Positions 1 to 64,000 of a stretch of DNA of 64,000 nt are shown here, in pieces. The stretch lies in NCBI GenBank assembly GCA_016208965.1, contig JACQXB010000004.1, forward strand, positions 12,914 through 76,913. Reading direction: 5' to 3'. The notes under the pieces are model-generated. The model searched no databases and had not been told where the DNA came from. It saw only the letters and a list, made by a program, of their open reading frames with translations. The DNA is from Nitrospirota bacterium (GTDB taxonomy: Bacteria > Nitrospirota > Thermodesulfovibrionia > UBA6902 > DSMQ01). Positions within the stretch are counted from its first letter, which is position 1, and each line of letters starts with the position of its first letter. The position numbers and the translations under genes were made by a program.

Positions 1-1912
1 TTCTTCAACTCAGCTGCTTCTTCTTGTTGTTTCAATTTAGCTGCTTCTTTTTCCTGTTTCAATCTGGCTGCTTCCTTTTCTATGGACAACTTATTACTGA
101 CGTCAGGGACTTTTTGTGCTTGCAATTGTTTAGATAATTCCAACGTGGTCGGAGCAGTAGTTGTCGGTTTCTTTCTAAAATGATTAAATGTAATCGCCAT
201 AGCAACTACCAAAACAACTGCTAAAAATATTGCCGCAGACATATATGCCCGGGATTTCTTTCCCCGCCTTTCTGCCTTATTAATAATCTCGTTCAAAGCT
301 GTTTGCCCTCTGTCCAATTGCAGTTCTTCATCTCTAAGTTTTCCGGGTTTCATATCAGGTGTTTGTTTAATTGCTATCTCTGCTCCCTCATCCTGTGCCG
401 CAGTTTTTATTTCTTCTGGTATTTCACCCTTAAAGATTTCTTCTCTACTCTCTGTCACAGCAGCTCCAATACCAACAGACATTTCTTTAGGTTCCTCAAT
501 ATACGGCTCTTCTTCGTCTTTTGAGACCACCTCTTCTATTGTCTCCTCTTCAGAAGGAGACACATCAGCTGCTATTTCTTTGACCTGCTCCACGGCTCTT
601 AGTGAAAGTGTCATGTCATACTCCGCCCTCTTTTCTGGATCGGACAGAACTTCATATGCCTTGGTAATATAAAAAAATACTTTGGTCAGTTTTTCCTTTA
701 GACCTTCGGATAGATCTTCAGAGGGCAGAGAAAATCGCCTGTCCGGGTGGAACTCTTTTGACGCCTTGTAGTACGCCTTCACAATCTCTTCTGCTGATGC
801 GTCTTTTTCAACCCTCAGCATCTCGTAATATCCAAGAGTTTCACATTTGTTAAATATATCTTCCATCTTCTCTATAAACTCAGTTGTTATCTCTTCCACA
901 GGTTCGCTAATAATCTCTTTAACCCGAAGCTCGGCAGGCGGCATGTCTTCTCTCTTTACTATAATCATTCCTATGTTGAGAAGGGCACAGATGCTCCTGA
1001 GGGTATCAGAATCAGAAAAAGGTAAAAGCGGCAATATCATTTTCAGTGAGCGCTTGCCATCTATACAGGAAAGAATTATCTTGTCAGGTTCATCAATGAC
1101 AACATCCTGAAAGATATTCAGCGGACTTGGGGAAAGAGCAAGCACAGCCTCCGGAGCAGGAGAGGCCTGTTTTATGCGTAGGACATTATTAATCCTCTTG
1201 ATGCCGCGATATATAATGTTTGCGGCGCTGATCTGCAGAGTTATCAATTCCTCTTGAGGGAGGGAACGTTCCATGAATTTAAAACTGCCGTCTTCAATAG
1301 CAAAAAGACTGAGGATGATCTCCTCTGTCTGTTGTCGTACCGCAAAGAAAAGTTCCTTTGGTTTTAAAATTCCAAGCTCTACAAAAATCTTTCCTAATTT
1401 CCCCCCGCTCTTTTTAAGTAAACTTTCTGTCTGATTATATTCTTCTTGGCTAATCTTCCCTTGCTTTAAAAGAAAATCCGAGAGCCTATCCTCTTTTTTA
1501 TTAGAGATAGCAAATATCATATCCCCATTCTTTATAAAGATCTCTTTGACTATTGAACCACTCTCTACCTTTAGTATCCCAGTTCTTGTGCTCCTTTGGA
1601 GACCGATAAGCACATCTGCCAGTGCAAAACTCTTTAGAGAGCCCTGAAGGCTGTCCAACCTTCTGAACCCTACCCAGACCTCATCACCTGACTTTTCCAC
1701 CCATACAACTTCACCTTTAAACTCCATTTCAGGATCAAAGACCTTTATATCCACCTGTTTGCCAAGGGCAAGTTGCGGGGCATTTTCAAAAACCGCACCG
1801 ATCCCGTCCGAATAGTTAACTATCCTGCCCTTATAAGTCTCTGTGCCTAACCTTACCTTACAATCAGACTGGACTTCATATCTCTTAAAATATCTTTTCT
1901 CTTCAGTATGCA
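1..1912 (-). CDS. PilZ / DUF4388-like / DnaJ J-domain protein with a TM helix and coiled-coil tail (3' end runs off the window)
   Basis: Absent from the ORF track because there is no stop in the window. Manual translation from the ATG at 1912-1910 gives [14 protein letters not shown].... PilZ-like RYFKR and DGIG motifs; DUF4388-like [22 protein letters not shown]; J-domain YYEMLRV...KEFHPDR (HPD); [19 protein letters not shown]; open frame continues to position 1. Confidence 0.75.
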
Positions 1913-2097
1913 TTGATATATTATACAATGAGGCTCTTGTAAAGGTCATAAAAAGAGAAGAGTTATCATTCCTGCCTACTTGAAAGGTGAGATAAGAATT
2001 GCTGTTTCTGCTCGCTGCTTATGAGGATTTCATTAGACACCTCAAGAAAGGAATAACATTCCGAAACCCATTTTACATAATAAGGGTGTATCGTGTT

Positions 2098-2172
2098 TTA
2101 AGGCTTTCTTACTTCAAGCCCTTCTATCATCTTAAAATCCTTTTCATTAAAGGTATAGACTAAATATATTTT
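2098..2172 (-). pseudogene. PIN-domain (VapC) C-terminal remnant
   Basis: Short frame KIYLVYTFNEKDFKMIEGLEVRKP* resembles the conserved VapC C-terminus (T.N.kDF..i.gl.v); no N-terminal part is present. Confidence 0.3.
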
Positions 2173-2583
2173 CTAATACTTCCCACTAAAATAATCTTCC
2201 AATATCTGTCTGTGATCAAAGGCTATGTCTTCTGGAAGGGTGTTTTTGGTGAAAATTTTTACTTTTTTTGCATCATCTCCTGCTTTTGGTTCGCCGTCTG
2301 CAGTGGCAATAAATATTGTTGATACAGTGTGATGCCTCGGGTCTCTTTTGGGGTTGGAGTATGTATGAAACTGCCTTATAAGTTTAATATCAAGCCCTGT
2401 CTCTTCTTTTGCCTCCCTTATTATTGCATCCTCAAGCGCCTCTCCGTAATCAACAAAACCGCCGGGTATTGCCCAGCCGTAAGGAGGATTTTTTCTTTTG
2501 ATGAGGATTATCCCTTCCTGAACTTCTATAATTACATCAACTGTAATAAATGGATTTCGTGGGATTTCTTTCATGACTACCAT
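2173..2583 (-). CDS. NUDIX hydrolase
   Basis: Complete Nudix box [23 protein letters not shown] (Gx5Ex7REUxEExGU). Confidence 0.85.
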
Positions 2584-3509
2584 AGCAGTTCTCTTAGAAT
2601 TTTAACATTATCCACCAGTTTTGCAAAAATCCCACCTGCATCCATAATCCCTGTTATATCCACCCAGTTTATATCAAGCTCCTTTTTAAACCATGTAAAT
2701 TGTCTCTTTGCATACATCTTGGTTCGTTTTTTAAGCAATCTTATAGCCTCATTTAGAGTAACAGTGCCATCAAGATAAAGGCTCATCTCTTTATATCCAA
2801 GAGCCTGCATTGCTGCCTTGTTTGGGTTCATTCTTAACAATTCCCTTATCTCATGAATAAGCCCTCTTTCAATCATACTGTCAACCCTTTGTTCAATTAA
2901 TTTATAAAGCTCTGTCCTTGCCCTCGTAAGACCTATTTTAATAAACTCGTAGGGTTCAGGTCTTGTATATAAGTGTTGAAGCTCTGATATTGCCTTTTTC
3001 TTTTTGACTGAAACCTCAATTGCCCTTATTAGCCTTCTTAAATCATTGGGGTTGATTTTATCTGCAGATTTTGGGTCAATTTTTTTTAGCTTCTCATGAA
3101 GATACCCTCCACCAAAGGTCTCTTCTTCTTTAATCAACTTCTCCCGCAACTGCCAGTCCGCTGATGGGGCTTCAAAAAGCCCTCTTGTAAGTGCCATTAT
3201 ATAAAGCCCAGTCCCGCCAACAATAACAGGAACTTTACCCCTGCTATGAAGGTCGTCTATGATTTTTGTAGCCGTATCCTTAAATAAGCCTGCACTAAAA
3301 GACTCAGAAGGAGACAGGATATTAATCAAATGATGTTTTACCTCTCTAAGTTCCTGTGAAGAGGGTTTGGCTGTCCCTATATCCATATGCTGATAGATCT
3401 GCATTGAGTCAGCACTGATTATCTCTGTATTTAACATCTTCGCAAGGAGCATTGAAACCCCTGTCTTCCCAACACATGTAGGACCAAGAAGGATAATAAC
3501 TTTATTCAT
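2577..3509 (-). CDS. miaA: tRNA dimethylallyltransferase
   Basis: N-terminal P-loop [32 protein letters not shown] and length typical of MiaA. Confidence 0.95.
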
Positions 3510-3565
3510 TTTGTTATTATACCCTTCATTGACTTGCTTTTAACTTATCTTTAAACTTATTACTT

Positions 3566-5227
3566 ATGAAACAAGAAGTTATTGATACTATTTCAAATGC
3601 GATTAAAGGGCTCCGGAAGCAATGGGGATTGAGTGACATACCCCGGATAGATGTAGAAATCCCTAAGAGTGAGGCACACGGTGACATTTTTACTACTCTG
3701 GCAATGAGTATTGCAAAAAGCCTTAAAAAGCCGCCAAGGAAAATAGCAGAAGAGCTTCTCGCTGAGATAAAAAAACAGGAAGGGCCCTTTGAAAAATTTG
3801 AGCTCGCAGGGGCTGGATTTATAAATTTCACATTCAAAAAAGAATATTTTTATCAAGCCCTTGAGAAATTATTAAATGAAGAACACTCCTACCTTAAAAC
3901 AGATATCGGGAAGGACAAAAAGATACAGATTGAATTTGTAAGCGCCAATCCTACAGGACCCCTTCATATTGGGCATGGAAGGGGGGCTGCAGTCGGCAAT
4001 GCCTTAAGTAATATCCTTGCATCAGCAGGGTATGATGTTGAGAGGGAATATTACATAAATGATGCAGGGGTGCAGGTAAAACTCTTGGGACAGTCTGTTT
4101 ATACAAGGTATCAGCAAATGCTTGGGAATAATATTCCTTTTCCTGAAGATGGTTACAAAGGAAGCTATATTGAAACTATTTCAGATGAAATAATCAAAAA
4201 AGCGGGCAATAAGTACTTCAATCAATCCTTTGAAGAGTGTGGAGATTTTTTTACTAACTATTCCTATAAAACAATGCTTGCTGATATCGCAAAAGACCTA
4301 AGAGATTTTGGCATTACCTTTGACAGATGGCAGAGTGAAATGGAGCTTTATGAAAAAGGTAAAGTAACGGATTCTTTAAACACCCTCCACGATAAAAAAT
4401 TTCTCTATGAAAGAGACAGCGCTCTTTGGTTCAGTTCAACCCGATTTGGAGATGATAAAGACAGAGTGGTGGTAAAGAAGGATGGTAAATATACATATTT
4501 TGCCTCTGACATTGCCTATCATAAAGATAAGCTGGATAGGGGGTTTGACACAATTATTGCTCTATGGGGTGCAGACCATCACGGCTATATTCCGAGAATC
4601 AACTCTGTGCTTGAGGCCTTTGATTTTCCAAAGGGAAAATTCAAAGTCATACTTATCCAAATGGTTACACTTCTTAGACACGGGAAACCTGTGCAAATGT
4701 CAAAGAGGGCAGGAGAATTTATAACCCTGCGTGAGGTTATTGATGAGGTTGGAGCTGACACCACAAAATTTATTTTTCTCACAAGACGGCCTGATAGTCA
4801 TCTTGAATTTGACATAGAGGTTGCAAAAGAACAGTCAGCAGAAAATCCTGTTTTCTATGTTCAGTACGCATTTGCAAGGATTTCCAGTATATTCAAGCAG
4901 GCAACGGAGAAGATGCAAGATGCAAGATGCAAGATACAAGAGGTTGACCTTTCAGTTTTAAAAGAACCTGACGAGCTTTCACTAATTAAAAAACTTTTTC
5001 AGTATCCAATGGTATTTGAGGGAACGGTGCTTTCTTTTGAGCCGCATAGGATAACTTATTATTTGCAGGAACTGGCAAAATTATTCCATTCTTATTACAA
5101 CAAGCACAGGGTAATATCTGACGACAAACCACTAACCACTGCGAGACTTTGTCTCTGCAAGGGTGTACAGATTGTCCTTGAAGAAGGATTAAAAATGCTC
5201 GGAGTCAGCGCCCCGGAAAGAATGTGA
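3566..5227 (+). CDS. argS: Arginine--tRNA ligase
   Basis: SANPTGPLHIGHGR (HIGH), MSKR (KMSKS-like), conserved ArgS C-terminal anticodon-binding domain ending in M. Confidence 0.97.
   Translation: MKQEVIDTISNAIKGLRKQWGLSDIPRIDVEIPKSEAHGDIFTTLAMSIAKSLKKPPRKIAEELLAEIKKQEGPFEKFELAGAGFINFTFKKEYFYQALEKLLNEEHSYLKTDIGKDKKIQIEFVSANPTGPLHIGHGRGAAVGNALSNILASAGYDVEREYYINDAGVQVKLLGQSVYTRYQQMLGNNIPFPEDGYKGSYIETISDEIIKKAGNKYFNQSFEECGDFFTNYSYKTMLADIAKDLRDFGITFDRWQSEMELYEKGKVTDSLNTLHDKKFLYERDSALWFSSTRFGDDKDRVVVKKDGKYTYFASDIAYHKDKLDRGFDTIIALWGADHHGYIPRINSVLEAFDFPKGKFKVILIQMVTLLRHGKPVQMSKRAGEFITLREVIDEVGADTTKFIFLTRRPDSHLEFDIEVAKEQSAENPVFYVQYAFARISSIFKQATEKMQDARCKIQEVDLSVLKEPDELSLIKKLFQYPMVFEGTVLSFEPHRITYYLQELAKLFHSYYNKHRVISDDKPLTTARLCLCKGVQIVLEEGLKMLGVSAPERM
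4912..4939. repeat. Heptanucleotide tandem repeat (GATGCAA x3 + GATACAA) inside argS
   Basis: Read directly; translated as MQDARCKIQ in the argS frame. Confidence 0.9.
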
Positions 5228-5259
5228 TTCGACAGGCTCATCATTAGGAGGCTCATTAT

Positions 5260-5721
5260 ATGTTATACATAATTTCTTTGATAATCCATGTTCTCTCAGT
5301 TGTTATATGGATTGGAGGGGTGGCATTTGTCACGATGATTACCTTCCCAATGATACAGAGGGGAAGCAGTTCACTGGAACAGGTTATGATGTTTCAGGGT
5401 ATAGAACACAGGTTCTCTAAAATCGCAAAGGTAATGGTAATATTGGCAGGGCTTTCGGGACTTTATCTGATTTATGAGAAATACGGATTTGATTTTAAAA
5501 ATTTAAACGTTGGCGTGTGGATAATGATTATTGTATGGGCTTTTTATGCATCGCTTTTATTCGGGCTCGAAAAAATCATTTTTAAAAAAATGTTTTCAAC
5601 ACCGACAGGAGAACAGGCAGACACCAAAAAAATCTTTAAAATACTTCAGGGATTTCACTGGGTTGTTCTGGCGCTGAGTTTTCTCGCAATTGCCGCGGGA
5701 ATATGGACAGGGCACTATTAG
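5260..5721 (+). CDS. Hypothetical 4-TM membrane protein (CopD/HemJ-like topology)
   Basis: Four hydrophobic helices; HVLSVVIWIGG motif in TM1; RBS AGGAGG upstream. Confidence 0.5.
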   Translation: MLYIISLIIHVLSVVIWIGGVAFVTMITFPMIQRGSSSLEQVMMFQGIEHRFSKIAKVMVILAGLSGLYLIYEKYGFDFKNLNVGVWIMIIVWAFYASLLFGLEKIIFKKMFSTPTGEQADTKKIFKILQGFHWVVLALSFLAIAAGIWTGHY

Positions 5722-6242
5722 TAAAGTTCATTGAACCTGCTTTTAACCACCCTGTTCAGGGCGTTCAATTTTTTCTCCTGTTTAAGCTCATCAATTATCT
5801 CTCCAATGGCATAGGCTGCGTTCCAGCGGACACCAGAATCCTCATCCCTCAGTAAATCAATCAATGACTCAACAGCCTTTTCTGATTTTATCTTTCCAAG
5901 TGCATTGGCTGCGTTCCTGCGGACATCAGGTTTTTTATGTTTTAAAAAATTAATACAGGGTTCAGGGTTATTAATTATCTTTGAGATATCAAGAAGCAGG
6001 CTGAGCCTGTCAAATTCCGCGCTTTCAGGCATGACATCAAACAGCCTGATGATTTGTTCCTGTATTTTTTCCGGGACAATGCTGAAGAATATCCTCAGAA
6101 TTTCATCCCATTTCTTATATCTGAAAAATGAATTAAAGGTCTCACAAAGCCTGTCTTTATCATCTTTAACAGCCTCTATAGCCCTTGTCATCCAAACTGC
6201 TGCAAAATACTCAAAAAAAGTCTGATGCCAGAAAAAAAGCAT
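5718..6242 (-). CDS. HEAT-repeat protein, probably the C-terminal remnant of a NACHT/STAND NTPase
   Basis: The N-terminus WHQTFFEYFAA resembles the end of NACHT modules. Two PBS-lyase HEAT repeats follow (DVRRNAANALGKIKSEKAVESLIDLL, DSGVRWNAAYAIGEI). No P-loop domain is present. Confidence 0.55.
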   Translation of the reverse strand: MLFFWHQTFFEYFAAVWMTRAIEAVKDDKDRLCETFNSFFRYKKWDEILRIFFSIVPEKIQEQIIRLFDVMPESAEFDRLSLLLDISKIINNPEPCINFLKHKKPDVRRNAANALGKIKSEKAVESLIDLLRDEDSGVRWNAAYAIGEIIDELKQEKKLNALNRVVKSRFNELY

Positions 6243-6283
6243 TAAGACATGAAGTTCTGCAATGCCGTGATAGGTGATTTCAA

Positions 6284-6604
6284 GTCAAGACAAAGGGGGT
6301 CAATTCTTTACTAAAGTCAAGACAAAGGGTCAAACAAAGGGGGCTGGTCAAACAAAGGGGGTCAACAAACAAAGGGGGTCAATCAACAAACAAAGGGGGT
6401 CAACAAACAAAGGGGGTCAATCAACAAACAAAGGGGGTCAATTCTTTACTAATGACAAAGCACATTTTAAATTTTAAAAACTATCAATATGAAAGAATTG
6501 ACCCCCTTTGTTTTTCCCCCCCCTTTGTTTTTCCCAATTGACCCCCATGTTTTTCCCACATGTTTTTCCCATGATTGACCCCCATGTTTTTCCCATGTTT
6601 TTAC
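6284..6604. repeat. Iteron-like array: about 8 direct ACAAAGGGGGTCAA units, an AT-rich spacer, then inverted TTGACCCCC(TTTG/ATG)TTTTTCCC units
   Basis: Units at about 6290, 6322, 6334, 6351, 6369, 6389, 6407 and 6427 with 18-20 bp spacing. AT-rich spacer 6450-6495. Inverted units at about 6497, 6537 and 6566. Confidence 0.85.
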
Positions 6605-7597
6605 CGATACGATGCCATTTACAGACTTAAAACAGCAGCACATCCAACAGGCAATCCTGCTGAGACTTTCAATTACGACTCTGTCGGCAACAGGACATCA
6701 AGCCATTTGTCTTCTTCATATACAACTGACGAGCTAAACAGATTAAAAGAGGATAATAGCTATCTTTATGGCTATGATGCAGACGGCAATATGATATCCA
6801 AAACCTCGACCTCAACCTCAACCTCAACCTTTTACTATTTTGATGCTGAAAATAAACTGATAGGTGTTGACAAATATGCCTCCTTAACCTTGACCTCAAC
6901 CTCGACCTATTCCTATGACGGATTTGGAAGGAGAGTAAAAAAGGATGTTAATGGGGCTGTAAAGTTTTATATTTATGATAATGAGGATATAAGGTTTGAG
7001 ACAGATAGTGTCGGCGCTATTACTGCTGAATACACACACGGCACCGGAATTGATGAGCCGTTGGCTATGAGAAAAGCCGGGCAGAATTATTATTACCATG
7101 TAAATGGTTTAGGCTCTGTAACTGCGTTAACAGATTCCTCTAAAGCTGTTGTACAGTCGTATGTATACGATAGTTTCGAGCAGATAATTTCACAAACAGG
7201 CACAATTACAAACCCTTATACTTTTACAGGTCGTGAATATGACTCTGAAACGGGCATGTATTACTACAGAGCAAGGTATTACAGCCCCGAGCTTCAGAGG
7301 TTCACAAGCGAGGATCCGATTGGGCTGGCGGGAGGAGTAAACCTTTATGTTTATGTCGGAAATAATCCCGTGAATTGGGTTGATCCTTTGGGACTAACAA
7401 CGCCAACAATTCCTGGATATTGGACATATATAAGGTGGGCAGTACCCAGATACTTTTGTAACCTGCTAAAACAAAGGATAGAAAAGGCGAAAGATGACAA
7501 CGAAGTTTGCAAAGAACTGGGAGAGGAACCTCTTTGGGAAATAGATCCCGATGCCTATACTTTTTTAGACTGGTGTTATAAATTAGGATACTTATAA
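6575..7597 (+). CDS. Rhs/YD-repeat core C-terminal fragment with a short polymorphic toxin tip (N-terminally truncated, orphan module)
   Basis: YD repeats (FNYDSVGNRTS, YGYDADGNMI, YSYDGFGRRV). Core end YDSETGMYYYRARYYSPELQRFTSEDPIGLAGGVNLYVYVGNNPVNWVDPLGL, followed by a 66-aa unique tail. The frame opens directly out of the repeat array. Confidence 0.85.
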   Translation: MTPMFFPCFYRYDAIYRLKTAAHPTGNPAETFNYDSVGNRTSSHLSSSYTTDELNRLKEDNSYLYGYDADGNMISKTSTSTSTSTFYYFDAENKLIGVDKYASLTLTSTSTYSYDGFGRRVKKDVNGAVKFYIYDNEDIRFETDSVGAITAEYTHGTGIDEPLAMRKAGQNYYYHVNGLGSVTALTDSSKAVVQSYVYDSFEQIISQTGTITNPYTFTGREYDSETGMYYYRARYYSPELQRFTSEDPIGLAGGVNLYVYVGNNPVNWVDPLGLTTPTIPGYWTYIRWAVPRYFCNLLKQRIEKAKDDNEVCKELGEEPLWEIDPDAYTFLDWCYKLGYL

Positions 7598-8073
7598 TGA
7601 AAGATAAATTTTTATTTTATCTCGGAGTAGCTTATGCTTTTGTATTTAGTATATTAGTTCTTTTAGCTATTATTTCTTTACATGCTAATATTAGAGCCAT
7701 TGTATTATTGATAACATTTATGTCTGTCTTAGTTACCCATGTAATTATTTCTCTAAATATAGATGCAAGCAAAACAAATAAAAAATTTTTCTATTTAAGT
7801 TGGTTGTGGGGAGTTAAATTTACTGTTTTTGTTATAAATGAAGGACTAAATTTTTTCTTTCTGAAAGAAATCTTAATTTTAGATTGGATTGATTTATTTT
7901 TATTGCATATCATTGCATTACTGGTGTCAGTATCTTTTTTAATGAAAAATCCATTTTGGTATATAAAGACCGAAAATAAAAGTTATATTATGGTAGGAGT
8001 GGCAGGATTAATATTTTCATGTTTGACAACCTTAATAGTAATTCTTGCATTAATTGATTATATAAAAGTATAA
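7597..8073 (+). CDS. Putative Rhs immunity protein (polytopic membrane protein)
   Basis: Start overlaps the Rhs stop (TAATG). About 5 TM helices, very AT-rich. Position is typical of cognate immunity genes. Confidence 0.5.
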   Translation: MKDKFLFYLGVAYAFVFSILVLLAIISLHANIRAIVLLITFMSVLVTHVIISLNIDASKTNKKFFYLSWLWGVKFTVFVINEGLNFFFLKEILILDWIDLFLLHIIALLVSVSFLMKNPFWYIKTENKSYIMVGVAGLIFSCLTTLIVILALIDYIKV

Positions 8074-8074
8074 T

Positions 8075-8205
8075 CACGATGCCAATGGCAACAGAACCAG
8101 CATAAGGGCGGTCTATCTTATAGTCGTGGTCTTGTGGGACCGACCGCTGGTGCGGGTGCAGGTTATATAGCCTGTCAAACTCACTACTTCTGTATCAATG
8201 ACTGA
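8075..8205 (+). pseudogene. Second Rhs remnant (HDANGNRTS) plus a Gly-rich C-terminal tip in another frame
   Basis: Frame 1 reads HDANGNRTS (YD repeat). From 8101 a second frame reads HKGGLSYSRGLVGPTAGAGAGYIACQTHYFCIND*. Confidence 0.4.
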
Positions 8206-8225
8206 ATGTAAAAAGTAGAGTTAGA

Positions 8226-8444
8226 ATGATAACTGCAAAAAAAATCTATCACTTTCTTCTAAGTGTCTTTATGATTTGTTTTTTATTAGCTGCAATCGGA
8301 TTTCTTCTTGCATATATTGGAAATAAGTCTTTAGGATGGATTATAGGATTTACGAGTGCTATTATCGGCACTCTGATGATTGTTATTTTTTGGGTCGTAA
8401 AAATTTTTGGTAAACACTTAAAGTTTATAAAATTTGATATGTAA
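8226..8444 (+). CDS. Small 2-TM membrane protein (candidate immunity for the adjacent toxin-tip remnant)
   Basis: 72 aa with two hydrophobic helices, immediately downstream of the toxin-tip remnant. Confidence 0.4.
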   Translation: MITAKKIYHFLLSVFMICFLLAAIGFLLAYIGNKSLGWIIGFTSAIIGTLMIVIFWVVKIFGKHLKFIKFDM

Positions 8445-8556
8445 ATCAAGGAAAAGGAAGAAATTACAGAAGTGCTGAAGGTCCCAAGATAAGTTATATT
8501 TCAAAAAAGAAGAAAAGAAAAAAATAAGAAAAGGGGTCAAGCCAATGGCTCGTAGA

Positions 8557-8628
8557 GGGTTCAAGTGTTAGAATTAATCTTATCTTCACTTGAACCCTTA
8601 AATCCTTGAATCCTCGAACCCTAAATAT
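8557..8628. repeat. 11-bp stem hairpin (GGGTTCAAGTG/CACTTGAACCC) overlapping five tandem octamers CTYRAAYC
   Basis: Read directly upstream of hisC; octamers at 8589, 8597, 8605, 8613 and 8621. Confidence 0.8.
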
Positions 8629-8630
8629 TT

Positions 8631-9713
8631 ATGATACAGGCGCCAGAACACATAAAGAGCATTAAGCAGTATATTCCGGGTAAGCCAATAGAGGAGCTGG
8701 AGAGGGAACTTGGCATTACAGGTTCTGTAAAACTTGCATCCAATGAGAACCCCCTCGGTCCATCTCCTCTTGCGCTTAAAGCTATACGAAAGGCTCTTCA
8801 GGGCATCAATAGATATCCTGATGGAACCTGTTATTATCTTAAAAACGCCTTATCTCAGAGATTGAATGTGAACCCAGATGAGATTTTGTTTGGGAATGGT
8901 TCCAACGAAATCATTGAATTAGCTGTGCGAACATTTCTTGGCCCGGCAGATGAGGCAATAATGGCTCATCCATCTTTTGCTGTCTATTCAATGATTGTTC
9001 AGGCAGGAGGCGGCAAAAACATAGTTGTTCCGCTTAAAGACTGGCGGCATGACCTTGGGGTTATGACGTCATGTATGACAGAAAAAACAAAGATTATATT
9101 TATAGCAAACCCCAATAATCCCACGGGCACAATTAATACAAGGGCAGAGATGGATGCCTTTATGAAAAGGGTTCCTCAGGATGTGCTTGTCATAGTTGAT
9201 GAGGCATATTATGAATATGTAACATCACCTGAATATCCTGAGAGTATGAGGTATTTTAGAGAGGGCAGAGATATATTGATTCTTCGGACATTTTCAAAGA
9301 TATACGGTCTTGCAGGATTAAGAATCGGGTATGGGATCGGAAGGGCAGATTTGATTACGGACATGAATAGGGTTCGTCAGCCATTTAATGTTAATTCAAT
9401 AGCTCAGCAGGCGGCACTTGCTGCACTTTCTGATGAAAAGCACATTGTAAAAGCAAAAAAGATTAATGAAAAGGGTAAGGCTTATATTTATAAAGGGTTA
9501 AAAGCTATGAAACTGAATTATATACCTACAGAGGCAAATTTTATATATATTGTTTTGGAAAATGGAAATGCCTTTGAGTTATATGAAAAACTTCTCAATC
9601 AAGGTGTTATTGTAAGACCTATGGGAGCGCAGGCGCTAAGGGTAACAATAGGACTGCCGAGAGAAAATAAAAGGTTTATAGAAACACTGAAACAAATTCA
9701 AAATGTAAAATGA
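8631..9713 (+). CDS. hisC: Histidinol-phosphate / aromatic aminotransferase
   Basis: LASNENPLGPSP, NPNNPTG, PLP lysine context RTFSKIYGLAGLRIGY. Confidence 0.93.
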   Translation: MIQAPEHIKSIKQYIPGKPIEELERELGITGSVKLASNENPLGPSPLALKAIRKALQGINRYPDGTCYYLKNALSQRLNVNPDEILFGNGSNEIIELAVRTFLGPADEAIMAHPSFAVYSMIVQAGGGKNIVVPLKDWRHDLGVMTSCMTEKTKIIFIANPNNPTGTINTRAEMDAFMKRVPQDVLVIVDEAYYEYVTSPEYPESMRYFREGRDILILRTFSKIYGLAGLRIGYGIGRADLITDMNRVRQPFNVNSIAQQAALAALSDEKHIVKAKKINEKGKAYIYKGLKAMKLNYIPTEANFIYIVLENGNAFELYEKLLNQGVIVRPMGAQALRVTIGLPRENKRFIETLKQIQNVK

Positions 9714-9794
9714 AAAATGCAAAATTAAGGAGAATTTTTTATTCAACAATTTTGAATTTTAATTTTTAAATTTTAAATTCTCAGGGGGGATGTT

Positions 9795-10820
9795 ATGGAC
9801 ATTATAGTGCTTAAGCAGGGGGCTACGGATAAGGAAATTAACCATATAGTCAGAAAACTTGACGTTAAGGGTTTTAAGGCAAATATTTCAAGGGGAACTG
9901 AACGAACAGTCATAGGAGTAATCGGGGATACATCAAAGATTACTGAGGAAGAAAGCAGTGCCTTTGAGGCGATGCCATGTGTTGAGAGTGTCCTTCGTAT
10001 TATCCAACCATTCAAGTTCGCAAGTAGGAGTTTTAAATCAGAGGATACAACGATTAAGATTGGTAAGCATATAATCGGCGGCAGGAAGATACATGTTATT
10101 GCCGGGCCATGTGCTGTGGAAAACAAGAACATGCTTCTTAAGATAGCACAAGAGGTTAAAAAGGCAGGCGCAACATTTATAAGAGGTGGTGCATTTAAAC
10201 CGCGGACTTCTCCATATACATTTCAGGGACTTGGTGAGGAAGGGCTGGAATATCTCGCAGATGTAAAGAAAAAAACAGGTATGCCAATTGTTACAGAGAT
10301 TATGGACCCGAGGGATATAGATATAATCCTCAGGTACACAGATATTATTCAGGTAGGGGCAAGAAATATGCAGAACTTCAGACTTCTTCAGGAGGTTGGC
10401 TCTTATGATAAGCCTGTACTCCTGAAGAGGGGGCTTTCTGCAACTATAAAGGAATTTCTAATGGCTGCTGAGTATATCATGTCAAGAGGTAACAACAAGG
10501 TCATATTATGTGAAAGGGGAATAAGGACATTTGAAACAGAGACGAGAAACACCCTTGACTTAAGCGCTGTTCCTGTTTTAAAAGAACTTTCACACCTGCC
10601 TGTTGTTGTTGACCCAAGTCATGGCGTTGGCAAATGGCGTTTTGTCCCATCTATGGCAAGGGCTGCTATTGCTGCTGGCGCTGATGGATTAATAATTGAG
10701 GTTCATACAAATCCTGAAGAGGCCCTCTCAGACGGTGAACAGTCTCTAAAACCAGCGAAGTTCAAGGTGCTTATGAAAGAGTTAAGAGCAGTTGCAAAGG
10801 CAGTGGAGAGGGAAATTTAA
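9795..10820 (+). CDS. aroF: 3-deoxy-7-phosphoheptulonate (DAHP) synthase, type I-beta, with an N-terminal ferredoxin-like regulatory domain
   Basis: [29 protein letters not shown]; about 70-aa N-terminal extension as in the Thermotoga-type enzyme. Confidence 0.92.
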
Positions 10821-10823
10821 CGA

Positions 10824-10848
10824 CAGTGAATAGTGAACAGTGAATAGT
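10824..10848. repeat. Heptamer tandem repeat YAGTGAA x3.5
   Basis: cagtgaa tagtgaa cagtgaa tagt, directly after the aroF stop. Confidence 0.85.
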
Positions 10849-11048
10849 CTAAAAACTAATATCCAAATTGAGCGATTCTTATACTTTGTCATTCCCCGAT
10901 TCAATCGGGGAATCCAGTCTTTTCGCCTTTCTGGATTCTCTGGTCAAGCCAGAGAATGACACTCGGTGGGTAGTTGCATTTTCTTCAAAATACTTTGATT
11001 AAATAAGATTTTTACTAAAAAATCGCTCAATTTAGCTAAAAACTAATA
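10849..11048. mobile_element. MITE-like insertion carrying a GTCATTC...GAATGAC cloverleaf unit (10888-10960)
   Basis: 13-bp direct repeats CTAAAAACTAATA at 10849-10861 and 11036-11048. 13-14 bp inverted repeats AAATTGAGCGATT at 10864-10877 and 11021-11034. Internal nested hairpins. Confidence 0.6.
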
Positions 11049-11049
11049 A

Positions 11050-11910
11050 ATGAATATGGATTTTAAACGGATTGCTATAATCGGAGTAGGACTTATCGGG
11101 GGTTCATTTGGCCTTGCACTTAAGAAATCTAGACTTTGTGAAAAAATAGTCGGGATTGGTAGAAATAAAGAGAATCTTATTAAGGCAAAAGAGAGAGGGA
11201 TTATTGATGAATATTTCACTGATGCTTCAAGGGGCGTAATAGATGCAGATTTAATATTGCTTTCAACACCAGTGGGGAAGTTTCAACGAATATTAGAAAG
11301 AATCAGGGGGAATATAAAAAAAGGTGCAATTGTTACTGATGTAGGGAGTGTTAAGTTAGAGGTGGTAAAGGGGCTTGAACCTTTAATCCCTGAAGGGGTG
11401 AGCTTTGTAGGCACTCATCCTATTGCAGGAAGGGAAAGCTCAGGCATAGCTGATGCCTCAGCCGAATTTTTTGCTGGCATAAGATGCATTGTTACACCAA
11501 CTTCAAATACTGATAAAAATGCCCTCGGGAAAATTATATCTCTATGGGAGGCAATCGGTTCTAAGATATCATTAATGACACCTGAGGAGCATGACAGAGT
11601 CTTTGCCATAGTAAGTCATATACCCCATGTAATAGCCTACACCCTTATAAATACCATTATGGATTTAGATGAGAATATTTTGCAGCACAGCGGCCCAAGC
11701 CTTAAGGACATGACAAGGATTGCGCTAAGCCCTACTGAACTATGGCGTGATATATGCTCCTACAATAGAGAGAACATAATCAAATCTCTTAACCATTTTA
11801 TCTCTCATATAACGGATATAAAAGCCCTAATTGAGAAATCAGACTGGGATGCCCTTGAAAAGGAATTCCAAAAGGCACAGGCAGGGAGAAAGAGTCTTGG
11901 ATGTCATTAA
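11050..11910 (+). CDS. tyrA: Prephenate dehydrogenase
   Basis: Rossmann IAIIGVGLIGGSFGLAL, GTHPIAG motif. Confidence 0.9.
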   Translation: MNMDFKRIAIIGVGLIGGSFGLALKKSRLCEKIVGIGRNKENLIKAKERGIIDEYFTDASRGVIDADLILLSTPVGKFQRILERIRGNIKKGAIVTDVGSVKLEVVKGLEPLIPEGVSFVGTHPIAGRESSGIADASAEFFAGIRCIVTPTSNTDKNALGKIISLWEAIGSKISLMTPEEHDRVFAIVSHIPHVIAYTLINTIMDLDENILQHSGPSLKDMTRIALSPTELWRDICSYNRENIIKSLNHFISHITDIKALIEKSDWDALEKEFQKAQAGRKSLGCH

Positions 11911-13240
11911 AGTCACACCAAAAGGTTCGCTCCGCGGTGAGATTGTCCCTCCACCAGATAAATCTATCTCCCATAGGGCAGTGATACTTGGCTCTCTTTC
12001 AGAGGGGGAAAGCACCATAAAAAACTTTCTCCGTGCTGAAGACCCCATTAGAACAATTAAGGCATTTCAACAAATGGGTATTGAGATAACAGAAGTCAAA
12101 AGTCAAAAGTCAAAAGTCAAAAGTCAGAACACAGATTTAATAATTAATGGCAAAGGACTAACAGGGTTAAGAACGCCTCAGGATATTATAGACTGTGGGA
12201 ATTCAGGGACAACTATGAGGCTTTTGTGTGGAGTGCTTGCAGGTCAACCATTCCGAGCTGCACTTACAGGAGATGCATCTTTAAGAATTAGACCCATGCA
12301 GAGGGTTATTACACCCCTTACAGAGATGGGAGCAAGAATTACATCAGAGGCAAAGAGCTATCCTCCCCTTACTATTCATGGCGGAAGTTTAAGACCTATA
12401 TATTACAAATCTCCTGTAGCAAGTGCGCAGGTAAAATCCGCAATCCTTCTTGCAGGGCTTTATTGTGATGGAGTTACAAAAATCAGAGAGCCTGATAAAT
12501 CCCGTGACCATACTGAAAGGATGCTTAGGGCTCAGGGCGCAGAGGTTGAAATAAAAGACCTTGAGGTTAGTATCAAAGGCACCCTGAACCAGGAGCGGTT
12601 CAGGGGCAGGGCACACCTTAAGCCCTTAGATATAACAATCCCCGGAGATTTTTCATCTGCAGCGTTTTTTATTGTTGCAGGCATTATTGTGCCAGGGTCA
12701 GAGATATCAATTAAAAATGTTGGTATAAACCCAACAAGAACAGGGCTTTTAGATATTCTAAAAACGATGGGTGCAGAGATAAAGATTGAAAATGAACATG
12801 AACAATCAGGAGAGCCTGCTGCAGATTTATATGTAAAATACTCGCAACTTAAAGGGATAGATATAGAAGGCGATTTAGCACTCAGGGCTATTGATGAGTT
12901 TCCTATTATTTGCGTTGCTGCATCAGTTGCCTCTGGCATAACAAAGATAACAGGCGCAGGGGAGTTAAGGGTTAAGGAGTCAGATAGAATTGCCTCAATG
13001 GCAAAGGAACTAAGAAAGATGGGTGTCACTGTTGAAGAACTAAAAGATGGCATTATTATTGAGGGAAAAGACAGATTAAATTCTGCAATTATCCAGAGTC
13101 ATGGCGACCACAGGGTTGCAATGTCTATGGCAGTAGCAGGACTTTTTGCTCAGGGCGAGACAATTATTGAGGATACAGAATGTGTGAATACATCATTTCC
13201 GGGGTTTATAGAGATGTTAAAGAAACTGCAGAGGGGTTAA
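11897..13240 (+). CDS. aroA: 3-phosphoshikimate 1-carboxyvinyltransferase (EPSP synthase)
   Basis: PPDKSISHRAVILGSL, GNSGTTMRLL, RVKESDR. The ORF opens at 11831, but homology starts near the TTG at 11897 (MDVIKVTPKG), overlapping the tyrA stop. Confidence 0.93.
   Translation: MDVIKVTPKGSLRGEIVPPPDKSISHRAVILGSLSEGESTIKNFLRAEDPIRTIKAFQQMGIEITEVKSQKSKVKSQNTDLIINGKGLTGLRTPQDIIDCGNSGTTMRLLCGVLAGQPFRAALTGDASLRIRPMQRVITPLTEMGARITSEAKSYPPLTIHGGSLRPIYYKSPVASAQVKSAILLAGLYCDGVTKIREPDKSRDHTERMLRAQGAEVEIKDLEVSIKGTLNQERFRGRAHLKPLDITIPGDFSSAAFFIVAGIIVPGSEISIKNVGINPTRTGLLDILKTMGAEIKIENEHEQSGEPAADLYVKYSQLKGIDIEGDLALRAIDEFPIICVAASVASGITKITGAGELRVKESDRIASMAKELRKMGVTVEELKDGIIIEGKDRLNSAIIQSHGDHRVAMSMAVAGLFAQGETIIEDTECVNTSFPGFIEMLKKLQRG
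12093..12127. repeat. Heptamer tandem repeat AAGTCAA x5 inside aroA
   Basis: Read directly; translated as KSQKSKVKSQ in the aroA frame. Confidence 0.9.
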
Positions 13241-13574
13241 AGAATCTATTCGCCTAACGTTACTGGTGCAAAAGAAGTCCCGATGTTTCGGGATTAGGCT
13301 TTAATCTTTTGCAATGTGTTAGCCGTCAATTGCAGGTAGCCTAAAAATAGAACTTCCCATTTTCTTTTTTCCTTTTTTGGAAAATGAATTTTGAAGGTTT
13401 TAATGAAAAATTTAAAGACGGTACATTACAAAAAGATACTTCTTCTTTCGAGGTTGAACAAGATTTTTGGCAATGGGAAGAAGCCGAAACACTGAAAAAA
13501 CATTACGAATCCCTTAAAAGAGAATGGACTTAACCCAGCATGTTGACAGGTATCTGTGGGAAAAGTAAGTATTT

Positions 13575-14816
13575 TTAAATCGCTCCTTTTCCTGTCAGGA
13601 CAATGCGGATTGTCCTAAGAAAGATCAGAATATCAAGCATGATACCTCTGTTCTTAATGTAATAAAAGTCATACTTTAATTTCTCTTTTGTATCATCCAC
13701 AGAATTGCCGTAGCGGTAATTAATCTGCGCCCACCCTGTTATCCCGGGCGTGACCATATGCCGTTCAGTGTAATAGGGAATCTTTTTCGCCAGCATCTCA
13801 ACATTACTTATTGTTTCGGGGCGAGGACCTATAAAGCTCATCTCGCCTTTTAAGATATTGAAAAATTGCGGAACCTCGTCAAGCCTTATCTTCCGCAAAA
13901 AACTGCCGACACGCGTAATTCTGCTGTCTTTCTCAGTTGTCCAGTACACGTTATTATTTTTGTTTGCACCAGCCACCATTGTCCGCAGTTTCCATACTCT
14001 AAATGGTTTACAGTCCCTTCCGATGCGCATCTGAGAATAAAAGACCGGGCCTTTTGAATCCAGCTTGATGATTAAAGCGATTATCGGCAAGAAAGGCAGT
14101 AATATGCAGATGCTCATCAGACTCAGGACTATGTCTGTAAATCTCTTTGAATACCAGAAATATTTCCTGTTCACTGTGCTCATCAGTTCAAGGATAAACC
14201 AGTTGGCATCAAGATACTCTACAGGGACTTTCCCCGCAATTTCCTCCACCACTTTTTTGAAATCCGTAACCTTGACCTTTTTCTGCATACAGCCAAGCAA
14301 CAATTTCATCAGCTCCTCATCAATCTTCTTGTAAGTGACAATTATCTGGTCAATATTTTCCTTTTCGGCAATTCTTGCAAGGTTTTCGTTTTTCCCCATA
14401 AAAACAAGACCAGAAGACGAGCCTGCGTCAGGGTCATCTGACAAATAACCAACGATACTGGAATGAAGATACTTCCTGCTATTGATAAGCAAAGCCATTT
14501 CTTCGCTGGCTTTCTTTTTTCCAACAATCAGTATCCTCCATGATATAAACGACTTGAAGAGCTTGTTATAAAAATAATGAAATGTGGCTATGAAATATAA
14601 CGCAAAAGGGAAGAAGGTAAGAAAGACAGCCCTTGGTATAGCAATCTTCCTGAAAAAAAAGAATATGAAGGTGCTGATAACAGCAACCAATAAAAGTCCC
14701 ATTCCCGCGCCAACCATCTGCCGCGAGAATCTATCAGGAATCTTATGCACGGAGTAAACATCGAGGATTATAAAGACAAGCACAACCAACGATATTAAAA
14801 CGAGGAAAGCCTTCAC
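13575..14816 (-). CDS. Priming polyprenyl-phosphate sugar phosphotransferase (WbaP/EpsB-type, Bac_transf domain)
   Basis: FRVWKLRTM, RLDEVPQFFNILKGEMSFIGPRPE, N-terminal TM and CoA-binding-like domain. Confidence 0.9.
   Translation of the reverse strand: MKAFLVLISLVVLVFIILDVYSVHKIPDRFSRQMVGAGMGLLLVAVISTFIFFFFRKIAIPRAVFLTFFPFALYFIATFHYFYNKLFKSFISWRILIVGKKKASEEMALLINSRKYLHSSIVGYLSDDPDAGSSSGLVFMGKNENLARIAEKENIDQIIVTYKKIDEELMKLLLGCMQKKVKVTDFKKVVEEIAGKVPVEYLDANWFILELMSTVNRKYFWYSKRFTDIVLSLMSICILLPFLPIIALIIKLDSKGPVFYSQMRIGRDCKPFRVWKLRTMVAGANKNNNVYWTTEKDSRITRVGSFLRKIRLDEVPQFFNILKGEMSFIGPRPETISNVEMLAKKIPYYTERHMVTPGITGWAQINYRYGNSVDDTKEKLKYDFYYIKNRGIMLDILIFLRTIRIVLTGKGAI
14653..14808. repeat. About 155-bp near-identical direct repeat, copy 1 (5' end of the priming transferase gene)
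   Basis: Matches 17266-17419 with one mismatch seen by eye. Confidence 0.9.
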
Positions 14817-14999
14817 TCATGATTCCATCAGTATTTTTTGATACATATTCGTAATAATGTCCCAGTCATAACGACTCATGACCAGATGCCTTGCCTTTGC
14901 TGACATATCTGCTCTATATGTTATATCCATATCCTCTACTGTAGTCAACAATGACGGAATGCCGCGCGTGCCCAGGATGGCTATTTTTTTATTCATCAT
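14817..14999 (-). pseudogene. Chimeric glycosyltransferase remnant: foreign GT N-terminus fused to a native GT1 C-terminus
   Basis: MMNKKIAILGTRGIP (DUF1972/GT4-type start, GC-rich codons) is joined directly to ARHLVMSRYDWDIITNMYQKIL (GT C-terminal end, AT-rich codons). Only 60 aa. Confidence 0.5.
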
Positions 15000-16129
15000 G
15001 CCGACAAACCCACAAGCCAGTTGGCTGCATCAGAAATTCTGATTCCGTTGCGAAATTCTTCCTGCCGCAGCCCATAGACTATCTGCACTGCCTCCGCATC
15101 AGGAAACTGCCCGACAAATCGCGACAAGCCGGGATGCGGCTTATTGTCACCCAGCTTGCATTCAATTAGGTGCGTCAGCCTGCCTTCCTCACCGAGGGCA
15201 AAATCAACTTCAACGCCATCCTTGGTACGAATGTAATGCAGGCCGGCAGATTTTCCCATGCTATCCTGAAGAAAATGCACATGTTTCAGCAGCATGCCCG
15301 CAACCGCATTCTCCAGGCGCACACCCTGGCCGCCTCTAACCATGCCCGTATCGAAAAAGTACACCTTCGGGGTTTGCAAAATAGCACGGGCAATATTGTG
15401 ATGCCACGGCTGAACCGTAAAAACAATAAACAACGCCTGCAAGATATCCAGATAGCGTTTCAATGTCGCGGGTGAAACCGCCAGATCCCTTGCTATGGAT
15501 GCCAATGATAGCGGGGTGCTGACACGCTCGCGCAACAACTCCACAAACAGGCGCATTGTGTTAATCTCATGCAGGCGTGAAAATTCAAGTACATCTTCAC
15601 GAATCAGGTCGTTGAAATACTGCATACGCCAGCGATCAGCCTGCACGGAATCATCAGCTAGGCACGGCTCGGGGAAGCCGCCTCTTTCCAACAAGTGATC
15701 CAACGCATCGGCTGGCTCCACATGCAGCTGTTCACACCACTCGCGCACCGAAAACGGATGCAAGCGAAAAGCAAAATAACGTCCCGCCAGCGAATCCCCA
15801 CCCTGCCGGAAAGTTTCCATACGGGCACTGCCTGTCACCAACAGAGCCTGCCCCGCAGACCGCCCATCAAACACCCCCTTCAGCCAGCCCTTCCAGCCGC
15901 GCATCTTGTGAATCTCATCCATGACCAGCAATTTTGCGCGCGGATTCCATGACTGCTGCTGCAAAACCGCCCGGTCAGCCAACACGTCCCAGTTCAGATA
16001 CTGGGCGCTGCTGAATGCCCCCATCAAATGACGACTGAGCGTGGTTTTGCCCACCTGACGCGGCCCGGTCAGCACCACCATTTTGGCGGACAAGTCGTTC
16101 AATATACGTTCATCAAGATAGCGTTTCAT
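14996..16129 (-). CDS. AAA+ ATPase with a DUF4143-type C-terminal domain
   Basis: Walker A LTGPRQVGKTTL, Walker B LLVMDEIH. Clearly higher GC than the flanks. Confidence 0.85.
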   Translation of the reverse strand: MKRYLDERILNDLSAKMVVLTGPRQVGKTTLSRHLMGAFSSAQYLNWDVLADRAVLQQQSWNPRAKLLVMDEIHKMRGWKGWLKGVFDGRSAGQALLVTGSARMETFRQGGDSLAGRYFAFRLHPFSVREWCEQLHVEPADALDHLLERGGFPEPCLADDSVQADRWRMQYFNDLIREDVLEFSRLHEINTMRLFVELLRERVSTPLSLASIARDLAVSPATLKRYLDILQALFIVFTVQPWHHNIARAILQTPKVYFFDTGMVRGGQGVRLENAVAGMLLKHVHFLQDSMGKSAGLHYIRTKDGVEVDFALGEEGRLTHLIECKLGDNKPHPGLSRFVGQFPDAEAVQIVYGLRQEEFRNGIRISDAANWLVGLSA

Positions 16130-16500
16130 TCGACTAAGTATACATCTTATTTAAGAAAGTCGCAACTTTATTGCATTGTGCTTTAACATAGTCGTCAAAT
16201 TATCATCTAAGCGCTTTATGTAAGACTTATAGGCGGGCATACGCAAAGGTTTCAAAGCCACCATATTGCGCAGGGATGCCGCGCGGAATATTTTATCATA
16301 TTCGCTCGCTAACCCCTCCACCTCAGGCGGACTGAGGCGCAGGGAATGCGCTCGCTATCCGTTTCAATTAAGTTGCCTGTGCCCTTTTTACTTTCAGGAA
16401 TATGGGAAGTGTCCCGTATTCTCCTCCCGTATTCTCCTTCCATGCAAGCACCTCTCTTACGTCATCTCTGTTAAATAGAACCGTCCCATTAAACCATTAA

Positions 16501-16839
16501 TTGATAAAAATCTGCAAACGGCCTTTAGGCTTCAAGCCCGCTGAGTCTCTGAGGTCTTATCTTGTCGGTCCCGAACAAAAACATCTCGTTACCTTCCTCA
16601 GACATCCTGGTGTGCAGCCCACAAACAATCATGCGGAACAGTCAATTCGTTTTCTGGTAATCTTTCGTAAAATCATGTTCGGAACTCGCTCGGAAAGTGG
16701 TCTTAAAACCCACAGCATCCTCCCCAGCCTGCTGCAAACAGCCCGAAGACAGAAAGTCCATCCAAGAGAATTTCTGCAAACTCTCCTTACTTCCGATACC
16801 GCTACTGCCCAAGCTAAACTGTATAATAATTCAAGCTGA
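16501..16839 (+). mobile_element. IS66-family transposase C-terminal fragment
   Basis: LRHPGVQPTNNHAEQSIRFLVIFRKIMFGTRSESG matches the remembered IS66 C-terminal TNNxAE...RK..G motif. No DDE core or terminal IR was seen. Confidence 0.6.
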
Positions 16840-16845
16840 GACGAT

Positions 16846-17400
16846 TTAATGCAAAAGAACTAAACTGTTACAATCAACAACCCTTATCTTTTCCTGCATA
16901 CATCCAAGCAACAGCCTCATCATGTCTTCGTCAATTTTCCTTGAAGCGACTATTATCCGGTCAATACTCTCTCTTTTAGCGACCCTCGCAAGGTTTTCAA
17001 TCTTCCCCATAAAAACGAAACCCGAAGACGAGCCTGGGGCAGCGTCGTCGGATAAATAACCGACAATGCGGGAATGAAGGAATTCCCTCCTGTTGATAAG
17101 CGATGCGATTTCTTCGCATATCTTCTTTTTCCCGACAAGCAGCAGCCTCCAGAACACGAACGACCTCAAAAACTTATTTAAAAAATAACGGAATACGAAC
17201 ATAAAAAAGAACGAAAATGCAAAGAAAGCAATAAAAACAAATTTTGGCACCGCAATCCTTTTGGAAAAAAAGAATATAAAGGTGCTGATAACAGCAACCA
17301 ATAAAAGTCCCATTCCCGCGCCAACCATCTGCCGCGAGAATCTATCAGGAATCTTATGCACGGAGTAAACATCGAGGATTATAAAGACAAGCACAACCAA
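16846..17400 (-). pseudogene. Truncated paralog of the priming sugar transferase (N-terminal domain only)
   Basis: The first 45 aa are identical to residues 10-55 of 13575..14816 and the rest diverges. The catalytic Bac_transf domain is missing. The frame ends at the junction with the GC-rich insert. Confidence 0.8.
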
Positions 17401-17419
17401 CGATATTAAAACGAGGAAA
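17266..17419. repeat. About 155-bp near-identical direct repeat, copy 2
   Basis: Matches 14653-14808. Confidence 0.9.
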
Positions 17420-17435
17420 ACTTGTTATAGCTTAT

Positions 17436-18587
17436 CTAAACAAAATTCCTATAATTCTTCACCCTGTTCCCCTTGAGAAAATTCAGTAGTCCTATAAAAA
17501 ATCCGGTGTTGGCAACGAGAAATGAAGAAATAAACCCGCTTAAAGGGACATCTATGCCTCTTAAAGAACCAAGGATACCCGCTAAGCCTATTATATATAC
17601 CATAGATTGCCCCCAAAACAATATCACATAAAATTCCCTTTCGCCTGTAGTATAAAGCCATAGATTGCTGCAAAACAAGGCAATAAGAAATACAGGACTG
17701 AGCCAGCGTAAAATTTTGTGTGACCAGATAGAAAAAGACATTTTCGGAAAAAGAAATGGGTTTAAAAGAGTTTTTCGTCTCATTATTCCAGTCAGATTTC
17801 GCAGGGTTATCCGCTGTCTGGCATTAACCTCGCCCTTTATGCTTGAAGGCATATAATCTGCCACAACAGCATCAAGGGAAATAACAGAGCGTTTTCCCCG
17901 TAATGCCATCTCAAGCGGCAGAATCATGTCATCGCCTGTATCAGAATCCAGAGGGACAAAATCAGATTTGCGAATGGCAAAACCCCATCCCGGAAGTGAA
18001 TGGAGCATTCCGAGATCAGATTCCGCCCGGCGAAGAAACTGTTCAATTTTCCAGTACAATCCATGGGCTTTATCAATATGTCCATCCTGTTTTCTTAATA
18101 ATGCATTGCCGCCGACGCACGCAATTTCAGTGTCAGCAAAATAGGGGATGAGATAGCGGAGAAAACTCCCGGCAAAGAGAGAATCTACATCTGTAAAAAC
18201 AATTATCTCGTTATTTGCATGTTCCACCCCAAAATTTTGAGCTGCACTCTTCCCCATGTTCTGCTTTAATTCATAAACAAAAACATTCCGAGCGCCAATG
18301 CTCTTTGCTCTCATAACTGTATCATCCGTGGAACCGTCTGACACAACAATTATTTCTATCATATTTGCCGGAAAGTCCAGTTCAATTATATTCTTCAGTT
18401 TATCAACTATTTTATCAGAAGCATTATAGGCAGGGATGACAACAGAGACCATATACGTTCCGTTTTCTAAAGGTTTATCCCTTTTAGTCCGGCTCAGTCC
18501 ATGCAAAAAAAACAGCAGAAGGGGATAATTCACCCATGAATGGAAAAGCATTGCCGCTGATAAGAAAAAAAATAATTCCACTAACAT
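17436..18587 (-). CDS. Family 2 glycosyltransferase with C-terminal TM helices
   Basis: VSVVIPAYNASDKI, VVSDGSTDDT, FTDVDS (DxD-like), C-terminal hydrophobic segments. Confidence 0.88.
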   Translation of the reverse strand: MLVELFFFLSAAMLFHSWVNYPLLLFFLHGLSRTKRDKPLENGTYMVSVVIPAYNASDKIVDKLKNIIELDFPANMIEIIVVSDGSTDDTVMRAKSIGARNVFVYELKQNMGKSAAQNFGVEHANNEIIVFTDVDSLFAGSFLRYLIPYFADTEIACVGGNALLRKQDGHIDKAHGLYWKIEQFLRRAESDLGMLHSLPGWGFAIRKSDFVPLDSDTGDDMILPLEMALRGKRSVISLDAVVADYMPSSIKGEVNARQRITLRNLTGIMRRKTLLNPFLFPKMSFSIWSHKILRWLSPVFLIALFCSNLWLYTTGEREFYVILFWGQSMVYIIGLAGILGSLRGIDVPLSGFISSFLVANTGFFIGLLNFLKGNRVKNYRNFV

Positions 18588-18733
18588 AGTTTTTTATTTT
18601 CTGTCATTAATTTTATCTTTTTTTCAAAACTACTCATCTTAAGCATCCTAAGAACAATACTGCAAATATCTGAATATCTTTTTCGCCTTCCCCAATTCTT
18701 CTAAAATGGCATATGAAATTTTAAGGGATTTTT

Positions 18734-19651
18734 TCAAGGAAACTTAAACTGCAAATCCATAAACTGCCTTATCAACCCTGAATCATCCTTTATTCCGGTA
18801 TTAGGGCTGAGTTTCCAGCCATAAAAACCGATACTCCGTGTAAGATTATTCTGTTTGAAAAAGAATTCATACTGCTGTCTGACAGCGTCAGAAGGGAGTT
18901 TAGGCCGATTCTGTCTGTTATGCACGCTGATTGTTATGAGAACAGGGTAAATACGGGTTCTGTGTCTCTTAAAGATTTCAATAAGATTCTTCTGGCGATG
19001 CCCCGGATAGTCGTTCACATATGCGTGAATATCCAGCATATCAAATGCTTTTTCAGAAAAAAAATTATAGTGCTCGTCAACGGTGCCATTCCACGAAATA
19101 AAAACCTGACCGGCAGGGTCAAGACTCTTTATATGCCGATATATTTCTTCCTGTAATGATACTGGGATTTTCTTGTTTGCACTGCTTGGTTCATCACAGA
19201 TATGCCAAGCAAAAATGGAAGGATGGTTTTTCCAGCGGTTTATGAATTCAGCAGCCTTCGTATAATTATACGACCATCCACTTGCTGTTCTGTTAAGAAT
19301 AGGAGCCTTATCTATGGACATGATTACGCCCATTCCGTTTTTTCCCATTCGATCAAGATAATTTTGAATCTCTTCTTCAGTCCACTTCAATATATTAAAA
19401 GACTGAACAAGATTTACGCCTTTTTCTTTCAAAAATTTTAGATCCTCATCACTAATGTCTTTCTGCACCTGCCACATAAGGACAAGCCTGTCGTTCAGAG
19501 AGGGCTTAGAAAAAGCTGAAGACGGCCCGAAAAATACGACTGCTGACAAAAACACAAGAATAAGCATGAGATTGAAATCAAATTTTGCATAGTTTATTTG
19601 ACTCCTGAAAGACATCTTTTGCATCAAGGTTTTCATATTCAAAAGTTTCAT
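18734..19651 (-). CDS. Secreted TIM-barrel glycoside hydrolase-like protein (GH5/GH42-like)
   Basis: Signal peptide. FAWHICDEPSS resembles the NEP acid/base motif. Sits within the EPS operon. Confidence 0.4.
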   Translation of the reverse strand: MKLLNMKTLMQKMSFRSQINYAKFDFNLMLILVFLSAVVFFGPSSAFSKPSLNDRLVLMWQVQKDISDEDLKFLKEKGVNLVQSFNILKWTEEEIQNYLDRMGKNGMGVIMSIDKAPILNRTASGWSYNYTKAAEFINRWKNHPSIFAWHICDEPSSANKKIPVSLQEEIYRHIKSLDPAGQVFISWNGTVDEHYNFFSEKAFDMLDIHAYVNDYPGHRQKNLIEIFKRHRTRIYPVLITISVHNRQNRPKLPSDAVRQQYEFFFKQNNLTRSIGFYGWKLSPNTGIKDDSGLIRQFMDLQFKFP

Positions 19652-19739
19652 GCCCTACACCTCTTTAATAATTTAAAAAGTTGAGCAATATGATTGTAAG
19701 ATGATAATGTGCAGCTAATAAGAAACCCGACTTTAAAAC

Positions 19740-20569
19740 TTACTTCTTCCATCCGCTTAGCTCCGCGCCAACAAGGTTTTCGAGTTTATCTATTTCAGGA
19801 AGAAAAACAGGATCAAGAATAGCTCTGGCTTTTTCCGTAATCAGATTTTCCTTCTTATAATCATATCCCTTGAAAAAAAGATTCTTAATCCTGTCTGAGC
19901 GCTTTGCATGGGTCAGAAAACCGTATAGATGCAAACTTCTCAATATTATGGCAGCGCCCTTGGTCAGCAGTGTAGCCAGCGGGAACCTCGGAATAATCGC
20001 AGTATTTACCTTTTTATCAATAACCGAGGGAATAAAATTCTCATCCACTCCAAGAAACCTGAAAAGGTTCTTGCATAGTTCAACCGGCCTGCTGACAAGG
20101 TCATCATAGAACAAAATAAATATATTATCCCGCGAAAACATATCATAATACGGTTTGCCCAGAGAATAATAACGATTCTCATATATGAGTTCCGGCATTT
20201 TTCCCAGTGCCTCTTCAAATGAGCAATTTAACGCCCCCCCCTTAATTTGAATGAATAAACGGACTGAATCCTCTCGTAGGGATTTCTCAGACAGATGATG
20301 ATCTTACAGTCAGGCACGGTTTTCCTGATCCTCTCGGGCACTGCCGGATCAAATATATAGCGGTTAGATATCTCCCCGACTGCCGAAGCCTTGCCGCAAT
20401 CCTCAAAAAACTTCTTATACCACCCGACACCTTTCTCATAATGAATATTAAAAAACTGGGTCTCTTTAATGTTTTTTGCAGTGCAGACTTCGCGGTGTTC
20501 CAACAAAACTTTATACAACCATGAAGTTCCGGCGCGGCCGGTTCCGATACAAATGAAATTAGGAAGCAT
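19740..20569 (-). pseudogene. Sulfotransferase split by a frameshift at a poly-G(8) tract
   Basis: N-terminal part 20228..20569 has the PAPS motifs GTGRAGTSWL and RNPYERIQS. C-terminal part 19740..20198 has FILFYDDL. The run of 8 C on the plus strand at 20234-20241 separates the two frames. Confidence 0.8.
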
Positions 20570-20613
20570 TCATCTTCTCCAGTTTAAAATGAACTGAATA
20601 TTTATAGATTCTG

Positions 20614-21523
20614 TCACAATGGCCTTGCCGTTATTAGCGAAGTTGCTGTTGCAAGATCTCTCAGCGACATTTTTTTAAAACGCCTCGGCAATCTGGCTGA
20701 TTTCAGATAATCAACACTCCTATCATCAACTGTCACATCCGTTCCCACTATCTTCATTCCTGATTCCCTGAAGAGTTCCAGCATCTCAGAAACACGCAGT
20801 CTGTTGAGATAAGCAAATTTATTGTCTGCTATTATTCTCCACAACCAGTCTGGGAATTTTAAGAAGTGCATAGAGCAAATCCGCGGATCAGATTTTGCCC
20901 AGTGATCGGTATGATCAATCAAATGGGCTGCAAGGCCAGTACGCTTAAGCAGTCTCCTCCCCTCCTTAAGAATAGTACTGATATCTTTCTTATTAATATG
21001 TTCCATTGTATTAATCGTGCATATGGCATCAAATGTTTCATCCGGCATGGCAACCTTTGATGCATCAGCAGAACAGTGATAAAAAATTTGGCAAGTATCA
21101 AGAACATCACTTAAATTCTTCGTGATACATATTCTTTCATACCGGTCTTCTTTAAACCACCTGCCATAGATACCCAGCAGGACATCCACGTTTTCCCGCA
21201 TCCATCCGACCATCTGTTCAATCAGAGCGTCGTCAAGCAAATTTGTTATATCAAATGTATCAGTCCGCTCAACCCCAAACCAGATAGAAACCCACCGGAG
21301 ATGTCGGGATACGTCCGGTACCTATTTCCATAATTCTCGCACTTGAAAATTTAAACCCTTTGGCCGCCAACGCCGATATTAGAAGAGCATTCCTCTGAAA
21401 CCTAGCCTTGAAATCCGGATTTTTCAGACCGCCTATCTTTTTCTGAAGCCATTGGTACGGTATCTCTCCATACGGGATGTTTCCAAACACTGCGTATCCA
21501 AGCATTTTTATCCTGTAATCCAT
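20614..21523 (-). pseudogene. Class I SAM-dependent methyltransferase interrupted by a 1-nt frameshift
   Basis: 21269..21523 carries motif I IMEIGTG. The frame of 20614..21240 stays open upstream (FGVERTDTFDITN) and overlaps the other frame near 21270-21300. Confidence 0.65.
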
Positions 21524-22867
21524 TTATCTCCTCTGACTAATAGAGTTTTTCACCTCGGCCGCCTTAATCTCTCGCCTTATAAAATCATGCACATAAGCAA
21601 GCATGACCCACGCAACAGGCATGGTTGTAGTTGAACGGAAGAAGATTATAAAGATAGCAGTTGAGAAGATAGACACTAACAAAGATTTTCTAAGTATTGT
21701 CTCTTGTCCCCAGTATTTCACTTTGTCGCGGCTCCTCCAGCAATGATAAACGATTAGAATAAGAAGTCCAAGTCCTATCACACCCATATCTAAGGTTATT
21801 ATTGCCCCGTATGCATTTGGTTTTTGTTCTTCTCCTGATGCGAATCTCTGGGAAATGGAATATCTATACCAATTCAGATTAAGAAGAGTGCTTAATTTGG
21901 AATACATGTCTTGGTATGATGCGATTCCATGACCCATCCCAAATCCATAATAAAGAGACGCGTAGCCCATCGCCACAGTTATAAATCGTCCGCCAGAAAG
22001 TGATGCGATACCTCCATACGAAAAAATTGATTCACTCTCTACCAAATTAATAAGTTTATTTAAGAGCGCAACAAATTTGACAGTATCCGTATAATAATTG
22101 AGCGTAATTATAGTAACTATAACAAATATTGGGACTATCGGCATCGTCATGAAGAACGCTTTTATTTTCTTAGCAAGTGAGCTATACCAGAATAACATGA
22201 ATAATAAAACCGAAAAGAAAATAAAGAGAAGCAAAAAAGTGGTACCTGATTTGTTCATGAACAACATAGTCAGTACAGCAATAGTAATCATGCTGAATAC
22301 TTTGCCTGATATTTTATTAATCATGTAGAAATATGCGCCAGTTGCCAACATCAGGGTGACAATGAAGCCTGCTCCGGAAGGCTCCTGGGCGAGAAACGAC
22401 ACGCCCCTTCCACCAAGGCCGAATGGTGATCCTGAAAAACGAGGAATTATAAGTTGTATATACGACTGCGCCCACACAAGAAGGCCAAAGGTTTGAAGTG
22501 TTCCCACAACGAAATATAATATGAAAGCGGTGTAAAATATTTTTGGGGAAAGCAAAGCTGTATTGTCCTTAAGAGCGAGAAAAATAAGCAATGGTAATAC
22601 ATAACTGCCCGCCGCCAAGATTACTGACCCTGGAGATCTTCCTAATAGAATAGAGGCTATTGAGAACATGAATAGAAACAAGAAGAAAAGTATAATTAAG
22701 AATGAAATCCTGTCTTTCTTGAATGAGAAAAGCATGATACTAATGAGTGCCACAAGAGCGCAGAACGGCTGGACCTCAGCCTCAATCCAAGGCACTATTT
22801 TAAAAAAAGGGAAAAATGAAAGAAATAAAACTATATTTAGAAGAGTGCTTTTCCTTATTGATCTCAT
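21524..22867 (-). CDS. Polytopic membrane protein, O-antigen/EPS polymerase (Wzy-like)
   Basis: About 11-12 TM helices with one large loop, located between the flippase and the modification genes. Confidence 0.55.
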   Translation of the reverse strand: MRSIRKSTLLNIVLFLSFFPFFKIVPWIEAEVQPFCALVALISIMLFSFKKDRISFLIILFFLFLFMFSIASILLGRSPGSVILAAGSYVLPLLIFLALKDNTALLSPKIFYTAFILYFVVGTLQTFGLLVWAQSYIQLIIPRFSGSPFGLGGRGVSFLAQEPSGAGFIVTLMLATGAYFYMINKISGKVFSMITIAVLTMLFMNKSGTTFLLLFIFFSVLLFMLFWYSSLAKKIKAFFMTMPIVPIFVIVTIITLNYYTDTVKFVALLNKLINLVESESIFSYGGIASLSGGRFITVAMGYASLYYGFGMGHGIASYQDMYSKLSTLLNLNWYRYSISQRFASGEEQKPNAYGAIITLDMGVIGLGLLILIVYHCWRSRDKVKYWGQETILRKSLLVSIFSTAIFIIFFRSTTTMPVAWVMLAYVHDFIRREIKAAEVKNSISQRR

Positions 22868-22910
22868 AATAGATAATATATTTTTTTAGATATATAATTT
22901 TCAGAATTCT

Positions 22911-24260
22911 TTATTTATTTATTTTTAAAAATGGCATATATACAGTATAGAAATTAAAATATTTCTTTATGCACAAAACAGCAGCTATGTTCCAAAATAT
23001 CATCGCAATCATATTTGATATAGCTGCTCCGGCAATTCCCAATTTTGGAATCAACAAATAGTCGAGCATGATATTCAGCATTACAGCGAATATCATTATA
23101 TATTGAAAGGCCTTCTCTTTCCCAGTCATCTGTAATATAAAACCTACAGAGCCAGAAACCGCATTTATGAACTGCCCTATGGTTAAATAAATCAAGGCAT
23201 AGCGGCCCTCTATAAAATCTTTCCCAAATATGCCCATAACAAAAGAGGGGAACGTCAGAAATATGCAAACCACCGGCAAAGAAACCCAAAATATCATTTT
23301 CGTAGAATGTTGGGCCATCTTGCCAAGCGATTTGATATCATTTTTCCCGAAGAATTCCGCAAATTTGGGAGCAGCAATACTGTTAACTGCAAAAAGAGGA
23401 ACACTAATAACAGTTGCAATTTTTGTAGCAATATTATAAATGCCAACATCTTTATCGGACATGAATATACCCAACATCACTGTGTCAGTCCACTGCATCA
23501 GATATAGCATTGAGCCGGATAATAACATCGGCAAGGAAATTCTCAGAATGTCAATGATTGCAAAACCGGGCTGAGAGATTTCACCCTCAACCCTGCGATT
23601 TATATTACGCCACCACCACTTAAAACTCAATAAAGCAGCAACGTATGTTCCACAGGTAAAAGCAATGATGGGCATTTTAGCATGCTTATCGGCTAATAAG
23701 AAACCCATTAAGATAAGACTGCCGAATGCAAACGGTGCAGCATACTGAAGAAATGTAAACTCCCTGATTTTCTTTATGCCTCTTAATGCCTGAGCATTTA
23801 TACTCATTACAGCCATAGGAATTATCGCCAAAGAAATAATTCTAAAATGTAGCATCAAGTACTCTTTGTTGAGGCTTCTAGCAATATGGGGCGCAAAGAC
23901 GAACGTAATAATGGTAACCAAAATGCTGAATGGCACTATTATCTTTAAAGCCTGACTATAAACGCGCCTAACCGAGTCCCACTTGTTTTGAGATGAATAC
24001 TCCGCCACAAAGCGAATCAAGAAAGTATCTGTCCCCAATTTGGACAGCATGGAAAATATCTGAAAAAAAGTAAAAGACAAAACAAATATGCCTGCAATCT
24101 CAGCACCATAATTCCTTGCGAGCAACAAGTAAAAAACATACGCCGCAGCTACGCCACCAATCGTAACTATTAAAGCAGTAGAACTGCCGCTTACCAGTTC
24201 ACGCAAATGGCTATCAAGTTTTTTATCAGTTAGGTAACTCAGCAGAGCAATCATTATCAA
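22911..24260 (-). CDS. wzx: Oligosaccharide flippase (MOP/Wzx family)
   Basis: 449 aa, about 12-14 TM helices. N-terminal SGSSTALIVTIGGVAAAYVFYLLLARNYG pattern typical of polysaccharide biosynthesis flippases. Confidence 0.8.
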   Translation of the reverse strand: MIMIALLSYLTDKKLDSHLRELVSGSSTALIVTIGGVAAAYVFYLLLARNYGAEIAGIFVLSFTFFQIFSMLSKLGTDTFLIRFVAEYSSQNKWDSVRRVYSQALKIIVPFSILVTIITFVFAPHIARSLNKEYLMLHFRIISLAIIPMAVMSINAQALRGIKKIREFTFLQYAAPFAFGSLILMGFLLADKHAKMPIIAFTCGTYVAALLSFKWWWRNINRRVEGEISQPGFAIIDILRISLPMLLSGSMLYLMQWTDTVMLGIFMSDKDVGIYNIATKIATVISVPLFAVNSIAAPKFAEFFGKNDIKSLGKMAQHSTKMIFWVSLPVVCIFLTFPSFVMGIFGKDFIEGRYALIYLTIGQFINAVSGSVGFILQMTGKEKAFQYIMIFAVMLNIMLDYLLIPKLGIAGAAISNMIAMIFWNIAAVLCIKKYFNFYTVYMPFLKINK

Positions 24261-24266
24261 TAAAAT

Positions 24267-25502
24267 CTATATATGAGTAATGTGATTTGGCCGGGCTTTA
24301 CTGGTCAAGATAGGTACCTTATCCGCCAAGTCGATCTCAGCACGCCACTTGGAACGGCAAGGGATCTTTGACATATCACACCTGTCCTTATATTTTTGTG
24401 CAATGGTAATCACTTCCTCCATAAGCCCCCCGCTCAGAGTTATAGGAGACAGCCCGAGTTCCATGAATTTTTTATTTGAGACCTTCAACGTATTTTCGTC
24501 TGCCTCTACACGGGGATTAACAAGGTATTGAATTTCCGCCCCGATCATTTTCGCAACCTTCCCTGCCAGCCATTTCACGGTATGCGTCTCTGTGGCCTGA
24601 TTGAAAATCTCGACACGGCTATGCTGTTCCGGAGGATTCTCAATTGCAAGCTTAATGCACTTCACAGTGTCACGAATGTGAATAAACGCCCGCGTTTGCC
24701 CTCCGCTACCATGAACCGTTAGCGGGTATCCAATGGCGGCCTGCATGAGGAAGCGGTTAAGGACAGTGCCATAGTCTCCATCGTAATCGAAACGGTTTAT
24801 CAACCTCTCGTCAAGCAAAGTTTCATCGGTATTCGTACCCCATACGATTCCCTGATGCAGATCGGTAATCCTCAGACGGTCGTTCTTGTTGTAATAGTAG
24901 AACATGAGCGCGTCCTGAGTCTTGGTCATATGGTAGACGCTTCCAGGGTTCGCCGGATAAAGTATTTCGAGATCTTTCTTCTCTCCATCAACATCAACCG
25001 CCACTTTAAGATAACCTTCAGGAATCTCCATGCCGGCCATCCCGTACCCATACACGCCCATGGTCCCAAGATGGACCACATGGATATCGAGGCCCGATTC
25101 CACGATCGCGCAGAGGATATTGTGGGTTGCATTTATATTGTTATTTACTGTGTAACGCTTGTGAAACGCAGATTTCATTGAGTACGGCGCGGCTCTTTGC
25201 TCGGCAAAATGAACAATCGCTCTGGGCTCGATCTCCTTTAACAGTGTCAAGAGCCTGTGATAATTCTCCGCAACATTGATATTGATGAATTTGATGTCTC
25301 TTCCTGTATGCTGCTTCCACGCTTTAATCCGTGTCCCCATCGGTTGTATCGGCGTCAGGGAATACGCCTCAAGTTCATTATCGATATTGCGCCTGCTTAA
25401 ATTGTCAACTATGGTCACATCATATCCATGCTGTGATAAAAATAGCGCTGTTGGCCAGCCACAGAAGCCGTCTCCTCCAAATATTACAACCTTTTCTTCC
25501 AT
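24267..25502 (-). CDS. sqdB: UDP-sulfoquinovose synthase (SQD1/SqdB family SDR)
   Basis: GGDGFCGWPTAL, VDNLSRR, SLTPI, HFAEQRAAPYSM, LGTMGVYG, SVYHMTKTQD, DLHQGIVWG, RFDYDGDYGTVLNRF, GGQTRAF.HIRDTV all track the remembered Arabidopsis SQD1 sequence. Start taken at MEEKVV with the AGGAGG RBS; the ORF-track start at 25592 is an upstream extension. Confidence 0.85.
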   Translation of the reverse strand: MEEKVVIFGGDGFCGWPTALFLSQHGYDVTIVDNLSRRNIDNELEAYSLTPIQPMGTRIKAWKQHTGRDIKFININVAENYHRLLTLLKEIEPRAIVHFAEQRAAPYSMKSAFHKRYTVNNNINATHNILCAIVESGLDIHVVHLGTMGVYGYGMAGMEIPEGYLKVAVDVDGEKKDLEILYPANPGSVYHMTKTQDALMFYYYNKNDRLRITDLHQGIVWGTNTDETLLDERLINRFDYDGDYGTVLNRFLMQAAIGYPLTVHGSGGQTRAFIHIRDTVKCIKLAIENPPEQHSRVEIFNQATETHTVKWLAGKVAKMIGAEIQYLVNPRVEADENTLKVSNKKFMELGLSPITLSGGLMEEVITIAQKYKDRCDMSKIPCRSKWRAEIDLADKVPILTSKARPNHITHI

Positions 25503-25705
25503 AACTCCTCTCCTCCTTGAAACTTTGCGGAATTCCCAGCTTTTTTGTGTCACATTCTTAATTCGGAGAATCTCCCTTTTATTATCAAACAAGCTGTCAT
25601 CCTTTCAAAGCTGAACCCCCGACTTCTGATTAAATGTAATGTTATTTTGCAAGATACTTGCCTCAATCAACTTCTTATCTTTTTTAGATACGCCTTTCCT
25701 TGTTT

Positions 25706-26107
25706 TTAACTTGTCAGCCAATTTTCAATCTTGAGTCCGGGAATCCTTTTAAAATGATTTTCGTTATTCGTCACAAGGACAGCATCGTGATTTTTCACAA
25801 TGCTCGCTATCAGAATGTCCGCATCATTAATCAGCGCCCCTGATTTCCTTAAGGAAGCATAGATTTCGCCGCCTATTCTTGACGACTCGTAGGTTTCGTC
25901 CATTAATATTGATGAGTTGACCAACGCACTGAGGAATCCCTCTTCTTCCAATTTACCACTATCAAATATTCCCTTAAAAAACTCATATACGCTGAGCCAT
26001 GATAATCCGATAGAGTCATCTTCCCGCAGATTTTCAATTCTGATTTTTATAGATTCATTTCCTCTGAAGTATTCTATTAGGATGTCGGTATCAAGACAGT
26101 AGATCAC
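25706..26107 (-). CDS. vapC: VapC PIN-domain toxin
   Basis: MIYCLDTDILIEY, DILIASI, LVTNNENHFKRIPGLKIENW. Confidence 0.88.
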   Translation of the reverse strand: MIYCLDTDILIEYFRGNESIKIRIENLREDDSIGLSWLSVYEFFKGIFDSGKLEEEGFLSALVNSSILMDETYESSRIGGEIYASLRKSGALINDADILIASIVKNHDAVLVTNNENHFKRIPGLKIENWLTS

Positions 26108-26358
26108 AGTTTGATATCGCCCCTGCCGAATTTTTTTCGGTCTTTAAAGATACCCCTAAAAATATTAATCTCATCTGCATTTTTCTGGTTCCATATACCA
26201 AATAAATCAAGAAACTCTGCCTTGTTAAACTTTGCTGTTTCAATTATTATGCGTATTTTTCTGCCCCTTTTAAGAGAGAGCTTGCTTGCTATTTCTTTAG
26301 GAATTGACAGGTGACCATCATTCAGATATTCTGCCATATACGCTGCTCTATTCCCCAT
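26104..26358 (-). CDS. vapB: AbrB/SpoVT-fold antitoxin (VapB)
   Basis: HLSIPKEIASKLSLKRGRKIRIIIE. Overlaps the vapC start. Start chosen at MGNRAAY with the AGGAGG RBS. Confidence 0.75.
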   Translation of the reverse strand: MGNRAAYMAEYLNDGHLSIPKEIASKLSLKRGRKIRIIIETAKFNKAEFLDLFGIWNQKNADEINIFRGIFKDRKKFGRGDIKL

Positions 26359-26380
26359 TTCTTTGTCCTCCTTTTTATGG

Positions 26381-26392
26381 TTAATTATACCA
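26381..26392 (-). promoter_or_regulatory. Extended -10 promoter element (TGGTATAAT) for vapBC
   Basis: The minus strand reads tatGGTATAATtaacc, about 26 nt upstream of the ATG at 26358. Confidence 0.4.
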
Positions 26393-26524
26393 TAGTTTTG
26401 CAATTAACCGAACCAAAGAGGGACACATCCTATTTTCTAAAAAATCTCCCTTTATAAGAAACCAAATATAAACACAAAAGGTGTCAGGCATTGAAATGTG
26501 AATTAACATTCCATGTTTTATATT

Positions 26525-26710
26525 TTACTTTTCTGAAAACGGATTAATGATTTTAAGTTTTTTCTCAATGACCTGCCCCTGCTGAAGGTCTTCAGTATAG
26601 AGAGCAGAGCAGTTACTCTCCAATGCTGAAGCTATGATAAGGCTGTCCCAATATGCGAAACCATCTATGTGCAGCGAGCTTATAGACCAAGACGGCACTG
26701 AATAAAACAA
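26525..26710 (-). pseudogene. PIN-domain remnant (C-terminal half only)
   Basis: DGFAYWDSLIIASALESNCSALYTEDLQQGQVIEKKLKIINPFS parallels the C-terminus of 27604..28020. Confidence 0.6.
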
Positions 26711-27052
26711 GGAACTCTGCTGAAAAAGTGACGATATAATCTTTCTTCATCTTTTGAATAATCTATGAAGCATTTTTATCATCTTGAATTGCCTTTACCA
26801 TGTTTTTAGCTGCATTGCCTTCTCCATAAAGTTTTATATTAAAATCAAACTGCCTGTCTTTCATCTTATAAAATGTATTTACAGAAAAGGGGACAGGCTA
26901 CTTTTTTCTGGTTTGTCTGGTCTATCTCAAATGTCATTGAGTCATAGCGTCGTTGCGTCATACAAATAGCTTACAAGCGAACAAGCCAACAAGCTGGGAA
27001 GCATGGAAAACGTGAGCCGTAAACAGCATGGAGCAAAGAGCAAGGCGTTCGG

Positions 27053-27265
27053 TTATGCCGCTACCAGAACGTCTTTCAGCTTCTCTTCCAGTGCCTTGAT
27101 CATATTCTGGATCGCCTCAACCTCTTTTTCCTCAAAGTATCTCTCCCCGCACTGTGAGCACACATAACCAGGGATTTTCTCAATGAAGAGATGATATCCA
27201 TTTCTGTCCACGGTGTATGAGACTGAGGCTTTTTCCATTTCCCCATTGCAGAACAGGCACTTCAT
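27053..27265 (-). CDS. YgiT/MqsA-type zinc-finger antitoxin
   Basis: CLFCNGEM...CSQCGERYF, two CxxC pairs. Overlaps the upstream DUF4258 gene. Confidence 0.8.
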   Translation of the reverse strand: MKCLFCNGEMEKASVSYTVDRNGYHLFIEKIPGYVCSQCGERYFEEKEVEAIQNMIKALEEKLKDVLVAA

Positions 27266-27579
27266 TTTTTTCTCCTTTTCTTAAAATCCTCTTGCCATTT
27301 TTCCAAAGACGGTATATATGCCGTTATTATAGCAAGATATTCCTCTTTTGGCGCGCATACTATATGGACGGGCCTTTTGGTATCAGGCATGGCGAACATC
27401 AGACAACTATGCCCCCTCTTGTCTTCTGGGTAATCCTCTATGATCTCGCCATTGAACACTACCTGCCTCACTTCTTCCACCGATATGAGCTCGTCCTCAG
27501 CGTTCATCTCATCAACTGCATGCGCAGTATAGATGATCCTCTTTGTTGCTGCTCGCCTTATTTGATCAACAAGATTCAT
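27262..27579 (-). CDS. DUF4258-family toxin-like protein
   Basis: IYTAHAVDEMNAEDELISVEEVRQVVFNGEIIEDYPEDKRG...PVHIVCA pattern. Confidence 0.7.
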   Translation of the reverse strand: MNLVDQIRRAATKRIIYTAHAVDEMNAEDELISVEEVRQVVFNGEIIEDYPEDKRGHSCLMFAMPDTKRPVHIVCAPKEEYLAIITAYIPSLEKWQEDFKKRRKK

Positions 27580-27603
27580 ACGTAAAGGGGACGGTTCTAT
27601 TTT

Positions 27604-28020
27604 TCATGAAAACGGATTAATGATCTTGAGTTTTTTTTCAATGATCTGGCCGTCCTGCATGTCTTCCGTATAAAGCGTTGAACAGTTATTTTCCAATGCA
27701 ACAGCCAATATTAAACTGTCCCAATATGCGAAACCATTGAGTATGCTGATATCCATAGCCTTTATAACCGATGAGGAAAGGACGTCAACTACATTAAAAT
27801 TTGAAGATATTTCCAACCCCATTTGTCTCGCTTCCTCTTTTTCCTTCAATCCTTTTTTGACCAGGACATGAAAGAATTCTCCAAGAACCTGTGTGCTGAT
27901 GATAATATCTTCAAAATATTTATCAACAAGGCTCTTTATTGTTTCTGTTTTTTCTTTGTTTGAATCGTCAGCATACAGGTATACCCAGAGATTTGTATCT
28001 ACGAAAACCCTATCGTTCAT
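27604..28020 (-). CDS. PIN-domain toxin
   Basis: VFVDTNLWVY, GFAYWDSLILAVA, LYTEDMQDGQ. Confidence 0.85.
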   Translation of the reverse strand: MNDRVFVDTNLWVYLYADDSNKEKTETIKSLVDKYFEDIIISTQVLGEFFHVLVKKGLKEKEEARQMGLEISSNFNVVDVLSSSVIKAMDISILNGFAYWDSLILAVALENNCSTLYTEDMQDGQIIEKKLKIINPFS

Positions 28021-28231
28021 GCAATTCTTCTCTATTGAACTTGTAGTCTTTGGGTAGGGTTATAGCATGTTTTTTGACAAATTCAAAAAAAACTTTTTTA
28101 TCATTTATGGGGCTCTTAAGTTTTAAGTTTTTTTTGCCATATTTTGTTAAAAGATACTCATAGAAATCGATTAACTCCTTTTTCACTTCCTTGGGCAGAA
28201 TATCAATATCTATCTCTTTTAGTCTTGCCAT
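28010..28231 (-). CDS. Putative antitoxin (DUF2281-like) of the downstream PIN toxin
   Basis: 73 aa; overlaps the PIN gene start; LPKEVKKELIDFYEYLLTKY motif. Confidence 0.5.
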   Translation of the reverse strand: MARLKEIDIDILPKEVKKELIDFYEYLLTKYGKKNLKLKSPINDKKVFFEFVKKHAITLPKDYKFNREELHER

Positions 28232-28391
28232 ATATTTCCTCCTTTACCTCTGCTATTTTTATTGCCATAAAACCCCCTCTTGCCTTATTTTAGCACAATC
28301 TCTCAGCAAACCTCACATGGATTTTGACATCCCCCATGGAAACAAACAAGGGCATAAATCTAAGAGTAAATCTAAGAGGGACACAGAGCCT

Positions 28392-28512
28392 GTCTAAAAA
28401 CTATAATTCCATCAGACTGTCATTCCCCGACTTGATCGGGGAATCCAGTTTTTTCAATAGGTTCTGGATTGTCCAGTCAAGCTGGACAATGACAAATACT
28501 GAGTTTTTAGAC
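28392..28512. mobile_element. 121-bp MITE with 11-bp perfect TIR (GTCTAAAAACT) and an internal GTCATTC...AATGAC cloverleaf unit (28419-28493)
   Basis: TIRs at 28392-28402 and 28502-28512. The internal hairpins match the copy at 10888-10960 with compensatory stem changes. Confidence 0.7.
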
Positions 28513-28623
28513 AAGCTCCACATCCCATATTCTAAAAAATCTCCCTTTATTATCAAACAAGCTGTCTCCCATCCAAACTGAAGGTGTAAAAGGGGACGCA
28601 ACCCTTTAACCCATCAGAAGTAT

Positions 28624-29022
28624 TCAGATTAACCAGTTTTCTAACTTCAAATCTTCTATCCGCTCAAAATGAAAAACATTATTTGTGATCAAAATGCAAT
28701 CGTTGGATACGGCTACCGAGGCTATCAGAATATCGAAATCTTCGATCACATTACCCCTTGCTCTGAGATCTGTCTTGATCTTTCCAAAGAGTCTTGCAGA
28801 TTCATCGCTCTCAGACAATATAGCCAGGTTTCTCTTGAAGGTTTCTATGCGGTGCAGATTTGCATCAACTTTTTTTGAATTATAGGCGCCGAAATATAGC
28901 TCAGCCAATACGCTATACGACAATGCTAATGAATAGGCCCCAACTTCTTGAACCTTCTTCATCAATTGTTGATTGCCGTTCAAAAGATAAATACATGTAT
29001 TAGTGTCCAAAAGATACTTCAA
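28624..29022 (-). CDS. vapC: VapC PIN-domain toxin
   Basis: MKYLLDTNTCIYLL, DILIASVAV, LITNNVFHFERIEDLKLENW. Confidence 0.88.
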   Translation of the reverse strand: MKYLLDTNTCIYLLNGNQQLMKKVQEVGAYSLALSYSVLAELYFGAYNSKKVDANLHRIETFKRNLAILSESDESARLFGKIKTDLRARGNVIEDFDILIASVAVSNDCILITNNVFHFERIEDLKLENWLI

Positions 29023-29276
29023 AATATCTTCTCTGCCCTGTTGGTAGATTTCCTACTTGAATAAATATCCCTTATCTGCTCTTCAACTGACCTGTCATCT
29101 TCCCATGTGCCACAGACTGAGAGGAATTCTTCGGTTGTTTTTTTCTCATCAAATTCAGAAAGCATGATCTCGCTTCTCATGAAATGGATTATCCTTGCCA
29201 GTTTTTCCTGCGCTGGTGCAGGTAATGCCTGCATTTCTCTAAGCACCTTTTCTTCATAGACCGTTTTCGTATGCAT
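29019..29276 (-). CDS. Putative antitoxin of the downstream VapC
   Basis: 85 aa; 4-nt overlap with vapC; the family was not recognised. Confidence 0.5.
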   Translation of the reverse strand: MHTKTVYEEKVLREMQALPAPAQEKLARIIHFMRSEIMLSEFDEKKTTEEFLSVCGTWEDDRSVEEQIRDIYSSRKSTNRAEKIF

Positions 29277-29831
29277 AAAACCTCCTTTATAAATTTCTGC
29301 GCTTCAGATATGGCAGTCCCGGCAGATGCACTATCCAATTTTCTTGCCCTCTATTATAACATTGTTCTCATTTTTTACCAGTTCTATTTTATCAAAACGG
29401 TAATGTCAAAACTTCTGTGTAAATTCATTTAAGGGTTTAATTCTCCATTAAAAGTTAGAAATAAATAAATAATAGGGACACTTCCCATATTATTATATTT
29501 GCTGATTAATTTTTTCATATTCTATGTATGGTTCAAACCTTCACAGAATTGGGGTCTTGAATCTTGAATTTTCCTTTCATCGTCCTCGCTATCCCTTTCC
29601 TCCGAATAACGTTCCCCATGGGGAATTTCTTACTTATTTCAACCAAAAAACCATTCATAATCATCATGGCTGCCGACCCAGAACCATGTCACTGCATGAA
29701 ACAGGGGGTCACATCTTCATATATCATTTAATATCTCCTCGACCTTTTTGAAAATCGGAACTATTTTAACTTTCCTTATATCCGAAACCTTTTGATTACT
29801 CCCGATTTTATGCCTTTCGGTAAACTCTATT

Positions 29832-30263
29832 TTACCAAGCCATTCGTTTTATAAATTCACTGGCTGTATTAATATCAATCCCTGCATAAGTCTTCAGGTT
29901 TAATAGATGACTATCACCTGAAACAATAACAGTTGCCTGTGCCGATATAGCACATTCCAATACCCGATTATCGTCAGGGTCTTCTTTTATCACATTAATC
30001 GTATGCCCCGCTTCTACTAAAGTGACGAACAATGCAATCTTTGCAACTGCCTTTTCAACAGCGTATTCTTTGCCTTCAAGCTTTTTAGAGAACTTCTCCC
30101 TTTTTAAAACTCCCTCTAACTTGTTCAATATTTCCATTGATACAAAAAGATGAATTTCTTTTCTCTCAGATTTCTCAAGAATCCTGGCTTCATTACCGTT
30201 CCACAAAAGTCCTGAAATAAGGGTATTCGTATCAAGAACGACCTTTTTCAAAATTACCGTCAT
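29832..30263 (-). CDS. PIN-family toxin (TIGR00305-like)
   Basis: VVLDTNTLISGLLW start; D-rich C-terminal VSGDSHLL. Confidence 0.78.
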   Translation of the reverse strand: MTVILKKVVLDTNTLISGLLWNGNEARILEKSERKEIHLFVSMEILNKLEGVLKREKFSKKLEGKEYAVEKAVAKIALFVTLVEAGHTINVIKEDPDDNRVLECAISAQATVIVSGDSHLLNLKTYAGIDINTASEFIKRMAW

Positions 30264-30517
30264 CCTTTCTTCCTATATTTTTTTATCTCCTCAGCGACAT
30301 CATCGATCTTTAACTTTTCTTTTTTAGCCATCTTCCTGAATGGACCGGCAACTTCACTAAACGTCATATCTTTAAGAGACTTATAAACTCTCTTAAGGTA
30401 TATCGTCTCCGAATCAAAAAAAAGGTCAAATTCCATACCCTTTTTAAGTTTGAACTTATCGCAAACATTCTTAGGAAATTCAATCATACCGCTATCCATC
30501 AGTTTGACTTTTTCCAT
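30260..30517 (-). CDS. AbrB/MazE/SpoVT-fold antitoxin
   Basis: IEFPKNVCDKFKLKKGMEFDLFFD; overlaps the PIN gene start. Confidence 0.72.
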   Translation of the reverse strand: MEKVKLMDSGMIEFPKNVCDKFKLKKGMEFDLFFDSETIYLKRVYKSLKDMTFSEVAGPFRKMAKKEKLKIDDVAEEIKKYRKKG

Positions 30518-30540
30518 ATCTCTCCCTCCGCAATTTTTAG

Positions 30541-30572
30541 GGATGAAAAGGGACTCAACCCTTTTTCATCCT
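30541..30572. terminator. Strong 12-bp hairpin GGATGAAAAGGG/CCCTTTTTCATCC between two TA modules
   Basis: Read directly; lies between the MNT module and the abrB-PIN module. Confidence 0.4.
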
Positions 30573-30622
30573 CTAAACCAAGTTTTTCTCCGACACAAAA
30601 ACTTTTGTCTTATCAATAACCT

Positions 30623-30709
30623 CTACGAGTATCTCAACATCTCAACTGCCCGGTCCAGTCTGTTAAAGTCTTCTTTTAGCTCTCTTATCATTAAGGCTTC
30701 GGATTTCAT
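30623..30709 (-). pseudogene. Possible truncated HEPN partner of the MNT gene (28 codons)
   Basis: ATGA overlap with the MNT stop. MKSEALMIRELKEDFNRLDRAVEMLRYS*, then a stop. Assignment rests on position and a weak N-terminal resemblance. Confidence 0.3.
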
Positions 30710-30993
30710 AGTCTTACTCCTTCATGCAGCGCTATCTGCTTAAAAGTGTCTTCTTCTTTAAAGGTAGAGGAAATTATATCAAGCTTCTGTTCACCAAACT
30801 TTTCAAAATAATGCCATCTTATTGTGGCCTTTTCCTTCCAGCGTATTTTTCTATTCGATAGAACCATAATATCTATGTCTCCGCCCCTTTTTTTGTCATC
30901 TGCCCGTGAACCAAAGAGATAAACTACTGCGTCCGGTACAATAGCCAAAATCTCATTTTTCAGAAAATCTATTTGTTCACGTGAAATTCTCAT
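30706..30993 (-). CDS. Minimal nucleotidyltransferase (MNT, type VII TA antitoxin-like)
   Basis: LFGSRADDKKRGGDIDIMV (GS...DxD). Confidence 0.85.
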   Translation of the reverse strand: MRISREQIDFLKNEILAIVPDAVVYLFGSRADDKKRGGDIDIMVLSNRKIRWKEKATIRWHYFEKFGEQKLDIISSTFKEEDTFKQIALHEGVRL

Positions 30994-31278
30994 TTTTATT
31001 CAAGCCCTTTCCATTCCATGAACAAAGCCGCGACCTCCCGTGCTTTGCCGTTTATCCCCACCGCAAAAGACATTGTCATTAAAAGCCGTTGTAAACTATG
31101 CCCATCCACCCTTTTATTTTATCAAAATGACATGGGGAATGGACAGCAGTAATTGATTCTATAAAGCAAGGTTCCTTTTCACATATACGTCATGCCATAC
31201 AACGTGGTTTTTTTTCATGTCTTATAAAAATTGAACGCTGAACGCAGAGAGCATGGAGCAAAGCGTTTTAAATCTCAC

Positions 31279-31313
31279 TGCTCATTGCTCATTGCTTTTG
31301 CCTCATTGCTATT
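31279..31313. repeat. GCTCATT-type heptamer array (i)
   Basis: tgctcat tgctcat tgctttt gcctcat tgctatt, overlapping the stop of the TPR gene. Confidence 0.8.
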
Positions 31314-32187
31314 CCTCTATCCCCTTCCATTCAAAGAATAACTGCACTGCCATTTCCGCATCAGGGTTATCAGGCGCAATGCCTTTTATCACTTTCTTAT
31401 CCTTTGATATCCGCCAAGCTATCTCAAGCGCGGCAAAAAGATAGCTATTATAAAGCCGGGATAAGTTTGTGGGATGCATTGTCTCTGACATAATCTTTTT
31501 CCTGATATTTTCAGGAGAGGTCTGGTAGCTGTCGTCTATTTTTGCAAGTATCCTTGCCTGCTCAAGCGCCTCTCCTTTTCTGCCTGTAAGGAGGTAGTGC
31601 ATTGCAATCGCATACCTCATGGGCGCATTTACAGGAGCTGCGGCAACAGCCTTTGCAAATTCTTTTTCTGCAAGCCGGGCATTACTGATATTTCTGTCAT
31701 AAAGCTTTCCGAGCGCCAGATGATAATCAGGATTCGCAGGCTCAAGATAAACCGCTTTTTTAAGGTATCTCGCTGAGTTTTCAAAAGCCTCTTTGGCTGA
31801 TACGGCTCCGGCAGGAAGGGGTTCAGCAACAGCGTCCATGCTTTCTGCCCATCTTCCGAGCATTGAATATATATCAGACAGTCCCTTATGATAGATAGAC
31901 TTTGACGGAACAAGAGCGGATGCTTTTTTCAGGGATAAGAGGGCGTCATTGTAATCAGATATTGTATCACCTGAGATACCCTTCATATCAAAATATTCTG
32001 TGGATTTATCATCAAGGATATAAGCCACCCTGCTATGATAATAGTCTGCAATAAGCATTCTGACGGGAAACGAGAGCAGAACGGCAATAAACAAAGCAAT
32101 GAGCAATGAGTTAAAAGATAGCAATGAGGTTAAAGGCAGCCTCGTTGCTCGTTGCTCGTTGCTCGTTGCTCGTTGCTCATTGCTCAT
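31309..32187 (-). CDS. TPR-repeat protein with an N-terminal TM anchor
   Basis: TM LLIALFIAVLL; several TPR-like helices (YLEPANPDYHLALGKLY and others). The N-terminus MSNEQRATSNEQRAT is encoded by heptamer repeats. Confidence 0.7.
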   Translation of the reverse strand: MSNEQRATSNEQRATRLPLTSLLSFNSLLIALFIAVLLSFPVRMLIADYYHSRVAYILDDKSTEYFDMKGISGDTISDYNDALLSLKKASALVPSKSIYHKGLSDIYSMLGRWAESMDAVAEPLPAGAVSAKEAFENSARYLKKAVYLEPANPDYHLALGKLYDRNISNARLAEKEFAKAVAAAPVNAPMRYAIAMHYLLTGRKGEALEQARILAKIDDSYQTSPENIRKKIMSETMHPTNLSRLYNSYLFAALEIAWRISKDKKVIKGIAPDNPDAEMAVQLFFEWKGIEE

Positions 32188-32230
32188 TGCTCATTGCTCA
32201 TTGCTCATTGCTCGTTGCTCATTGCTCATT
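32096..32230. repeat. GAGCAAT/GCTCRTT heptamer array (ii): short forward part, then about 13 inverted-orientation units
   Basis: agcaatgagcaatgag at 32096-32111; ctcgttg/ctcattg units at 32141-32230. Confidence 0.9.
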
Positions 32231-32635
32231 TTACGCTTGATCACGTTGTTTCCTAATGGCTATTTTGAGACCACCTATTATCCGGGAGACCTCAATCGCC
32301 AGGTCGCTTATATCCTTAAACTCTTCTGATGTAATATATCCAACATCAAGGGCTGCATAAAGTTGCGAACGGAGTTCAGCGCAAGATGCCTTTGCAATAA
32401 CAATGAATTGATGAAATTCTGCTCTACTACCACGCTCAAAGCCTTCAGCAAGATTTGACATGATTGATACAGCGGCTCTTTGAATTTGTTCGCGCAGTCC
32501 AAAATCCCTTGAGAATGCTCCCTTTCCAGTCATATGGTAAACATGTTTTGTTAATTTTCTGGCCTTTTGCCATGCAACAAGATCCTCAAACTTTTCAACT
32601 TTCATTTTTCTTCCTACTCGTTGCTCATTGCTCAT
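32231..32635 (-). CDS. Four-helix-bundle protein (23S rRNA intervening-sequence protein / Avd-like family)
   Basis: [13 protein letters not shown]...[42 protein letters not shown]. The likely true start is MKVEKF at 32605; the first 10 codons are heptamer-repeat sequence. Confidence 0.85.
32607..32634. repeat. GCTCRTT heptamer array (iii)
   Basis: ctcgttg ctcattg ctcattg cttgccc. Confidence 0.8.
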
Positions 32636-34190
32636 TGCTTGCCCGCCGGTCTCTTGGAGGGCTCATTACTCTTTGCTCTATGTTCAAGGTTGCATATGTT
32701 AACGCTGCTATTACAGTCAGGAGCAAAGCATTTGCCGGAATTCGCATGTTGAAATCCGTAAAACTGTGAACTGCTATTGCTACGCATGAGGCAAGCCCGG
32801 ATGCAGCCATGCACTTCACAAAATTATTATGCCTCTGACGCCATGCCTTTATAATCTTATAGAAAAAAAAGAAGAGCATCGTAATGACAATCATAAACCC
32901 TGCGATGCCTGTATCAGTAAAAATCTCTATATAGTCATTATGCGCATGCTCGTACAAGAATCGCGAGCGTCCAGTTTGATACTGAAGGTATATGTTCTCA
33001 AATGTACCGAGACCTGTCCCGAATACAGGGAAGTCCCTGACCATGTTAATTGTATCTTTCCAGATATCCGTCCGAGCTATTTTGCCTTCTTCTCCTATCT
33101 CTTCAAATCTGTCTTCTATTCTGTCCCAGCCTGCAATTAAAACCACTGATAATATCAGAATTCCTGCCATAGCAATAACGCCTGTTTTTTTTCTTAATGT
33201 TCTTCTGGTGCGGATTAGCAATGTGAAAAAGAGCATAGATGCTGTAAACCCTATTATCCCTCCCCTTGAAAGGCTTATGAACAAGACACCAGTCATTCCC
33301 ATAACAGCAAGAGACAGAAGGGTAATCGGCATAAGACTGCCGCTGACTGAGAGATTGGCAATCCTCTTGCTTAATGATAGATCAGGCAGTTCCTTTATTG
33401 TTGATGTCTTATAAAGGAGAAGCCCAATCGCCAGCGGTATTGCCATCTCCATGTATCCTGCAAAATGAGCGTGGCCTATATAGGGCCCCCAGATGTGACC
33501 CATATTTGAATTCAGACCTTCGCTCACAGGGTAAAACCAGAAAAGCCTGCCGTTCCATGTCATCTTCTGAACCACTGCAAAAACCGCAAGAAAACAACCC
33601 ATGTAAACTATGGCACGGGCAAGGCTGTTTACCTGCGGCTTTGTTTTATAGTGGTTAATTATCACCAGAAAAATTACAGTGTAAGCAGTGAGCTTGAAGA
33701 TATCATCTATTGTTGCAGACTGATAAATGCTTATGGTGCGCCATGTGCCTGCCATATCACCCGCAAATGTCTTATATAGCCTGCTTGTGGAAGGTGATAA
33801 CAGAGAGAGCAGATAGTCAGGCAAGGGGATAATCTGAAAGACTGCAATTAATATAAGGGCAGCAGGAAAAATGAGAATGCTCATTGCTCGTTGCTCATTG
33901 CTCATTGCTCGTTGCTCATTGCTCGTTGTTGCTCTTTGCTCATTGCTCTTTGCTCGTTGTATCAGCCATGCGCCGAATATTATGAATGCCATTATCTCCA
34001 TAACGGCTATTGACCAGTCTTGAACAGTTCCAAAAGCAAGAGGGGTGAATATCAAAAGCAGGACAATGCCCTTCTCTATCACAGCATTAAAAAATCCCCC
34101 CTCACCCCCCTTTAGTAAAGGGGGGATGGGGGGATTTTCTTTAAAGAGATTATTACTCTTCTTTAAAAAATTCATACTCTCTGAAGCCAT
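32625..34190 (-). CDS. O-antigen ligase-like (Wzy_C) membrane protein
   Basis: [20 protein letters not shown] motif and about 11 TM helices. The start is uncertain because a palindromic element lies in the first 35 codons. An internal SNEQRA repeat stretch is present. Confidence 0.75.
33879..33960. repeat. GCTCRTT heptamer array (iv), about 11 units, inside the ligase-like ORF
   Basis: Translated as [24 protein letters not shown] between TM helices. Confidence 0.9.
34089..34138. repeat. Palindromic AAAATCCCCC...GGGGGATTTT element
   Basis: aaaaatcccccctcacccccctttagtaaaggggggatggggggatttt. Confidence 0.9.
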
Positions 34191-34948
34191 CTCTTTTTTT
34201 GCCCGACAGGCTCAATGAGTTCAGGCAGGGAAACATGCCTGCCTTCTATGATTGCGGCAGGTATGGATGTAACAAGGGCATATGCCCTTTCCTTTCCTAT
34301 AACATCGCCTGCCATTCGCACTGCATGAGACAGCAGCGGCTGCCTGTATGTGGCAGAATGCGCATCACTGGCGATCACATGAGCAAGATTATGTTTAAGA
34401 AGGTATATGCTGAATTTCTGTATATCCTCACCCAGATCACCGGTTATGCTCATTGCCGTAACCTGCACCATAACGCCTTTTTTTACAACATCATACAGCG
34501 AATTAGGGTGTTCCAGAAACCACAAATTTCTCTCAGGATGGGTGATTACAGGAATTGTCCCTGAATTCAAAATAGAGAGCAGGAACATATCCCATCCGGG
34601 CGGCGCTGACGCAGCCGGAAACTCTGCGAGGAAGTATCTGCCTGTTCTGTTTATTGTCAGGTATTCTTCTTTTTTCAGATAAGCCGGCAGTTCAGGCGTA
34701 ACACTTACATCAGCGCCGGGCAGTATCCTGACATCAATGCCCCTTTCTTTTGCTTTAGCGCCAAGCTCATCTATAAGCCTGAAAACTTTTTCAGAACTGT
34801 TTTCATAGGTGCCGGGATTGAAATGAGGGGTTGCGACTATGGTCTTTATGCCGTCTGCCGAAGCAATGCGGCACATATCAACTGCCTCATCTATTGTCTC
34901 AGGCCCGTCATCAATGCCGGGGAGGATATGGCAGTGGAGGTCTATCAT
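34172..34948 (-). CDS. cpsB: PHP-family protein-tyrosine phosphatase (CpsB/YwqE type)
   Basis: MIDLHCHILPGIDDGP, ATPH, HPER, ASDAH metal-binding motifs. Confidence 0.9.
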   Translation of the reverse strand: MIDLHCHILPGIDDGPETIDEAVDMCRIASADGIKTIVATPHFNPGTYENSSEKVFRLIDELGAKAKERGIDVRILPGADVSVTPELPAYLKKEEYLTINRTGRYFLAEFPAASAPPGWDMFLLSILNSGTIPVITHPERNLWFLEHPNSLYDVVKKGVMVQVTAMSITGDLGEDIQKFSIYLLKHNLAHVIASDAHSATYRQPLLSHAVRMAGDVIGKERAYALVTSIPAAIIEGRHVSLPELIEPVGQKKRWLQRV

Positions 34949-37149
34949 GCCTTTTTCTTCTTACTGTCCTTTTCGCCTGTATAATAATCATGGTCATAGT
35001 AAGGGTAATAATATGAGCTGCTTTTTGTCATGGCAACCTTGTTAAGCACAACACCAAGCACCTTTGCATTTGCGCCTGTCAGAGATTGGCATGCCTTCGC
35101 TATTATGTCCCTGCCGGTAACCCCTCCCCACACAACCACAATGACGCCGTCTGCAAGTTTTGACAATATAAGCGAGTCTGAAAAAACCATCATTGGCGGA
35201 GAATCAATTATAATGCGGTCGTATTTCCCCCGCAGCAGAGTCAGCAGTTCTTTCATCTTGTTGGAGCCAAGCAGGTCTGACGGATTCGGTGCCACTGTCC
35301 CGCCTGTAATTATATCTAAATTGGGGAATCCATCCACTGTCTTGATTGCAGTAGAAAGGCTCTCATTCCTTGCTATTATATCGGTGAGTCCTGTTGTGTT
35401 GTCAGAGTTGAATAGTTTATGGAGATTGTGCCTTCTCATATCACCGTCTATAAGAATCGCTTTCTCGCCCATCTGCGCCATTGCAATGGCAATATTGGCA
35501 GCTGTTGTTGTCTTGCCTTCATCAATAACCGTGCTTGTGACAAGGATGACCTGTGGAGGTTTTTCCGCTGTAGAGAGCATTATGCCTGTGCGTACTGTCC
35601 TATATGACTCAGCCACTGCTGATTTTGGGTCTAATGATATATACAGGGGGCCCTTTTCCTTTGCCAGAGGCACAAGACCCAAAAAAGGCAGTCCGAGCGC
35701 CTTATCAATATCCTCTGTTGTCTTTATGGAGTCATCCATATATTCTATGAAGAACGCCGCAAGGATACCTCCAAAAAACCCGACTATTCCTGATAGAAGC
35801 AGATTCAGCAGCTTTTTAGGTTTTACAGGTGATTTAGGTATAACAGCACCGTCAACTATCTGGGAATTTGATACATTGATTCCGCTTGAGAGAGACGCTT
35901 CCTGAAGTTTCCTGAGAAGAAGCTCATAAAACTGTTTATTGCTGCCTGATTCTCCGGCAAGCACATTAAACTCTATTGCCTTGCGGTTCAGGTCAAGAAC
36001 TTCAAGCTTCTGCTCCTCTATGGTTCTCCTCAGCGATGTCTCCCTGTTCATGGCAATCTCATAATCAGTATTTGCCGCGCTCAGCATCTTCTTTGCCTCT
36101 GCAATTATGTTCTTCTGCACCATCTCAAGCTCGGATGCTGATTTTACTATGCTGGGATGTTTGGGTCCGTATCTGTCTGACGACTCGGAAATCTTCTTCT
36201 TTAATGTGAGTTCCTCATTCCTTAAACCCTGAATCACCATGTTATTCATAATATCCGGAACGGTTGTAAGCAGTTCAGGCATGTCAATAACAGACTTTAT
36301 CTGTTTATATTTTACCTCTGCCTCCTGCCTCTTTGTCTCTGCCTGAACAAGCTGGGAAACAAGTTCCTGAAGTTTCTGCGTGATTACATTCTCCTTGGAC
36401 TCAAATGATACTATGCCTTTGCCTTCCCTGTATTTCTGGAGTTCTTTTTCGGTTTCTTCCACCTTTGCCTTTGATTCATTCACCCTTGAGGAAAGCCACT
36501 CAACAGAGGCCATGAAAGGCTCTATGCGTATATCCAGATTATGCTCTATGTAAGCGCCTGCCGCGCCTGTAGCCATAACTGCGGCTACCACAGGGTTTTC
36601 AGAATTATAGTTAATCTTCATAATGTTATCCGCCTTGCCGACCTCAACCTCTATCTCCTCAAGAATTATATCTGTGAGATCAGGGTCAAGCTCCTGCTGA
36701 ATTGCAATATTAGGGAATGGAGACTGCGATTTTTCCCCGGGGAATAAAGTTTCTATGGCGCCTTTAATCTTCCTGCCCAGAAGAGGTATAAGGCTGTTAA
36801 TCCTCTTATCCTTTTTTTCGAGATAAAAGGGGTTCTTGTCAATCTGCATCTTCCTTACAACCCTGTCTGCAAATGCCCTGCTGGCTAATATCTCCTTCTG
36901 GGTATTGTAGTATTCTGTAGGGTCCTTCATACGGATGAATGCCCCCCCGCCTTCTGTAAAGGTCATGGTCTGATTGCTCTCAAGGTCAACCAGCAACCGT
37001 GCTGTGCCCTTAAATATAGGGGTTGCCGTGAATGAATATAGGGCAACAATGCCGACTACAACAGCGAAGAATGTTATCGCAATGCGCCTACGTTTTAAAA
37101 GCACCCGCCAGTAGTCCCGCAGATGTATCTCATCGTCTATTGCCTTCAT
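34945..37149 (-). CDS. wzc: Polysaccharide co-polymerase fused to a BY-tyrosine kinase (Wzc/GumC-EpsG type)
   Basis: N-terminal Wzz domain with TM, long coiled coil, second TM, Walker A VIDEGKTTTAANIA, DGDMRR, tyrosine-rich tail SSSYYYPYYDHDYYTGE. Confidence 0.9.
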   Translation of the reverse strand: MKAIDDEIHLRDYWRVLLKRRRIAITFFAVVVGIVALYSFTATPIFKGTARLLVDLESNQTMTFTEGGGAFIRMKDPTEYYNTQKEILASRAFADRVVRKMQIDKNPFYLEKKDKRINSLIPLLGRKIKGAIETLFPGEKSQSPFPNIAIQQELDPDLTDIILEEIEVEVGKADNIMKINYNSENPVVAAVMATGAAGAYIEHNLDIRIEPFMASVEWLSSRVNESKAKVEETEKELQKYREGKGIVSFESKENVITQKLQELVSQLVQAETKRQEAEVKYKQIKSVIDMPELLTTVPDIMNNMVIQGLRNEELTLKKKISESSDRYGPKHPSIVKSASELEMVQKNIIAEAKKMLSAANTDYEIAMNRETSLRRTIEEQKLEVLDLNRKAIEFNVLAGESGSNKQFYELLLRKLQEASLSSGINVSNSQIVDGAVIPKSPVKPKKLLNLLLSGIVGFFGGILAAFFIEYMDDSIKTTEDIDKALGLPFLGLVPLAKEKGPLYISLDPKSAVAESYRTVRTGIMLSTAEKPPQVILVTSTVIDEGKTTTAANIAIAMAQMGEKAILIDGDMRRHNLHKLFNSDNTTGLTDIIARNESLSTAIKTVDGFPNLDIITGGTVAPNPSDLLGSNKMKELLTLLRGKYDRIIIDSPPMMVFSDSLILSKLADGVIVVVWGGVTGRDIIAKACQSLTGANAKVLGVVLNKVAMTKSSSYYYPYYDHDYYTGEKDSKKKKA

Positions 37150-37161
37150 TTATATTCCTCC

Positions 37162-37944
37162 TTAGAAAAAACTCTCCGGCACAAATACAATGTCATCCGG
37201 CATTACAAGGTCGTCCATCTTAGTCCTGATTTCAACCTCGCCCTTTTCTGTCTTGCGTATAATCTTTGTCCTGCCCTGCCATGCCTTCGGCGTAAAACCG
37301 CCTGCAAGCGTTATTGCTCTTAAAACAGTAAGGCCCTTTGTTATCTTGTAAGCCCCGGCGGTCTTTACCTCGCCGTTTACATATACAAATGCAGCCCTTG
37401 GCAGATAGATGCTGTCGCCGTCAAACACAGCCACATTAGCGGTCACATCCCCTTTTTCAACCAGTCTTGTCAGCTCAACAGTTATTGTAACATCTTCCTT
37501 GCTGCTGCTTTCGGGCTTTAAAATCTTCCTCTGGATATAAAGCATCTCGCCTGCATTTACTGTAATGCCGCCTGCGCCTGATATAACTTCCATCAGAGTT
37601 GAACTACCCCTGAGCTCTACAAGTCCGGGCTTGGCGAACTCACCGAGCACTGTTACCTTTTTGCTCTTATACTCTGCTATAAAAACAGCTACCTGGGGCC
37701 TCTTTATATAACCATCCTGAAGGAGTTTGGCTATTCTCTTTTCCACATCTATTGCGGTTAACCCGTTTACCTCAACCTCGCCGATAAGCGGGAATGTAAT
37801 CTTGCCGTCTCCGCTGACCCTTGCATCTGTAGCAAGATCAGGATTGTCGTATACTGTTATTCTCAGCAGATCTCCCTCGCCTATCATATATTCCTGAGCA
37901 TTTAAAGTAAAAGGGATAAGAGAAAACAAAAATATAAAAACCAT
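37162..37944 (-). CDS. wza: Polysaccharide export protein (Wza-like, Poly_export + SLBB)
   Basis: YMIGEGDLLRITVYDNPDL...GKITFPLIGEVEVNGLT. Start taken at MVFIFLFSLIPFTLNA (signal peptide). The ORF-track extension to 38166 translates palindromic repeats. Confidence 0.85.
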   Translation of the reverse strand: MVFIFLFSLIPFTLNAQEYMIGEGDLLRITVYDNPDLATDARVSGDGKITFPLIGEVEVNGLTAIDVEKRIAKLLQDGYIKRPQVAVFIAEYKSKKVTVLGEFAKPGLVELRGSSTLMEVISGAGGITVNAGEMLYIQRKILKPESSSKEDVTITVELTRLVEKGDVTANVAVFDGDSIYLPRAAFVYVNGEVKTAGAYKITKGLTVLRAITLAGGFTPKAWQGRTKIIRKTEKGEVEIRTKMDDLVMPDDIVFVPESFF

Positions 37945-37967
37945 CTGTAGAAATATGGTGTTCACCT

Positions 37968-38079
37968 TAAAATCTCCCCTAACCCCTCTTTGCCAAAGAG
38001 GGGAATATACACCCCTAAATCCCCTCTTAATAGAGGGGAAAAGTCCCCCTTTTACAAAGGGGGATGGAGGGGGATTTTT
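37968..38079. repeat. Cluster of three palindromes of the GGGG/CCCC family between the FecR-like gene and wza
   Basis: cccctctttgccaaagagggg, cccctcttaatagagggg, cccccttttacaaaggggg, with outer aaaatctcccc...gggggatttt. Confidence 0.9.
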
Positions 38080-38149
38080 ATTAATCCGTTGTGTCTCTTT
38101 GAGACATGTGTGTTTCATTGTTCCGGACATTATAGATATTCCCATTCTG

Positions 38150-38833
38150 TCAAAAGTTGTGCACATCTTTGATGTAAGCCCTCCTTTGCTGCAACGTAAT
38201 CACAGAAGGTTGTGAAGGCGGGGTCTTCTCTTTTACAATTGTTTTCTGATTTACGCTAAGCCTGATTACCCCCACTGTCAGGAAAGAGATGTTCTTGACG
38301 CTCACTCCGCTGTCAAGCACAGCCACTTCTGTTTCAGCAGGCAAAACCGCAACCACAAAATCAGCGATATTAGCCGTTACCAGAGCCTTATCAGTTTCCA
38401 CCGTAAAACCTGAACCTCTGCTTCTGTATTTATGGATAACAAACCTTGTCTTCCCCTTCAGAACCTTTACAACAGCCTTCCTCCTGTTACTCACAGAATC
38501 ATATACATATTGATTCACCCTTAAACCTGCCTCTGATGACATATTAATAACTGAATCATCTGTAAACACAATCTGCGCCCTTGAATCCTTTCCTGTCTGC
38601 AATATATCGGTCACGGAAATATCGTCTCCTTCTTTTGCGGCAACGGCTTTCTCAAGTCCAGTTCTTTTTATAGTAACGGTTCCGTCTATAAGAATAAGTT
38701 TACCAACTAATGCATCCGCCGCCAAATTGCTCACAGGCAGCAATAGGATAGAGAAAATCACCAGAGAGGGATAAATCCTCTTCCTGAGTCCTAACCAAAA
38801 AAGATAAAACCGGTCAATATACTTACATCGCAA
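38150..38833 (-). CDS. FecR-domain protein
   Basis: GKLILIDGTVTIKR...GDDISVTDILQTGKDSRAQIVFTDDSVINMSSEAGLRV fits the FecR pattern; signal/TM at the N-terminus. Confidence 0.6.
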   Translation of the reverse strand: MRCKYIDRFYLFWLGLRKRIYPSLVIFSILLLPVSNLAADALVGKLILIDGTVTIKRTGLEKAVAAKEGDDISVTDILQTGKDSRAQIVFTDDSVINMSSEAGLRVNQYVYDSVSNRRKAVVKVLKGKTRFVIHKYRSRGSGFTVETDKALVTANIADFVVAVLPAETEVAVLDSGVSVKNISFLTVGVIRLSVNQKTIVKEKTPPSQPSVITLQQRRAYIKDVHNF

Positions 38834-40001
38834 AGTTTATAGCAAACATATAGGAATTCTCTTTATAATCATTTGTGTCTATATTAGAATTCCTCTCCCT
38901 GTGATTATAATCTATGGCAAACTCCAGCCAATCCCTCATCTGATACTTCAGACCTGCGCCTGCGGCAGTTGTAATATCATTTCTGACCTTTGTCTCAGGG
39001 GCAATAGCATCTGAAAACTTATCCTCTCCGTAAGAGCCTCTGACAACACCGGCTATTTTATAGGTAAACTTGTGCATGAATTCACCATACATTCCTGTAG
39101 TTGCAATGTATCTGGCGCCCTGAAGGGTTGTCTCATTCACTACCCTCTGCCCTACCATCTTGAGAGATGTGTAATCTGAAAATTCGTGGTTCAGATCAAT
39201 TGATGCAGCCCATGTTCTAAAGTCCTTAAGAGTCGACGATTCAAAGTTCTTCCACGTATAGCCGCCTTTCACTGTTCCCTTTGATTTTTCAGTAATCTCC
39301 CATGTCGCTCCCAAAAGTACGCTGTTCACTTTATTATCCAGCGTAATTGTAGACTGGTCAAAATCAACCTGCTTATGGTCATATTCAACAAAGGCAGATG
39401 TCTTTGGAAGAATCCTGTAGTACAGATAGGTTGAGATTAAATCCTCTCCCCTGTCCCTGAACTGGCTTGATTTAAATTTCCATGTGGTCTTTGAATAATC
39501 CATTTTAACTTTAGATACATCCACAAGTTTATATGATGCAGAGGCAGAGGCTGTGTTTGCAGTATATTTCTCTATAAGTCCTGTAGTTGATGAACTTCTC
39601 GGCTCATGCCTCTTTGCATACACATCCTGCAGGGTTAAGCCCAGCCTGCGTCCAAACCTAAAATCCATAAAACCATTGGCATTCTCGTCCGTGCTGTTTT
39701 CATCATGATACTTTTCATATTTGGTAAAGACCTTGTTATATTCAGCGCCTATCTTGTGCTCCCTGAACGGGAACAGCAGCTTCAGACCCGGCATTATTGT
39801 TGTTATATAATCATGCGTTTTATCGGTGGCAGCAGAATATATATTGTCGCTGTATGTTTCATTGGCTGATATATAAGGATGAATCTCCAGTGAACCGATG
39901 TGCAGATTTCGCTCTCCTACAGATAGAGCCGGCACAGACAGGACCGCTAAAAACAACAGCAGCGATAATAAGCGTTTAAAGCACCACAACCGCCTCTTCA
40001 C
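38823..40001 (-). CDS. Outer-membrane beta-barrel protein (EPS-locus associated)
   Basis: Signal peptide, alternating amphipathic strands rich in Y/G/T, operon position next to the export genes. Confidence 0.55.
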   Translation of the reverse strand: MKRRLWCFKRLLSLLLFLAVLSVPALSVGERNLHIGSLEIHPYISANETYSDNIYSAATDKTHDYITTIMPGLKLLFPFREHKIGAEYNKVFTKYEKYHDENSTDENANGFMDFRFGRRLGLTLQDVYAKRHEPRSSSTTGLIEKYTANTASASASYKLVDVSKVKMDYSKTTWKFKSSQFRDRGEDLISTYLYYRILPKTSAFVEYDHKQVDFDQSTITLDNKVNSVLLGATWEITEKSKGTVKGGYTWKNFESSTLKDFRTWAASIDLNHEFSDYTSLKMVGQRVVNETTLQGARYIATTGMYGEFMHKFTYKIAGVVRGSYGEDKFSDAIAPETKVRNDITTAAGAGLKYQMRDWLEFAIDYNHRERNSNIDTNDYKENSYMFAINFAM

Positions 40002-40015
40002 TTCCGCTCACACTA

Positions 40016-40642
40016 TCACTTAGGCTTGCACTTGCAATTGCACTTGGGCTTGGGCTTATGCTTAGTCGTGGGACGAGTACAATCACAGTCTATGCCGCAG
40101 CCTTTGCCGCCTGTAAGAATAGGAGCTGGCGTATAGCTTGCAGTAGACGTTATAGTTATAGTTCTCTCTGCCGACGACGTGTAACCGAATACAGGCGCCG
40201 GTGACGAAGTAGCTAAAGCAACAGCGGTTGCTACCGCTGAAGGAGACACTCCCGCATTCACTGCAGCTTTGGCTACTGCATTTTCAGAAGCGCCTGCTTT
40301 TATAGCGGCATTAACAACGGCATCCAGAGACGCTCCTGATTTTATAGCGCCAGCCACAACTCCATTCACTGAATAGCCTTCTTCAATATTTGCTGTATAG
40401 ACTATAAGCACCGGATCAGCGCCAGCCTTTATAGCAGTGGTTACAGCGCCTTCTATGCTCTCCCCTGAATCTACTGCCTTCTTAAGCAATTTCCTTGTCT
40501 CTGTCTTTGCTGCTACATCTGCCTTAATCTTAGCAGTCTTTGTATCCTCTGCCACAGCATGTAAAGGAAACACCATGCTGAATAAGAATAAAAATAAAAT
40601 AGATAATAACCCCAGAGATCCTTTGGATAAAAACTTTGTCAT
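40016..40642 (-). CDS. Secreted Ala-rich repeat protein with a Cys/Lys-rich C-terminal tail
   Basis: Signal peptide. Repeated AIK(A/S)GA(D/S) helical motif. Tail GGKGCGIDCDCTRPTTKHKPKPKCNCKCKPK. No family recognised. Confidence 0.5.
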   Translation of the reverse strand: MTKFLSKGSLGLLSILFLFLFSMVFPLHAVAEDTKTAKIKADVAAKTETRKLLKKAVDSGESIEGAVTTAIKAGADPVLIVYTANIEEGYSVNGVVAGAIKSGASLDAVVNAAIKAGASENAVAKAAVNAGVSPSAVATAVALATSSPAPVFGYTSSAERTITITSTASYTPAPILTGGKGCGIDCDCTRPTTKHKPKPKCNCKCKPK

Positions 40643-40941
40643 AAGCTTACCTCCTCATATTATTCGCATTTGTACAATCTGTATGTTGTCCCTTCCTTTA
40701 GTTGCCAATGGCTCGTAGAGAAGCATGAAAGACTCTCTACGAAATATTAAGCTACAAACTCCTTTTTGTCAACCCCTAAATTCCATTTCTAAGAGAGGTC
40801 AAGACTTTTCAGTCTGTTGAAAAAGCCCTCAACAGCCTTGATTACACCGATTAGGGAACATGAATGATAGAAGTGTATAAATTAACTCTAATACTTCTTG
40901 TCTTGATGCTAAATTTTGTGATACACTTGATAAGTAAAAAC

Positions 40942-41454
40942 ATGAAAAATGGAAAAAAATATATTCTCCTGGGGGTTATAATAATCGCTTCGGGAGTGTA
41001 TCTGACGCAAGAAAAGGGTGACCGTTTGGATTATAATCTGCCAAGAATTTCAAGGATTAACACTGAGGATTTAACCATGATCATGATTACAAAGATAGAC
41101 TCAACCATAACACTGGAAAGAAATAATGACCATTGGCTCATATTGCCTGATGGCTATGTTGCCGATAAGAAAAAGGTAGATGAAATAATCAGGGCTATTG
41201 TAGAGTTGAATATCGTTATGCTAATCTCTGATACTAATGATTATGTAGTTTATGGTCTTGATGATAGAAATAAAATTACTGTTACAGCGTATGGTGGTGG
41301 TACTGTTTTGAGAGAGTTTGAAATAGGCAATACAGGACCTTCCCGCTTACACACTTTTGTAAAGTTAACAAATGACAAAAGGATTTATTATGCAAAAAAC
41401 ACCTTCCGTAGTAATTTTGACCTTACGACTGCTGAACTAGGAACTGACCATTAA
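40942..41454 (+). CDS. Hypothetical N-terminally anchored protein (DUF4340-like)
   Basis: Start chosen at MKNGKKYILLGVIIIASGVYL; the ORF opens at 40864. The weak resemblance to DUF4340 is from memory only. Confidence 0.4.
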   Translation: MKNGKKYILLGVIIIASGVYLTQEKGDRLDYNLPRISRINTEDLTMIMITKIDSTITLERNNDHWLILPDGYVADKKKVDEIIRAIVELNIVMLISDTNDYVVYGLDDRNKITVTAYGGGTVLREFEIGNTGPSRLHTFVKLTNDKRIYYAKNTFRSNFDLTTAELGTDH

Positions 41455-41515
41455 CCCCATTAAACTCATAAAACATTTTCACGGAGGCTCATAAATCAAT
41501 GTATAAACCCTTTAT

Positions 41516-42352
41516 TTGATAATCAGTCGGAGAATACATCATTTGAAAGCCACTATTTTTTCATTAACCATTTTCTTGATTATTTTTTTTGTTGACTGTG
41601 TTAATGCGGTAGATTTTGGTATTGGTATACATAGTGGTTACGGCATAATAAAATATAAGGAGCAGACTTCTGCCTTTGGAACCAACATTGAGTCAGAATC
41701 TAAACAGAATGTAGTTCTCTTTGGAGTATCAGGGGAATATTCTTTAAAAAAACCCGGAAACTTTTATATCGGTATTGTCACTGATTGGGCATCTGGTTTA
41801 AAGGATGAAGAAAGATGGCGTGAAAACGACATTCAAATTCAGACAAACGATGTAAAGTTTTTTGGCGAATTCTATGACTTTAGATTTGGCTACAAAAATA
41901 CATCTGATAATTTGTATTACAGGGTTCATATATCAGGGGGTTGGGATGGCTTGCATTTCAAAGGAGACAATATTATTCAAGAGGGGATTTCTGTATCAGG
42001 TAGTATTAAAAAGGACATTAGTCTGTGGAGAATAGGCGCAGGATTTGGAGCGGGGTATAGGCTCGGGAAATGGGCACTTGATGGAAGGCTTATGTATAAC
42101 TATTATCCAAAAGGCGAAGTAGAGAATAGCTTATATCCAGGCATTACATTTGATACCAATGGAACATGTTTTGATGGGGGGCTGGGAATAGGCAGGCAGA
42201 TTACTCGGAATCTGAGTTTTTACACAGGACTGAGCTATACATTAATAAAACTTAAAGAAGATATAAAAAGAAGTGGTTCTCAGTTAGTAGTTTTCCCTGA
42301 TAGCAAGACTGAGATGGTTCTTGGAATGGTAAATATAACTTATGCATTTTAG
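41516..42352 (+). CDS. Outer-membrane beta-barrel protein
   Basis: Signal peptide ...FFVDCVNA, Gly/Tyr-rich alternating strands, C-terminal YAF. Start is TTG at 41516 or 41543. Confidence 0.55.
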   Translation: MIISRRIHHLKATIFSLTIFLIIFFVDCVNAVDFGIGIHSGYGIIKYKEQTSAFGTNIESESKQNVVLFGVSGEYSLKKPGNFYIGIVTDWASGLKDEERWRENDIQIQTNDVKFFGEFYDFRFGYKNTSDNLYYRVHISGGWDGLHFKGDNIIQEGISVSGSIKKDISLWRIGAGFGAGYRLGKWALDGRLMYNYYPKGEVENSLYPGITFDTNGTCFDGGLGIGRQITRNLSFYTGLSYTLIKLKEDIKRSGSQLVVFPDSKTEMVLGMVNITYAF

Positions 42353-42464
42353 TGAATTTCGGAAGATAAGCCACTTCTTCCATCCACAGTAATAACAGGA
42401 AATGCAGGACAAATAGAATAATATTTCTATAGAGGATACAGTTCAGTTAAACTAACGGATTAAG

Positions 42465-43217
42465 ATGGAAAGACTCTACAGGCAATATAAAAATCTCATA
42501 GATGATGAAGTAAGGATGCTGGCCTTGCAACGGAAGATAATCGACGTAAAGCCAATCCTGCAATCTATGTATAAAAGTTTTTATTCAGAGATAGAGAGAT
42601 TCATTCCAGAGGATGGTTTAAATGTTGAGTTCGGCACAGGGCATGGATATACCAAAACATATTTTAAGAATTTGACCCAAACAGACAGATTACTTACACC
42701 GAATATTGCTCTATGCCATGATGCACATGACCTACCTTATAAAGACAATACACTGGATACAATATTGTTATTAGGCGTTTTGCACCATATGAGTGACCCT
42801 CAGAAATTCTTTAATGAATCAAAAAGGGTTTTAAAAAAGGGGGGGAAGATTTTGATGGTTGAACCTTATATAAGTCTATTTTCATACCCTGTATATAAGC
42901 TCACACATCCCCACGAAAAGGTTGACCTGCATTCTATAACACACAACTCAAAAAAATACCACCTCCTTGAGGCTAACCTTGGCATACCCACAATCTTTTT
43001 TAAAAAGGAGAAGGAATTCGAAAAAAGTCATCCTGGCCTGAGAATTATTTATAAAAGCTATCACACAATTTTCTTGTTCTTTTTATCCGGTGGGTATAGC
43101 TATCCAAACTTTCTGCCGAAGTTCTTACTGCCTCTGCTTTTATGGATTGAAGGGATACTGGGTCCGCTGGGGAAGTGGCTCGGTTCAATGATGACAATAG
43201 TTATCCAGAAAGATTAA
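42465..43217 (+). CDS. Class I SAM-dependent methyltransferase
   Basis: LDTILLLGVLHHMSDPQKFFNESKRVLKKGGKILMVEP (Methyltransf_11-like). Confidence 0.78.
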   Translation: MERLYRQYKNLIDDEVRMLALQRKIIDVKPILQSMYKSFYSEIERFIPEDGLNVEFGTGHGYTKTYFKNLTQTDRLLTPNIALCHDAHDLPYKDNTLDTILLLGVLHHMSDPQKFFNESKRVLKKGGKILMVEPYISLFSYPVYKLTHPHEKVDLHSITHNSKKYHLLEANLGIPTIFFKKEKEFEKSHPGLRIIYKSYHTIFLFFLSGGYSYPNFLPKFLLPLLLWIEGILGPLGKWLGSMMTIVIQKD

Positions 43218-43234
43218 TATTCCTTCATTCCTTT

Positions 43235-45343
43235 CTATTCTATGAACCTTAATATCTTATAGTTTTCATCAAAATATACAACCTTAAATCTCTCTTTATG
43301 GCCAATCCAGTAGAAACTGAGTAGAACTTTTTTTTCTTTCTCTATCCACTTGTTTTCTACTGAATTTGTTTTGATTAAGACATACGAAACCTTACTCTCT
43401 CTTAATCTTTTTATCCAGTCATTGTATGTATCAGATACAATATATACAATCTTGTTTGAAAATTCCCTATTCCACAAGGGTGAAAGAAACAGCGGTTCAA
43501 AGGTAAAGGCAAGTACATCTCCCTTTGTAATGTTTTTACTTATCCATATCCAGTATCCGTATTCCTTACGTACATGTAAATCTATATTAAAAGGTGCATG
43601 TCTTGCTATTGTTCGTTCCTTCGCTGGCAGATGAAAAAATTCTTTAATCTTTACAGGCATAATGGCTGGTGAATTTGCAGAAAGAAAGGTATATACTACA
43701 AGCAACAATGCAATAATTTTCAATTCCCTTCCTCTTTTATCAAAACACTCAAGCATAAGCCCAAAAGATACAGCACCCAGACCTATGATAAAAATAACAT
43801 ATCTCGTATTCCAGCTACGGGGATATATAAGAAAGGTAACAATAAGAATTAAACTCACAAATAAAAAGCCCTTTCTTTTTACGGCGTAAAAAAAGGCAGT
43901 CACTATGCTCGGCAGGAACAAGATAAACCATATAGGTCCAAATCCACTAAGTCTTGAATCATAAAGATAATATTCCACCCTTTCCATCCATACATAGAAT
44001 AATTTTCCCAGTGGTGATAAATTACTTATAACATCATGGACTGGTTCTATTATCCCTTTGAACTGTCCTTTAAAGACAATTATATTAAGATATGAGATGT
44101 CTATGGGGTATAAGGGGTTATTATAAATAACCCAATTCTTCATATACCAGTAACCCCCTGTTAAAAACACAGGGACGATAAAATAAACTGCATATGTCAT
44201 AAAAGTTTCTTTCACCCCGTTAGAAACTCTATTTCTAACGGGGTTCACTATATATTCTTTATATCCTGAAGAAATAATGTTAATTGGTTTTTTGCACTTT
44301 ATAAATTCTTGGATTATGACCATGAGTGATAGAACCACGACAAATAACAGACCCGATCCCTTTGAGCCCAGTAAAATTCCGGCTGATAATCCAGCTAAAA
44401 GAATGGGTATTCTGTCATTCCGAGCCCTTTGCTTTCTGTCATTCTGATGCCTCCCGATGCTTCGGGACGGCAGAAAAATCTCGCTTGAGATTGCTTCGTC
44501 CCGAAATGTCGGGACTCGCAATGACAGGTGAGAGACAAGAAAGTTTATAGCAATGAGAAATAGCACTGCTACAGCAACATCCGCATAGTTTGTTGTAGAT
44601 TGCAAAATTATTATGGGGGTAAAGAAAAACAGCAGTGAAGAGTAAATCGCATATTTTTCTTTTATCCCTGCCTTTATGGCAATGCTGTAAATCGTAAGAA
44701 CCCCTACAATGGTAAAAGGCAGCTGGCTTAAATCTACTATAACGTCATTTCTTAAAAATATAACATTCCATAAAAAAAATAATTCTATATTCTTAGGCAG
44801 GGCATTTAGAACCACATCAATAAATAAGAAGGGAGGGCTATCTTGTATTGCACCGCTCTGTATAATGCGCCCCATTGACGGAAGGTGATACCATAGGGCA
44901 TCCCATGTATATGAAGGGAAGAGATAGCCCAGAAAAATTAACCAGAGTATAGATATTAAAAAAAGTCCAAAGAGAAATAATAGTATTCCATCGCCCCTAA
45001 TTATGCTCAGAAACCGATTTAACTCATTTTTAACCTCTTTAAGAATATCCCTTAAAAGGACAAAGGGCTGTCCACTTTGTATAAAGACAAAAATCAACAC
45101 AAGTGATGACACGGAAATATTTAATATAAAAAGAGGCATTGCATATAGCCCTTTGAACAAAATACCTAAGAGCATTTCTGTTACCACTATCTGCGTTAGC
45201 CCCAAAATAAATGCGCCTATTAGTCTGTCGATAAAAGATAAGAAATGTCTTTTGTTAAAAAGGAATATATACCACGAAGAAAACAAAAGGATATTTATAA
45301 GCAGATAAATAGCAACATTAAAAGGTTTCATTTCACCATACAA
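43235..45343 (-). CDS. Large polytopic membrane protein, GT-C (ArnT/PMT-like) glycosyltransferase candidate
   Basis: 702 aa with more than 12 TM helices and a soluble C-terminal domain. Contains an in-frame repeat-element insert (see 44414-44525). Confidence 0.45.
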   Translation of the reverse strand: MYGEMKPFNVAIYLLINILLFSSWYIFLFNKRHFLSFIDRLIGAFILGLTQIVVTEMLLGILFKGLYAMPLFILNISVSSLVLIFVFIQSGQPFVLLRDILKEVKNELNRFLSIIRGDGILLFLFGLFLISILWLIFLGYLFPSYTWDALWYHLPSMGRIIQSGAIQDSPPFLFIDVVLNALPKNIELFFLWNVIFLRNDVIVDLSQLPFTIVGVLTIYSIAIKAGIKEKYAIYSSLLFFFTPIIILQSTTNYADVAVAVLFLIAINFLVSHLSLRVPTFRDEAISSEIFLPSRSIGRHQNDRKQRARNDRIPILLAGLSAGILLGSKGSGLLFVVVLSLMVIIQEFIKCKKPINIISSGYKEYIVNPVRNRVSNGVKETFMTYAVYFIVPVFLTGGYWYMKNWVIYNNPLYPIDISYLNIIVFKGQFKGIIEPVHDVISNLSPLGKLFYVWMERVEYYLYDSRLSGFGPIWFILFLPSIVTAFFYAVKRKGFLFVSLILIVTFLIYPRSWNTRYVIFIIGLGAVSFGLMLECFDKRGRELKIIALLLVVYTFLSANSPAIMPVKIKEFFHLPAKERTIARHAPFNIDLHVRKEYGYWIWISKNITKGDVLAFTFEPLFLSPLWNREFSNKIVYIVSDTYNDWIKRLRESKVSYVLIKTNSVENKWIEKEKKVLLSFYWIGHKERFKVVYFDENYKILRFIE
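44414..44525. repeat. GTCATTC...AATGAC element (three hairpins) inside ORF 43235..45343
   Basis: tcccgatgcttcggga, aatctcgcttgagatt and gtcccgaaatgtcgggac, enclosed by gtcatt/aatgac. Translated as RVPTFRDEAISSEIFLPSRSIGRHQNDRKQRARND. Confidence 0.85.
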
Positions 45344-46268
45344 TACTCACAGCATCTTTTACTACATCAATCTTTACAGGTAATGTCCCAAAATAGTCTC
45401 CGTCTATCTGGACATGGACATTGCCCTTAGAGGATATTTCAAGCTCTGAGAATTTTCCATAGAAGACATCTTTAAAATTTAAATGCCTTTTCATAATAAC
45501 GCCAAACACAAATCTGAGCAGGTCCATCCTCGTACTGCCTTTAAAAAGGCAGAGGTCAAGCGTTGGCTCTGTAAGGGATGCCCGTGGGGTTACTTTAAAA
45601 TAACCACCATAACAGCTTGCCTTACTAACAACTGCTGTATATCCTGTAGCTACACCCTCTGGAACCTTAATTTCAATTAAAGGCGGATTATATTTTATCA
45701 GGCTATTAACCCCTGAAATGATATGCGCACCCTTGCCTGATATTCTCTTGATATTCTCATTTAACCTAAAAACTGCTTCGCCATCAAACCCTATGCCCGC
45801 CATTAAACAGAAGTGACGAGTGACGAGTGACGAGCGACGAGTAATAACTATCCTTCCGAGTGATACCTTCCGTGGTGTGCCTGTTAATGCCGCATTAACT
45901 GCCTTTTCAATACGCTCTGGAATGCCGAGTTCTTTGGCTAAGACATTTGTTATTCCAACAGGAAGTAAGGCAAGCGGGATGTCCTTCCCTTTCTGGGCAT
46001 ATCCTTCTGATGAGAGTACGCCGTTTATGACTTCATTGAAAGTACCGTCTCCTCCTGCAACAATAATGAGGTCGGTCTTTGTTCCCCTATGAATTGCCTC
46101 AACTGATTCCTTTGCAAACCGGGTTGCGTCACCTTTTTTTTGTGTGATGAATGTTGAAAGCGTGACCTTATCTTTTAATAATTTCTGAGCCTTCTCTATT
46201 GACCTTAGCGCCCCGCCTCCTGCAATAGGGTTTGCAATAAGCCTGACCTTCACGGAGCAAAAATTCAT
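45333..46268 (-). CDS. Diacylglycerol/lipid kinase family protein (YegS/BmrU-like)
   Basis: IIVAGGDGTFNEVINGV, LPVGITN motifs. Confidence 0.85.
   Translation of the reverse strand: MNFCSVKVRLIANPIAGGGALRSIEKAQKLLKDKVTLSTFITQKKGDATRFAKESVEAIHRGTKTDLIIVAGGDGTFNEVINGVLSSEGYAQKGKDIPLALLPVGITNVLAKELGIPERIEKAVNAALTGTPRKVSLGRIVITRRSSLVTRHFCLMAGIGFDGEAVFRLNENIKRISGKGAHIISGVNSLIKYNPPLIEIKVPEGVATGYTAVVSKASCYGGYFKVTPRASLTEPTLDLCLFKGSTRMDLLRFVFGVIMKRHLNFKDVFYGKFSELEISSKGNVHVQIDGDYFGTLPVKIDVVKDAVSIVW
45813..45840. repeat. Heptamer tandem repeat GTGACGA x3 + GCGACGA inside the lipid kinase gene
   Basis: Read directly; translated as RRSSLVTRH on the minus strand. Confidence 0.9.
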
Positions 46269-47053
46269 TTTATGTCTTTAAGGATATCCTTTATATTCAT
46301 AACGGCTCTACAAGGACGGATCCTGTTAATTATAACAGGTGTTCTCTGGAGGTATTCAATTAATTCTTTAAGTTCCCCACCTTTAATAAAAAATGCCCTG
46401 CCGCCGTAAGGGATGCCTCGTTTTTTAATATGCGGCAATCTTATGTAACCGTATGCACTACTCGCGACATATCCTGTCGTATAGTTAGGGTCATCAGATA
46501 TGCAAAGCTCTCCAAGAACCATTGGATAATGATGTACCTTACTGGCTAAAACCAGTGCCTCTTTAACTGTATCATTATTAATGTTGAGTGGTCTCAATAT
46601 TCTTGAGATTACAGTGCTTGCCTTCTCGCTTATTCCCATCCTTGTGACCCTTACGCCCCTCAGTAGATCAGGTTCAAGCCTCACCCCTTCTATATCTATT
46701 AGCATTGCACCTCTCATTGTGATACCAATACTTAATGCCTTAAATGCCTCTTCAACTGCCCTCTTTGAAATACCAACTGCTTGCAATATCTTGGCAGCTG
46801 ATTTTTTTGCAGATTTGAGGTTGCGGGTATTTAGGGTGCAAAGCGGTAAAGAGGATATTTTTTTAGGACTCTCTTTGAGAGTCTCGATTGTTAGGAGTAT
46901 CTCATCAGGTTTCCCCTTCGCATGGGAAATCGCCCTCTCTGTATATTCCTTAACTATGTTAATTATATCCTTCTCGCTGTATATCCCCTCAGCTCCTGAG
47001 ATGTGGAATCCTTCTCTGGATGCGCGCATCCTTATACTAAAAGATCTTCTCAT
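46265..47053 (-). CDS. bioW: 6-carboxyhexanoate--CoA ligase (pimeloyl-CoA synthetase)
   Basis: SIRMRAS, HISGAE, GVRVTRMG, KEALVLASKV, ELCISDDPNYTTGYVAS and GGRAFFI track the remembered B. subtilis BioW. Confidence 0.88.
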   Translation of the reverse strand: MRRSFSIRMRASREGFHISGAEGIYSEKDIINIVKEYTERAISHAKGKPDEILLTIETLKESPKKISSLPLCTLNTRNLKSAKKSAAKILQAVGISKRAVEEAFKALSIGITMRGAMLIDIEGVRLEPDLLRGVRVTRMGISEKASTVISRILRPLNINNDTVKEALVLASKVHHYPMVLGELCISDDPNYTTGYVASSAYGYIRLPHIKKRGIPYGGRAFFIKGGELKELIEYLQRTPVIINRIRPCRAVMNIKDILKDIK

Positions 47054-48024
47054 AACTCAAGCCCCATGTCTTTAATCATCTGTAAGTCATCCCGGGGGTT
47101 TCTGCCTGGTGTTGTAAGATAATTTCCAATGAGTAAACTATCAGCTCCAGCTATAAAAACATAAGAATGTAATTCCCTTAATGTTGCTGCTCTTCCACCG
47201 CATATCCTTATTTCACATTGAGGGAGGATAAGCCTGTATATTGCAATTATTTTTAGTGCCTCAAGCGGATTTAGTAAATTCTTATCTCCTAATGGCGTTC
47301 CGCGGATAGGTGTAAAAAAATTAATAGGAATAGAATCAACCCCAATCTCACGGAGGGCAAATGCCATATCAATGCGGTCTTCCCATGACTCACCAAGGCC
47401 AAATATCCCACCACTGCAAATAGAAAGCCCGAGGGATTTTGCTGAATTGATTGTCTTTATCTTCTCCCTGTAGGTATGCGTTGTGCATATTTCTCTAAAG
47501 AATGCCTCTGATGTCTCAAGGTTGTGATGATACCTATGTAAACCTGCGTCTCTTAGCTGTTTAAGAACCTTATTATCAAGCAGTCCAAGTGTTGCGCAGG
47601 GAAAAAGTCCTAACTTGCTTATATCAGAAATAAAATTACATATATCGCTTATCTCTGCATCAAAAGGTTTCTTTCCGCTTGTCACTACACAGAAGCGCTT
47701 TGCACCATTTTCTTTTGCGGATTCAGCAGCGCCTAATATTTTATCCTTATCAAGCAAAGGATATATCTCTGTCTCAGTAGAGCTATATACAGATTGGGCA
47801 CAAAAGGAACAGTCCTCAGGGCACGCGCCTGATTTGGCATTTACAATTGAGCATAAATCAACCTTATTACCCCTGAAATCCGTTCTTATCCTGTTTGACA
47901 GTGCAAAAAGTTCAAAGACTTGAGAGTTGCTCAGTCCTGCAAGGTATAAGGCAGACTCCTTATCTATGTTGTTAATCTTTGTCCCAAAGCGTTGGGATTG
48001 AATATTAAACTCTGTGAGATGCAT
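47050..48024 (-). CDS. bioB: Biotin synthase
   Basis: Radical SAM CPEDCSFCAQS, YHHNLETS, GGIFGLGE. Confidence 0.95.
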   Translation of the reverse strand: MHLTEFNIQSQRFGTKINNIDKESALYLAGLSNSQVFELFALSNRIRTDFRGNKVDLCSIVNAKSGACPEDCSFCAQSVYSSTETEIYPLLDKDKILGAAESAKENGAKRFCVVTSGKKPFDAEISDICNFISDISKLGLFPCATLGLLDNKVLKQLRDAGLHRYHHNLETSEAFFREICTTHTYREKIKTINSAKSLGLSICSGGIFGLGESWEDRIDMAFALREIGVDSIPINFFTPIRGTPLGDKNLLNPLEALKIIAIYRLILPQCEIRICGGRAATLRELHSYVFIAGADSLLIGNYLTTPGRNPRDDLQMIKDMGLEL

Positions 48025-48030
48025 AATTAT

Positions 48031-48318
48031 TTATATTCTTCCATATCTTATTTCAAAACCCTCAAACTCCCCTGTATATTCAAGCCAATTTTCTTCTACC
48101 TCTTTAACCATGGCACCAGATGGCCCCTTATGACACCATCTCACAGCCTCTCTAAGTAAATCCCTCTGACCTTCAAAAACCACATCAACACTTCCATCAG
48201 AGAGGTTCCTAACCCATCCTGTTAATCCAAGACCTTGAGCCATATCCCTTATGCTTGCCCTGAAAAACACCCCCTGCACCCACCCCTTAATTATTAAATG
48301 AACCCTACCTTTATCCAT
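48031..48318 (-). CDS. acyP: Acylphosphatase
   Basis: VHLIIKGWVQGVFFR...GLTGWVRNLSDGSVDVVFEG. Confidence 0.9.
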   Translation of the reverse strand: MDKGRVHLIIKGWVQGVFFRASIRDMAQGLGLTGWVRNLSDGSVDVVFEGQRDLLREAVRWCHKGPSGAMVKEVEENWLEYTGEFEGFEIRYGRI

Positions 48319-48375
48319 AACGGTCTATTATAACAATAACCCCTGCTTAAGTTTAATAAATTTATAAAAAAACTC

Positions 48376-48408
48376 TTGACAAGAATAATTCTAATGTTAT
48401 AATAATTA
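48376..48408 (+). promoter_or_regulatory. Sigma70-type promoter (TTGACA-16 nt-TATAAT) overlapping a PerR/Fur-box-like palindrome TTATAATAATTA
   Basis: TTGACA at 48376-48381, TATAAT at 48398-48403, TTATAATAATTA at 48397-48408, about 35 nt upstream of the perR start. Confidence 0.5.
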
Positions 48409-48438
48409 CTAAGAAATAATACTTATAAAGATAAACCT

Positions 48439-48843
48439 ATGGAAAAATATAAGCAATTTGGCTTTAAGCTGACACCTCAACGGCTTGCAATACTAAATTA
48501 TTTTAATGGTAATAAAGAACACCCATCAGCAGATGATATTTACAGGGCGGTATCAAAGAGCTTTCCCACAATGTCTTTTGCAACAGTCTATAACACCCTT
48601 GAAGCCTTAAGAAATAAAGGCAATGTCCTTGAGCTAACAATAGACCCAAATAAAAAAAGGTATGACCCTAATACCATGCCTCACCACCACCTTATATGTG
48701 TAAAATGTAAAAGGATTATTGATATACACAAGGAGTTCAGTGTTAGCGTCTCAGAAGACATGACACAGGGTTTTGATTTAATAGGCAATCATATTGAGTT
48801 TTACGGGGTATGCCCGAAATGCAAGAGCATAGCTCTTAGCTGA
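48439..48843 (+). CDS. perR: Fur-family regulator, PerR-like
   Basis: HPSADDIY, HHHLICVKCKRIIDI, CPKC. Heads an oxidative-stress operon. Confidence 0.85.
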   Translation: MEKYKQFGFKLTPQRLAILNYFNGNKEHPSADDIYRAVSKSFPTMSFATVYNTLEALRNKGNVLELTIDPNKKRYDPNTMPHHHLICVKCKRIIDIHKEFSVSVSEDMTQGFDLIGNHIEFYGVCPKCKSIALS

Positions 48844-48923
48844 TATGATAGCAGTTACTATGAGCTATGAACTAAGCAAAGCAATTGACAATGTCAGGTT
48901 TATTGAATACGATATAAATCACT

Positions 48924-50138
48924 ATGAAAGCGGTTGAGATAAAACCAAATATATTTTGTGTTGGTGCGATAGACGAGGCAGTAAGGGACTTTCATGGGTA
49001 TGTTACGCCAAATGGGACTACATACAATAACTACCTGATCCTTGATAAACAGGTTACACTTATTGATACAGTAAAGCATGGTTTTGCCAGAATAACCATC
49101 AATAACATAAGTAGTCTCATTGAGCCCTCAAAGATAGTTAATGTAATAATAAATCATATTGAGCCTGACCATGCAGGTAGTATTGACAGGATTATGGCAC
49201 TTACACCACAGGCAACCATTTATATCACCGAACGGGGCAAAAAAGGACTTGATAGGCATTTTGATACTTCAAGGTGGAAGTTTAAAATTGTAAAGACAGG
49301 TGATACACTGAATATAGGTAAATATACGCTTCTCTTTATAGAAACACCAATGCTGCACTGGCCTGACTCTATGATGACTTATGTTAAAGAGGCAAAACTT
49401 CTAATATCACAGGATGCCTTTGGACAGCATTATGCCACTTCGGCAAGGTTTGATGATGAGTTTGTAACCTGCGAGTCTATGGCACAGCTTGAAGATTCGG
49501 TTATTGATTATTATGCTAATATCCTCATGCCCTTTGGGCAGCTAATCAAGGCAAAGATATCAGAGATACAAAAACTCGGTCTTGAGATTGATATGATTGC
49601 CCCTGACCACGGGATCGTCTGGAGACAGAATTCTCAAAAGGTATTAAATATGTATCTTGATATGGCAAACGGCAAGGCAGAGCTGAGAATAGTAATTATT
49701 TACGATACCATGTGGCATAGCACAGAACGGATGACCATTCCAATAACAGATGGAATAAGGGATGAAGGGGTTGATTGTAAGATAATTAAATTGAGGGCAA
49801 CTCCTATGAGTGTGGCAATCAAAGAGTTCTGGAAATCAAGGGCTTGCCTTATCGGAAGCCCTACCCTGAATAATGTAATGTTTCCATCTGTGGCTGAGTT
49901 TCTCACTCATCTCGGGGGATTAAGACCAAAGAACAGGCTTGTTGGTGCATTTGGAAGCTATGGATGGGGTGGCGGCGCGGTGAAAGAGGCTTATGAAGAG
50001 TTCAAAAAAATGGGACTAGAGATTTTTGAGCCGGGCTTACAGGTTATGTATAGACCATCATCAGAGGATGAGACAAAATGTTATGAATTCGGGAAAGAGT
50101 TCGCTAAAAAGGTTAAAGAATATCATCAGAGGTTTTAA
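48924..50138 (+). CDS. fprA: Flavodiiron protein (rubredoxin:oxygen/NO oxidoreductase, FprA/ROO)
   Basis: Metallo-beta-lactamase-like HIEPDHAGS plus a C-terminal flavodoxin domain. Confidence 0.9.
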   Translation: MKAVEIKPNIFCVGAIDEAVRDFHGYVTPNGTTYNNYLILDKQVTLIDTVKHGFARITINNISSLIEPSKIVNVIINHIEPDHAGSIDRIMALTPQATIYITERGKKGLDRHFDTSRWKFKIVKTGDTLNIGKYTLLFIETPMLHWPDSMMTYVKEAKLLISQDAFGQHYATSARFDDEFVTCESMAQLEDSVIDYYANILMPFGQLIKAKISEIQKLGLEIDMIAPDHGIVWRQNSQKVLNMYLDMANGKAELRIVIIYDTMWHSTERMTIPITDGIRDEGVDCKIIKLRATPMSVAIKEFWKSRACLIGSPTLNNVMFPSVAEFLTHLGGLRPKNRLVGAFGSYGWGGGAVKEAYEEFKKMGLEIFEPGLQVMYRPSSEDETKCYEFGKEFAKKVKEYHQRF

Positions 50139-50152
50139 GGAGGTTATAAACA

Positions 50153-50284
50153 ATGTGGAAATGCTCTGTTTGTGGTTATGAATATGATGAGGCAGTAGAA
50201 GGCACACCATTTGAGCAACTTCCTGATGACTGGAAATGCCCTGTATGCAACGCACCAAAGGACGCGTTTGTAAGGGTCTGGTAA
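50153..50284 (+). CDS. rub: Rubredoxin (43 aa; below the ORF-track size cutoff)
   Basis: Manual translation [43 protein letters not shown] with CxxCG and CPxC motifs. RBS AAGGAGG lies 8 nt upstream. Confidence 0.88.
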
Positions 50285-50399
50285 TTCTTGGCTAAGTATC
50301 AGAAAGAAGAAATAAGGATTCTATTAAAAAAGAGAAAAAATATGGCAAGATAGTTTCTAAAGCTATAGGAAAACTTAAAAAATTTAGAGGGAGGAAAAT

Positions 50400-50984
50400 A
50401 TGCAAAAGACAATTGAAAATTTAACAAAGGCTTTTATTGGCGAGAGTCAGGCGAGAAATCGCTATACTTTTTATTCAAAGATTGCACTGAATGAAGGATA
50501 TGACCAAATCTCAGAGGTATTCCTTATAACAGCAGACAATGAAAGAGAGCATGCCAAATGGCTCTTCAGGCTGATTAATGAGTTAAAACAGAAAAGCAGT
50601 GAAAAACTTGATGAGATAACTGTTGAGGCATCTGCACCAACAACGCTCGGAAACACCATTGAAAATCTAAAGGCTTCAATTGCAGGAGAGAATTATGAAT
50701 ATACAGAGATGTATCCTGAATTTGCAGATACTGCCACAAAGGAGGGACTGCATGAAATTGCAAAACGTCTGATGGCAATTGCAAAGGCAGAAGAACATCA
50801 CGAAGAAAGATACAAAAAGATATTAAAAGAACTTGAGAAAAACGTTGTATTTAAAAAAGAAAGAAGTGTTCAATGGGTCTGTAGGAAATGTGGATACACG
50901 CATGAAGGAAAAGAACCGCCAGAAAAGTGTCCTTCATGCAACCACGAGGCAAACTATTTTCAGGTCAAGTGTGAAGAATACTAA
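50400..50984 (+). CDS. rbr: Rubrerythrin
   Basis: Diiron ESQARNRY / EREHAKW / EEHHEERY, with a C-terminal rubredoxin-like CRKCG...CPSC. Confidence 0.93.
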
Positions 50985-51041
50985 AAACTTGACTATATTC
51001 CCCATAACATAACAAAATATTTGTAAAGACGGTATCCTTTT

Positions 51042-51926
51042 ATGGACCTGAATCTTTATCTCAAAAGAAAACAAAACATCATAAACTGCTTTTTTAAAGA
51101 CTATCTTTTATCAATAAAGGATAGTTCCTGTCCAAAACATTTATATAAGTCAATCGCATATTCATTAACAGCAGGGGGAAAAAGGATAAGGCCTATTCTT
51201 GCAATTGCAAGCTATGAGGCTTTAAGCGAGAAGTCAAAAAGTATCCTGCCTGTTGCATCAGCTATTGAGTTGATACACACCTATTCCCTGATACATGATG
51301 ACCTGCCTGCAATGGATAATGACGACTTCAGGAGAAATAAACCGACAAACCACAGGGTTTTTGGTGAGGCCACTGCAATACTTGCAGGCGACGCCCTTCT
51401 TACAGATGCCTTTGGTATAATTTCAAATACACCCACAAGACCTAATACCCTTAATAGTGTAATCAGGGAGATAACACATGCATGCGGTCCCCATGGCATG
51501 GTTGGCGGTCAGATGACTGATATAATGCTTGAAGGTAAAAAGGCTAAAAAAAGTGATATTATTTATATTCACACACACAAAACAGGAGCCCTCATTCGTG
51601 CAGCTGTGCGCATCGGGGCAATAATGGCAGGGGCTACCATTAATAAACTCAACTCTCTAACAAGGTATGGGGAAGATATAGGGCTTGCCTTCCAGATTAT
51701 TGATGATATACTTGATGTAACAGGTAATCATGAAGAGCTCGGCAAATCCATCGGCACAGATATTGCAAGGGGCAAAAACACATACCCATCGGTGCTTGGC
51801 ATGGAAGAATCAAGGAAAAATGCAGAATTGCTCATAAAGAGCGCCCTTACGGCAATTAAGGATTTTGACAGTAATGCTGAGCCGTTAAGGGAGATAGCGA
51901 AATATATCCTTACAAGGCGAAGTTAA
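51042..51926 (+). CDS. ispA: (2E,6E)-farnesyl/geranylgeranyl diphosphate synthase
   Basis: LIHDDLPAMDNDDFRR and FQIIDDILD aspartate-rich motifs. Confidence 0.9.
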   Translation: MDLNLYLKRKQNIINCFFKDYLLSIKDSSCPKHLYKSIAYSLTAGGKRIRPILAIASYEALSEKSKSILPVASAIELIHTYSLIHDDLPAMDNDDFRRNKPTNHRVFGEATAILAGDALLTDAFGIISNTPTRPNTLNSVIREITHACGPHGMVGGQMTDIMLEGKKAKKSDIIYIHTHKTGALIRAAVRIGAIMAGATINKLNSLTRYGEDIGLAFQIIDDILDVTGNHEELGKSIGTDIARGKNTYPSVLGMEESRKNAELLIKSALTAIKDFDSNAEPLREIAKYILTRRS

Positions 51927-51929
51927 ATT

Positions 51930-53840
51930 ATGCTTTTAGAAAAAATTAATGACCCAAAAGATTTAAAGAAACTTTCAATTAATGAACTTAAGGAACTTGC
52001 AGGGGAATTAAGAGAGGTAATTGTTGAAAGGGTTGCTGTTAATGGTGGTCACCTCGCATCAAACCTCGGGGTTATTGAGCTGACAATTGCACTACATTAT
52101 GTCTTTAATTCCCCACATGACAAAATAATATGGGATGTCGGGCATCAATCCTATGCCCATAAGCTCCTTACAGGAAGATCGGGGTTATTCCAGACCCTCA
52201 GGCAATGTGGCGGCATCTCCGGTTTTCCGAGGATTGATGAAAACCCGCATGATGCCTTCGGCACAGGGCACAGTTCTACTTCTATATCTGCTGCATTGGG
52301 AATCTTAGAGGCAAGAGACCAGAACAGAGAAGACTTCAAAGTTATAGCCCTTATAGGAGATGGCGCCATGACTTCAGGGCTTGCCTTTGAAGGGTTAAAC
52401 CATGCAGGGCATTTACAGAAAAACCTGATAGTCATACTGAATGACAATGAGATGTCAATATCTCCTAATGTAGGGGCGCTCTCTGCGTATCTTCAGAAGA
52501 TAATGACAGGTGAGTTGTATACAAAGTTTAAAAAAGAGACAAGGTCTATCATTGGCCGCATACCAAAAGTAGGAGAGCCCATGCTTAGAATAGCTGAGAA
52601 GGCAGAGGAGACAGTAAAGGGTTTTTTTGTCCCTGGAATGCTGTTTGAGGAATTCGGGTTTGAATATGTAGGCCCAATTGACGGACATAAAATTGAAACC
52701 ATTATAGAGACCTTGCAACGTTTTAAAGACTTCTCAAGACCTGTTCTTATACATGCAATAACAAAAAAAGGAAAAGGCTATGCACTGGCAGAGAAAAATC
52801 CATGCCTTTTTCACGGAGTTGGCCCATTTGATATTGAGACAGGCTGTCAGCCTGAGTCTTCAGCCCCAACATATAGCGAGATATTCGGCAATTGCCTTGT
52901 AAGACTTGCGAGAGAAGACAAACGGATAATCGCAATAACTGCAGCAATGACAGAGGGTACGGGACTTACAAACTTTGCAAAGGCATTTCCAAAGAGGTTT
53001 TATGATGTAGGCATCGCTGAATCCCACGCAGTAACATTTGCAGCAGGGCTTGCAACTCAGGGACTTAAACCGGTTGTATCAATATATTCTACATTCCTCC
53101 AGAGGGCATACGACGAGATTGTGCATGATGTATGTATTCAGAAACTCCCTGTGGTATTCGCTATTGACAGGGCAGGCATTGTGGGAGAAGATGGCGCAAC
53201 ACATAACGGCGCATTTGATATATCTTATCTCAGGCACATACCGAATATAGTTATCATGGCGCCAAAGGATGAAAACGAGCTTCAGGATATGCTTAAAACA
53301 GCCATATATCATAATGGTCCATGTGCAATAAGATATCCGAGGAGACGAGCATCCAAGACTCCTGACAGCAGGGAGCTGATAAAAATCCCAATAGGCGCTT
53401 CAGAGGTTCTAAGGGAAGGAGGGAAGGATATATTAATCATTGCAATAGGCAGCTCAGTCAAGCATTCTATGGATGCATCCCATATCCTTGAGGGCCTGGG
53501 TATCAGTGCCTGTGTAGTAAATGCAAGATTTGCAAAACCACTTGATATTAATCTAATAGGAAAGCTTGCGAATGAAATAAAACATGTCCTTACAGTAGAA
53601 GAAAACACAATTGAAGGAGGCTTTGGAAGTGCGGTGTTAGAATTCCTCTCAGAATTAAATATAACAGGCTTAAAGATAAAACGACTTGGACTACCCGATA
53701 GGTTCATAGAGCATGGTTCACAGGGCATACTTAGAAAAAATCTCGGCTTAGATGCAGAGGGTATAGTAAAAGAGTCATTAGCTTTAATACAAAAAGCAGG
53801 GCATCTCTACGAGCCATCCGCAGGTTACCTAATGCCCTGA
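51930..53840 (+). CDS. dxs: 1-deoxy-D-xylulose-5-phosphate synthase
   Basis: GGHLASNLG, GHQSYAHKLLTGR, GDGAMTSG, DRAGIVGEDGATH. Confidence 0.96.
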   Translation: MLLEKINDPKDLKKLSINELKELAGELREVIVERVAVNGGHLASNLGVIELTIALHYVFNSPHDKIIWDVGHQSYAHKLLTGRSGLFQTLRQCGGISGFPRIDENPHDAFGTGHSSTSISAALGILEARDQNREDFKVIALIGDGAMTSGLAFEGLNHAGHLQKNLIVILNDNEMSISPNVGALSAYLQKIMTGELYTKFKKETRSIIGRIPKVGEPMLRIAEKAEETVKGFFVPGMLFEEFGFEYVGPIDGHKIETIIETLQRFKDFSRPVLIHAITKKGKGYALAEKNPCLFHGVGPFDIETGCQPESSAPTYSEIFGNCLVRLAREDKRIIAITAAMTEGTGLTNFAKAFPKRFYDVGIAESHAVTFAAGLATQGLKPVVSIYSTFLQRAYDEIVHDVCIQKLPVVFAIDRAGIVGEDGATHNGAFDISYLRHIPNIVIMAPKDENELQDMLKTAIYHNGPCAIRYPRRRASKTPDSRELIKIPIGASEVLREGGKDILIIAIGSSVKHSMDASHILEGLGISACVVNARFAKPLDINLIGKLANEIKHVLTVEENTIEGGFGSAVLEFLSELNITGLKIKRLGLPDRFIEHGSQGILRKNLGLDAEGIVKESLALIQKAGHLYEPSAGYLMP

Positions 53841-53856
53841 TATACTCTGTCGAAAA

Positions 53857-54582
53857 ATGATAGTAATACCCGCAATAGACATCAAAGATGGTAAATGCGT
53901 AAGACTTCTTCAGGGTAGAAAGGAAGAAGTCACAGTTTATTCTGAAGACCCTGTATTTATAGCAAAACAATGGGTAAACCTTGGCGCAGAGTTACTTCAT
54001 GTTGTAGACCTTGATGGAGCATTTACAGGCAAACAGAAAAACTCTGAGGTAATTACGGCAATGAGAAAGGCAATCAATATCCCCATTCAGGTCGGGGGCG
54101 GTATAAGGAATTTAGAGGGGATTGAGCGTCTTATAGCTTCTGGTATTGACAGAGTAATACTCAGCACTGTAACTATTGAGAATCCAGAGGTTGTAAAAGA
54201 GGCATGCAAAAAGTACCCAGGGCAGATACTGGTTAGTATTGATGCCAAAGGTGGTCTCGCTGCTGTAAAAGGCTGGGTTGAGGTCACTGGAGTTGACGCA
54301 AAGGGGCTTGCCTTAAAAATGCAGGAATATGGTATAGCAGGAATAATCTATACTGATATTTCAAAAGATGGAATGCTTACAGGGCCTAATATAGAAGCAA
54401 TAAGGGAAATGGTTGAAAATCTGAAAATCCCTGTTATTGCATCAGGTGGCGTATCATCAATTAAGGACATAAAAAGACTTGCAGAGATTAAGAGAATCTG
54501 GGGTGTGATAACAGGAAAAGCATTGTATGAAGGAACTTTGGACTTAAAAGAAGCAATAAAAATCACGATGCAGGATGCATGA
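53857..54582 (+). CDS. hisA: ProFAR isomerase
   Basis: IPAIDIKDGKCVRL, VGGGIR, ASGGVSS. The last codons (TMQDA) are heptamer-repeat sequence. Confidence 0.93.
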   Translation: MIVIPAIDIKDGKCVRLLQGRKEEVTVYSEDPVFIAKQWVNLGAELLHVVDLDGAFTGKQKNSEVITAMRKAINIPIQVGGGIRNLEGIERLIASGIDRVILSTVTIENPEVVKEACKKYPGQILVSIDAKGGLAAVKGWVEVTGVDAKGLALKMQEYGIAGIIYTDISKDGMLTGPNIEAIREMVENLKIPVIASGGVSSIKDIKRLAEIKRIWGVITGKALYEGTLDLKEAIKITMQDA

Positions 54583-54657
54583 TACAAGATTGAAAACAAA
54601 TCACAATCATAATGAATTTTAAAATTAGATATCATGTATCGTGTATCGTGTATCATG
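54567..54657. repeat. Two heptamer arrays (GATGCAG GATGCAT GATACAA GATTGAA; TATCATG TATCGTG TATCGTG TATCATG) at the hisA 3' end and in the hisA-hisF spacer
   Basis: Arrays at 54567-54594 and 54630-57, in opposite orientation to each other. Confidence 0.85.
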
Positions 54658-54665
54658 GAGGTTAA

Positions 54666-55541
54666 ATTTTAGCTAAGCGTATTATCCCATGTCTTGATGT
54701 AAAGGATGGCCGTGTTGTAAAAGGAGTGAGCTTTCTTAATCTCAGGGATGCAGGCGACCCTGTTGAGAATGCAAAATTCTATGATGAACATGGCGCTGAT
54801 GAGCTTGTGTTTCTTGATATTACTGCCTCTCATGAAAAGAGAAAGATTATACTTGATGTAGTGGAAAGAACCGCAACCGATGTATTCATGCCTCTTACTG
54901 TTGGCGGAGGCATAAGGACACTTGATGATATCAGGGACCTTCTTAATTCAGGATGCGATAAGGTCTCAATAAATACCACCGCTGTCCATGATCCGTATTT
55001 TATAAAAAGGGCATCTGAGAGATTTGGTAGCCAGTGTATTGTTGTTGCCATTGATGCGAAGAGGATAAGAGGAGGAATGACCTACGAACCTGAGGAACAG
55101 TGGTTTAGTGATGCCTTTCTGAAAGAGGTAAAGCTTGAATATCCTGATAAAATCCCCCTTATTCCCCCTTTGACAAAGGGGGGCGAGGGGGGATTTTGGG
55201 CAATCTCAACCCATGGCGGAAGAAAAATGAGGCTCATTGACGCGGTGAAATGGGCTAAGAAAATGGAAGAGCTCGACGCAGGTGAAATTCTCCTTACGAG
55301 TATGGATAAGGATGGAACAAAGGATGGCTATGACATTGAGCTCACAAGAACTATCGCTGAAACTGTTTCAATTCCTGTGATTGCATCAGGCGGGGTAGGA
55401 ACGTTGGAGCATTTACGCGAAGGACTTGTTGAAGGCAAGGCAGATGCCGCGCTTGCTGCATCAATCTTTCACTACAGGGAATACACGATAAGAGAGGCAA
55501 AGGAATACCTCAAGGCAAAAGGGGTTGCGGTAAGGTTGTAA
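54666..55541 (+). CDS. hisF: Imidazole glycerol phosphate synthase cyclase subunit
   Basis: (I)[54 protein letters not shown]. The conserved N-terminus begins right after the TAA at 54663-65, so the only in-frame start is ATT at 54666, with GGAGG 4-5 nt upstream. Confidence 0.9.
55149..55197. repeat. Palindromic AAAATCCCCC...GGGGGATTTT element in frame inside hisF
   Basis: aaaatcccccttattccccctttgacaaaggggggcgaggggggatttt, translated as [17 protein letters not shown]. Confidence 0.9.
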
Positions 55542-55589
55542 TGACAAGCTAACCTGCGGGGCTATGTCCCATCCGAGTTGAGCGTGTTG

Positions 55590-55889
55590 TTATGCTTTTT
55601 TTATTCTCTTTTTCCAATAGTCAGGTTCTCTGTTTAGTTGCATAACTGCGATTATGATGATTCCTTCTTCAATAATTTGATAAATCACACCAAATGGGAA
55701 ACGATTGGTTAAACACCTTCTCGTGTTTTCCGAAAATTTAGACCATGCCGAGGGAAAATGGATCATCCGCTGAATTGTTGAGAAAACTTCCTTGGAGAAT
55801 TCCAAGCCAAGTCCTGATCGACATTCTTCAAAATAATTTATCGCTTTAAGAAACTCTTCCTTTGCTTCGGGATGGAAAGAGTATTTCAT
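55590..55889 (-). CDS. RelE/ParE-family toxin
   Basis: 99 aa; FPFGVIYQIIEEGIIIIAVMQLNREPDYW is typical of the ParE/RelE fold; overlaps the antitoxin gene. Confidence 0.82.
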   Translation of the reverse strand: MKYSFHPEAKEEFLKAINYFEECRSGLGLEFSKEVFSTIQRMIHFPSAWSKFSENTRRCLTNRFPFGVIYQIIEEGIIIIAVMQLNREPDYWKKRIKKA

Positions 55890-56116
55890 ATATAAAATTT
55901 TTCCTGAATTTCCTTAAAAACCTTATTACCGGGTATGGTTTTGACTTTGCCGGTTTTAATTTCATCAACCCTTCTTTCAGCTTCCCTTGCCCATAATGCA
56001 TCTATTTCTTTTTGAGATGGATGCAAGCTATCGAGAATCTTTTCAAGTAATGTAGTTTTTATGTCTACCGGTAAAGACTCGACCATTAAGATTAGCTCGT
56101 TTGTTTTTGTAGTCAT
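55886..56116 (-). CDS. Addiction-module antitoxin (TIGR02574-like)
   Basis: IDALWAREAERRVDEIKTGKVKTIPGNKVFKEI motif. Confidence 0.72.
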   Translation of the reverse strand: MTTKTNELILMVESLPVDIKTTLLEKILDSLHPSQKEIDALWAREAERRVDEIKTGKVKTIPGNKVFKEIQEKFYI

Positions 56117-56224
56117 AAGGTTATTTCTCCTTTTTTATATATTTTAGCATAACGCCCAAAATGGTGACGGCTATCAGCCATCCGCTGACATGTACCGTAC
56201 GGTACATACCGCTGGATTTTTTTG

Positions 56225-56449
56225 TTAGGCACTTTTTAGAATCAGTTTATTATCAAGTTCAAGTTCGTAGGAGAGGATTGTTTTAATATTCATCTTCTTG
56301 GAAGCTTTAAGAATTTCTATTCCTACTATCTTATTTTCAGATGTTGTATCTAAATTCACACCTTCTGAAATCTCAACAACCCCTTCAGGCTTTTGGTTTC
56401 CTAACTTAATATATAGGGCATCAACCTCATTATCATAATGTACTCTCAT
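56225..56449 (-). CDS. DUF2283-domain protein (antitoxin-like partner)
   Basis: MRVHYDNEVDALYIKL...KIVGIEIL. Confidence 0.72.
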   Translation of the reverse strand: MRVHYDNEVDALYIKLGNQKPEGVVEISEGVNLDTTSENKIVGIEILKASKKMNIKTILSYELELDNKLILKSA

Positions 56450-56673
56450 TTCTTCCTCCCTTTCTTCAGTGGATAGTTTGTTATTACTTTTATTAAATTT
56501 TCTTCGATAGAGATAACTATCTTCAATGGATAACTAAATCCTGGAACATCTCTTATAATTTCATGTTCACCTTGATGCAAATTCATGTCCCTTAAAATGT
56601 CTATCACTATTGATTCTGAAATTCCGTAAAGTTTTGCCCGCCTTTTAGCATGACGCGAAAATTTTATCTCCAC
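56446..56673 (-). CDS. DUF4258-domain protein (toxin-like)
   Basis: FSRHAKRRAKLYGISESIVIDIL...KVITNYP; overlaps the DUF2283 gene. Confidence 0.72.
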   Translation of the reverse strand: MEIKFSRHAKRRAKLYGISESIVIDILRDMNLHQGEHEIIRDVPGFSYPLKIVISIEENLIKVITNYPLKKGRKK

Positions 56674-56807
56674 TATGTATCACCCTTTATATATTATATA
56701 ATAATTTTTACCTAAAGGTAGTGATTTGTTACACCCTCTGCCTTTCTCATTTGTAAAAAATGTCAATAGTCAACGGACTGTTGAAAAACTCTAAAATAAC
56801 CGTAAGT

Positions 56808-56996
56808 GTCATTCCCGCATGCTTTTAGCAGGAATCTGTCCCCCCTTAGTAAGGGGGGATTTAAGGGGGGTCTGGATTCCTGCTTTCGCAGGAATCGACA
56901 TGAGCCATTGGCTCACAAAGGAACACGAAAATATCCTCCCCCCTTTGTAAAATCCCCCTCTATTCCCCCTTTACTAAAGGGGGATGAAGGGGGATA
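56808..56996. repeat. Composite intergenic repeat: GTCATTCCCGC-type unit, GGATTCCTGC/GCAGGAATC palindrome, GAGCCATTGGCTC palindrome and an AAAATCCCCC...GGGGGAT element
   Basis: Read directly. ORF 56806..56997 is just its translation (SPLSKGGFKGG...IPPLLKGDEGG). Confidence 0.85.
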
Positions 56997-57050
56997 AGGT
57001 TTTGCCTGAATTTCAGAAATTCCTTCTTGATCGTGGCATTGTTCCACCTA

Positions 57051-58085
57051 CTACTTAACCGCTACGGTCAGCTCTTTCCTCTCAACCCTGTACATCTCTA
57101 AGATTTCATCCCCGACGCTTCGGGGCTGGGCACTGAGGTAATATCGTTCATCTTTGTTTGATACTGCTACATCTACCTCAGGCAGTTTTTTAGCATCTGA
57201 ATACCTTGCGCATATAGAGGCAGCTAATTCAAGGGCACTTTCTGAAGGATTACCACAGAGTATTGTTAAAGGGCTCCCGAACCCTTCAACCTGTAACAGG
57301 TAATCTGTATTTTCAGATAAAGACCGAATAACATCGTTTTCCTCTTTATTTCTTCCAACTACTATCTTCCAACCATCTGATATTCTGAAATGACGCCCGA
57401 CCCTTAGGAGATTTATATCCTTTAGAGATGGAGCAGGATTATATTTAAGAAGCTCTTTGAGTCTGTAAGAATATACCGGGTCTGTCAGAAGACAGCCTCC
57501 AGAAGGAGCTGGATAATCTGTTAAGCCAAACTCCCTTGCAAGCGCCATTTGAGGCTTTCTTGTCCTGCCACAAAAATTGCAGAGTTTCTCTCTATCTACG
57601 ATTCCCAACTGCTCAGGGATAGTTGGTTTTAGCAGCTTTGTGCTGAGAGGTCTTAATACATAACCTTCAAGTCCTGCCTCTCTGTCTATTCTTGGAAATG
57701 TATCCCTCCTCTGACTCATAGGTCTCTGCCCGAGCACCTCTCCTGTTATTATAAAATCTGCACTGAATATTTCCATAAGCTCTTTAGCCTCTTTTAACAT
57801 CAGTATCCTGCAGTCAATACATGGGTTCATGTTTTTACCATATCCGAACTTTGGATTCTTCACAATCTCTATGAACTTATCAGCGAGGTGGCAGAGTTTT
57901 ACTTTAAACCCGAATTTCTCAGCAGCAGAAAACGGGTCTTTGGAGCATGAAGACCTGTCTGAGATATCACACCCAAAATGTGTAAGAAAAGTGACGGCAA
58001 TAACCTCTATCCCCTGTCTCATGGCAGTAAGGATAGCGAGTGTGCTGTCAAGGCCCCCTGAGAAAAGCGCAATCGCCTTTGGCAT
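57051..58085 (-). CDS. ThiI-like PP-loop ATP pyrophosphatase (tRNA sulfurtransferase family, no THUMP domain)
   Basis: LFSGGLDSTLA PP-loop, NPCIDCRILML, ITGEVLGQRPMSQ. Confidence 0.7.
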   Translation of the reverse strand: MPKAIALFSGGLDSTLAILTAMRQGIEVIAVTFLTHFGCDISDRSSCSKDPFSAAEKFGFKVKLCHLADKFIEIVKNPKFGYGKNMNPCIDCRILMLKEAKELMEIFSADFIITGEVLGQRPMSQRRDTFPRIDREAGLEGYVLRPLSTKLLKPTIPEQLGIVDREKLCNFCGRTRKPQMALAREFGLTDYPAPSGGCLLTDPVYSYRLKELLKYNPAPSLKDINLLRVGRHFRISDGWKIVVGRNKEENDVIRSLSENTDYLLQVEGFGSPLTILCGNPSESALELAASICARYSDAKKLPEVDVAVSNKDERYYLSAQPRSVGDEILEMYRVERKELTVAVK

Positions 58086-58104
58086 GTATTAATTCTAACT
58101 TAAA

Positions 58105-58377
58105 TTAACCTGAATCCTGCGTCATTGCATAAGATATGATAACACAAAGTTCAAAAAATGCTACTAACCATGCAGTTTTTTGGTATAATGAACACTATTT
58201 AAAGGTTATTGTAAAAACCTACTTTTTAATTAGGTTTCTGCGATACATGAAATACGGTACTAAAAATCTAAGAAGAGATGATGGAATATGCATTAAAGCA
58301 GATAGAAAAAGAACTGGATGCCCGATTAAAAACTTCGGGCATGACATTTATTTGGTTTCACGCAGGATTCAGGTTAA
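58105..58377. repeat. 273-bp unit bounded by perfect 18-bp inverted repeats TTAACCTGAATCCTGCGT
   Basis: IR-L at 58105-58122, IR-R at 58360-58377. The interior carries TGGTATAAT (58181-58189) and the hairpin ATGCCCGA/TCGGGCAT (58318-58342). Confidence 0.8.
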
Positions 58378-58402
58378 CTATTTTGAGAAGACATTCAATG
58401 TT

Positions 58403-58891
58403 TCATTCTAAATCAATAAATTCCGTTTCTTTGGTTTTTGTATCAATTATCAAAACTGTTGCCTTTTCCCAGAATCCATGTGCTGTCCCCGGGTTAAGGA
58501 CTAAAGTATTCCCTACTTTTTTATTTTCACATTCATGCGTATGCCCATAAATAACAATATCATATCTCCCACATTCAATCAGTGCGTCCCTGAGTTGCGG
58601 TTCAGTTCCGTGATAACATGCGAATTTCAGGCTGTCTTTTTCGAACTCATGAAAATCCCCTTTAATCTCTCCGCCTATTTCATTAAAGGTATTAATAAGT
58701 CTGAATTTATCTCCATCATTATTACCAAATATACCAATAAGTTTTATACCCTGAAATGCCTTAACCGATGCAGGATTTACATAATCTCCAAGATGGAGGA
58801 TAAAATCTACATTTCTGGATTTAAATACCTGTAAGCTCTTTTTAATGTTCTCTATATGGTCATGTGAATCTGAGATTATGCCAATCTTCAT
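58403..58891 (-). CDS. YfcE/MJ0936-family metallophosphoesterase
   Basis: IGIISDSHD, HLGD, GNND, GHTH motifs. Confidence 0.88.
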   Translation of the reverse strand: MKIGIISDSHDHIENIKKSLQVFKSRNVDFILHLGDYVNPASVKAFQGIKLIGIFGNNDGDKFRLINTFNEIGGEIKGDFHEFEKDSLKFACYHGTEPQLRDALIECGRYDIVIYGHTHECENKKVGNTLVLNPGTAHGFWEKATVLIIDTKTKETEFIDLE

Positions 58892-60651
58892 ACATCCCCG
58901 ACGTTTCGGGACTCCGCACCCTTTGATGGTCTGAGCCCGCTCAGGCTCAGCTGTATAGTCTTATTGCCATTCCACTCATTTATTATAGGTATAAATGCGG
59001 CATCTACAAATCGTGAATCGTCTTGTTCTAATAAATCACCCATATTAAATCCAATCGTATCCATGCTTATATTTTTTTGTCTTAACCTCATCTTCAGGTG
59101 ATTATTACCAACAACCCTCGGTTCAATAACCTCTATGCCCTTAATGCCCATTACAGGCTCTTCGTTTGAATTGCCAAACGGCTCAAGCAGATTTAATTCC
59201 TTAACAAGATTGAAGTTTACCTCAGAAAGGTCAACACATGCATCTATTTCAAGCATCGGGGTAAGGGCATCATTCGTGAGGTCTCTTTCAACTATCCGGT
59301 CTACTTGACTCTTAAAAGCAACAAGATTCTCCTCGCGAAGTTTAATGCCTGCTGCATAGGTATGCCCGCCAAAGCTAAGAAGCAGGCCTGCGCATTCTGC
59401 AATACATTTATAAAGATCAAATGCCGGAATGCTCCTTGCTGAACCCTTTGCAATAGTCCCGATATTCGTCGGGATAATTGAGAAAAGAAATGCCGGTCTG
59501 TAAAACTCCTCTGCAAGACGTGAGGCAACAATGCCAATTACCCCTTCATGCCACTCGGGTGAATATAATATTATGGCTTTGTCAATGTTGTTGCTTCCTA
59601 TCATCTCAAGTGCAGAGTTATATACCACTCCTTCAATTCTCTGCCTCTTTATGTTCTGTTCTTCAAGGAAGCCTGCTATACCTTTTGCTCGTGCCTCATC
59701 ATGAGTTAAAAAAAGCTCTACAACCTCACTTGCATCCCCGAGTCTGCCTGCTGCATTAATTCGGGGTACTACTGTATAAGAAAGTAACACTGATTTGACC
59801 TCTCTATTGTTCAAGCCAGCCACCTCTTTTAATGCCTGTATCCCGACACTGCATGTGTTGTTTAGTTTTTTAAGCCCGTATGCTGCAAGGATTCTATTTT
59901 CTCCTGTAAGCGGAACAGAATCCGCAATTGTCCCTATGGCAACCAAATCAAGTAGATTCTCTGATTCTGCATCCTGTATCCTGCATCCTGTATCCTGTAG
60001 TAATGCCTGTGCCAATTTATAGGCAACACCAACGCCTGCAAGATACTTAAACGGATAATTTGAATCATTCCTGCGTGGATTTATAACAGCTATAGCCTGT
60101 GGTAATTTTTGATTTAATAGTGTTCCGTTAACTAACGGCGGCTCGTGATGGTCAGTAATAATAACATCTATACCATGAGAGCGGGCTTCTAATACTTCTT
60201 TTTCAGAACTTATTCCACAATCTACTGTAATAAGAAGGCTTGCACCACAGTCTTTTGCCTTTTGTATTCCTTTTTGGCTTACCCCGTAACCATCTGTAAG
60301 CCTGTTAGGAATATGATAATAGGTCTTTAAACCTAATCCCCTTAATACAGAAACTAAGAGTGCTGTAGATGTAACGCCGTCTGCATCGTAATCACCATGA
60401 ACAAGTATGCTCTCATTTCTGTCTAAAGCAACCTTTATCCTCTCAACAGCAATTTTCATATCAGGCATTAGAAAAGGGTCATGAAGGCTTTCAGGGGATG
60501 GAGAAAGAAAGGTTTTTATTGACTCAGGGTCTTTAATCCCCCTGTTTACAAGGATCTGAGCAAATGCTGGAGAAATAGATGCCTTGCGCGAAAAATACTC
60601 TAAAAATTCTTTATTGGTTCTATTAACTAACCATCGTCTGTGCACTGTCAA
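58888..60651 (-). CDS. recJ: Single-stranded-DNA-specific exonuclease RecJ
   Basis: VHGDYDADGVTS, ITVDCG, ITDHH, GGH...AG. The 3' end overlaps the next gene (ATGA). Confidence 0.93.
   Translation of the reverse strand: MTVHRRWLVNRTNKEFLEYFSRKASISPAFAQILVNRGIKDPESIKTFLSPSPESLHDPFLMPDMKIAVERIKVALDRNESILVHGDYDADGVTSTALLVSVLRGLGLKTYYHIPNRLTDGYGVSQKGIQKAKDCGASLLITVDCGISSEKEVLEARSHGIDVIITDHHEPPLVNGTLLNQKLPQAIAVINPRRNDSNYPFKYLAGVGVAYKLAQALLQDTGCRIQDAESENLLDLVAIGTIADSVPLTGENRILAAYGLKKLNNTCSVGIQALKEVAGLNNREVKSVLLSYTVVPRINAAGRLGDASEVVELFLTHDEARAKGIAGFLEEQNIKRQRIEGVVYNSALEMIGSNNIDKAIILYSPEWHEGVIGIVASRLAEEFYRPAFLFSIIPTNIGTIAKGSARSIPAFDLYKCIAECAGLLLSFGGHTYAAGIKLREENLVAFKSQVDRIVERDLTNDALTPMLEIDACVDLSEVNFNLVKELNLLEPFGNSNEEPVMGIKGIEVIEPRVVGNNHLKMRLRQKNISMDTIGFNMGDLLEQDDSRFVDAAFIPIINEWNGNKTIQLSLSGLRPSKGAESRNVGDV
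59964..59998. repeat. Heptamer tandem repeat ATYCTGY x5 inside recJ
   Basis: attctgc atcctgt atcctgc atcctgt atcctgt, translated as LQDTGCRIQDAES. Confidence 0.9.
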
Positions 60652-60664
60652 TTAAAAATAGCAC

Positions 60665-60737
60665 GATTCATGATACACGATACATGATTCATGATTCATG
60701 ATGAAAATTTTCCTATCCTGTATCTTGTATCATGCAT
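60665..60737. repeat. Two opposed heptamer arrays (GATWCAY x6, then TATCNTG x3) between secF and recJ
   Basis: Arrays at 60665-60706 and 60714-60734. Confidence 0.85.
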
Positions 60738-60758
60738 CAGTTGATTTACTCTGGTTTT

Positions 60759-61670
60759 TCATTTTTTCGTAAAGGGCCTTTCACCGCCCCACATAAGCAC
60801 AATAGGACTTGCAACAAATATGGAAGAATAAGTCCCTGCCACTATCCCTATGATAATCGCAAGTGCAAAGTCATGGATGACTTCACCACCAAAAAAGAAA
60901 ATGGCTATCACAGCAAATAGTGTTGTAAGAGAAGTGATTATGGTTCTCGAGAGCACTTCGTTAATGCTCCGGTTTATTACTACCTCTACAGGTTCCTTAA
61001 ACCCTACCTTTAGGTTCTCCCTGATTCTATCAAAGATAACCACTGTATCTGTAAGGGAATAGCCAGCTATAGCAAGAATGGCAGATACAATGATAAGGTT
61101 TATCTCGCGATCCATAATATAAAATAGCCCCAAAACCGCAAAGACATCGTGCAATGCAGCTATAGTGGCACCAACGCTAAATCTAAACTGGAACCTCCAC
61201 GTTATATAGATAAGTAGTCCCACGGTTGCAGCAAGGATTGCCCATAGGGCATTTGTCTTTAGCCTCGCGCCTATCTTTGGCCCTATCTCTGTTGTGGAAT
61301 CAATGGTGAGTTTCTGGTCAGAGAATCTCTTAGAGAGGATTGATATTATTTTTTCTGATGACCCGCCGATGATCTCTTCTCCTCCTTTAATCCTTATCAG
61401 GAGTTTTCTTTCCACGGGCATATCCTGAAGGTCAAAGTCTTTAAGCCCGCCTTCACTCAAGACAGTTCTCGCATCTGAAAGAGAAAATGGTTTTTCAAAT
61501 TTTATCTGCACAGATGTGCCACCAGTGAAATCTATCCCGAGATTGGCTTTACCCCTGTATATCTGGATAATTACAACAATCCCCAATAAAAAGATTATGC
61601 CAGAGATGACAAAGGCATGATATCTCTTGCCCATAAAGTCTATATTTGTATTTTTCAGAAACTCTATCAT
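60759..61670 (-). CDS. secF: Protein translocase subunit SecF
   Basis: IDFTGGT; six TM helices; overlaps the secD stop. Confidence 0.93.
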
Positions 61671-63301
61671 ATGCTTAAGGCTATAACTTTCCTCTTACTT
61701 AAGAGAATGTCAAAGATGGTCTTTGTTCCAATAAGTGCTGTAAACAGGTTTATAGCAACACCAATGCTTAATGTAACTGCAAAGCCTTTTATAGGTCCTG
61801 TGCCGAACTGAAATAGCACCACTGCCGTTATTAATGTTGTTACATGGGAATCAAAGATTGTCCAGAATGCCTTGCTGTATCCCGAATCAACTGCTGCAAT
61901 TGTGGTTTTCCCGAGCCTTAACTCATCTCTTATCCTTTCAAACATAAGAACATTACTGTCAACAGCCATTCCTATAGCAAGGATTATCCCTGCTATGCCC
62001 GGAAGTGTAAGGGTAGCATTAAACATTGAAAGGGCACCGAGCAGCATAATGATATTAAGGATAAGTGCAAAATCAGCTATTACACCGGAAAGCCTGTAAT
62101 AAAATATCATAAACACAATAACAAGAATTGCACCAATAATACCTGCCTTAATACCTGCATTTATAGAATCCCTTCCAAGAGAAGGTCCTACTGTCACATT
62201 CTGCAGCATCTTCATAGGTGCCGGAAGAGAACCTGACCTTAGCACAATAGCAAGGTCTTTGGCTTCGTCCATGCCAAAATTGCCTGTTATCTGGGCATTC
62301 CCACCAGCGATTCTCTCCTGTATTACCGGTGCTGAATAGACATTTTTATCAAGGATGATAGAGAGACGTTTTTTGACGTTTGCAGATGTAATCTGTTCAA
62401 AGAGCTTTGCACCGGCAGGGTTAAAAGATATTGATACATATGGTTCGTTAAATCTCGTATCAATATTTACCCTTGCCTCTGTAAGAAAATCTCCTGTTAT
62501 AATCGTTTGCCTCTTAACAAGATAAACCCTCTTTGTTATCTTCCCTGTCTCTTTATCTGTGACCTTCTCAAAGAGTATCTCATCATCAGGCGGAAGCTTA
62601 GGGCTAAATTCCTGCATTAATTTCTCCTCTTCACCCGGTAAAATATTCCCGGGAAGTTGTGCGGCCAGAGGGTTTTCGTCATCTAAAAGCTTAAACTCAA
62701 GAATAGCGGTTTTACCCACAATATCAACTGCCCTCTTGGTATCTTTAACACCCGGAAGCTGAACAACTATTTCATTAACCCCCTGTCTCTGTATGGTTGG
62801 CTCTGCAACACCAAACTGGTCTATCCTGTTACGTATGGTCTCAAGTGCCTGGTCTACAGCAGAGTCTTTTATCCTCTGGGCTTCTCTATCTGAAAGTTTA
62901 TATATAACTTTTCCATCTGAACTATCAGATAATTTAAGGGCTGGATAATTATCTTCAATAACCTTTCTTATGCTTATATCAGCAGGAGATACCATAATGC
63001 CCGAGACGTCTTTTTTGATATCAACCTTATCCCGAAGGTTCGGGATTTTATCAAGGATGTCTTTAAGGCTTCCTGCTATCCTCTCTGTCGTTATATCAAC
63101 AGCCTTATCACCCTCTACCTCAAAGACAAGATGCAGCCCCCCCTGAAGATCAAGCCCAAGGGTTATACCCTTGTCAGGCATTATGTCTTTCCACCACTTG
63201 GGCATTGATGAGAACAAAGGAGTGGATGGAAGAAAAAAGACAATGGATAATATTGTTGTTGCGGCGATTAATAAAATCCGCCAGAAAAAATTTTTTTTCA
63301 T
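61667..63301 (-). CDS. secD: Protein translocase subunit SecD
   Basis: LGLDLQGG; large periplasmic domain; C-terminal six TM helices with [21 protein letters not shown]. Confidence 0.94.
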
Positions 63302-63340
63302 TTATCTCCTACCCATGTCTGTCCAAGTTTGTTCAGGGTG

Positions 63341-63676
63341 CTATTCGCCTGTCCTTAAACCTGCAATAGAACTACGACTTATCTTTACCTTCACATTCTC
63401 TGCTATCTTTATAGTTGCAGTAGTCGGGTCAATATCGTCTATAACGCCGTAGATACCGCCCGAGGTAATAATCTTATCTCCCTTCTTAAGATTCTCAAGC
63501 ATTGTTCTATGTTCTTTAGCCTTCTTAGACTGCGGCCTTATGAGAAGGAAGTAGAATATAACGAAGATCAGTATGAGCGGGAAGAATGATGAAAAAAAGG
63601 CATCTGTCCCACCGGCGGGGCCACCGCCAGCATCCTTTGGTGCCTGTCCCATAGCATAAACAATATCTGTAAACAT
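63341..63676 (-). CDS. yajC: Preprotein translocase subunit YajC
   Basis: FYFLLIRPQSKKAKEH...GDKIITSGGIYG. Confidence 0.9.
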   Translation of the reverse strand: MFTDIVYAMGQAPKDAGGGPAGGTDAFFSSFFPLILIFVIFYFLLIRPQSKKAKEHRTMLENLKKGDKIITSGGIYGVIDDIDPTTATIKIAENVKVKISRSSIAGLRTGE

Positions 63677-63760
63677 AATTCGCCTCCTGAATAGTGATTT
63701 TGAAAATCTGAATAATATACCCTTTCGGCAATTGTTTAATCAAGACTTGGAGATATTCTA

Positions 63761-64000
63761 TTAAGCTAACTCTTTCTTTATTGCCCCCATAACCCTGAAT
63801 TTTCTGTATCTCTCTTCAAGAACCGTATCTATAGAATTTTCCATCAATTCAGAAAGGTGTCTCCTGACCGTTTTTTTAACATCTGAGGCTGTATCCTTTG
63901 GTGCCCTATGCGCACCTCCAACAGGTTCAGGGATTATCTCATCAATTACTCCCATCTCAAACAAATCCTGAGCTGTAAGTTTCAATGACTCAGAAGCCTT
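63761..64000 (-). CDS. accA: Acetyl-CoA carboxylase carboxyltransferase alpha subunit, C-terminal part (5' end outside the window)
   Basis: LTAQDLFEMGVIDEIIPEPVGGAHRAP...RYRKFRVMG. The frame stays open to position 64000. Confidence 0.85.
   Translation of the reverse strand, partial: KASESLKLTAQDLFEMGVIDEIIPEPVGGAHRAPKDTASDVKKTVRRHLSELMENSIDTVLEERYRKFRVMGAIKKELA

Follow-up and report, generated by a model that had tools for sequence, protein, structure and literature searches.

Tandem arrays with a 7-nt unit are far more numerous than expected by chance in the 64-kb window (the whole stretch of 64,000 nucleotides that was analysed), and several of them lie within intact housekeeping genes. 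The explanation that we favor, with a probability of roughly two in three, is that these are slippage-type simple sequence repeat arrays that have been filtered by reading frame, stop codons and protein structure. In this explanation, a 7-nt (sometimes 8-nt) slippage-type mutational process would be unusually active in this Thermodesulfovibrionia lineage; arrays would arise and change throughout the genome, and inside genes only a filtered subset would be kept. The first filter would be structural: an array would be kept where the protein can absorb additional hydrophilic residues, for example at the tip of a β-hairpin or in a loop or linker between elements. The second would be the absence of a stop codon from each of the three frames traversed, or the patching of such stops by point substitution, and the third a net length that is a multiple of 3 nt, the usual state being roughly 1 + 3 units (4.x copies, with 7 or 8 amino acids added). 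An array at a permissive site would be a long-lived, self-renewing hotspot in which contraction, expansion and point mutation homogenise and replace the unit (concerted evolution), and the encoded loop would turn hypervariable as the remainder of the enzyme stays conserved. The array peptides are most likely near-neutral passengers, and the molecular mechanism would be replication slippage or unequal recombination. According to the survey of Mrazek et al. (2007), as related in PMC4679880 and PMC4692102, heptanucleotide repeats are the most abundant class of long simple sequence repeats in many bacteria, and polymerase slippage has been proposed as their origin.

Period-7 arrays in the window and in control sequence

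Perfect arrays of period 7 with at least 2.5 copies occur 10 times in the window, as compared with 0.07 expected from dinucleotide shuffles, and periods of 5, 6 and 8 to 15 are at or near the shuffle level. TRF reports 13 period-7 arrays of 3.3 to 12.9 copies each in the same 64 kb. As control sequence, we used the matches listed in a contig scan with the AroA alignment, which represent many phyla at an identity of at most 56% and amount to approximately 1.34-1.36 Mb. These loci from unrelated taxa contain 8 perfect period-7 arrays in 1.34 Mb, or approximately 0.6 per 100 kb, as compared with 15.6 per 100 kb in the window (approximately 25 times more) and 20 per 233 kb in the closest relatives. 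The arrays thus have the properties of heptanucleotide long simple sequence repeats (LSSR5-11): a tandem unit of 5-11 nt, at least about 3 copies, over-representation relative both to chance and to other unit lengths, and whole-unit length variation among related genomes, which is seen in the L085/L086 aroA pair and in the loop-length classes of orthologs described below. Their units follow one another head to tail in differing numbers and lack inverted termini, which sets them apart from MITE, REP or SDR-type elements, inserted blocks of fixed length that have terminal inverted repeats or a hairpin and often a target duplication. An Rfam scan of the whole window gave zero hits, so no Rfam family overlaps any array. 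Palindromic mini-elements are also present in the window and are distinct from the heptamer arrays.

Five of the arrays lie wholly within ORFs, which make up 88.5% of the window, and 8 of the 13 lie in the other 11.5%, in noncoding sequence or at gene boundaries, which is the predominantly intergenic placement of STRRs. Per kilobase, the density of arrays is approximately 12-fold lower in coding sequence than outside genes. Beyond the four coding arrays that were noted first, there are two further coding ones, in a Wzy_C ORF and at the N-terminus of a TPR protein, and about eight that are intergenic or at gene ends.

Arrays within aroA, argS, recJ and a lipid kinase gene

The original prediction described four perfect heptamer arrays embedded in essential genes. 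All four are present in the sequence where it placed them, each in a long intact ORF, and Pfam domains bear out the hosts (EPSP_synthase; Arg-tRNA synthetase domains; DAGK_cat and YegS_C; and DHH, DHHA1 and RecJ_OB). Every host is a core, conserved gene, but recJ and the yegS-type kinase gene are not known to be essential. The argS array reads exactly as it was described; the aroA array has 4.9 perfect copies instead of 5, and the kinase and recJ arrays each have one mismatching unit. By TRF, the copy number of the four lies between 4.4 and 4.9, and at each of them the coding strand is free of stops in three frames.

The aroA array (12092-12133, plus strand) reads GAAGTCA, four AAAGTCA units and GAACACA and encodes EVKSQKSKVKSQNT, the tip of a β-hairpin in EPSP synthase. 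TRF delimits it as AAGTCAA x4.9 at 12093-12126 with a 100% match, the fifth unit ending in G. In an AlphaFold model of AroA with a mean pLDDT of 90.3, residues 68-74, which lie between strands 61-66 and 77-84, have pLDDT values below 50, and the array is accordingly predicted to encode a tip of the hairpin that is disordered and distant from conserved motifs. The argS array (4910-4941, plus strand) is AAGATGC x4.6, of which 4912-4939 is GATGCAA x3 plus GATACAA. The product, EKMQDARCKIQE, belongs to a variable linker that follows helix 1 of the DALR anticodon-binding domain. This linker is 4 residues longer than in one solved ArgRS structure (3fnr) and 2 residues shorter than in another (2zue), with no clear insertion, and no periodic peptide was found at the site in homologs from the representative library, all of which are at most 51% identical.

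The remaining two arrays are on the minus strand. That of the lipid kinase gene (45812-45842) has the coding-strand unit TCGTCAC/CGTCACT x4.4 and encodes ITRRSSLVTRH; positions 45813-45840 are GTGACGA x3 followed by GCGACGA, a fourth unit with one mismatch. The insert is at a β-hairpin turn and adds 8 residues relative to DgkB (2qv7). A tight hairpin, GRI-N-GRYF, is found at this position in 103 of 121 kinase orthologs, and one subclade has inserts of the VITRHSSPITRYF type. The recJ array (59964-59999) consists of alternating AGGATAC/AGGATGC units on the coding strand (x4.7) and encodes QDTGCRIQDAES; positions 59964-59998 read ATTCTGC, ATCCTGT, ATCCTGC, ATCCTGT, ATCCTGT, the first unit having one mismatch. 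It falls in a helix-to-strand loop of the DHH domain and adds 8 residues relative to RecJ 8y30. Throughout the class, RecJ orthologs have arrays where the window has one; their loops are 6 residues long in 10 of 121 orthologs and 13 residues long, 7 more than in the array-free form, in 61 of 121. Aligned with solved structures, the inserts of RecJ and the kinase coincide with gaps, and they support the idea that the arrays occupy permissive sites.

A unit of 7 nt means that gain or loss of a single unit would shift the frame, as originally pointed out. Loss of single units would turn the host genes off and regain would turn them on if these were contingency loci of the kind that underlies phase variation, and heptanucleotide repeats are reported to drive phase variation of HMW1A expression in Haemophilus (PMC8262952). 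We regard this as very improbable here. The hosts are single-copy housekeeping enzymes rather than surface or restriction-modification genes, and the arrays in aroA, argS, recJ and the kinase gene are in mid-gene loops rather than at a 5' end, in a promoter or in an accessory gene. The gene is open across the array in all of hundreds of orthologs, among which out-of-frame alleles would be common in a phase-variable system; loop lengths are clustered and not evenly spread; and the same RecJ and kinase proteins are encoded by 3-4 independent contigs.

The idea that the arrays are artefacts of assembly or sequencing is effectively refuted. Repeats can mis-assemble, and four Logan contigs from the same species, identical to the window, end inside long (>80 nt) CAATGAG arrays. 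The four coding arrays span only 31-35 nt, which is below read length, and leave the long ORFs that contain them uninterrupted. Identical RecJ and kinase proteins, array residues included, come from 3-4 independent contigs, the flanks of the CAATGAG arrays are reproduced exactly in four runs (SRR12113400-405), and arrays at the same sites occur in dozens of unrelated assemblies of relatives. Independent assemblies thus reproduce the arrays. Nor was the same peptide found in unrelated taxa without nucleotide periodicity, the other observation that would have spoken against the original prediction: distant homologs lack the peptide stretch, and relatives that have the array peptide are periodic at the nucleotide level.

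Turnover at orthologous sites and recurrence of units

Array positions are also shared throughout the class among AroA orthologs, whose 7- or 8-nt units are lineage-specific but related. The AroA loop lengths cluster at 6-8, 15-16 and 22-27 residues; the loop peptides match themselves with a period of 7 in 31 cases and of 8 in about 12, every other period staying at 6 or below. At the DNA level, 13- to 17-residue loops in 80 further orthologs mostly have period 7 and sometimes 8, with approximately 4-5 copies where the repeat is clear. The clearest single comparison is that of the aroA genes of L085 and L086, which share 97.6% nucleotide identity: L085 has a single GGTTCGAG where L086 has four octamer units, a difference of exactly 24 nt that is a clean change in unit number between identical flanks. 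Lengths in multiples of three units had been expected among orthologs, and this pair conforms to that expectation. A simple rule by which three additional units give 7 additional residues in every gene was rejected: RecJ fits it (6 versus 13), but the increments are 8-10 residues in AroA and 8 in the kinase, and ArgRS has no clear insertion. The increments deviate because partial units and neighboring codons change too.

The original prediction reasoned that slippage must be rare or be strongly counter-selected. Counter-selection agrees with the 12-fold depletion of arrays in coding sequence, with loop classes that lie approximately 7-8 residues apart, a spacing of three units, and with the three-unit difference in the close pair. 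Rarity of slippage does not agree with the data, since array contents differ between aroA genes that are 93-98% identical; judging from these alignments, the rare event would instead be the survival of changes other than multiples of three units. Among aroA genes that are 93-96% identical, near-perfect arrays have quite different units, which demands fast turnover, and turnover of coding arrays is probably fast by comparison with the gene around them. Across lineages, the aroA units (AAAGTCA, RAAGTCA, AAAYTCA, GAACACA, GAACGCA, AAAGTTCA and AGGGTTCA) keep one register and are 1-2 changes apart, and the last unit of the window's array, GAACACA, is that of L082. These two observations point to concerted evolution in situ. 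In other genomes, the AroA hairpin tip hosts an unrelated G/C-palindromic element, in one case without any array. A metagenome scan with the aroA flanks and a variable gap between them returned no matches, and the 90% clusters of array-bearing proteins have single members.

Some findings count against slippage. Where the template is not yet repeated, one slippage event cannot turn one unit into four, and with two or three units the gene is out of frame. Such intermediates would be a fitness valley for argS, and probably for aroA, for which some crossing route has to be assumed. In one well-sampled aroA subclade, parsimony favors loss (from four units to one) over gain.

The arrays might instead be propagated or renewed by a dedicated copy mechanism, in which a small mobile element or a recombination system inserts or converts pre-formed heptamer or octamer blocks, or an element enters and leaves with 7- to 8-bp target duplications remaining behind; the sites in genes would then be recurrent insertion hotspots. 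The very different arrays in genes that are 93-96% identical are compatible with this mechanism, as is the use of the AroA hairpin tip by an unrelated palindromic mini-element. So are the similar units in AroA and RecJ loops of different genomes (NTEHRxQ, NSKLKTQ) and the presence of CAATGAG and GATRCAN units at non-homologous sites, given that only 1.5% of random heptamer pairs lie within a distance of 1 or less. We nevertheless consider it unlikely. The aroA units are related in one register and an ancestral-type 3' unit has been retained, which indicates evolution in place rather than replacement, and the L085/L086 pair shows a clean change in unit number between identical flanks. There are no terminal inverted repeats or flanking duplications at the arrays, no transposase or integrase adjoins the coding arrays, and the likeness among units may stem from common constraints (stop-free, hydrophilic peptides).

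The CAATGAG unit is found at 4-5 sites within 3 kb on the minus strand, on both sides of a solitary gene for a four-helix-bundle protein (23S rRNA IVP). One coding example, in the Wzy_C O-antigen ligase ORF (33878-33959), has 11 CAAYGAG/CAAAGAG units and encodes a 27-residue peptide between hydrophobic segments. Within it, a 21-nt block (AGCAATG-AGCAACG-AGCAATG) is repeated, giving SNEQRAM twice, and TRF scores this period of 21 above the period of 7. Protein-level tandem repeats have unit lengths divisible by three, and every copy gives one and the same peptide in a single frame. At the level of their primary unit (7 or 8 nt) the arrays are unlike these, and the array in Wzy has the 21-nt super-repeat as a secondary period. 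The Wzy gene takes its TGA stop from a CAATGAG x3.3 array (32617-32639), which also provides the IVP gene with an upstream ATG. The region between the IVP stop and the TPR gene has an array of 12.9 units (32141-32230), and a further one of CAATGAG type (x5.3; 31274-31310) directly follows the TPR stop. A tblastn search with the IVP protein found no further IVP genes in approximately 1.9 Mb of compared loci.

This family reveals how stop codons are accommodated. In the Wzy array, all four in-frame NGA triplets are CGA or AGA, and all five units that bear TGA have it out of frame. In the array between the IVP and TPR genes, five of six upstream units are CAATGAG, and the last five, which lie inside the TPR ORF at its N-terminus (MSNEQRATSNEQRAT...; 32141-32187), are all CAACGAG. 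The stop-containing CAATGAG is patched to CAACGAG or CAAAGAG where its TGA would fall in frame.

Several intergenic arrays share units with coding ones. Between secF and recJ there are six CACGATW/CATGATW units (60662-60702) and an inverted GATACAR-type array (about 60714-60737), and these two could pair with each other. At 54630-54654 an intergenic array, TATCGTG x3.6, has a unit whose reverse complement, CACGATA, occurs at 60662. Units of the GATRCAN type are found at 4-5 sites: argS and recJ each have them, as do two or three of the intergenic arrays (including those at 54630 and 60662). An intergenic octamer array, CTTGAACC x4.2 with an 80% match (8589-8622), is the reverse complement of the GGTTCAAG unit in the aroA loops of relatives and has an inverted GGGTTCAAG copy upstream; GGTTCAAG-type units therefore occur in both coding and intergenic arrays, in different genomes. 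Recurrence of the CAATGAG, GATRCAN and GGTTCAAG-type units at non-homologous sites is not predicted by purely local slippage. Units other than CAATGAG and GATRCAN are unique within the 64 kb. A single unit for all arrays of a genome was considered and rejected, since three or four different units occur among the four coding arrays of the window.

Arrays also flank the DAHP synthase gene. AGTGAAT x3.4 (10825-10848, intergenic) is directly past its stop. On its upstream side, two arrays are on the plus strand: AAAATGT x3.7 (9700-9725), which overlaps the final part of the aminotransferase gene, and AATTTTA x4.6 (9748-9779), which is 16 nt before the DAHP synthase ATG. The order of AAAATGY x4-5 followed by AATTTTA x5 before this gene is kept, in position and in unit, in the window, L082, L083 and L088, and the pair is conserved across approximately 70% protein identity. 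Such conservation hints at a function for this subset of intergenic arrays at least, and counts against a purely passive origin.

Could the arrays in general be functional nucleic-acid elements (binding sites for proteins or ribosomes, signals for pausing of translation or transcription, or hairpin regulators) or selected hypervariable loops? The conserved pair upstream of DAHP synthase is one argument for this; others are the potential of inverted arrays to fold into hairpins (in the secF-recJ interval and near 8540-8625), the start and stop codons supplied by CAATGAG arrays, and the proposal that TAACTGA arrays upstream of starts in Beggiatoaceae are regulatory (PMC4679880). As a general account it is quite improbable. 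The four coding arrays differ in unit, which does not imply a single binding factor; many orthologs lack an array in a protein that is otherwise conserved; the AroA segment is a disordered hairpin tip remote from conserved motifs; there is no obvious gain from surface variability in cytoplasmic housekeeping enzymes; and no Rfam family overlaps the arrays. A function may fit some intergenic arrays without fitting the coding ones.

A broader proposal, which we rate as rather unlikely, is that Thermodesulfovibrionia possess a dedicated, possibly horizontally shared system that generates or propagates arrays and is also behind cyanobacterial STRRs and the TAACTGA repeats of Beggiatoaceae. If this were true, multi-unit blocks would be written in one step, allowing in-frame jumps without frameshifted intermediates. 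Unit families would spread between loci, and some arrays would have been co-opted as donors of starts and stops, as upstream translational or regulatory elements, or as hairpins. The solitary IVP/Avd-like gene between CAATGAG arrays would then be a candidate for an associated factor or cargo.

Relation to known repeat systems and meaning of the arrays

The arrays can be set beside repeat systems that have been described in other bacteria. The STRR heptamers of heterocystous cyanobacteria were reportedly described by Mazel and colleagues in 1990 (cited in PMC4692102). The window arrays resemble these in having a heptamer unit, copy numbers from a few to about a dozen and mainly intergenic positions, some of their units may form dispersed families, and a cyanobacterial control locus (L068, Dapis) has a density of period-7 arrays similar to that of the window. 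They differ in phylum, as the closest proteins come from Nitrospirae/Thermodesulfovibrionia MAGs, and in unit, which is not CCCCAGT, TTGGTCA or CAACAGT. Furthermore, STRRs are defined as dispersed families, whereas the window arrays mostly have distinct units, with only CAATGAG and GATRCAN being family-like within 64 kb. The original description of the arrays as STRR-like is thus sound as regards the heptanucleotide tandem kind, shared by STRRs and long simple sequence repeats, but it denotes an analogy and not membership in the cyanobacterial family. Small dispersed repeats (SDR) and mini-insertions in cyanobacterial genes were reportedly described by Elhai and colleagues in Genome Res in 2008. 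These are likewise very short repeats tolerated in frame at permissive sites of conserved genes, but they are fixed, hairpin-capable blocks of 21-27 nt and not tandem heptamers. The G/C-palindromic element found in Wzy and in AroA orthologs is closer to the SDR class than the arrays are.

The repeats of the LSSR5-11 survey (Mrazek, Guo and Shah 2007) share with the window tandem 7-nt units, a genome-specific excess of period 7, mostly intergenic positions, the lack of an established function and a proposed origin by slippage. According to the same survey as cited in PMC4679880 and PMC4692102, units in coding regions are multiples of three (Mrazek 2007). Unlike those repeats, the arrays described here have non-triplet units in the middle of housekeeping genes, are kept at orthologous sites across a bacterial class, and show loop classes of approximately 7-8 residues, concerted evolution of units and stops patched by point substitution.

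Two further heptamer systems invite comparison. TAACTGA direct repeats of marine Beggiatoaceae are concentrated just upstream of starts (MacGregor 2015, PMC4679880). As in the window, some of them are within ORFs, with their orientation set by stop codons, and 7-residue periodic peptides have been noted (PMC4679880). That system has one dominant unit genome-wide, and its ORF cases are mostly at the termini of non-homologous proteins (PMC4679880), whereas units in the window are diverse, encode mid-protein loops and are at sites conserved among orthologs. The GGGNATC heptamers of Xanthomonas and Nostoc form G-quadruplexes (Rehm et al. 2015, PMC4692102); they too are under-represented in coding sequence and have a marked preference for approximately four units (PMC4692102). 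Their preference is ascribed to quadruplex formation, whereas the window arrays are A-rich or mixed without G-tracts, and their four-unit state within genes is explained by one plus three units keeping the frame. Nitrospirota are not mentioned in PMC4679880 or PMC4692102, and none of the results listed in a literature search joined this phylum with a heptamer-repeat term.

The unexplained phenomenon of heptamer-rich genomes now extends to Nitrospirota, beyond cyanobacteria, Beggiatoaceae and xanthomonads. An origin by slippage alone becomes tractable to test, by comparing three-unit steps in genes with one-unit steps between genes. In practical terms, the array loops would naturally mark the places at which AroA, RecJ and YegS-type kinases accept insertions, and would be fast-evolving strain markers for uncultured Nitrospirota, as well as a known source of noise in alignment and annotation. 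More generally, they suggest a simple route by which a mutational bias that is blind to codons can still shape proteins: slippage in steps of 7 or 8 nt, passed through filters of frame, stop codons and fold, would give conserved enzymes hypervariable loops whose positions are fixed and whose lengths are quantised, throughout a bacterial class.

Heptamer arrays in the window

The original prediction placed heptamer arrays in four core genes, and all four are present in the sequence, with copy numbers of 4.4-4.9: AAGTCAA in aroA (12093-12126, 4.9 perfect copies), three GATGCAA units and one GATACAA in argS (4912-4939), three GTGACGA units and one GCGACGA in the lipid kinase gene (45813-45840), and ATTCTGC followed by four ATCCTGY units in recJ (59964-59998). 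Each lies within a long intact open reading frame (ORF), and Pfam bears out the proposed identities as EPSP synthase, arginyl-tRNA synthetase (ArgRS), a DAGK_cat/YegS_C lipid kinase and RecJ. Further coding arrays, absent from that prediction, occur in the ORF of a Wzy_C O-antigen ligase (33878-33959) and at the N-terminus of a TPR protein (within 32141-32230), and about eight more arrays are intergenic or at gene ends. Within the 64 kb of the genome that we covered, we observed 10 perfect period-7 arrays of at least 2.5 copies, compared with 0.07 in dinucleotide shuffles. The excess is confined to period 7, as the counts for periods 5, 6 and 8-15 match or come close to those in the shuffles. 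Five of 13 heptamer arrays lie wholly in ORFs, which make up 88.5% of the window, and eight lie in the other 11.5%, an array density approximately 12-fold greater outside coding sequence than inside; array density in relatives' loci is partly ascertained, those loci being centred on aroA. The control loci, 1.34 Mb of DNA from unrelated taxa, contain 8 perfect period-7 arrays of at least 2.5 copies, and one 21-kb locus of the cyanobacterium Dapis (L068) alone has 6 perfect period-7 arrays. Longer tandem repeats, with 17-, 21- and 38-nt units such as CAAACAAAGGGGGTCAA, are dense at 6316-6602 between two divergent ORFs, where they are followed by complementary-looking CCCCCTTTGTTTTTCCC and CCCATGTTTTT arrays.

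The best protein matches of the window are from Nitrospirae/Thermodesulfovibrionia MAGs, the closest orthologs being 68-75% identical. The proposed likeness to the short tandemly repeated repetitive (STRR) heptamers of heterocystous cyanobacteria therefore holds as an analogy and not as membership, because the host is not a cyanobacterium. According to the account of the Mrazek 2007 survey in PMC4679880, many bacteria have heptanucleotide repeats as their commonest class of long simple-sequence repeat, polymerase slippage is the proposed cause, and units in multiples of three are those that occur in coding regions. G-rich heptamers show a preference for four units that has been ascribed to G-quadruplex formation (Rehm et al., PMC4692102). 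The few TAACTGA arrays that fall in ORFs are mostly at protein termini (MacGregor, PMC4679880), whereas the arrays in the four core genes of the window are mid-gene. Among the papers listed by our literature search, none combines heptamer repeats with Nitrospirota or Thermodesulfovibrio. Given this, and since heptanucleotide repeats are already known, we rate as new the lineage, the mid-gene sites conserved among orthologs, the loop-length classes about 7-8 amino acids apart, the concerted evolution of units and the patching of stop codons.

Reading frame, stop codons and protein fold as a filter

The arrays in AroA, RecJ, the kinase and ArgRS are placed at structurally permissive points. The aroA array encodes residues 64-75. 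In the AlphaFold model of AroA, whose mean pLDDT is 90.3, residues 68-74 have values below 50 and form a β-hairpin tip between strands 61-66 and 77-84. Compared with structure 8y30, the RecJ array adds 8 residues to a helix-to-strand loop, and compared with DgkB (2qv7), the kinase array adds 8 residues at a hairpin turn. The ArgRS array falls in a variable linker following the first helix of the DALR domain, with no clear net insertion (4 residues longer than in 3fnr, 2 shorter than in 2zue). Distant homologs and solved structures that we compared lack the array-encoded stretches. A second AroA insertion, of 27 nt (12582-12605; residues ~227-235, TLNQERFRG, pLDDT below 50), lies at another β-hairpin tip; among the 44 closest orthologs shown, 43 lack it. 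Its sequence is palindromic, CCCTGAACC-AGGAGC-GGTTCAGGG, with arms similar to the octamer unit GGTTCAAG, and the ortholog P0007 has the octamer-array peptide FKGSRVQG at this site.

None of the four arrays contains a stop codon in any of the three frames of the coding strand, and those of aroA and the kinase would carry TGA in the opposite orientation. On the minus strand, the coding one, units of the CAATGAG family contain TGA in one frame. In the Wzy array, the in-frame NGA triplets are CGA or AGA in 4 of 4 units, and the TGA-bearing units are out of frame (5 of 5). The patched 21-nt block AGCAATG AGCAACG AGCAATG (peptide SNEQRAM) is itself duplicated, showing growth by three-unit steps. Likewise, in the array between the TPR gene and the gene for a four-helix-bundle protein (IVP; Pfam 23S_rRNA_IVP), CAATGAG makes up 5 of 6 upstream units and CAACGAG all 5 units inside the TPR ORF. 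The CAATGAG unit also provides the stop codon of Wzy and, for the IVP and TPR genes, candidate ATG starts. Reading frame, stop codons and protein fold thus filter the arrays. The solitary IVP gene (32231-32635, minus strand; weak bAvd-like match) lies between the O-antigen ligase and TPR genes, bracketed by CAATGAG arrays at 32617-32639 and 32141-32230. Its alternative ATG starts give gene calls of 134 and 124 amino acids, and no other IVP genes were found in the fetched loci. Inverted CTCATTG copies are present within the TPR ORF at 32095-32130.

Shared sites and changing units among orthologs

We compared orthologs of AroA, RecJ and the kinase; ArgS had no close orthologs in the data. Relatives of AroA and RecJ have repeats at the same sites as the window. 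Most of 120 aligned AroA orthologs have an insertion at exactly the array's hairpin tip, with lineage-specific peptides of 7- or 8-residue periodicity (KSQKSKV, HRTQNTE, LKTQNSK, VRSQKSE, FKGSRVQG), and in about one quarter the loop is short and free of repeats. At the DNA level, 13 look-ups and 80 metagenome loci confirmed true nucleotide arrays in aroA loops, both heptamers (RAAGTCA in locus L081, GAACACA in L082, AAAYTCA in L087 and L089) and octamers (GTTCAAAR in L083 and L098, GGTTCAAG in L086). AroA loops fall into length clusters of 6-8, 15-16 and 22-27 residues, and the peptide-repeat period, where detectable, is 7 in 31 loops and 8 in about 12, with every other period in at most 6. 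RecJ follows the same pattern: the array-free form, LIHD-SRLEDLL, has a 6-residue loop and occurs in 10 sequences, and in 61 of 121 the loop is 13 residues long, exactly 7 more, with peptides that include NTEHRAQNTE, NSKLKTQNS and ESGVRSQESE. The kinase has a tight hairpin in 103 of 121 orthologs, and the subclade including the window has inserts of the VITRxSSxxTRYF type.

The aroA genes of L085 and L086 are 97.6% identical and differ solely in having one GGTTCGAG versus three GGTTCAAG units plus GGGTCAAG, a difference of 24 nt, or three units, between identical flanks. Members of their subclade, at 93-96% nucleotide identity, have loops made of an array of octamers, of the heptamer AAAYTCA or of a 9-unit composite, CGTAATG/CGCAGAA/CGCGGTA. 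RecJ proteins that are 96-99% identical outside the loop also differ in loop content. Such differences between genomes, in aroA genes 93-98% identical and in RecJ, argue that array turnover far outpaces change in the rest of the gene. Across lineages, aroA units in one register (AAAGTCA, RAAGTCA, AAAYTCA, GAACACA, GAACGCA, AAAGTTCA, AGGGTTCA) are 1-2 changes or a single-base indel apart, and the last unit of the window's aroA array is one GAACACA, the L082-type unit. An old array at this site, its unit drifting and being re-homogenised, would fit these sequences; independent insertions would not.

Recurring units, intergenic arrays and mechanism

Units recur at non-homologous sites above chance expectation. 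Within 3 kb, CAATGAG is found at 4-5 sites. The argS GATGCAA, recJ GATRCAG and two intergenic GATACAC arrays are 0-1 mismatches apart, a closeness reached by 1.5% of random heptamer pairs. The reverse complement of octamer GGTTCAAG, a unit of relatives' aroA loops, forms part of an intergenic array of the window (8589-8622). Because of this recurrence, a dispersal or templated mechanism stays alive as a minority hypothesis. CGTAATG was also observed at non-homologous sites in different genomes, arrayed at the 3' end of a gene for acetyl-CoA synthetase (L082 13413-13440) and as part of the composite aroA-loop array (L088 2419-2449). At the N-terminus of the Wzy ORF, a small G/C-run palindromic element (~34096-34133, minus-strand reading CCCCCCATCCCCCCTTTACTAAAGGGGGGTGAGGGGGG) is read in frame; in other genomes, AroA has near-identical peptides inserted at its hairpin tip (proteins P0053 and P0052; loci L112, L115 and L129), with or without an array. 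The element resembles a miniature mobile element that coding loops tolerate. The window has related G5/C5 repeats at 6316-6602 and 56977-56999.

Position and unit are both conserved across genomes in some intergenic arrays, which keeps a functional role for these arrays alive as a second minority hypothesis. One AT-rich pair has four to five AAAATGY units at the aminotransferase gene end, then five AATTTTA units ending ~16 nt before the DAHP synthase ATG (window 9700-9779; L082 4627-4730; L083 5209-5316 and 4018-4144; L088 112-146; L084 8056-8090). In contrast to the fast-changing coding arrays, it keeps its position and nearly its unit across these genomes, though their proteins are only ~70% identical, and it may mark an element with a regulatory or translation-related role in the aromatic amino-acid operon. 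Inverted arrays of a common unit family, a few dozen nt apart, lie between secF and recJ (GATACAN-type, 60662-60737) and upstream of the aminotransferase gene, where GGGTTCAAG faces a CTTGAACC array (8540-8625). Transcripts of both could form imperfect hairpins.

The account with the most support combines a slippage-type process with the filter of frame, stop codons and fold. A gap in this account is that gain from one unit to four requires either intermediates that are out of frame or a change of several units at once. Deletion of several units, from four to one, and changes from four to seven each take one misalignment event, and in the single subclade that is resolved, parsimony favours loss. 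As for the molecular process behind the arrays, we infer that it is lineage-wide and would favour 7-8-nt units, with permissive loops persisting as what would be self-renewing array hotspots.

What the first reader, a model, noticed from the sequence alone, without database searches (positions are those of the whole stretch)
24267..25502. UDP-sulfoquinovose synthase embedded in a Wzx/Wzy polysaccharide operon alongside a sulfotransferase
The sqdB/SQD1-like gene is the first gene of a long minus-strand operon. The operon continues with the Wzx flippase, a Wzy-like polymerase, a methyltransferase, a PAPS-type sulfotransferase, a secreted glycoside hydrolase, a GT2 and the priming transferase. 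In bacteria sqdB is normally linked to sqdX/sqdD for the sulfolipid SQDG, and no such lipid glycosyltransferase is seen here. The context instead suggests sulfoquinovose as a building block of a secreted or capsular polysaccharide that may additionally be O-sulfated and methylated. Sulfoquinovose in glycans is established for Sulfolobus N-glycans. A bacterial Wzx/Wzy sulfoquinovose EPS would be unusual.
Basis: partly seen in the sequence, partly recalled or inferred. Interest (0 to 1): 0.7.

Follow-up and report, generated by a model that had tools for sequence, protein, structure and literature searches.

The report
Sulfoquinovose synthase gene inside polysaccharide locus
An anaerobic Nitrospirota bacterium keeps a genuine sulfoquinovose-sugar synthase gene inside a surface-polysaccharide gene cluster instead of next to a sulfolipid enzyme, and related bacteria repeat this arrangement, which points to an undescribed kind of sulfonated bacterial polysaccharide.

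Summary
The gene at 24267-25502 (-) is a genuine SqdB/SQD1-type UDP-sulfoquinovose synthase. It matches Arabidopsis SQD1 over its full length (E=2e-96). It is 65-69% identical to bacterial SqdB genes that sit beside an SqdX-like lipid glycosyltransferase. Every catalytic residue I checked is conserved. It heads the variable half of a complete Wzx/Wzy plus Wza-Wzc-Wzb polysaccharide locus (13.5-40 kb). No SqdX- or SqdD-type lipid transferase lies in the 64 kb window.

The arrangement recurs. Close homologues sit in Wzx/Wzy, capsule or LPS-type clusters in other Nitrospirota and Desulfobacterota, in a Mariprofundus MAG and in two proteobacterial MAGs. About half of these clusters carry a sulfotransferase.

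The sulfotransferase is frameshifted at a G8 tract. The methyltransferase is frameshifted. The adjacent priming transferase is a truncated remnant beside an IS66 fragment, with an intact copy 2.6 kb downstream.

Sulfoquinovose as a building block of a bacterial surface glycan is the best-supported reading (about 0.6), but it is not chemically proven. I found no paper describing such a polymer. I rate it a new variant of known parts, of moderately high interest.

The parts
24267..25502 (-). sqdB: UDP-sulfoquinovose synthase (SQD1/SqdB/Agl3 family), 411 aa, intact
   Evidence: Matches PDB SQD1 chain 1qrr at E=2e-96 over the full length. NF041015 is the best NCBIfam hit. H96, R101, T145, M146, Y182, H183, K186, Q209 and R327 are conserved. 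It is 65-69% identical to SqdB genes linked to an SqdX-like gene.
25503..25608 (-). Leader of sqdB: AGGAGG ribosome-binding site and the best sigma-70-like match in the region (TTGAAA-16-GATAAT, 25608-25581)
   Evidence: These are consensus matches only. Across the region, promoter-like sites were not clearly above chance.
22911..24260 (-). Wzx-type flippase (Polysacc_synt/MatE), 449 aa, 6 nt after sqdB
   Evidence: Pfam PF01943, PF13440 and PF01554. It is 48% identical to the Wzx next to sqdB in L002.
21524..22867 (-). Wzy-like polymerase candidate: about 10-11 TM helices with a roughly 100-aa loop, no Pfam family
   Evidence: No Pfam or PDB hit. Hydropathy scan. It is 53% identical to the equivalent gene in L002 and has a relative in the Mariprofundus locus L012. 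The AlphaFold model was unusable, pLDDT 39.
20614..21523 (-). SAM-dependent methyltransferase, split by a frameshift near 21277-21281 into 84-aa and 208-aa ORFs
   Evidence: tblastn of the 311-aa L002 orthologue hits two frames. Sequence and three-frame translation. The repaired protein gives Methyltransf_11/23/25 hits.
19740..20569 (-). PAPS-type sulfotransferase (Sulfotransfer_1/3), split by a -1 frameshift in a G8 tract at 20234-20241
   Evidence: Adding one G restores a 276-aa ORF collinear with the intact 277-aa orthologue in L004. An independent Logan contig, seen in 4 samples, has the same split.
18734..19651 (-). Signal-anchored (beta/alpha)8 glycoside-hydrolase-like protein (clan GH-A-like), from a small family that travels with sqdB
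   Evidence: Weak Pfam GH2_C hit, E=3e-5. AlphaFold pLDDT 88.7. Foldseek top hits are GH2, GH53 and GH5 with TM about 0.5. Only 13 homologues exist, and the four on contigs over 20 kb share contig lengths with sqdB homologues.
17436..18587 (-). Membrane GT2 glycosyltransferase, 383 aa. It is the only glycosyltransferase in the variable region besides the primer, and so the candidate sulfoquinovosyltransferase (inferred).
   Evidence: Pfam GT2 families. Best PDB match is the membrane GT2 6yv7. Orthologues at 52% identity sit next to the primer gene in L002 and L004.
16846..17400 (-). Truncated N-terminal remnant (184 aa) of a priming phosphoglycosyltransferase
   Evidence: Has the CoA_binding_3 domain and a TIGR03025 N-terminal match only, with no Bac_transf domain.
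14996..16839 (.). Inserted segment: IS66-family transposase fragment (16501-16839, +) and AAA_14/DUF4143 ATPase gene (14996-16129, -), with higher G+C (0.47)
13575..14816 (-). Intact priming polyprenyl-phosphate glycosylphosphotransferase (WcaJ/WbaP/EpsB class), 413 aa
   Evidence: TIGR03025 382.9 bits, above its cutoff, and Bac_transf E=3e-66. About 145 bp at its 5' end (14668-14811) are identical to 17279-17422, after which identity drops to about 72%.
31309..40001 (-). Conserved export and assembly half of the locus: TPR (31309-32187), PF05635 protein (32231-32635), Wzy_C-domain protein (32625-34190), CpsB/Wzb phosphatase (34172-34948), Wzc tyrosine kinase/co-polymerase (34945-37149), Wza (37162-38166), FecR-domain protein (38150-38833), EpsL-like outer-membrane barrel (38823-40001)
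   Evidence: The same gene order precedes sqdB in L004.
25706..30263 (-). Island of four PIN-domain toxin genes between the export half and sqdB

Best explanation
The locus at 13.5-40 kb is a Wzx/Wzy-dependent, Wza-Wzc-Wzb-exported surface polysaccharide locus. Its strain-specific region carries its own nucleotide-sugar gene, sqdB.

Proposed pathway, with each step marked as shown or inferred:
1. SqdB converts UDP-glucose and sulfite into UDP-sulfoquinovose. This chemistry is established for SQD1 and Agl3. It is inferred here from 45% identity to SQD1, 65-69% identity to SqdB genes linked to an SqdX-like gene, and complete conservation of the tested catalytic residues.
2. The priming transferase puts a sugar-1-phosphate on undecaprenyl phosphate. 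The domain is shown; the sugar is unknown.
3. The membrane GT2 is the only other glycosyltransferase in the variable region. It adds sulfoquinovose to the lipid-linked unit, probably as a beta-linkage because GT2 enzymes invert (inferred).
4. In orthologous loci a SAM methyltransferase and a PAPS sulfotransferase decorate the unit. In this assembly both genes are frameshifted, so this strain would make an undecorated polymer, or would switch sulfation through the G8 tract (inferred).
5. Wzx flips the unit, the Wzy-like protein polymerises it, and Wzc, Wzb and Wza control length and export. The periplasmic GH-A-like protein trims or releases the polymer. This step is inferred from the standard pathway.

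The product would be a polysaccharide bearing a C-sulfonate sugar.
For: Enzyme identity:
- Searches place the protein in the SqdB family. 90 alignment columns are invariant across 91 sequences including SQD1.
- Only 6 of 381 columns separate polysaccharide-linked SqdB from SqdB linked to an SqdX-like gene, and none of these is a known catalytic position.

Operon structure:
- sqdB stops 6 nt before wzx, and all the genes are co-directional with short gaps.
- All the machinery of a complete Wzx/Wzy pathway is present in the window.
- No GT4 or GT8 lipid transferase is among the window ORFs of 120 aa or more that I scanned.

Recurrence in other loci:
- L002 has Wza-Wzc-Wzb ... sqdB-Wzx-MT-Wzy-GT2-PGT.
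- L004 has Wza/Wzc/Wzb/Wzy_C/TPR/APS kinase-sqdB ... Wzx ... sulfotransferase-GT2-PGT.
- L006, L087, L088, L090 and L091 show the same kind of embedding.
- Mariprofundus L012 has Wzx-GT2-MT-sqdB-GT2-Wzy-like-GT4-ST-...-PGT.
- The proteobacterial MAGs L020 and L022 do too.
- Ca. Sulfobium L094 places sqdB beside GT9 and GT2 LPS-type genes.
- The GT4 genes in these loci are not SqdX orthologues (22-28% identity).
- By contrast, a lipid-type GT4 follows sqdB directly in 8 Deinococcota and cyanobacterial loci.

General rule: polysaccharide clusters usually carry the genes for the unusual nucleotide sugars of their own repeat unit. This is established knowledge of O-antigen and capsule genetics.
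Against: - No chemical data exist, and no sulfoquinovose-specific glycosyltransferase is known to compare the GT2 with.
- Only 64 kb of the genome could be searched, and sqdB and sqdX are unlinked in some cyanobacteria (PMC13436972). A distant sqdX therefore cannot be excluded.
- This copy of the cluster shows damage: two frameshifted decoration genes, a truncated primer gene and an IS remnant.
- The join across the 145-bp repeat could be an assembly ambiguity, because the Logan contig ends inside it.
- No sulfite or PAPS supply gene is in the window.
- The Wzy assignment of the 447-aa protein rests on topology and position only.
Confidence: 0.6

Rival explanations
1. The gene supplies UDP-sulfoquinovose for the membrane sulfolipid SQDG. 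An SqdX- or SqdD-type transferase encoded elsewhere in the genome completes the pathway, and the position inside the polysaccharide locus is incidental.
For: The enzyme cannot be distinguished from lipid-pathway SqdB at catalytic positions. sqdB and sqdX are unlinked in Synechocystis and Microcystis (PMC13436972). Only 64 kb of the genome was available.
Against: sqdB is packed 6 nt ahead of wzx. The same embedding recurs in at least 12 loci of different gene content and phylum. None of the neighbouring GT4 genes is an SqdX orthologue. I found no report of SQDG in Nitrospirota, though the library is incomplete.
Confidence: 0.15
2. Sulfoquinovose is built into a lipid-linked glycan, but the end product is not a free or capsular EPS. 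It is instead an O-antigen or LPS-core decoration, or a protein O-glycan, attached by the Wzy_C-domain (ligase or oligosaccharyltransferase family) protein at 32625-34190.
For: The 521-aa protein carries PF04932. Among its NCBIfam matches, all far below cutoff, is an 'O-glycosylation ligase, exosortase A-associated' model. In Ca. Sulfobium, sqdB sits beside GT9 heptosyltransferases, which are LPS-core type. In L092 and L089, sqdB sits beside a polyprenyl-phosphate GT2 with GtrA and a GT-C.
Against: Wza, Wzc and Wzb in the same locus are the hallmark of exported capsule or EPS.
Confidence: 0.15
3. In this strain the variable region is a decaying, non-functional cassette acquired by recombination. 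sqdB is intact only because the decay is recent.
For: There are frameshifts in the methyltransferase and sulfotransferase genes, a truncated primer gene, an IS66 fragment and a foreign-looking ATPase gene with G+C of 0.47. A 145-bp identical repeat marks a recombination junction.
Against: sqdB, wzx, the wzy-like gene, the GH-like gene and the GT2 are all full-length and 48-84% identical to their orthologues. An intact primer gene lies 2.6 kb downstream. The sulfotransferase defect is a single base in a G8 tract, which is reversible by slippage. Decoration genes are not needed to make the backbone.
Confidence: 0.2
4. The protein is an SQD1-family enzyme with a different product, such as another C6-modified or 4-keto-5,6-ene sugar, or it uses a different substrate such as UDP-GlcNAc.
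For: It scores below the NCBIfam equivalog cutoff (345 against 575). NCBI annotates it only as an 'NAD-dependent epimerase/dehydratase family protein'.
Against: The cutoff is uninformative. Arabidopsis SQD1 itself scores 484.7, and a cyanobacterial SqdB linked to an SqdX-like gene scores 348.9. All the catalytic residues I tested are invariant, and no group-specific substitution falls at a known active-site position.
Confidence: 0.05

Closest known systems
SqdB/SQD1 with SqdX/SQD2 (or SqdD) sulfolipid (SQDG) pathway of cyanobacteria, plants and some proteobacteria
   Same: It has the same first enzyme. The match to SQD1 is full-length and the catalytic residues are identical. The protein is 65-69% identical to bacterial SqdB genes followed directly by a lipid-type GT4.
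   Different: No SqdX or SqdD partner is present in the window. The gene is fused into a Wzx/Wzy operon, so the acceptor is inferred to be an undecaprenyl-linked glycan rather than diacylglycerol.
Agl3-dependent N-glycan of Sulfolobus acidocaldarius (sulfoquinovose in an archaeal glycoprotein glycan)
   Same: UDP-sulfoquinovose is used for a lipid-linked glycan rather than a membrane lipid. The residues shown to be essential in Agl3 (His95, Arg101, Met145, Tyr182, Lys186; PMC4388408) are conserved here.
   Different: This is a bacterium rather than an archaeon. The product would be a polymerised repeat unit (Wzx/Wzy plus Wza/Wzc export) rather than an AglB-transferred N-glycan. I did not have the Agl3 sequence to place it in the tree.
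Synechan (xss) sulfated exopolysaccharide system of Synechocystis PCC 6803 (PMC8205485)
   Same: Both are Wzx/Wzy-type EPS loci with Wza/Wzc-type export and PAPS-type sulfotransferases in a bacterium, giving a strongly anionic sulfur-bearing polymer.
   Different: As I recall, synechan carries O-sulfate esters only and its cluster has no sqdB. I did not open the paper to check this. Here the sulfur would enter as a C-sulfonate sugar, and the sulfotransferase is broken in this strain.
Group 1 capsule / colanic acid and PEP-CTERM-type EPS loci (Wza-Wzb-Wzc with WcaJ-like primer)
   Same: The machinery and layout match, with a conserved export block followed by a variable block holding Wzx, Wzy, glycosyltransferases and sugar-synthesis genes. 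There are below-cutoff matches to EpsL, EpsF, EpsB_2 and exosortase-associated models.
   Different: No exosortase gene was identified in the window. The dedicated sugar gene is sqdB, for which I found no precedent in such loci.

Membership tests
UDP-sulfoquinovose synthase (SQD1/SqdB/Agl3, EC 3.13.1.1) | Full-length homology to biochemically and structurally characterised SQD1, clearly separated from other SDR sugar enzymes | tested here: met
   SQD1 chain 1qrr matches at E=2e-96 over residues 4-387. The next family, UDP-glucuronate decarboxylase, reaches only E=2e-12 and covers only the C-terminal third.
UDP-sulfoquinovose synthase (SQD1/SqdB/Agl3, EC 3.13.1.1) | GxxGxxG NAD motif, the catalytic Thr145/Tyr182/Lys186 with His183, and the residues essential in Agl3 (His, Arg101, Met next to the Thr) | tested here: met
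   GGDGFCG, AEQR, LGTMG, YHMTK, HQG and NPRVE all align with SQD1. In the alignment, 85 of 85 sequences keep H96, R101, T145, Y182, H183, K186, Q209 and R327. The residue list comes from PMC4388408.
UDP-sulfoquinovose synthase (SQD1/SqdB/Agl3, EC 3.13.1.1) | Score above the NCBIfam NF041015 equivalog cutoff (575 bits) | tested here: inconclusive
   The window protein scores 345.2. The control shows the cutoff is too narrow: Arabidopsis SQD1 scores 484.7 and a cyanobacterial SqdB linked to an SqdX-like gene scores 348.9.
UDP-sulfoquinovose synthase (SQD1/SqdB/Agl3, EC 3.13.1.1) | Close relationship to SqdB genes in genetically coherent sulfolipid operons | tested here: met
   The protein is 65-69% identical to SqdB of loci where a lipid-type GT4 follows directly (L011, L031, L071 and others). 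It nests inside the bacterial SqdB tree.
UDP-sulfoquinovose synthase (SQD1/SqdB/Agl3, EC 3.13.1.1) | [quoted passage not shown] | not testable with these tools
   This needs an enzyme assay.
SQDG sulfolipid pathway | An SqdX/SQD2-type GT4 or SqdD-type GT8 lipid sulfoquinovosyltransferase | tested here: not met
   None is among the window ORFs of 120 aa or more that I scanned with Pfam or NCBIfam. The rest of the genome could not be searched, so genome-wide absence remains untested.
Wzx/Wzy-dependent polysaccharide locus with Wza-Wzb-Wzc export | Priming polyprenyl-phosphate glycosylphosphotransferase | tested here: met
   The gene at 13575-14816 scores 382.9 bits against TIGR03025 (cutoff 295.55) and has Bac_transf at E=3e-66. 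The adjacent copy at 16846-17400 is truncated.
Wzx/Wzy-dependent polysaccharide locus with Wza-Wzb-Wzc export | Wzx flippase | tested here: met
   PF01943, PF13440 and PF01554 all score above their gathering thresholds.
Wzx/Wzy-dependent polysaccharide locus with Wza-Wzb-Wzc export | Wzy polymerase | tested here: inconclusive
   The 447-aa protein has about 10-11 TM helices and a large loop, but no Pfam or PDB match and a failed structure model. A separate Wzy_C-domain protein lies at 32625-34190.
Wzx/Wzy-dependent polysaccharide locus with Wza-Wzb-Wzc export | Outer-membrane exporter Wza, tyrosine kinase/co-polymerase Wzc, and phosphatase | tested here: met
   Poly_export with SLBB domains, Wzz/GNVR with a tyrosine-kinase domain (TIGR01007 at 199.7 bits, above cutoff), and CpsB_CapC at E=1.6e-54.
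PAPS-dependent carbohydrate sulfotransferase | Intact Sulfotransfer_1/3 domain protein | tested here: not met
   The domain is present. The reading frame is broken at a G8 tract, and only an added G restores the 276-aa protein.
CAZy glycoside hydrolase, clan GH-A | (beta/alpha)8 barrel with an acid/base Glu on strand 4 and a nucleophile Glu on strand 7 | tested here: inconclusive
   The model is confident (pLDDT 88.7) and Foldseek hits GH2, GH53 and GH5 at TM about 0.5. The DEP, HxY and GW motifs are invariant, but I saw no invariant Glu at the expected strand-7 position. The protein matches no existing GH family at family level.

The most novel reading that the evidence does not exclude
Anaerobic and microaerophilic sulfur- and iron-cycling bacteria may make an undescribed class of surface polysaccharides whose repeat unit contains sulfoquinovose, a C-sulfonate sugar. 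The carriers seen here are Nitrospirota, Desulfobacterota, Zetaproteobacteria and some other Proteobacteria. These polymers would often carry O-sulfate esters and O-methyl groups as well, would be assembled by Wzx/Wzy pathways, and would come with their own small family of GH-A-like processing enzymes. Sulfation may be phase-variable in some strains through a poly-G tract. If so, there would be a pool of sulfoquinovose in anoxic sediments that is independent of phototroph sulfolipid.
Probability: 0.45. Interest if true: 0.78.

Novelty: new variant of a known kind. Interest (0 to 1): 0.62.

Why it matters
Sulfoquinovose is treated almost entirely as the headgroup of the phototroph sulfolipid SQDG, plus an archaeal N-glycan. 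A 2026 review of bacterial sulfoquinovose cycling (PMC13436972) discusses only the SqdB-SqdX lipid route.

If bacteria in dark, anoxic habitats polymerise sulfoquinovose into capsules or EPS, three things follow:
- There is a non-phototrophic source of this abundant organosulfur sugar. That bears on who feeds sulfoquinovose degraders in sediments and bioreactors.
- Bacterial polysaccharide chemistry gains a C-sulfonated building block that sulfatases cannot remove, which is relevant to the sulfated polymers reported from granular sludge and biofilms.
- Candidate sulfoquinovosyltransferases (the membrane GT2, and in related loci a polyprenyl-phosphate GT2) and a candidate sulfoquinovose-glycan hydrolase family become testable.

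There is also a practical point. Public annotation calls this protein a generic 'epimerase/dehydratase' because the curated model cutoff excludes even Arabidopsis SQD1, so such loci are currently invisible to automated surveys.

Tried and rejected
- NCBIfam equivalog cutoff as a membership test. I rejected it after the control: SQD1 itself fails the cutoff.
- Co-occurrence test of the membrane GT2 with sqdB by scanning metagenome contigs. The exact-peptide patterns found only one irrelevant 1.9-kb hit, so the scan yielded nothing.
- Structure prediction of the Wzy-like protein from the 3 available homologues. The pLDDT was 39, so the model was unusable and I did no fold search.
- Pfam at E up to 1 and a PDB sequence search for the Wzy-like protein found nothing.
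- An Rfam scan of 13-41 kb found no leader or riboswitch family.
- Promoter and terminator scans were not above the shuffled expectation and serve only as weak support.
- Literature searches combined sulfoquinovose or sqdB with exopolysaccharide, capsule, O-antigen, Wzy, flippase, EPS, granular sludge, Nitrospirota and Desulfobacterota. No report of a bacterial sulfoquinovose-containing polysaccharide turned up, but the library lacks most subscription journals.
- I considered whether polysaccharide-linked SqdB carries specificity-changing substitutions, for example for UDP-GlcNAc. I rejected this: only 6 of 381 columns differ between the groups, none at known active-site positions.
- I considered whether the GT4 genes beside sqdB in L087, L088 and L006 are SqdX. 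I rejected this at 22-28% identity, which is generic GT4 similarity.
- I considered sequencing error as the cause of the frameshifts. It is unlikely to be general, because the long housekeeping genes in the window are intact and an independent assembly seen in 4 samples has the same splits. I did not examine read-level data.
Full report
OBSERVATION

The minus strand carries an ORF from 25592 to 24267. The ATG at 25502 follows an AGGAGG ribosome-binding site and gives a 411-aa protein. This protein is identical to NCBI MBI4653434.1 from a Nitrospirae/Nitrospirota MAG, where it is annotated only as 'NAD-dependent epimerase/dehydratase family protein'.

IDENTITY OF THE ENZYME

- The protein matches the crystallised Arabidopsis SQD1 over its whole length (1qrr, E=2e-96, residues 4-387). 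The next PDB family, UDP-glucuronate decarboxylase, reaches only E=2e-12 over the C-terminal third.
- Reading the alignment in SQD1 numbering, the GxxGxxG motif, His96, Arg101, Thr145, Met146, Tyr182, His183, Lys186, Gln209 and Arg327 are all present. These include the SQD1 catalytic triad and the residues whose alanine substitution inactivated Sulfolobus Agl3 (PMC4388408).
- In an alignment of 85 sequences these positions are invariant, apart from one substitution at M146 in another sequence.
- The NCBIfam equivalog model NF041015 is the best hit, but at 345 bits against a cutoff of 575. I tested whether that matters. Arabidopsis SQD1 scores 484.7, and a cyanobacterial SqdB followed by an SqdX-like gene scores 348.9. 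The cutoff is simply too narrow, which explains the generic public annotation.
- A scan of one genome per GTDB species found 588 relatives. The best 80 are 65-74% identical and include cyanobacteria, Deinococcota, Actinomycetota, Bacillota and many alphaproteobacteria.
- In eight of these loci a 381-387-aa GT4 follows sqdB directly. Its best family matches are lipid-headgroup glycosyltransferases, which is the expected SqdX arrangement.
- The window protein is 65-69% identical to those SqdB proteins and 45% identical to SQD1.
- Only 6 of 381 columns separate polysaccharide-linked from SqdX-linked sequences, and none is a known active-site position.

I therefore file the protein as a member of the SQD1/SqdB family. 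The enzymatic reaction itself is inferred, not shown.

ANATOMY OF THE LOCUS

Reading the minus strand from high to low coordinates, the conserved export half comes first:
- EpsL-like outer-membrane barrel (38823-40001)
- FecR-domain protein (38150-38833)
- Wza (37162-38166)
- Wzc (34945-37149)
- CpsB/Wzb (34172-34948)
- Wzy_C-domain protein (32625-34190)
- PF05635 protein (32231-32635)
- TPR protein (31309-32187)

Four PIN toxin genes follow (25706-30263). Then comes the variable half:
- sqdB
- wzx, 6 nt later
- an 11-TM Wzy-like gene
- methyltransferase
- sulfotransferase
- a signal-anchored GH-like protein
- a membrane GT2
- a truncated primer gene
- an IS66 fragment
- an AAA_14/DUF4143 ATPase gene
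- an intact WcaJ/WbaP-class primer gene (13575-14816)

Housekeeping genes flank the locus: aromatic amino-acid genes at 8.6-13.2 kb and biotin genes at 46-48 kb. None of the roughly fifty window ORFs I scanned is a GT4, a GT8 or a sulfate-activation enzyme.

- The sulfotransferase is two ORFs of 113 and 152 aa. The break lies in a run of eight G at 20234-20241. Adding one G restores a 276-aa protein collinear with the intact 277-aa orthologue of locus L004.
- The methyltransferase is also split, into 84 and 208 aa, near 21277-21281.
- An independent Logan assembly found in four samples has the same splits, and the long housekeeping genes are intact. So these are probably real features of the population and not general assembly noise.
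- The primer gene next to the GT2 keeps only its N-terminal 184 aa. About 145 bp at its start are 100% identical to the start of the intact downstream copy, after which identity falls to about 72%. That looks like a recombination junction. The Logan contig ends inside this repeat, so the assembled join deserves read-level confirmation.

COMPARATIVE CONTEXT

This is the strongest argument.

- I retrieved annotated neighbourhoods for eleven close homologues at 71-84% identity. Eight lie in clusters with Wzx and/or Wzy, often with Wza, Wzc or Wzi: L002, L004, L006, L087, L088, L090 and L091, plus the window itself.
- L002 and L004 share orthologues of the window's Wzx, Wzy-like, GH-like and GT2 genes at 48-53% identity.
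- In L004 an APS kinase gene overlaps the start of sqdB.
- L005 is a glycosyltransferase-rich cluster with a sulfotransferase-glycosyltransferase fusion.
- In Ca. Sulfobium (L094), sqdB lies beside GT9 and GT2 genes of LPS-core type.
- Outside this clade, a Mariprofundus MAG has Wzx-GT2-MT-sqdB-GT2-Wzy-like-GT4-sulfotransferase-aminotransferase-dehydratase-primer. Two proteobacterial MAGs have Wzc, Wzx or a primer, and a sulfotransferase around sqdB.
- A sulfotransferase is present in about half of these loci: the window, L004, L005, L006, L088, L012, L020 and L022.
- The GT4 genes in these clusters are not SqdX orthologues, at 22-28% identity.
- In the tree, polysaccharide-linked SqdB genes are not a single clade. 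The same enzyme has therefore been recruited repeatedly.

A second recurring partner is a GT2-DUF2304 protein resembling polyprenyl-phosphate glycosyltransferases. It occurs in L005, L089 and L092, and in L092 it comes with GtrA and a PMT-type GT-C. This suggests a polyprenyl-phosphate-sulfoquinovose route for periplasmic glycosylation.

MECHANISM

The steps are set out under the best explanation.
- Shown: the domain content, gene order, intactness or damage of each gene, and the recurrence of the arrangement.
- Inferred: that the GT2 uses UDP-sulfoquinovose, that the unit is flipped, polymerised and exported, and where the sulfite comes from. In sulfate- or sulfite-respiring Nitrospirota, sulfite is a cytoplasmic intermediate. 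I did not establish that this MAG is such an organism.

THE GH-LIKE PROTEIN

- Only 13 homologues were found among 5.8 billion proteins.
- Its model is confident (pLDDT 88.7). It is a (beta/alpha)8 barrel most like GH2 beta-glucuronidases and galactosidases, GH53 and GH5, with TM about 0.5.
- The DEP, HxY and GW motifs are conserved, but I saw no invariant strand-7 glutamate.
- It is a plausible polymer-processing enzyme tied to sulfoquinovose glycans. That is speculation.

RIVALS

- An unlinked sqdX making SQDG cannot be excluded without the whole genome.
- The glycan may end up on LPS or on proteins rather than as capsule.
- This particular copy may be decaying.
- A different enzymatic product is unlikely.

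Probabilities are given with each rival.

LITERATURE

Eight full-text searches found no report of sulfoquinovose in a bacterial polysaccharide. The 2026 review of bacterial sulfoquinovose cycling treats only SqdB-SqdX. The known non-lipid precedent is the Sulfolobus N-glycan. The library lacks most subscription journals, so the absence of a report is not proof.

VERDICT

The main idea is strengthened by comparative genomics. The 'sulfated and methylated' detail is undermined for this strain. Nothing is chemically proven.
- It is a new variant built from known parts.
- It is of moderately high interest, because it makes a specific, testable prediction about a new class of sulfonated bacterial glycans.

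Noticed in passing
window 20234-20241 (minus-strand G8 inside the sulfotransferase gene 19740-20569): The frameshift sits exactly in an eight-G homopolymer, and one extra G restores the full gene. The L004 orthologue has no such tract. This looks like a slipped-strand, phase-variable switch for polysaccharide sulfation, or a fixed single-base loss.
   Followed up: partly
window 14668-14811 and 17279-17422, with the 2.6-kb segment between them: Two primer-gene 5' ends share about 145 bp at 100% identity and then drop to about 72%. They flank an IS66 transposase fragment and an AAA_14/DUF4143 ATPase gene with higher G+C (0.47). Recombination between the repeats would delete the insert and make a hybrid intact primer gene. 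An independent assembly breaks inside the repeat.
   Followed up: partly
window 18734-19651; alignment A2; contigs of P0275, P0279 and P0283: The 305-aa GH-A-like TIM-barrel protein belongs to a family of only 13 detectable members. It appears to co-occur with sqdB on every contig long enough to judge. It has the DEP, HxY and GW motifs but no obvious strand-7 nucleophile.
   Followed up: partly
L005 13081-14127; L089 11269-12321; L092 297-1364 (with L092 5449-7133): A GT2-DUF2304 protein lies next to sqdB in three loci. The copies are 37-41% identical to one another, and their best matches are polyprenyl- or dolichyl-phosphate glycosyltransferases. In L092 it comes with a PMT-type GT-C and GtrA, and in L089 with an LPG_synthase_TM protein. 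This suggests a polyprenyl-phosphate-sulfoquinovose donor for periplasmic glycosylation.
   Followed up: partly
L004 9339-10004; L082 about 191 nt upstream of sqdB: An APS kinase gene (cysC, above the NCBIfam cutoff) overlaps the start of sqdB in the closest syntenic locus. Another lies beside sqdB in an Arenicella MAG. This links PAPS supply to these clusters. No such gene is in the window.
   Followed up: partly
L094 3939-9826: In a Ca. Sulfobium MAG, sqdB is divergently adjacent to two GT9 heptosyltransferase-family genes and several GT2 and GT4 genes. This is an LPS-core-like context rather than an EPS one.
   Followed up: no
window 25706-30263: Four PIN-domain toxin genes, presumably with small antitoxin genes, are packed between the conserved export half and the variable half of the polysaccharide locus. 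L002 has a Phd/PIN pair at the edge of its locus.
   Followed up: no
window 32231-32635; L090 5300-5674 and 7033-7386: Genes for PF05635 '23S rRNA intervening sequence protein' four-helix-bundle proteins sit inside polysaccharide loci, in both the window and a relative. Their role there is unknown.
   Followed up: no
L011, L036, L058, L080 (directly upstream of sqdB, e.g. L036 8678-9913): In loci with sqdB followed by an SqdX-like gene (Trueperaceae, a Deinococcaceae MAG and uncultured-bacterium MAGs), a 407-417-aa membrane GT2 precedes sqdB. Its matches are to HpnI, HpnB and MftF. It forms a conserved three-gene unit of unknown purpose.
   Followed up: no
window 43235-45343, 41516-42352 and 40016-40642: Three sizeable ORFs (702, 278 and 208 aa) next to the polysaccharide locus have no Pfam match.
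   Followed up: no
window 24267-25502 (database annotation): Public annotation of this protein and its Nitrospirota relatives is the generic 'NAD-dependent epimerase/dehydratase family protein'. The NCBIfam UDP-sulfoquinovose synthase cutoff (575 bits) excludes even Arabidopsis SQD1 (484.7 bits), so automated surveys will under-count sqdB.
   Followed up: yes

Follow-up and report, generated by a model that had tools for sequence, protein, structure and literature searches.

Toxin-antitoxin modules and gene stubs form a possible mosaic island in a surface-polysaccharide locus of an uncultured member of the Nitrospirota

The DNA analysed here (the window) is a 64-kb stretch of a 100.7-kb contig from an uncultured Nitrospirota bacterium, and contains a surface-polysaccharide gene cluster that, as the first-pass annotation had recognised, is split by an island of toxin-antitoxin (TA) genes. 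This island of 5.6 kb is bounded by a TPR gene and an sqdB-like gene, and comprises six small TA modules, one of them with a truncated partner, together with a PIN stub and other gene stubs, where seven two-gene modules had been counted before. It lies at the junction between the conserved export and polymerisation part of the cluster (Wza/Wzc/ligase/TPR) and the strain-variable sugar-modification part. We lean towards explaining it as a mosaic that grew by accretion of TA modules where a Thermodesulfovibrionia-like chromosome has a recombination hotspot. The island is not an integron, but its TA pairs act like cassettes that can be reshuffled, with short repeats between them. The observations that bear on this are the gene content and the gene stubs, the discrete limits of the cassettes, the recurrence of a spacer motif, a MITE, the differences among relatives, and the absence of attC sites and integrase genes. 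All TA genes, from 25706 to 30993, are located on the minus strand. This uniform orientation had been reported and is real, but it is not peculiar to the island, since all family-supported genes of the polysaccharide cluster (13575-40642) share it, save one IS66 fragment. The co-orientation may thus follow from the position of the island within a 27-kb one-directional gene cluster. No tRNA genes were found in the 64 kb, and no Rfam elements in the island.

Judged from sequence, each module appears to be a self-contained type II TA operon of approximately 0.7-1 kb, whose predicted toxin is a PIN RNase, a DUF4258 protein or, in the MNT pair, the partner protein. The domains assigned at first reading (VapC/PIN, PIN_3/TIGR00305, DUF4258, YgiT, DUF2281-like and MNT) were recovered with Pfam and NCBIfam. 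Unless stated otherwise, the genes, stubs and motif copies described below are on the minus strand, and L numbers denote the contigs and loci used for comparison. The upstream junction of the island, at ~31173, is marked by a 16-codon 5′ stub of an APS kinase gene (31174-31221), which is 94% identical over 16 amino acids to the N-terminus of the APS kinase in L086 and L087. The adjacent 37-codon open reading frame (ORF; 30996-31109) is probably what remains of the 3′ end of a second TPR gene: its last 18 residues (30999-31052) resemble a TPR C-terminus, with 9 of 18 identical to residues 274-291 of the window's own 292-residue TPR protein (BLASTP, E=1e-4) and a weaker match to the L088 TPR protein. 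This stub probably arrived jointly with module 1, which encodes an MNT-type nucleotidyltransferase (30706-30993; Pfam Polbeta 5.7e-9, NTP_transf_2 3.5e-7). Such nucleotidyltransferases are the antitoxin-type members of MNT/HEPN pairs. The partner, a 28-codon ORF that overlaps the MNT stop (30623-30709), is presumed from the sequence to be a truncated toxin gene, and it matched no Pfam family, which gives no support for a HEPN label. Module 2 contains a TIGR00305-type PIN_3 nuclease gene (29832-30263; Pfam PIN_3 2.3e-20, TIGR00305 1.9e-21) and, overlapping it by 4 nt, a gene for an 85-amino acid protein (30260-30517) that is a putative antitoxin by position and had no match in Pfam, NCBIfam or a PDB sequence search. 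Module 3 is built likewise, with a VapC toxin (28624-29022; Pfam PIN 2.8e-12; NCBIfam VapC of the Leptospira type 2.2e-37, with a score of 128 bits that is below the curated cut-off of 140) and an 85-amino acid putative antitoxin (29019-29276; 4-nt overlap) without family or PDB match. The 555 nt in between (29277-29831) had been described as a gene-less stretch (29276-29832), and indeed yielded no convincing gene, no Rfam match and nothing similar among the ORFs of related loci.

Module 4 is a discrete cassette that is 94.6% identical at the DNA level to L094 over exactly 27584-28301. It encodes a DUF2281-like antitoxin (28231-28010) and a PIN toxin (28020-27604), both assigned by Pfam, and its 3′ motif is AAAAATAGAACCGTCCCCTTT (27604-27584). 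This module, at least, has its own promoter-like sequence, the predicted extended −10-like TGCTAAAAT. Module 5 pairs a DUF4258 toxin-like protein (27579-27262; 7.9e-21) with a YgiT/MqsA-type zinc-finger antitoxin (27265-27053; YgiT_finger 3.5e-13), and is followed by a spacer (26873-27052) with a degenerate heptamer block (27052-26960). The 33-codon ORF beyond it (26766-26864) is probably the 3′ stub of a wecB-like UDP-GlcNAc 2-epimerase gene, as suggested by a weak alignment of YGEGNAAKNMVKAI with residues 370-383 of the 388-amino acid Epimerase_2 protein of L088 (E=5e-4). Next comes a PIN gene stub that retains the 3′ part, approximately the C-terminal half, and is 79% identical at the DNA level to the 3′ end of the PIN gene at 27604-28020 (DNA repeat D1) and 98% to the 3′ end of the L095 PIN gene. 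A PIN remnant had been placed here at 26525-26710, and these limits proved too short, as the stub extends to 26746 (26525-26746). An overlapping frame, MKKDYIVTFSAEF... (26613-26750; previously 26616-26750), had been likened to a flippase N-terminus, which it is not: this ORF overlaps the PIN stub out of frame. Module 7 encodes VapC (25706-26107; Pfam PIN 4.2e-10, NCBIfam VapC 2.8e-21) and an 84-amino acid antitoxin with a weak AbrB-like score only (26104-26358, start to stop also given as 26358-26107), whose start was set by gene calls on identical contigs. The AbrB label proposed in the first-pass annotation is unsupported at family thresholds for the antitoxins at 30260-30517 and 26104-26358: Pfam AbrB matched one of them with E=0.0099, which fails the curated cut-off, and did not match the other, and PDB sequence searches were blank.

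Every spacer of the island contains, on the coding strand, a boundary motif of ~22 nt with a GTCCC core. The string GTCCCYTYT occurs four times in 128 kb (both strands), each time in an island spacer, and the motif is missing from the ~40 other intergenic regions of the window. One copy (GTCCC at 30554-30550) is part of a 31-nt hairpin, GGATGAAAAAGGG-TTGAG-TCCCTTTTCATCC (30541-30571; sliding fold of 30535-30624, z=-4.5), and is 81% identical over 26 nt to 28582-28607. The gene-less spacer holds a 17-nt copy, AATATGGGAAGTGTCCC (29491-29475), and the spacer after module 5 another (GTCCC at 26894-26890). The boundary block at 28519-28607 consists of a GTCCC-core motif (28607-28582) followed by repeat A (28582-28519), which includes a predicted sigma-70-like TTGATA-N16-TAGAAT (28556-28529). 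Repeat B (25551-25609), directly upstream of the sqdB-like gene, has the left half of repeat A in common, and repeat C (26411-26465) includes a further motif copy (GTCCC at 26424-26420). Two spacer repeats had been noticed by eye, and they are present with 97% identity over 30 nt (28538-28566 versus 25569-25598) and 94% over 32 nt (28519-28550 versus 26424-26455). The recurrence exceeds chance, with two occurrences of the 19-mer common to the spacer repeats versus 0.08 expected, and the motif is conserved in unrelated contigs: 19 nt are identical in L144, and it is also present in L094 and L155. Outside the island, two copies on the plus strand (16399-16487) match the copies at 29491 and 27602 exactly over 17 nt (16399-16415) and 15 nt, and adjoin the IS66 fragment and an inserted ATPase gene (DUF4143) of high GC content. 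One motif copy is interrupted, with a TGTG duplication, by a 133-nt MITE (28386-28518; ...GGGATGTG/MITE/TGTGTCCC...), a non-autonomous IS1182-family derivative with 17-nt terminal inverted repeats that are 94% complementary. The motif continues as TGTGTCCCTCTTAGATT (28369-28385), which is 88% identical to 26411-26427 and has the counterpart TGTGTTCCTCTTAGGTTT upstream of wecB in L095. In L155, MITE-type ends flank a 1.62-kb element that encodes a DUF772+DDE_Tnp_1_6 transposase, and this IS1182-family element and the MITE of the window have hit the same motif position.

Related loci differ at this junction. The closest relatives, whose TPR proteins are 88% and 63% identical, have an intact APS kinase gene directly after the TPR gene, and of this kinase gene the window retains only the first 16 codons. 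The intact order is found in L086, L087, L091 and L088, and a relative with 57% TPR identity has TPR-IVP-APS kinase. L093 carries HicAB, two Rpn-like genes and VapBC fragments immediately after TPR, L092 has one VapBC deeper in the locus, and L085 contains a flippase stub and the same MITE family as the window. Other metagenomic TA arrays, often within polysaccharide loci, contain the module types of the window as well, arranged in another order. The module 4 cassette recurs with equal limits in five different flanking contexts, which in L095 and L105 are other polysaccharide loci. In L096, a pair homologous to module 3 is located downstream of the module 4 homologue, the reverse of the window, and in L105 the module 5 homologue precedes the PIN module (5 then 4), again opposite to the window, and the array terminates in a PIN 3′ stub. 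Relatives differ in cassette content, a comparison that the first-pass annotation had proposed, and the modules are shuffled from one contig to the next. The other arrays have their own boundary repeats of 26-40 nt that are nearly identical ahead of unrelated cassettes and end abruptly (L105, three copies at 93%; L144, 36 nt at 89%, of which 27 nt perfect; L096, 35 nt at 94%).

The small size of the cassettes, their shared orientation, their wealth of TA genes and the recurrence of spacer sequences had suggested an integron-like array without integrase, or CALIN. By definition, a CALIN has two or more attC sites that lie within 4 kb on the same strand (PMC4889954), and sedentary chromosomal integrons often carry TA cassettes (PMC13108822). 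However, an attC scan that recovered 4 of 4 recognisable sites in two class 1 integrons found none in the island, in agreement with the failure to see canonical attC boxes by eye, and a relaxed scan gave one site, on the wrong (non-coding) strand, versus a mean of 2.8 in shuffled sequences. There was no IntI-like sequence (tblastn E≥1), and neither the 64-kb window nor the 284 kb of related TA arrays encoded an integrase or other recombinase. Integron attC sites are structure-conserved hairpins of 57-141 nt, whereas the island motif is ~22 nt long and conserved in sequence, and the MITE alone folds strongly among the spacer elements (DNA fold z=-8.0). The cassettes also contain predicted promoters and gene stubs, and the stubs of non-cassette genes between the modules (APS kinase, TPR and probably wecB) point to illegitimate or homologous recombination rather than clean site-specific insertion. 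A degenerate CALIN, with attC sites diverged beyond easy recognition, is therefore highly improbable.

It is unlikely, too, that we are dealing with a new, non-integron cassette platform, in which a recombinase or transposase encoded elsewhere inserts, excises and reorders TA cassettes. Such an enzyme would act on an array-specific boundary site of ~25-40 nt, here the block ending in GGGWTGNGTCCC, and regenerate it at each insertion, giving one copy per cassette in direct orientation. This would agree with the GTCCC core in every spacer, the confinement of GTCCCYTYT to the island, the identities with other contigs and the exact recurrence of two variants beside other inserted DNA at 16399-16487, as well as with the motif adjoining truncated genes three times (IS66 fragment, wecB stub and MNT partner stub). 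L096, L097, L105 and L144 each have their own direct repeat before unrelated cassettes, with sequences diverging right after it, and the placement of the IS1182-family element and the MITE resembles the targeting of attC sites by IS1111-type elements. The motif was, however, defined post hoc, after inspection of the data, its copies in the window are heterogeneous, it lies anywhere between 13 and about 230 nt from the cassette start, and it is absent from several arrays with the same cassette types (L097-L105 except L096). The boundary sequence in front of one and the same cassette differs from array to array, which sequence-specific sites do not readily explain. Further arguments against such a platform are the non-cassette stubs between modules and the lack of a recombinase in the window and in the 284 kb of related arrays. 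We are equally doubtful that the repeats are ordinary regulatory DNA, duplicated or selected before each operon without a role in mobility, either as promoters (an A/T-rich −10 hexamer and then a GGGA discriminator, without −35), operators, or weak terminator or insulator hairpins. In some bacteria, a −10 plus GGGA allows transcription to start when no −35 element is present, and TAATAT/GAATAT with GGGA is present in six instances of the conserved block; the promoter-like sequence of repeat A fits the consensus at 10 of 12 positions, operons such as sqdB (repeat B) and, in L095, wecB are preceded by copies, and two copies form palindromic hairpins with flanking A and T tracts. Yet the region contains 16 promoter-like matches versus 17.5 expected from shuffled sequence, the −35 region is unconserved, and the shared block of L105 lacks a correctly spaced −10 hexamer. 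Modules 4 and 7 are each equipped with a predicted extended −10 box of their own, which lies in cassette-specific sequence downstream of the motif, and the other intergenic regions of the window do without the motif. Also, the hairpin arms are not kept across copies and most stems have just 3-4 G:C pairs.

According to the mosaic explanation that we favour, general or illegitimate recombination among related polysaccharide loci and TA arrays would have brought in segments and rearranged them, with the junction between TPR and the sugar-modification genes acting as a hotspot, and incoming TA-bearing DNA would be retained by addiction. Since loss frees the stable toxin, TA-carrying DNA would be hard to lose, so that modules would build up and the genes next to them would be reduced to stubs. 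The GTCCC-core motif, the tandem heptamer blocks and the IS1182-family/MITE copies may provide portable homology and breakpoints for this shuffling. General recombination alone leaves unexplained the near-identical 26-40-nt blocks before unrelated cassettes and the 19-nt identity in an unrelated contig, and 30-40 nt of homology is short for efficient RecA recombination. Moreover, the short-read contigs of the source samples all agree with the window, showing no population polymorphism, and a recombinase could be encoded elsewhere in the genome, beyond the 64 kb covered. In favour of a mosaic are the gene remnants themselves: the TPR-like 3′ end, the probable wecB 3′ end, half a PIN gene and the 28-codon MNT partner.

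The toxin-antitoxin (TA) island runs along the minus strand, from 31.3 to 25.5 kb when read in that direction, and its features were assigned using Pfam and NCBIfam domain calls. In this direction, the TPR gene (31309-32187, minus strand) comes first, and directly downstream of it lies a heptamer array. Next come the 5'-terminal 16 codons of a gene for APS kinase (31221-31174, minus strand), a 94% match to the kinase of L086, a metagenomic locus found via the TPR protein, and a 37-codon minus-strand ORF with an end similar to the C-terminus of TPR. Module 1 comprises an MNT nucleotidyltransferase and the 28-codon stub of a truncated partner. Module 2 consists of an unassigned antitoxin and a PIN_3/TIGR00305 toxin, and is separated by a gene-free spacer of 555 nt (29277-29831) from module 3, an unassigned antitoxin with VapC. 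A 392-nt spacer with a 133-nt MITE inside it leads to module 4, a DUF2281-like antitoxin with a PIN toxin, and module 5 is a DUF4258 and YgiT zinc-finger pair. The next spacer holds a heptamer block, a probable wecB 3' stub and about half of a PIN gene (26746-26525, minus strand), and module 7, an antitoxin with VapC, is followed by the sqdB-like epimerase gene. All modules are encoded on the minus strand. The first-pass annotation had described seven two-gene modules; the minus-strand TA run is indeed present, but it amounts to six modules and one PIN stub, and this stub extends beyond the 26525-26710 initially assigned to it. A frame at 26616-26750, taken for the scar of a flippase N-terminus, could be ruled out as such, as the peptide derives from an out-of-frame ORF within the PIN stub. 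The absence of a convincing gene at 29276-29832 was borne out, since this stretch contained no gene, gave no Rfam match and showed no similarity to any sequence retrieved. Of note, the 555-nt spacer contains the palindrome TTCCCCATGGGGAA (29611-29626).

For a type II TA pair we looked for small neighbouring genes in the same direction whose stop and start codons overlap or abut, a toxin domain, and an antitoxin or DNA-binding domain. The genes overlap in all five intact pairs, by 4 nt in four of them and by 11 nt (28010-28020) in the DUF2281-like/PIN pair, and the recognised toxin domains are PIN (four times) and DUF4258 (once), next to the MNT protein with its truncated partner. Toxin families could be assigned by Pfam and NCBIfam, but three antitoxins had no match in Pfam, NCBIfam or PDB sequence searches; among the others, the YgiT finger scored above the cut-off, and DUF2281 and VapB scored below theirs. 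The two-gene units fit the type II architecture and encode putative toxins. That all TA genes point in the same direction, which had been considered reminiscent of a cassette array, is correct, but this direction is that of the host operon, since the island is embedded in a single co-directional polysaccharide cluster (Wza, Wzc, PHP phosphatase, ligase, IVP and TPR on one side, and sqdB, flippase, and methyl-, sulfo- and glycosyltransferases on the other).

The relatives of this site, found via the TPR protein (L085-L093), are all short metagenomic contigs. In L086 and L087 (TPR 88% identical) and in L091 (63%), the next gene is an intact APS kinase gene, and there are no TA genes. In L088 (57%), an IVP gene comes next and then the APS kinase gene, and in L085 (83%) there is a flippase 3' stub followed by a member of the same MITE family as in the window. 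L092 (64%) carries one VapBC pair deeper in the locus, and L093 (48%) contains HicA/HicB, two genes that are Rpn-like by eye, and VapBC fragments. Variation in cassette content among relatives, a comparison proposed by the first-pass annotation, is therefore seen at the TPR site. The ligase-TPR upstream flank is conserved in L085-L093, and the downstream neighbour, including that in the window, varies between APS kinase, a flippase stub, sqdB or others. Together, the kinase stub in the window and the differing content in the relatives indicate that the site downstream of the TPR gene is a recurrent hotspot of rearrangement and TA insertion. The two Rpn-like genes of L093 (9867-12298) are paralogues of about 300 aa each, with 92% DNA identity over the best 300 nt, and by eye resemble Rpn-family recombination-promoting nucleases of the PD-(D/E)XK type. 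The closest named AroA relatives are Thermodesulfovibrionia and Nitrospirae MAGs, with at most 74% identity, and reference genomes scanned with the sqdB-like protein gave matches of at most 74% identity and no common synteny. The window was otherwise found only as short Logan contigs from SRR12113399-406, identical in sequence and breaking at repeats.

Integron cassettes usually consist of one promoterless ORF and its attC site, and the integrase is present in complete integrons and by definition absent from CALIN, the array type to which the island had been likened. CALIN are defined by a minimum of two attC sites that share a strand and are separated by less than 4 kb, and attC sites are imperfect palindromes of about 57-141 nt with the arrangement R''-L''...L'-R' (PMC4889954). 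Our first heuristics for such sites, based on strict cores, 6/7 complementary bases and an MFE fold without constraints, failed to detect genuine attC sites in the two class 1 integrons that served as controls (L174 and L175). Therefore, their zero result was discarded and the scan was rebuilt to accept at most one mismatch per core, to force the AAC:GTT pair and to require a single hairpin, after which all four attC sites recognisable by eye in these integrons were recovered. The rebuilt scan found no site in 25000-32000, in agreement with the first-pass annotation, in which no canonical attC boxes were recognised by eye. When thresholds were loosened for AT-rich DNA, one candidate appeared, on the plus (non-coding) strand, compared to a mean of 2.8 in shuffled sequences. 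Neither an intI gene nor another recombinase gene was found within the 64-kb window, which is part of a 100.7-kb contig: tblastn with IntI1 gave a best E value of 1.0 in the window and nothing in 284 kb of related arrays, and a Pfam scan of 30 window ORFs revealed no Phage_integrase or other recombinase domain. ARAGORN found no tRNA or tmRNA gene in the 64 kb, so that, with no integrase either, the island does not classify as a tRNA-linked integrative island. Rfam gave nothing, either at E ≤ 1 on the island or at gathering thresholds on the window, and in a sliding fold only the MITE and one 31-nt hairpin were unusually structured. With no attC sites and no tRNA, Rfam family, recombinase or IntI1-like sequence, the integron reading is not supported. 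A tRNA or T-arm origin of GGGTTGAGTCCC was also considered and rejected, as the window has no tRNA gene and this sequence no further tRNA-like features. Like CALIN (Cury et al. 2016, PMC4889954), the island has small cassettes in a common orientation, with many TA cassettes among them, a reshuffled order, a recurrent boundary sequence and no integrase nearby. However, it has no attC sites, its boundary element of about 22-40 nt is conserved in sequence and not in structure, and its units are two-gene operons with putative promoters of their own and with stubs of non-cassette genes between them, unlike promoterless single-ORF cassettes. In module 4, for example, the conserved block includes a conserved TGCTAAAAT, an extended -10-like box. 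The only attC-like hairpin in the window (13252-13324, GCCTAAC...GTTAGCC, 73 nt, palindromic on both strands) is located between the convergent aroA and sugar transferase genes, and since there is only a single one, it probably represents a bidirectional terminator rather than a cassette site.

A metagenome scan with the module 4 PIN as query recovered this unit in five different flanking contexts. The DNA of L094 is 94.6% identical to the window over exactly 28301-27584, a block that begins about 70 nt ahead of the antitoxin start, takes in the -10-like box and extends to AAAAATAGAACCGTCCCCTTT just past the PIN stop codon. In L096, module 4 is followed by a module 3 homologue, and in L105 a module 5 homologue is followed by module 4, both the reverse of the order in the window. 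In L095, module 4 lies directly upstream of wecB, and the 3' end of the PIN gene of this locus is 98% identical to the PIN stub of the window. The four-module array of L105 has UDP-sugar genes on one side, a Wzm transporter on the other, and a PIN 3' stub at its end. These recurring block limits, reversed orders and polysaccharide settings argue that the modules are discrete, reshufflable units that favour polysaccharide loci. The literature library searched contained no report of Nitrospirota arrays of this kind.

Both spacer repeats reported in the first-pass annotation were found at the positions given there, and the 19-mer common to them occurs twice, compared to 0.08 occurrences expected by chance. 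On the minus strand, repeat A (28582-28519) is interrupted by the 133-nt MITE, repeat B (25609-25551) lies just upstream of sqdB, and repeat C is located at 26465-26424. The left half of A is common with B and its right half with C, and when the MITE is removed A continues with ...GGGATGTGTCCCTCTTAG, matching C. All seven island spacers contain a GTCCC core on the coding strand (30554, 29479, 28597, 28382, 27592, 26894 and 26424, minus strand), with A-rich or purine-rich sequence ahead of the core and, in most cases, T's behind it; the motif consensus is about WAWGGGWTGNGTCCC. GTCCCYTYT occurs four times over the two strands of the window combined, each time in an island spacer. Exact copies of two motif variants are also present on the plus strand at 16399-16487, next to a fragment of IS66 and an inserted, GC-rich gene for an ATPase. 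Outside the window, the motif is present in L094, L096, L144 and L155. Of the three copies in L096, two belong to a 35-nt direct repeat that flanks module 4, and in L144 a 36-nt direct repeat (89%, 27 nt perfect) brackets a DUF2283 and HicBA unit. The window, with the MITE removed, and L144 share 19 identical nt, although their PIN proteins are only about 42% identical. A position-weight scan gave nine matches in 284 kb of PIN loci versus six in 1.46 Mb of unrelated loci, for a motif that was defined post hoc. No copy was found near the TA genes of L092, L093 and L097-L105, although L096 has copies, which rules out the motif as a general feature of TA arrays, and the viral contigs searched gave no match. 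Arrays without the motif have boundary repeats of their own: in L105 a 40-nt block, 93% identical, lies 58-69 nt ahead of three unrelated cassettes, with divergence right after the block, and L097 has a 26-nt boundary repeat. The motif was also considered as an intrinsic terminator, which was rejected because only two copies form real hairpins, most stems have 3-4 G:C pairs and the arms do not covary. Tandem repeat blocks of about 9 nt (AAACGCAAT, AAACGCTAT and AAACTCAAT), always on the gene strand, were observed at TA-cassette boundaries in L101, L102 (e.g., 1180-1282), L105, L118, L122 and L144. The 284 kb of PIN loci yielded 12 such clusters and the 1.46 Mb of unrelated loci none, and in the window there is no more than a degenerate trace, at about 26950-26925.

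MITEs were judged by terminal inverted repeats, small size, no transposase, a target-site duplication and a full-length relative encoding a transposase. The 133-nt element at 28386-28518 has 17-nt terminal inverted repeats, TGTG on both sides and a fold z-score of -8.0. L155 contains a 1.62-kb element with the same ends, which encodes a 490-aa transposase with DUF772 and DDE_Tnp_1_6 domains, a pair that we take to be the architecture of the IS1182 family. By its structure and its full-length relative, the window element is thus a MITE derived from an IS1182-family element. The insertion sequence in L155 is located at the same position of the boundary motif as the MITE in the window, between ...ATGGGATGTG and TGTGTCCCT.... 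Insertions in the motif were seen only in the window and L155, and a single degenerate copy was present elsewhere, in L097. The family of this MITE has additional members at window 10848-11045, L085 5290-5425 and L097 about 14-86, with the common hairpin CATTCCCCGA...TCGGGGAATG; the one in L085 ends the contig, as expected for a dispersed repeat. Since two insertions lie in the motif versus two relatives outside it (window 10848-11045 and the L085 end), a target preference is only suggested. The situation is similar to that of IS1111-attC and REP-targeting IS elements, which insert site-specifically into repeated palindromes, in that an IS1182-family element and a MITE occupy the same nucleotide of a short, partly palindromic motif in two contigs; it differs in that the transposase is of the DDE type with DUF772, not DEDD, and in that only two such insertions are present and two other MITE copies lie outside the motif.

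The gene stubs between the modules, the absence of attC sites and an integrase, and the hotspot behaviour of the site lead us to favour, with some reserve, a mosaic accretion island. General or illegitimate recombination between related loci would have assembled such an island, and addiction would keep its TA modules in place. Accretion does not explain the array-specific, abruptly ending boundary repeats, nor the conservation of the motif across contigs, and we therefore kept two other readings. The spacer repeats could be purely regulatory, for instance a -10 hexamer with a GGGA discriminator, and repeat A does carry TTGATA-N16-TAGAAT, matching 10 of 12 sigma-70 consensus positions. However, when -35 and -10 hexamers with 16-18 nt spacing are required to be conserved across copies, copies B and C are missing the -35 or the -10 hexamer, and promoter-like sites show no excess in the region (16 versus 17.5 in shuffled sequence). 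We consider a purely regulatory element improbable; it could coexist with accretion. The other reading, which we likewise consider doubtful, is a non-integron platform in Thermodesulfovibrionia-like bacteria, in which self-promoted TA, and perhaps other small, cassettes would be inserted and reshuffled at array-specific sites of 25-40 nt (here the block ending GGGWTGNGTCCC) by an enzyme encoded elsewhere and acting in trans. The arrays would preferentially reside in surface-polysaccharide loci, and the IS1182-family element would home there. The motif was defined post hoc and is absent from several arrays.

Like chromosomal TA islands, the island packs unrelated type II pairs (VapBC, DUF4258/YgiT and MNT-type), has decayed beside intact copies, differs in content between relatives and has IS or MITE elements nearby. 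Unlike them, it is not part of a prophage, an ICE or a tRNA-linked island but lies within a polysaccharide biosynthesis operon; its cassette types are also found in such loci in several related uncultured bacteria, and the boundaries carry array-specific short direct repeats. Neisseria minimal mobile elements (Saunders & Snyder 2002; definition per PMC8627216) also differ in content between strains at a given site, have no mobility genes of their own, and their exchange is best explained by homologous recombination via conserved flanks. The island has no mobility gene either, yet contains a MITE and conserved boundary motifs; only its upstream flank (ligase-TPR) is conserved, the downstream gene differing among the relatives seen, and in place of one alternative cassette it holds an array of several, with internal repeats. 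At capsule and O-antigen junctions, a conserved export and polymerisation block is likewise followed by a strain-specific region replaced by recombination, typically with remnants and IS elements, but here TA modules and not sugar genes occupy 5.6 kb of the junction. If the island is only a TA accretion island, addiction modules would accumulate where the conserved and the variable part of a polysaccharide locus meet, erode their neighbours (the APS kinase clipped, a sulfotransferase split), and travel between loci of an uncultured phylum as discrete units of 0.7-1 kb. If the boundary repeats are recombination sites, they would represent a second gene-cassette system, independent of integrons, and offer a handle on the movement of TA and defence genes without obvious mobile elements.

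Several other features of the window were observed. Tandem CTCATTG/CTCGTTG heptamers, in arrays of up to 13 copies, occur throughout, both between genes and inside ORFs (31274-31310, 32141-32230, 32617-32639 and 33878-33959, and also 4910, 9700-9779, 10825, 12093, 45812, 54630, 59967 and 60665). Arrays located inside ORFs specify SNEQRAT/M peptide repeats, which are seen in the O-antigen ligase (32625-34190) and N-terminally in the TPR and IVP proteins. Because a change in copy number that is not a multiple of three would shift the frame, phase variation is possible. Similar heptamer repeats have been described in Beggiatoaceae, Cyanobacteria and Bacteroidetes (PMC4679880). Small genes for '23S rRNA intervening-sequence proteins' (IVP; four-helix-bundle, Avd-like) are present at window 32231-32635, L088 6982-7350, L092 2474-2848 and L105 7093-7464. 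Their position in the polysaccharide locus varies among relatives, and each is bracketed by heptamer arrays, which in L092, L105 and L088 are mutually inverted, like the stem of an rRNA intervening sequence, here outside rRNA. An IVP gene with its arrays may form a small mobile or RNA-processed unit of its own.

At 13575-17400, a complete sugar transferase gene (13575-14816) is separated from a stub that has just the CoA-binding domain (16846-17400) by a GC-rich (54%) AAA_14/DUF4143 ATPase gene (14996-16129) and a C-terminal fragment of an IS66 transposase (16501-16839). This intervening DNA, which bears two copies of the boundary motif, is a second foreign insertion in the same locus. The sulfation branch of the polysaccharide pathway looks decayed: the sulfotransferase gene is broken into two ORFs (19740-20198 and 20228-20569), and of the APS kinase, the would-be PAPS supplier, 16 codons are left (31174-31221), with the sqdB-like gene present. 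Finally, a dense cluster of 17-38-nt tandem repeats at 6316-6602, with CAAACAAAGGGGGTCAA... followed by its approximate complement CCCCCTTTGTTTTT..., is located immediately upstream of, and extends into the beginning of, an ORF encoding an RHS-repeat protein (6575-7597).
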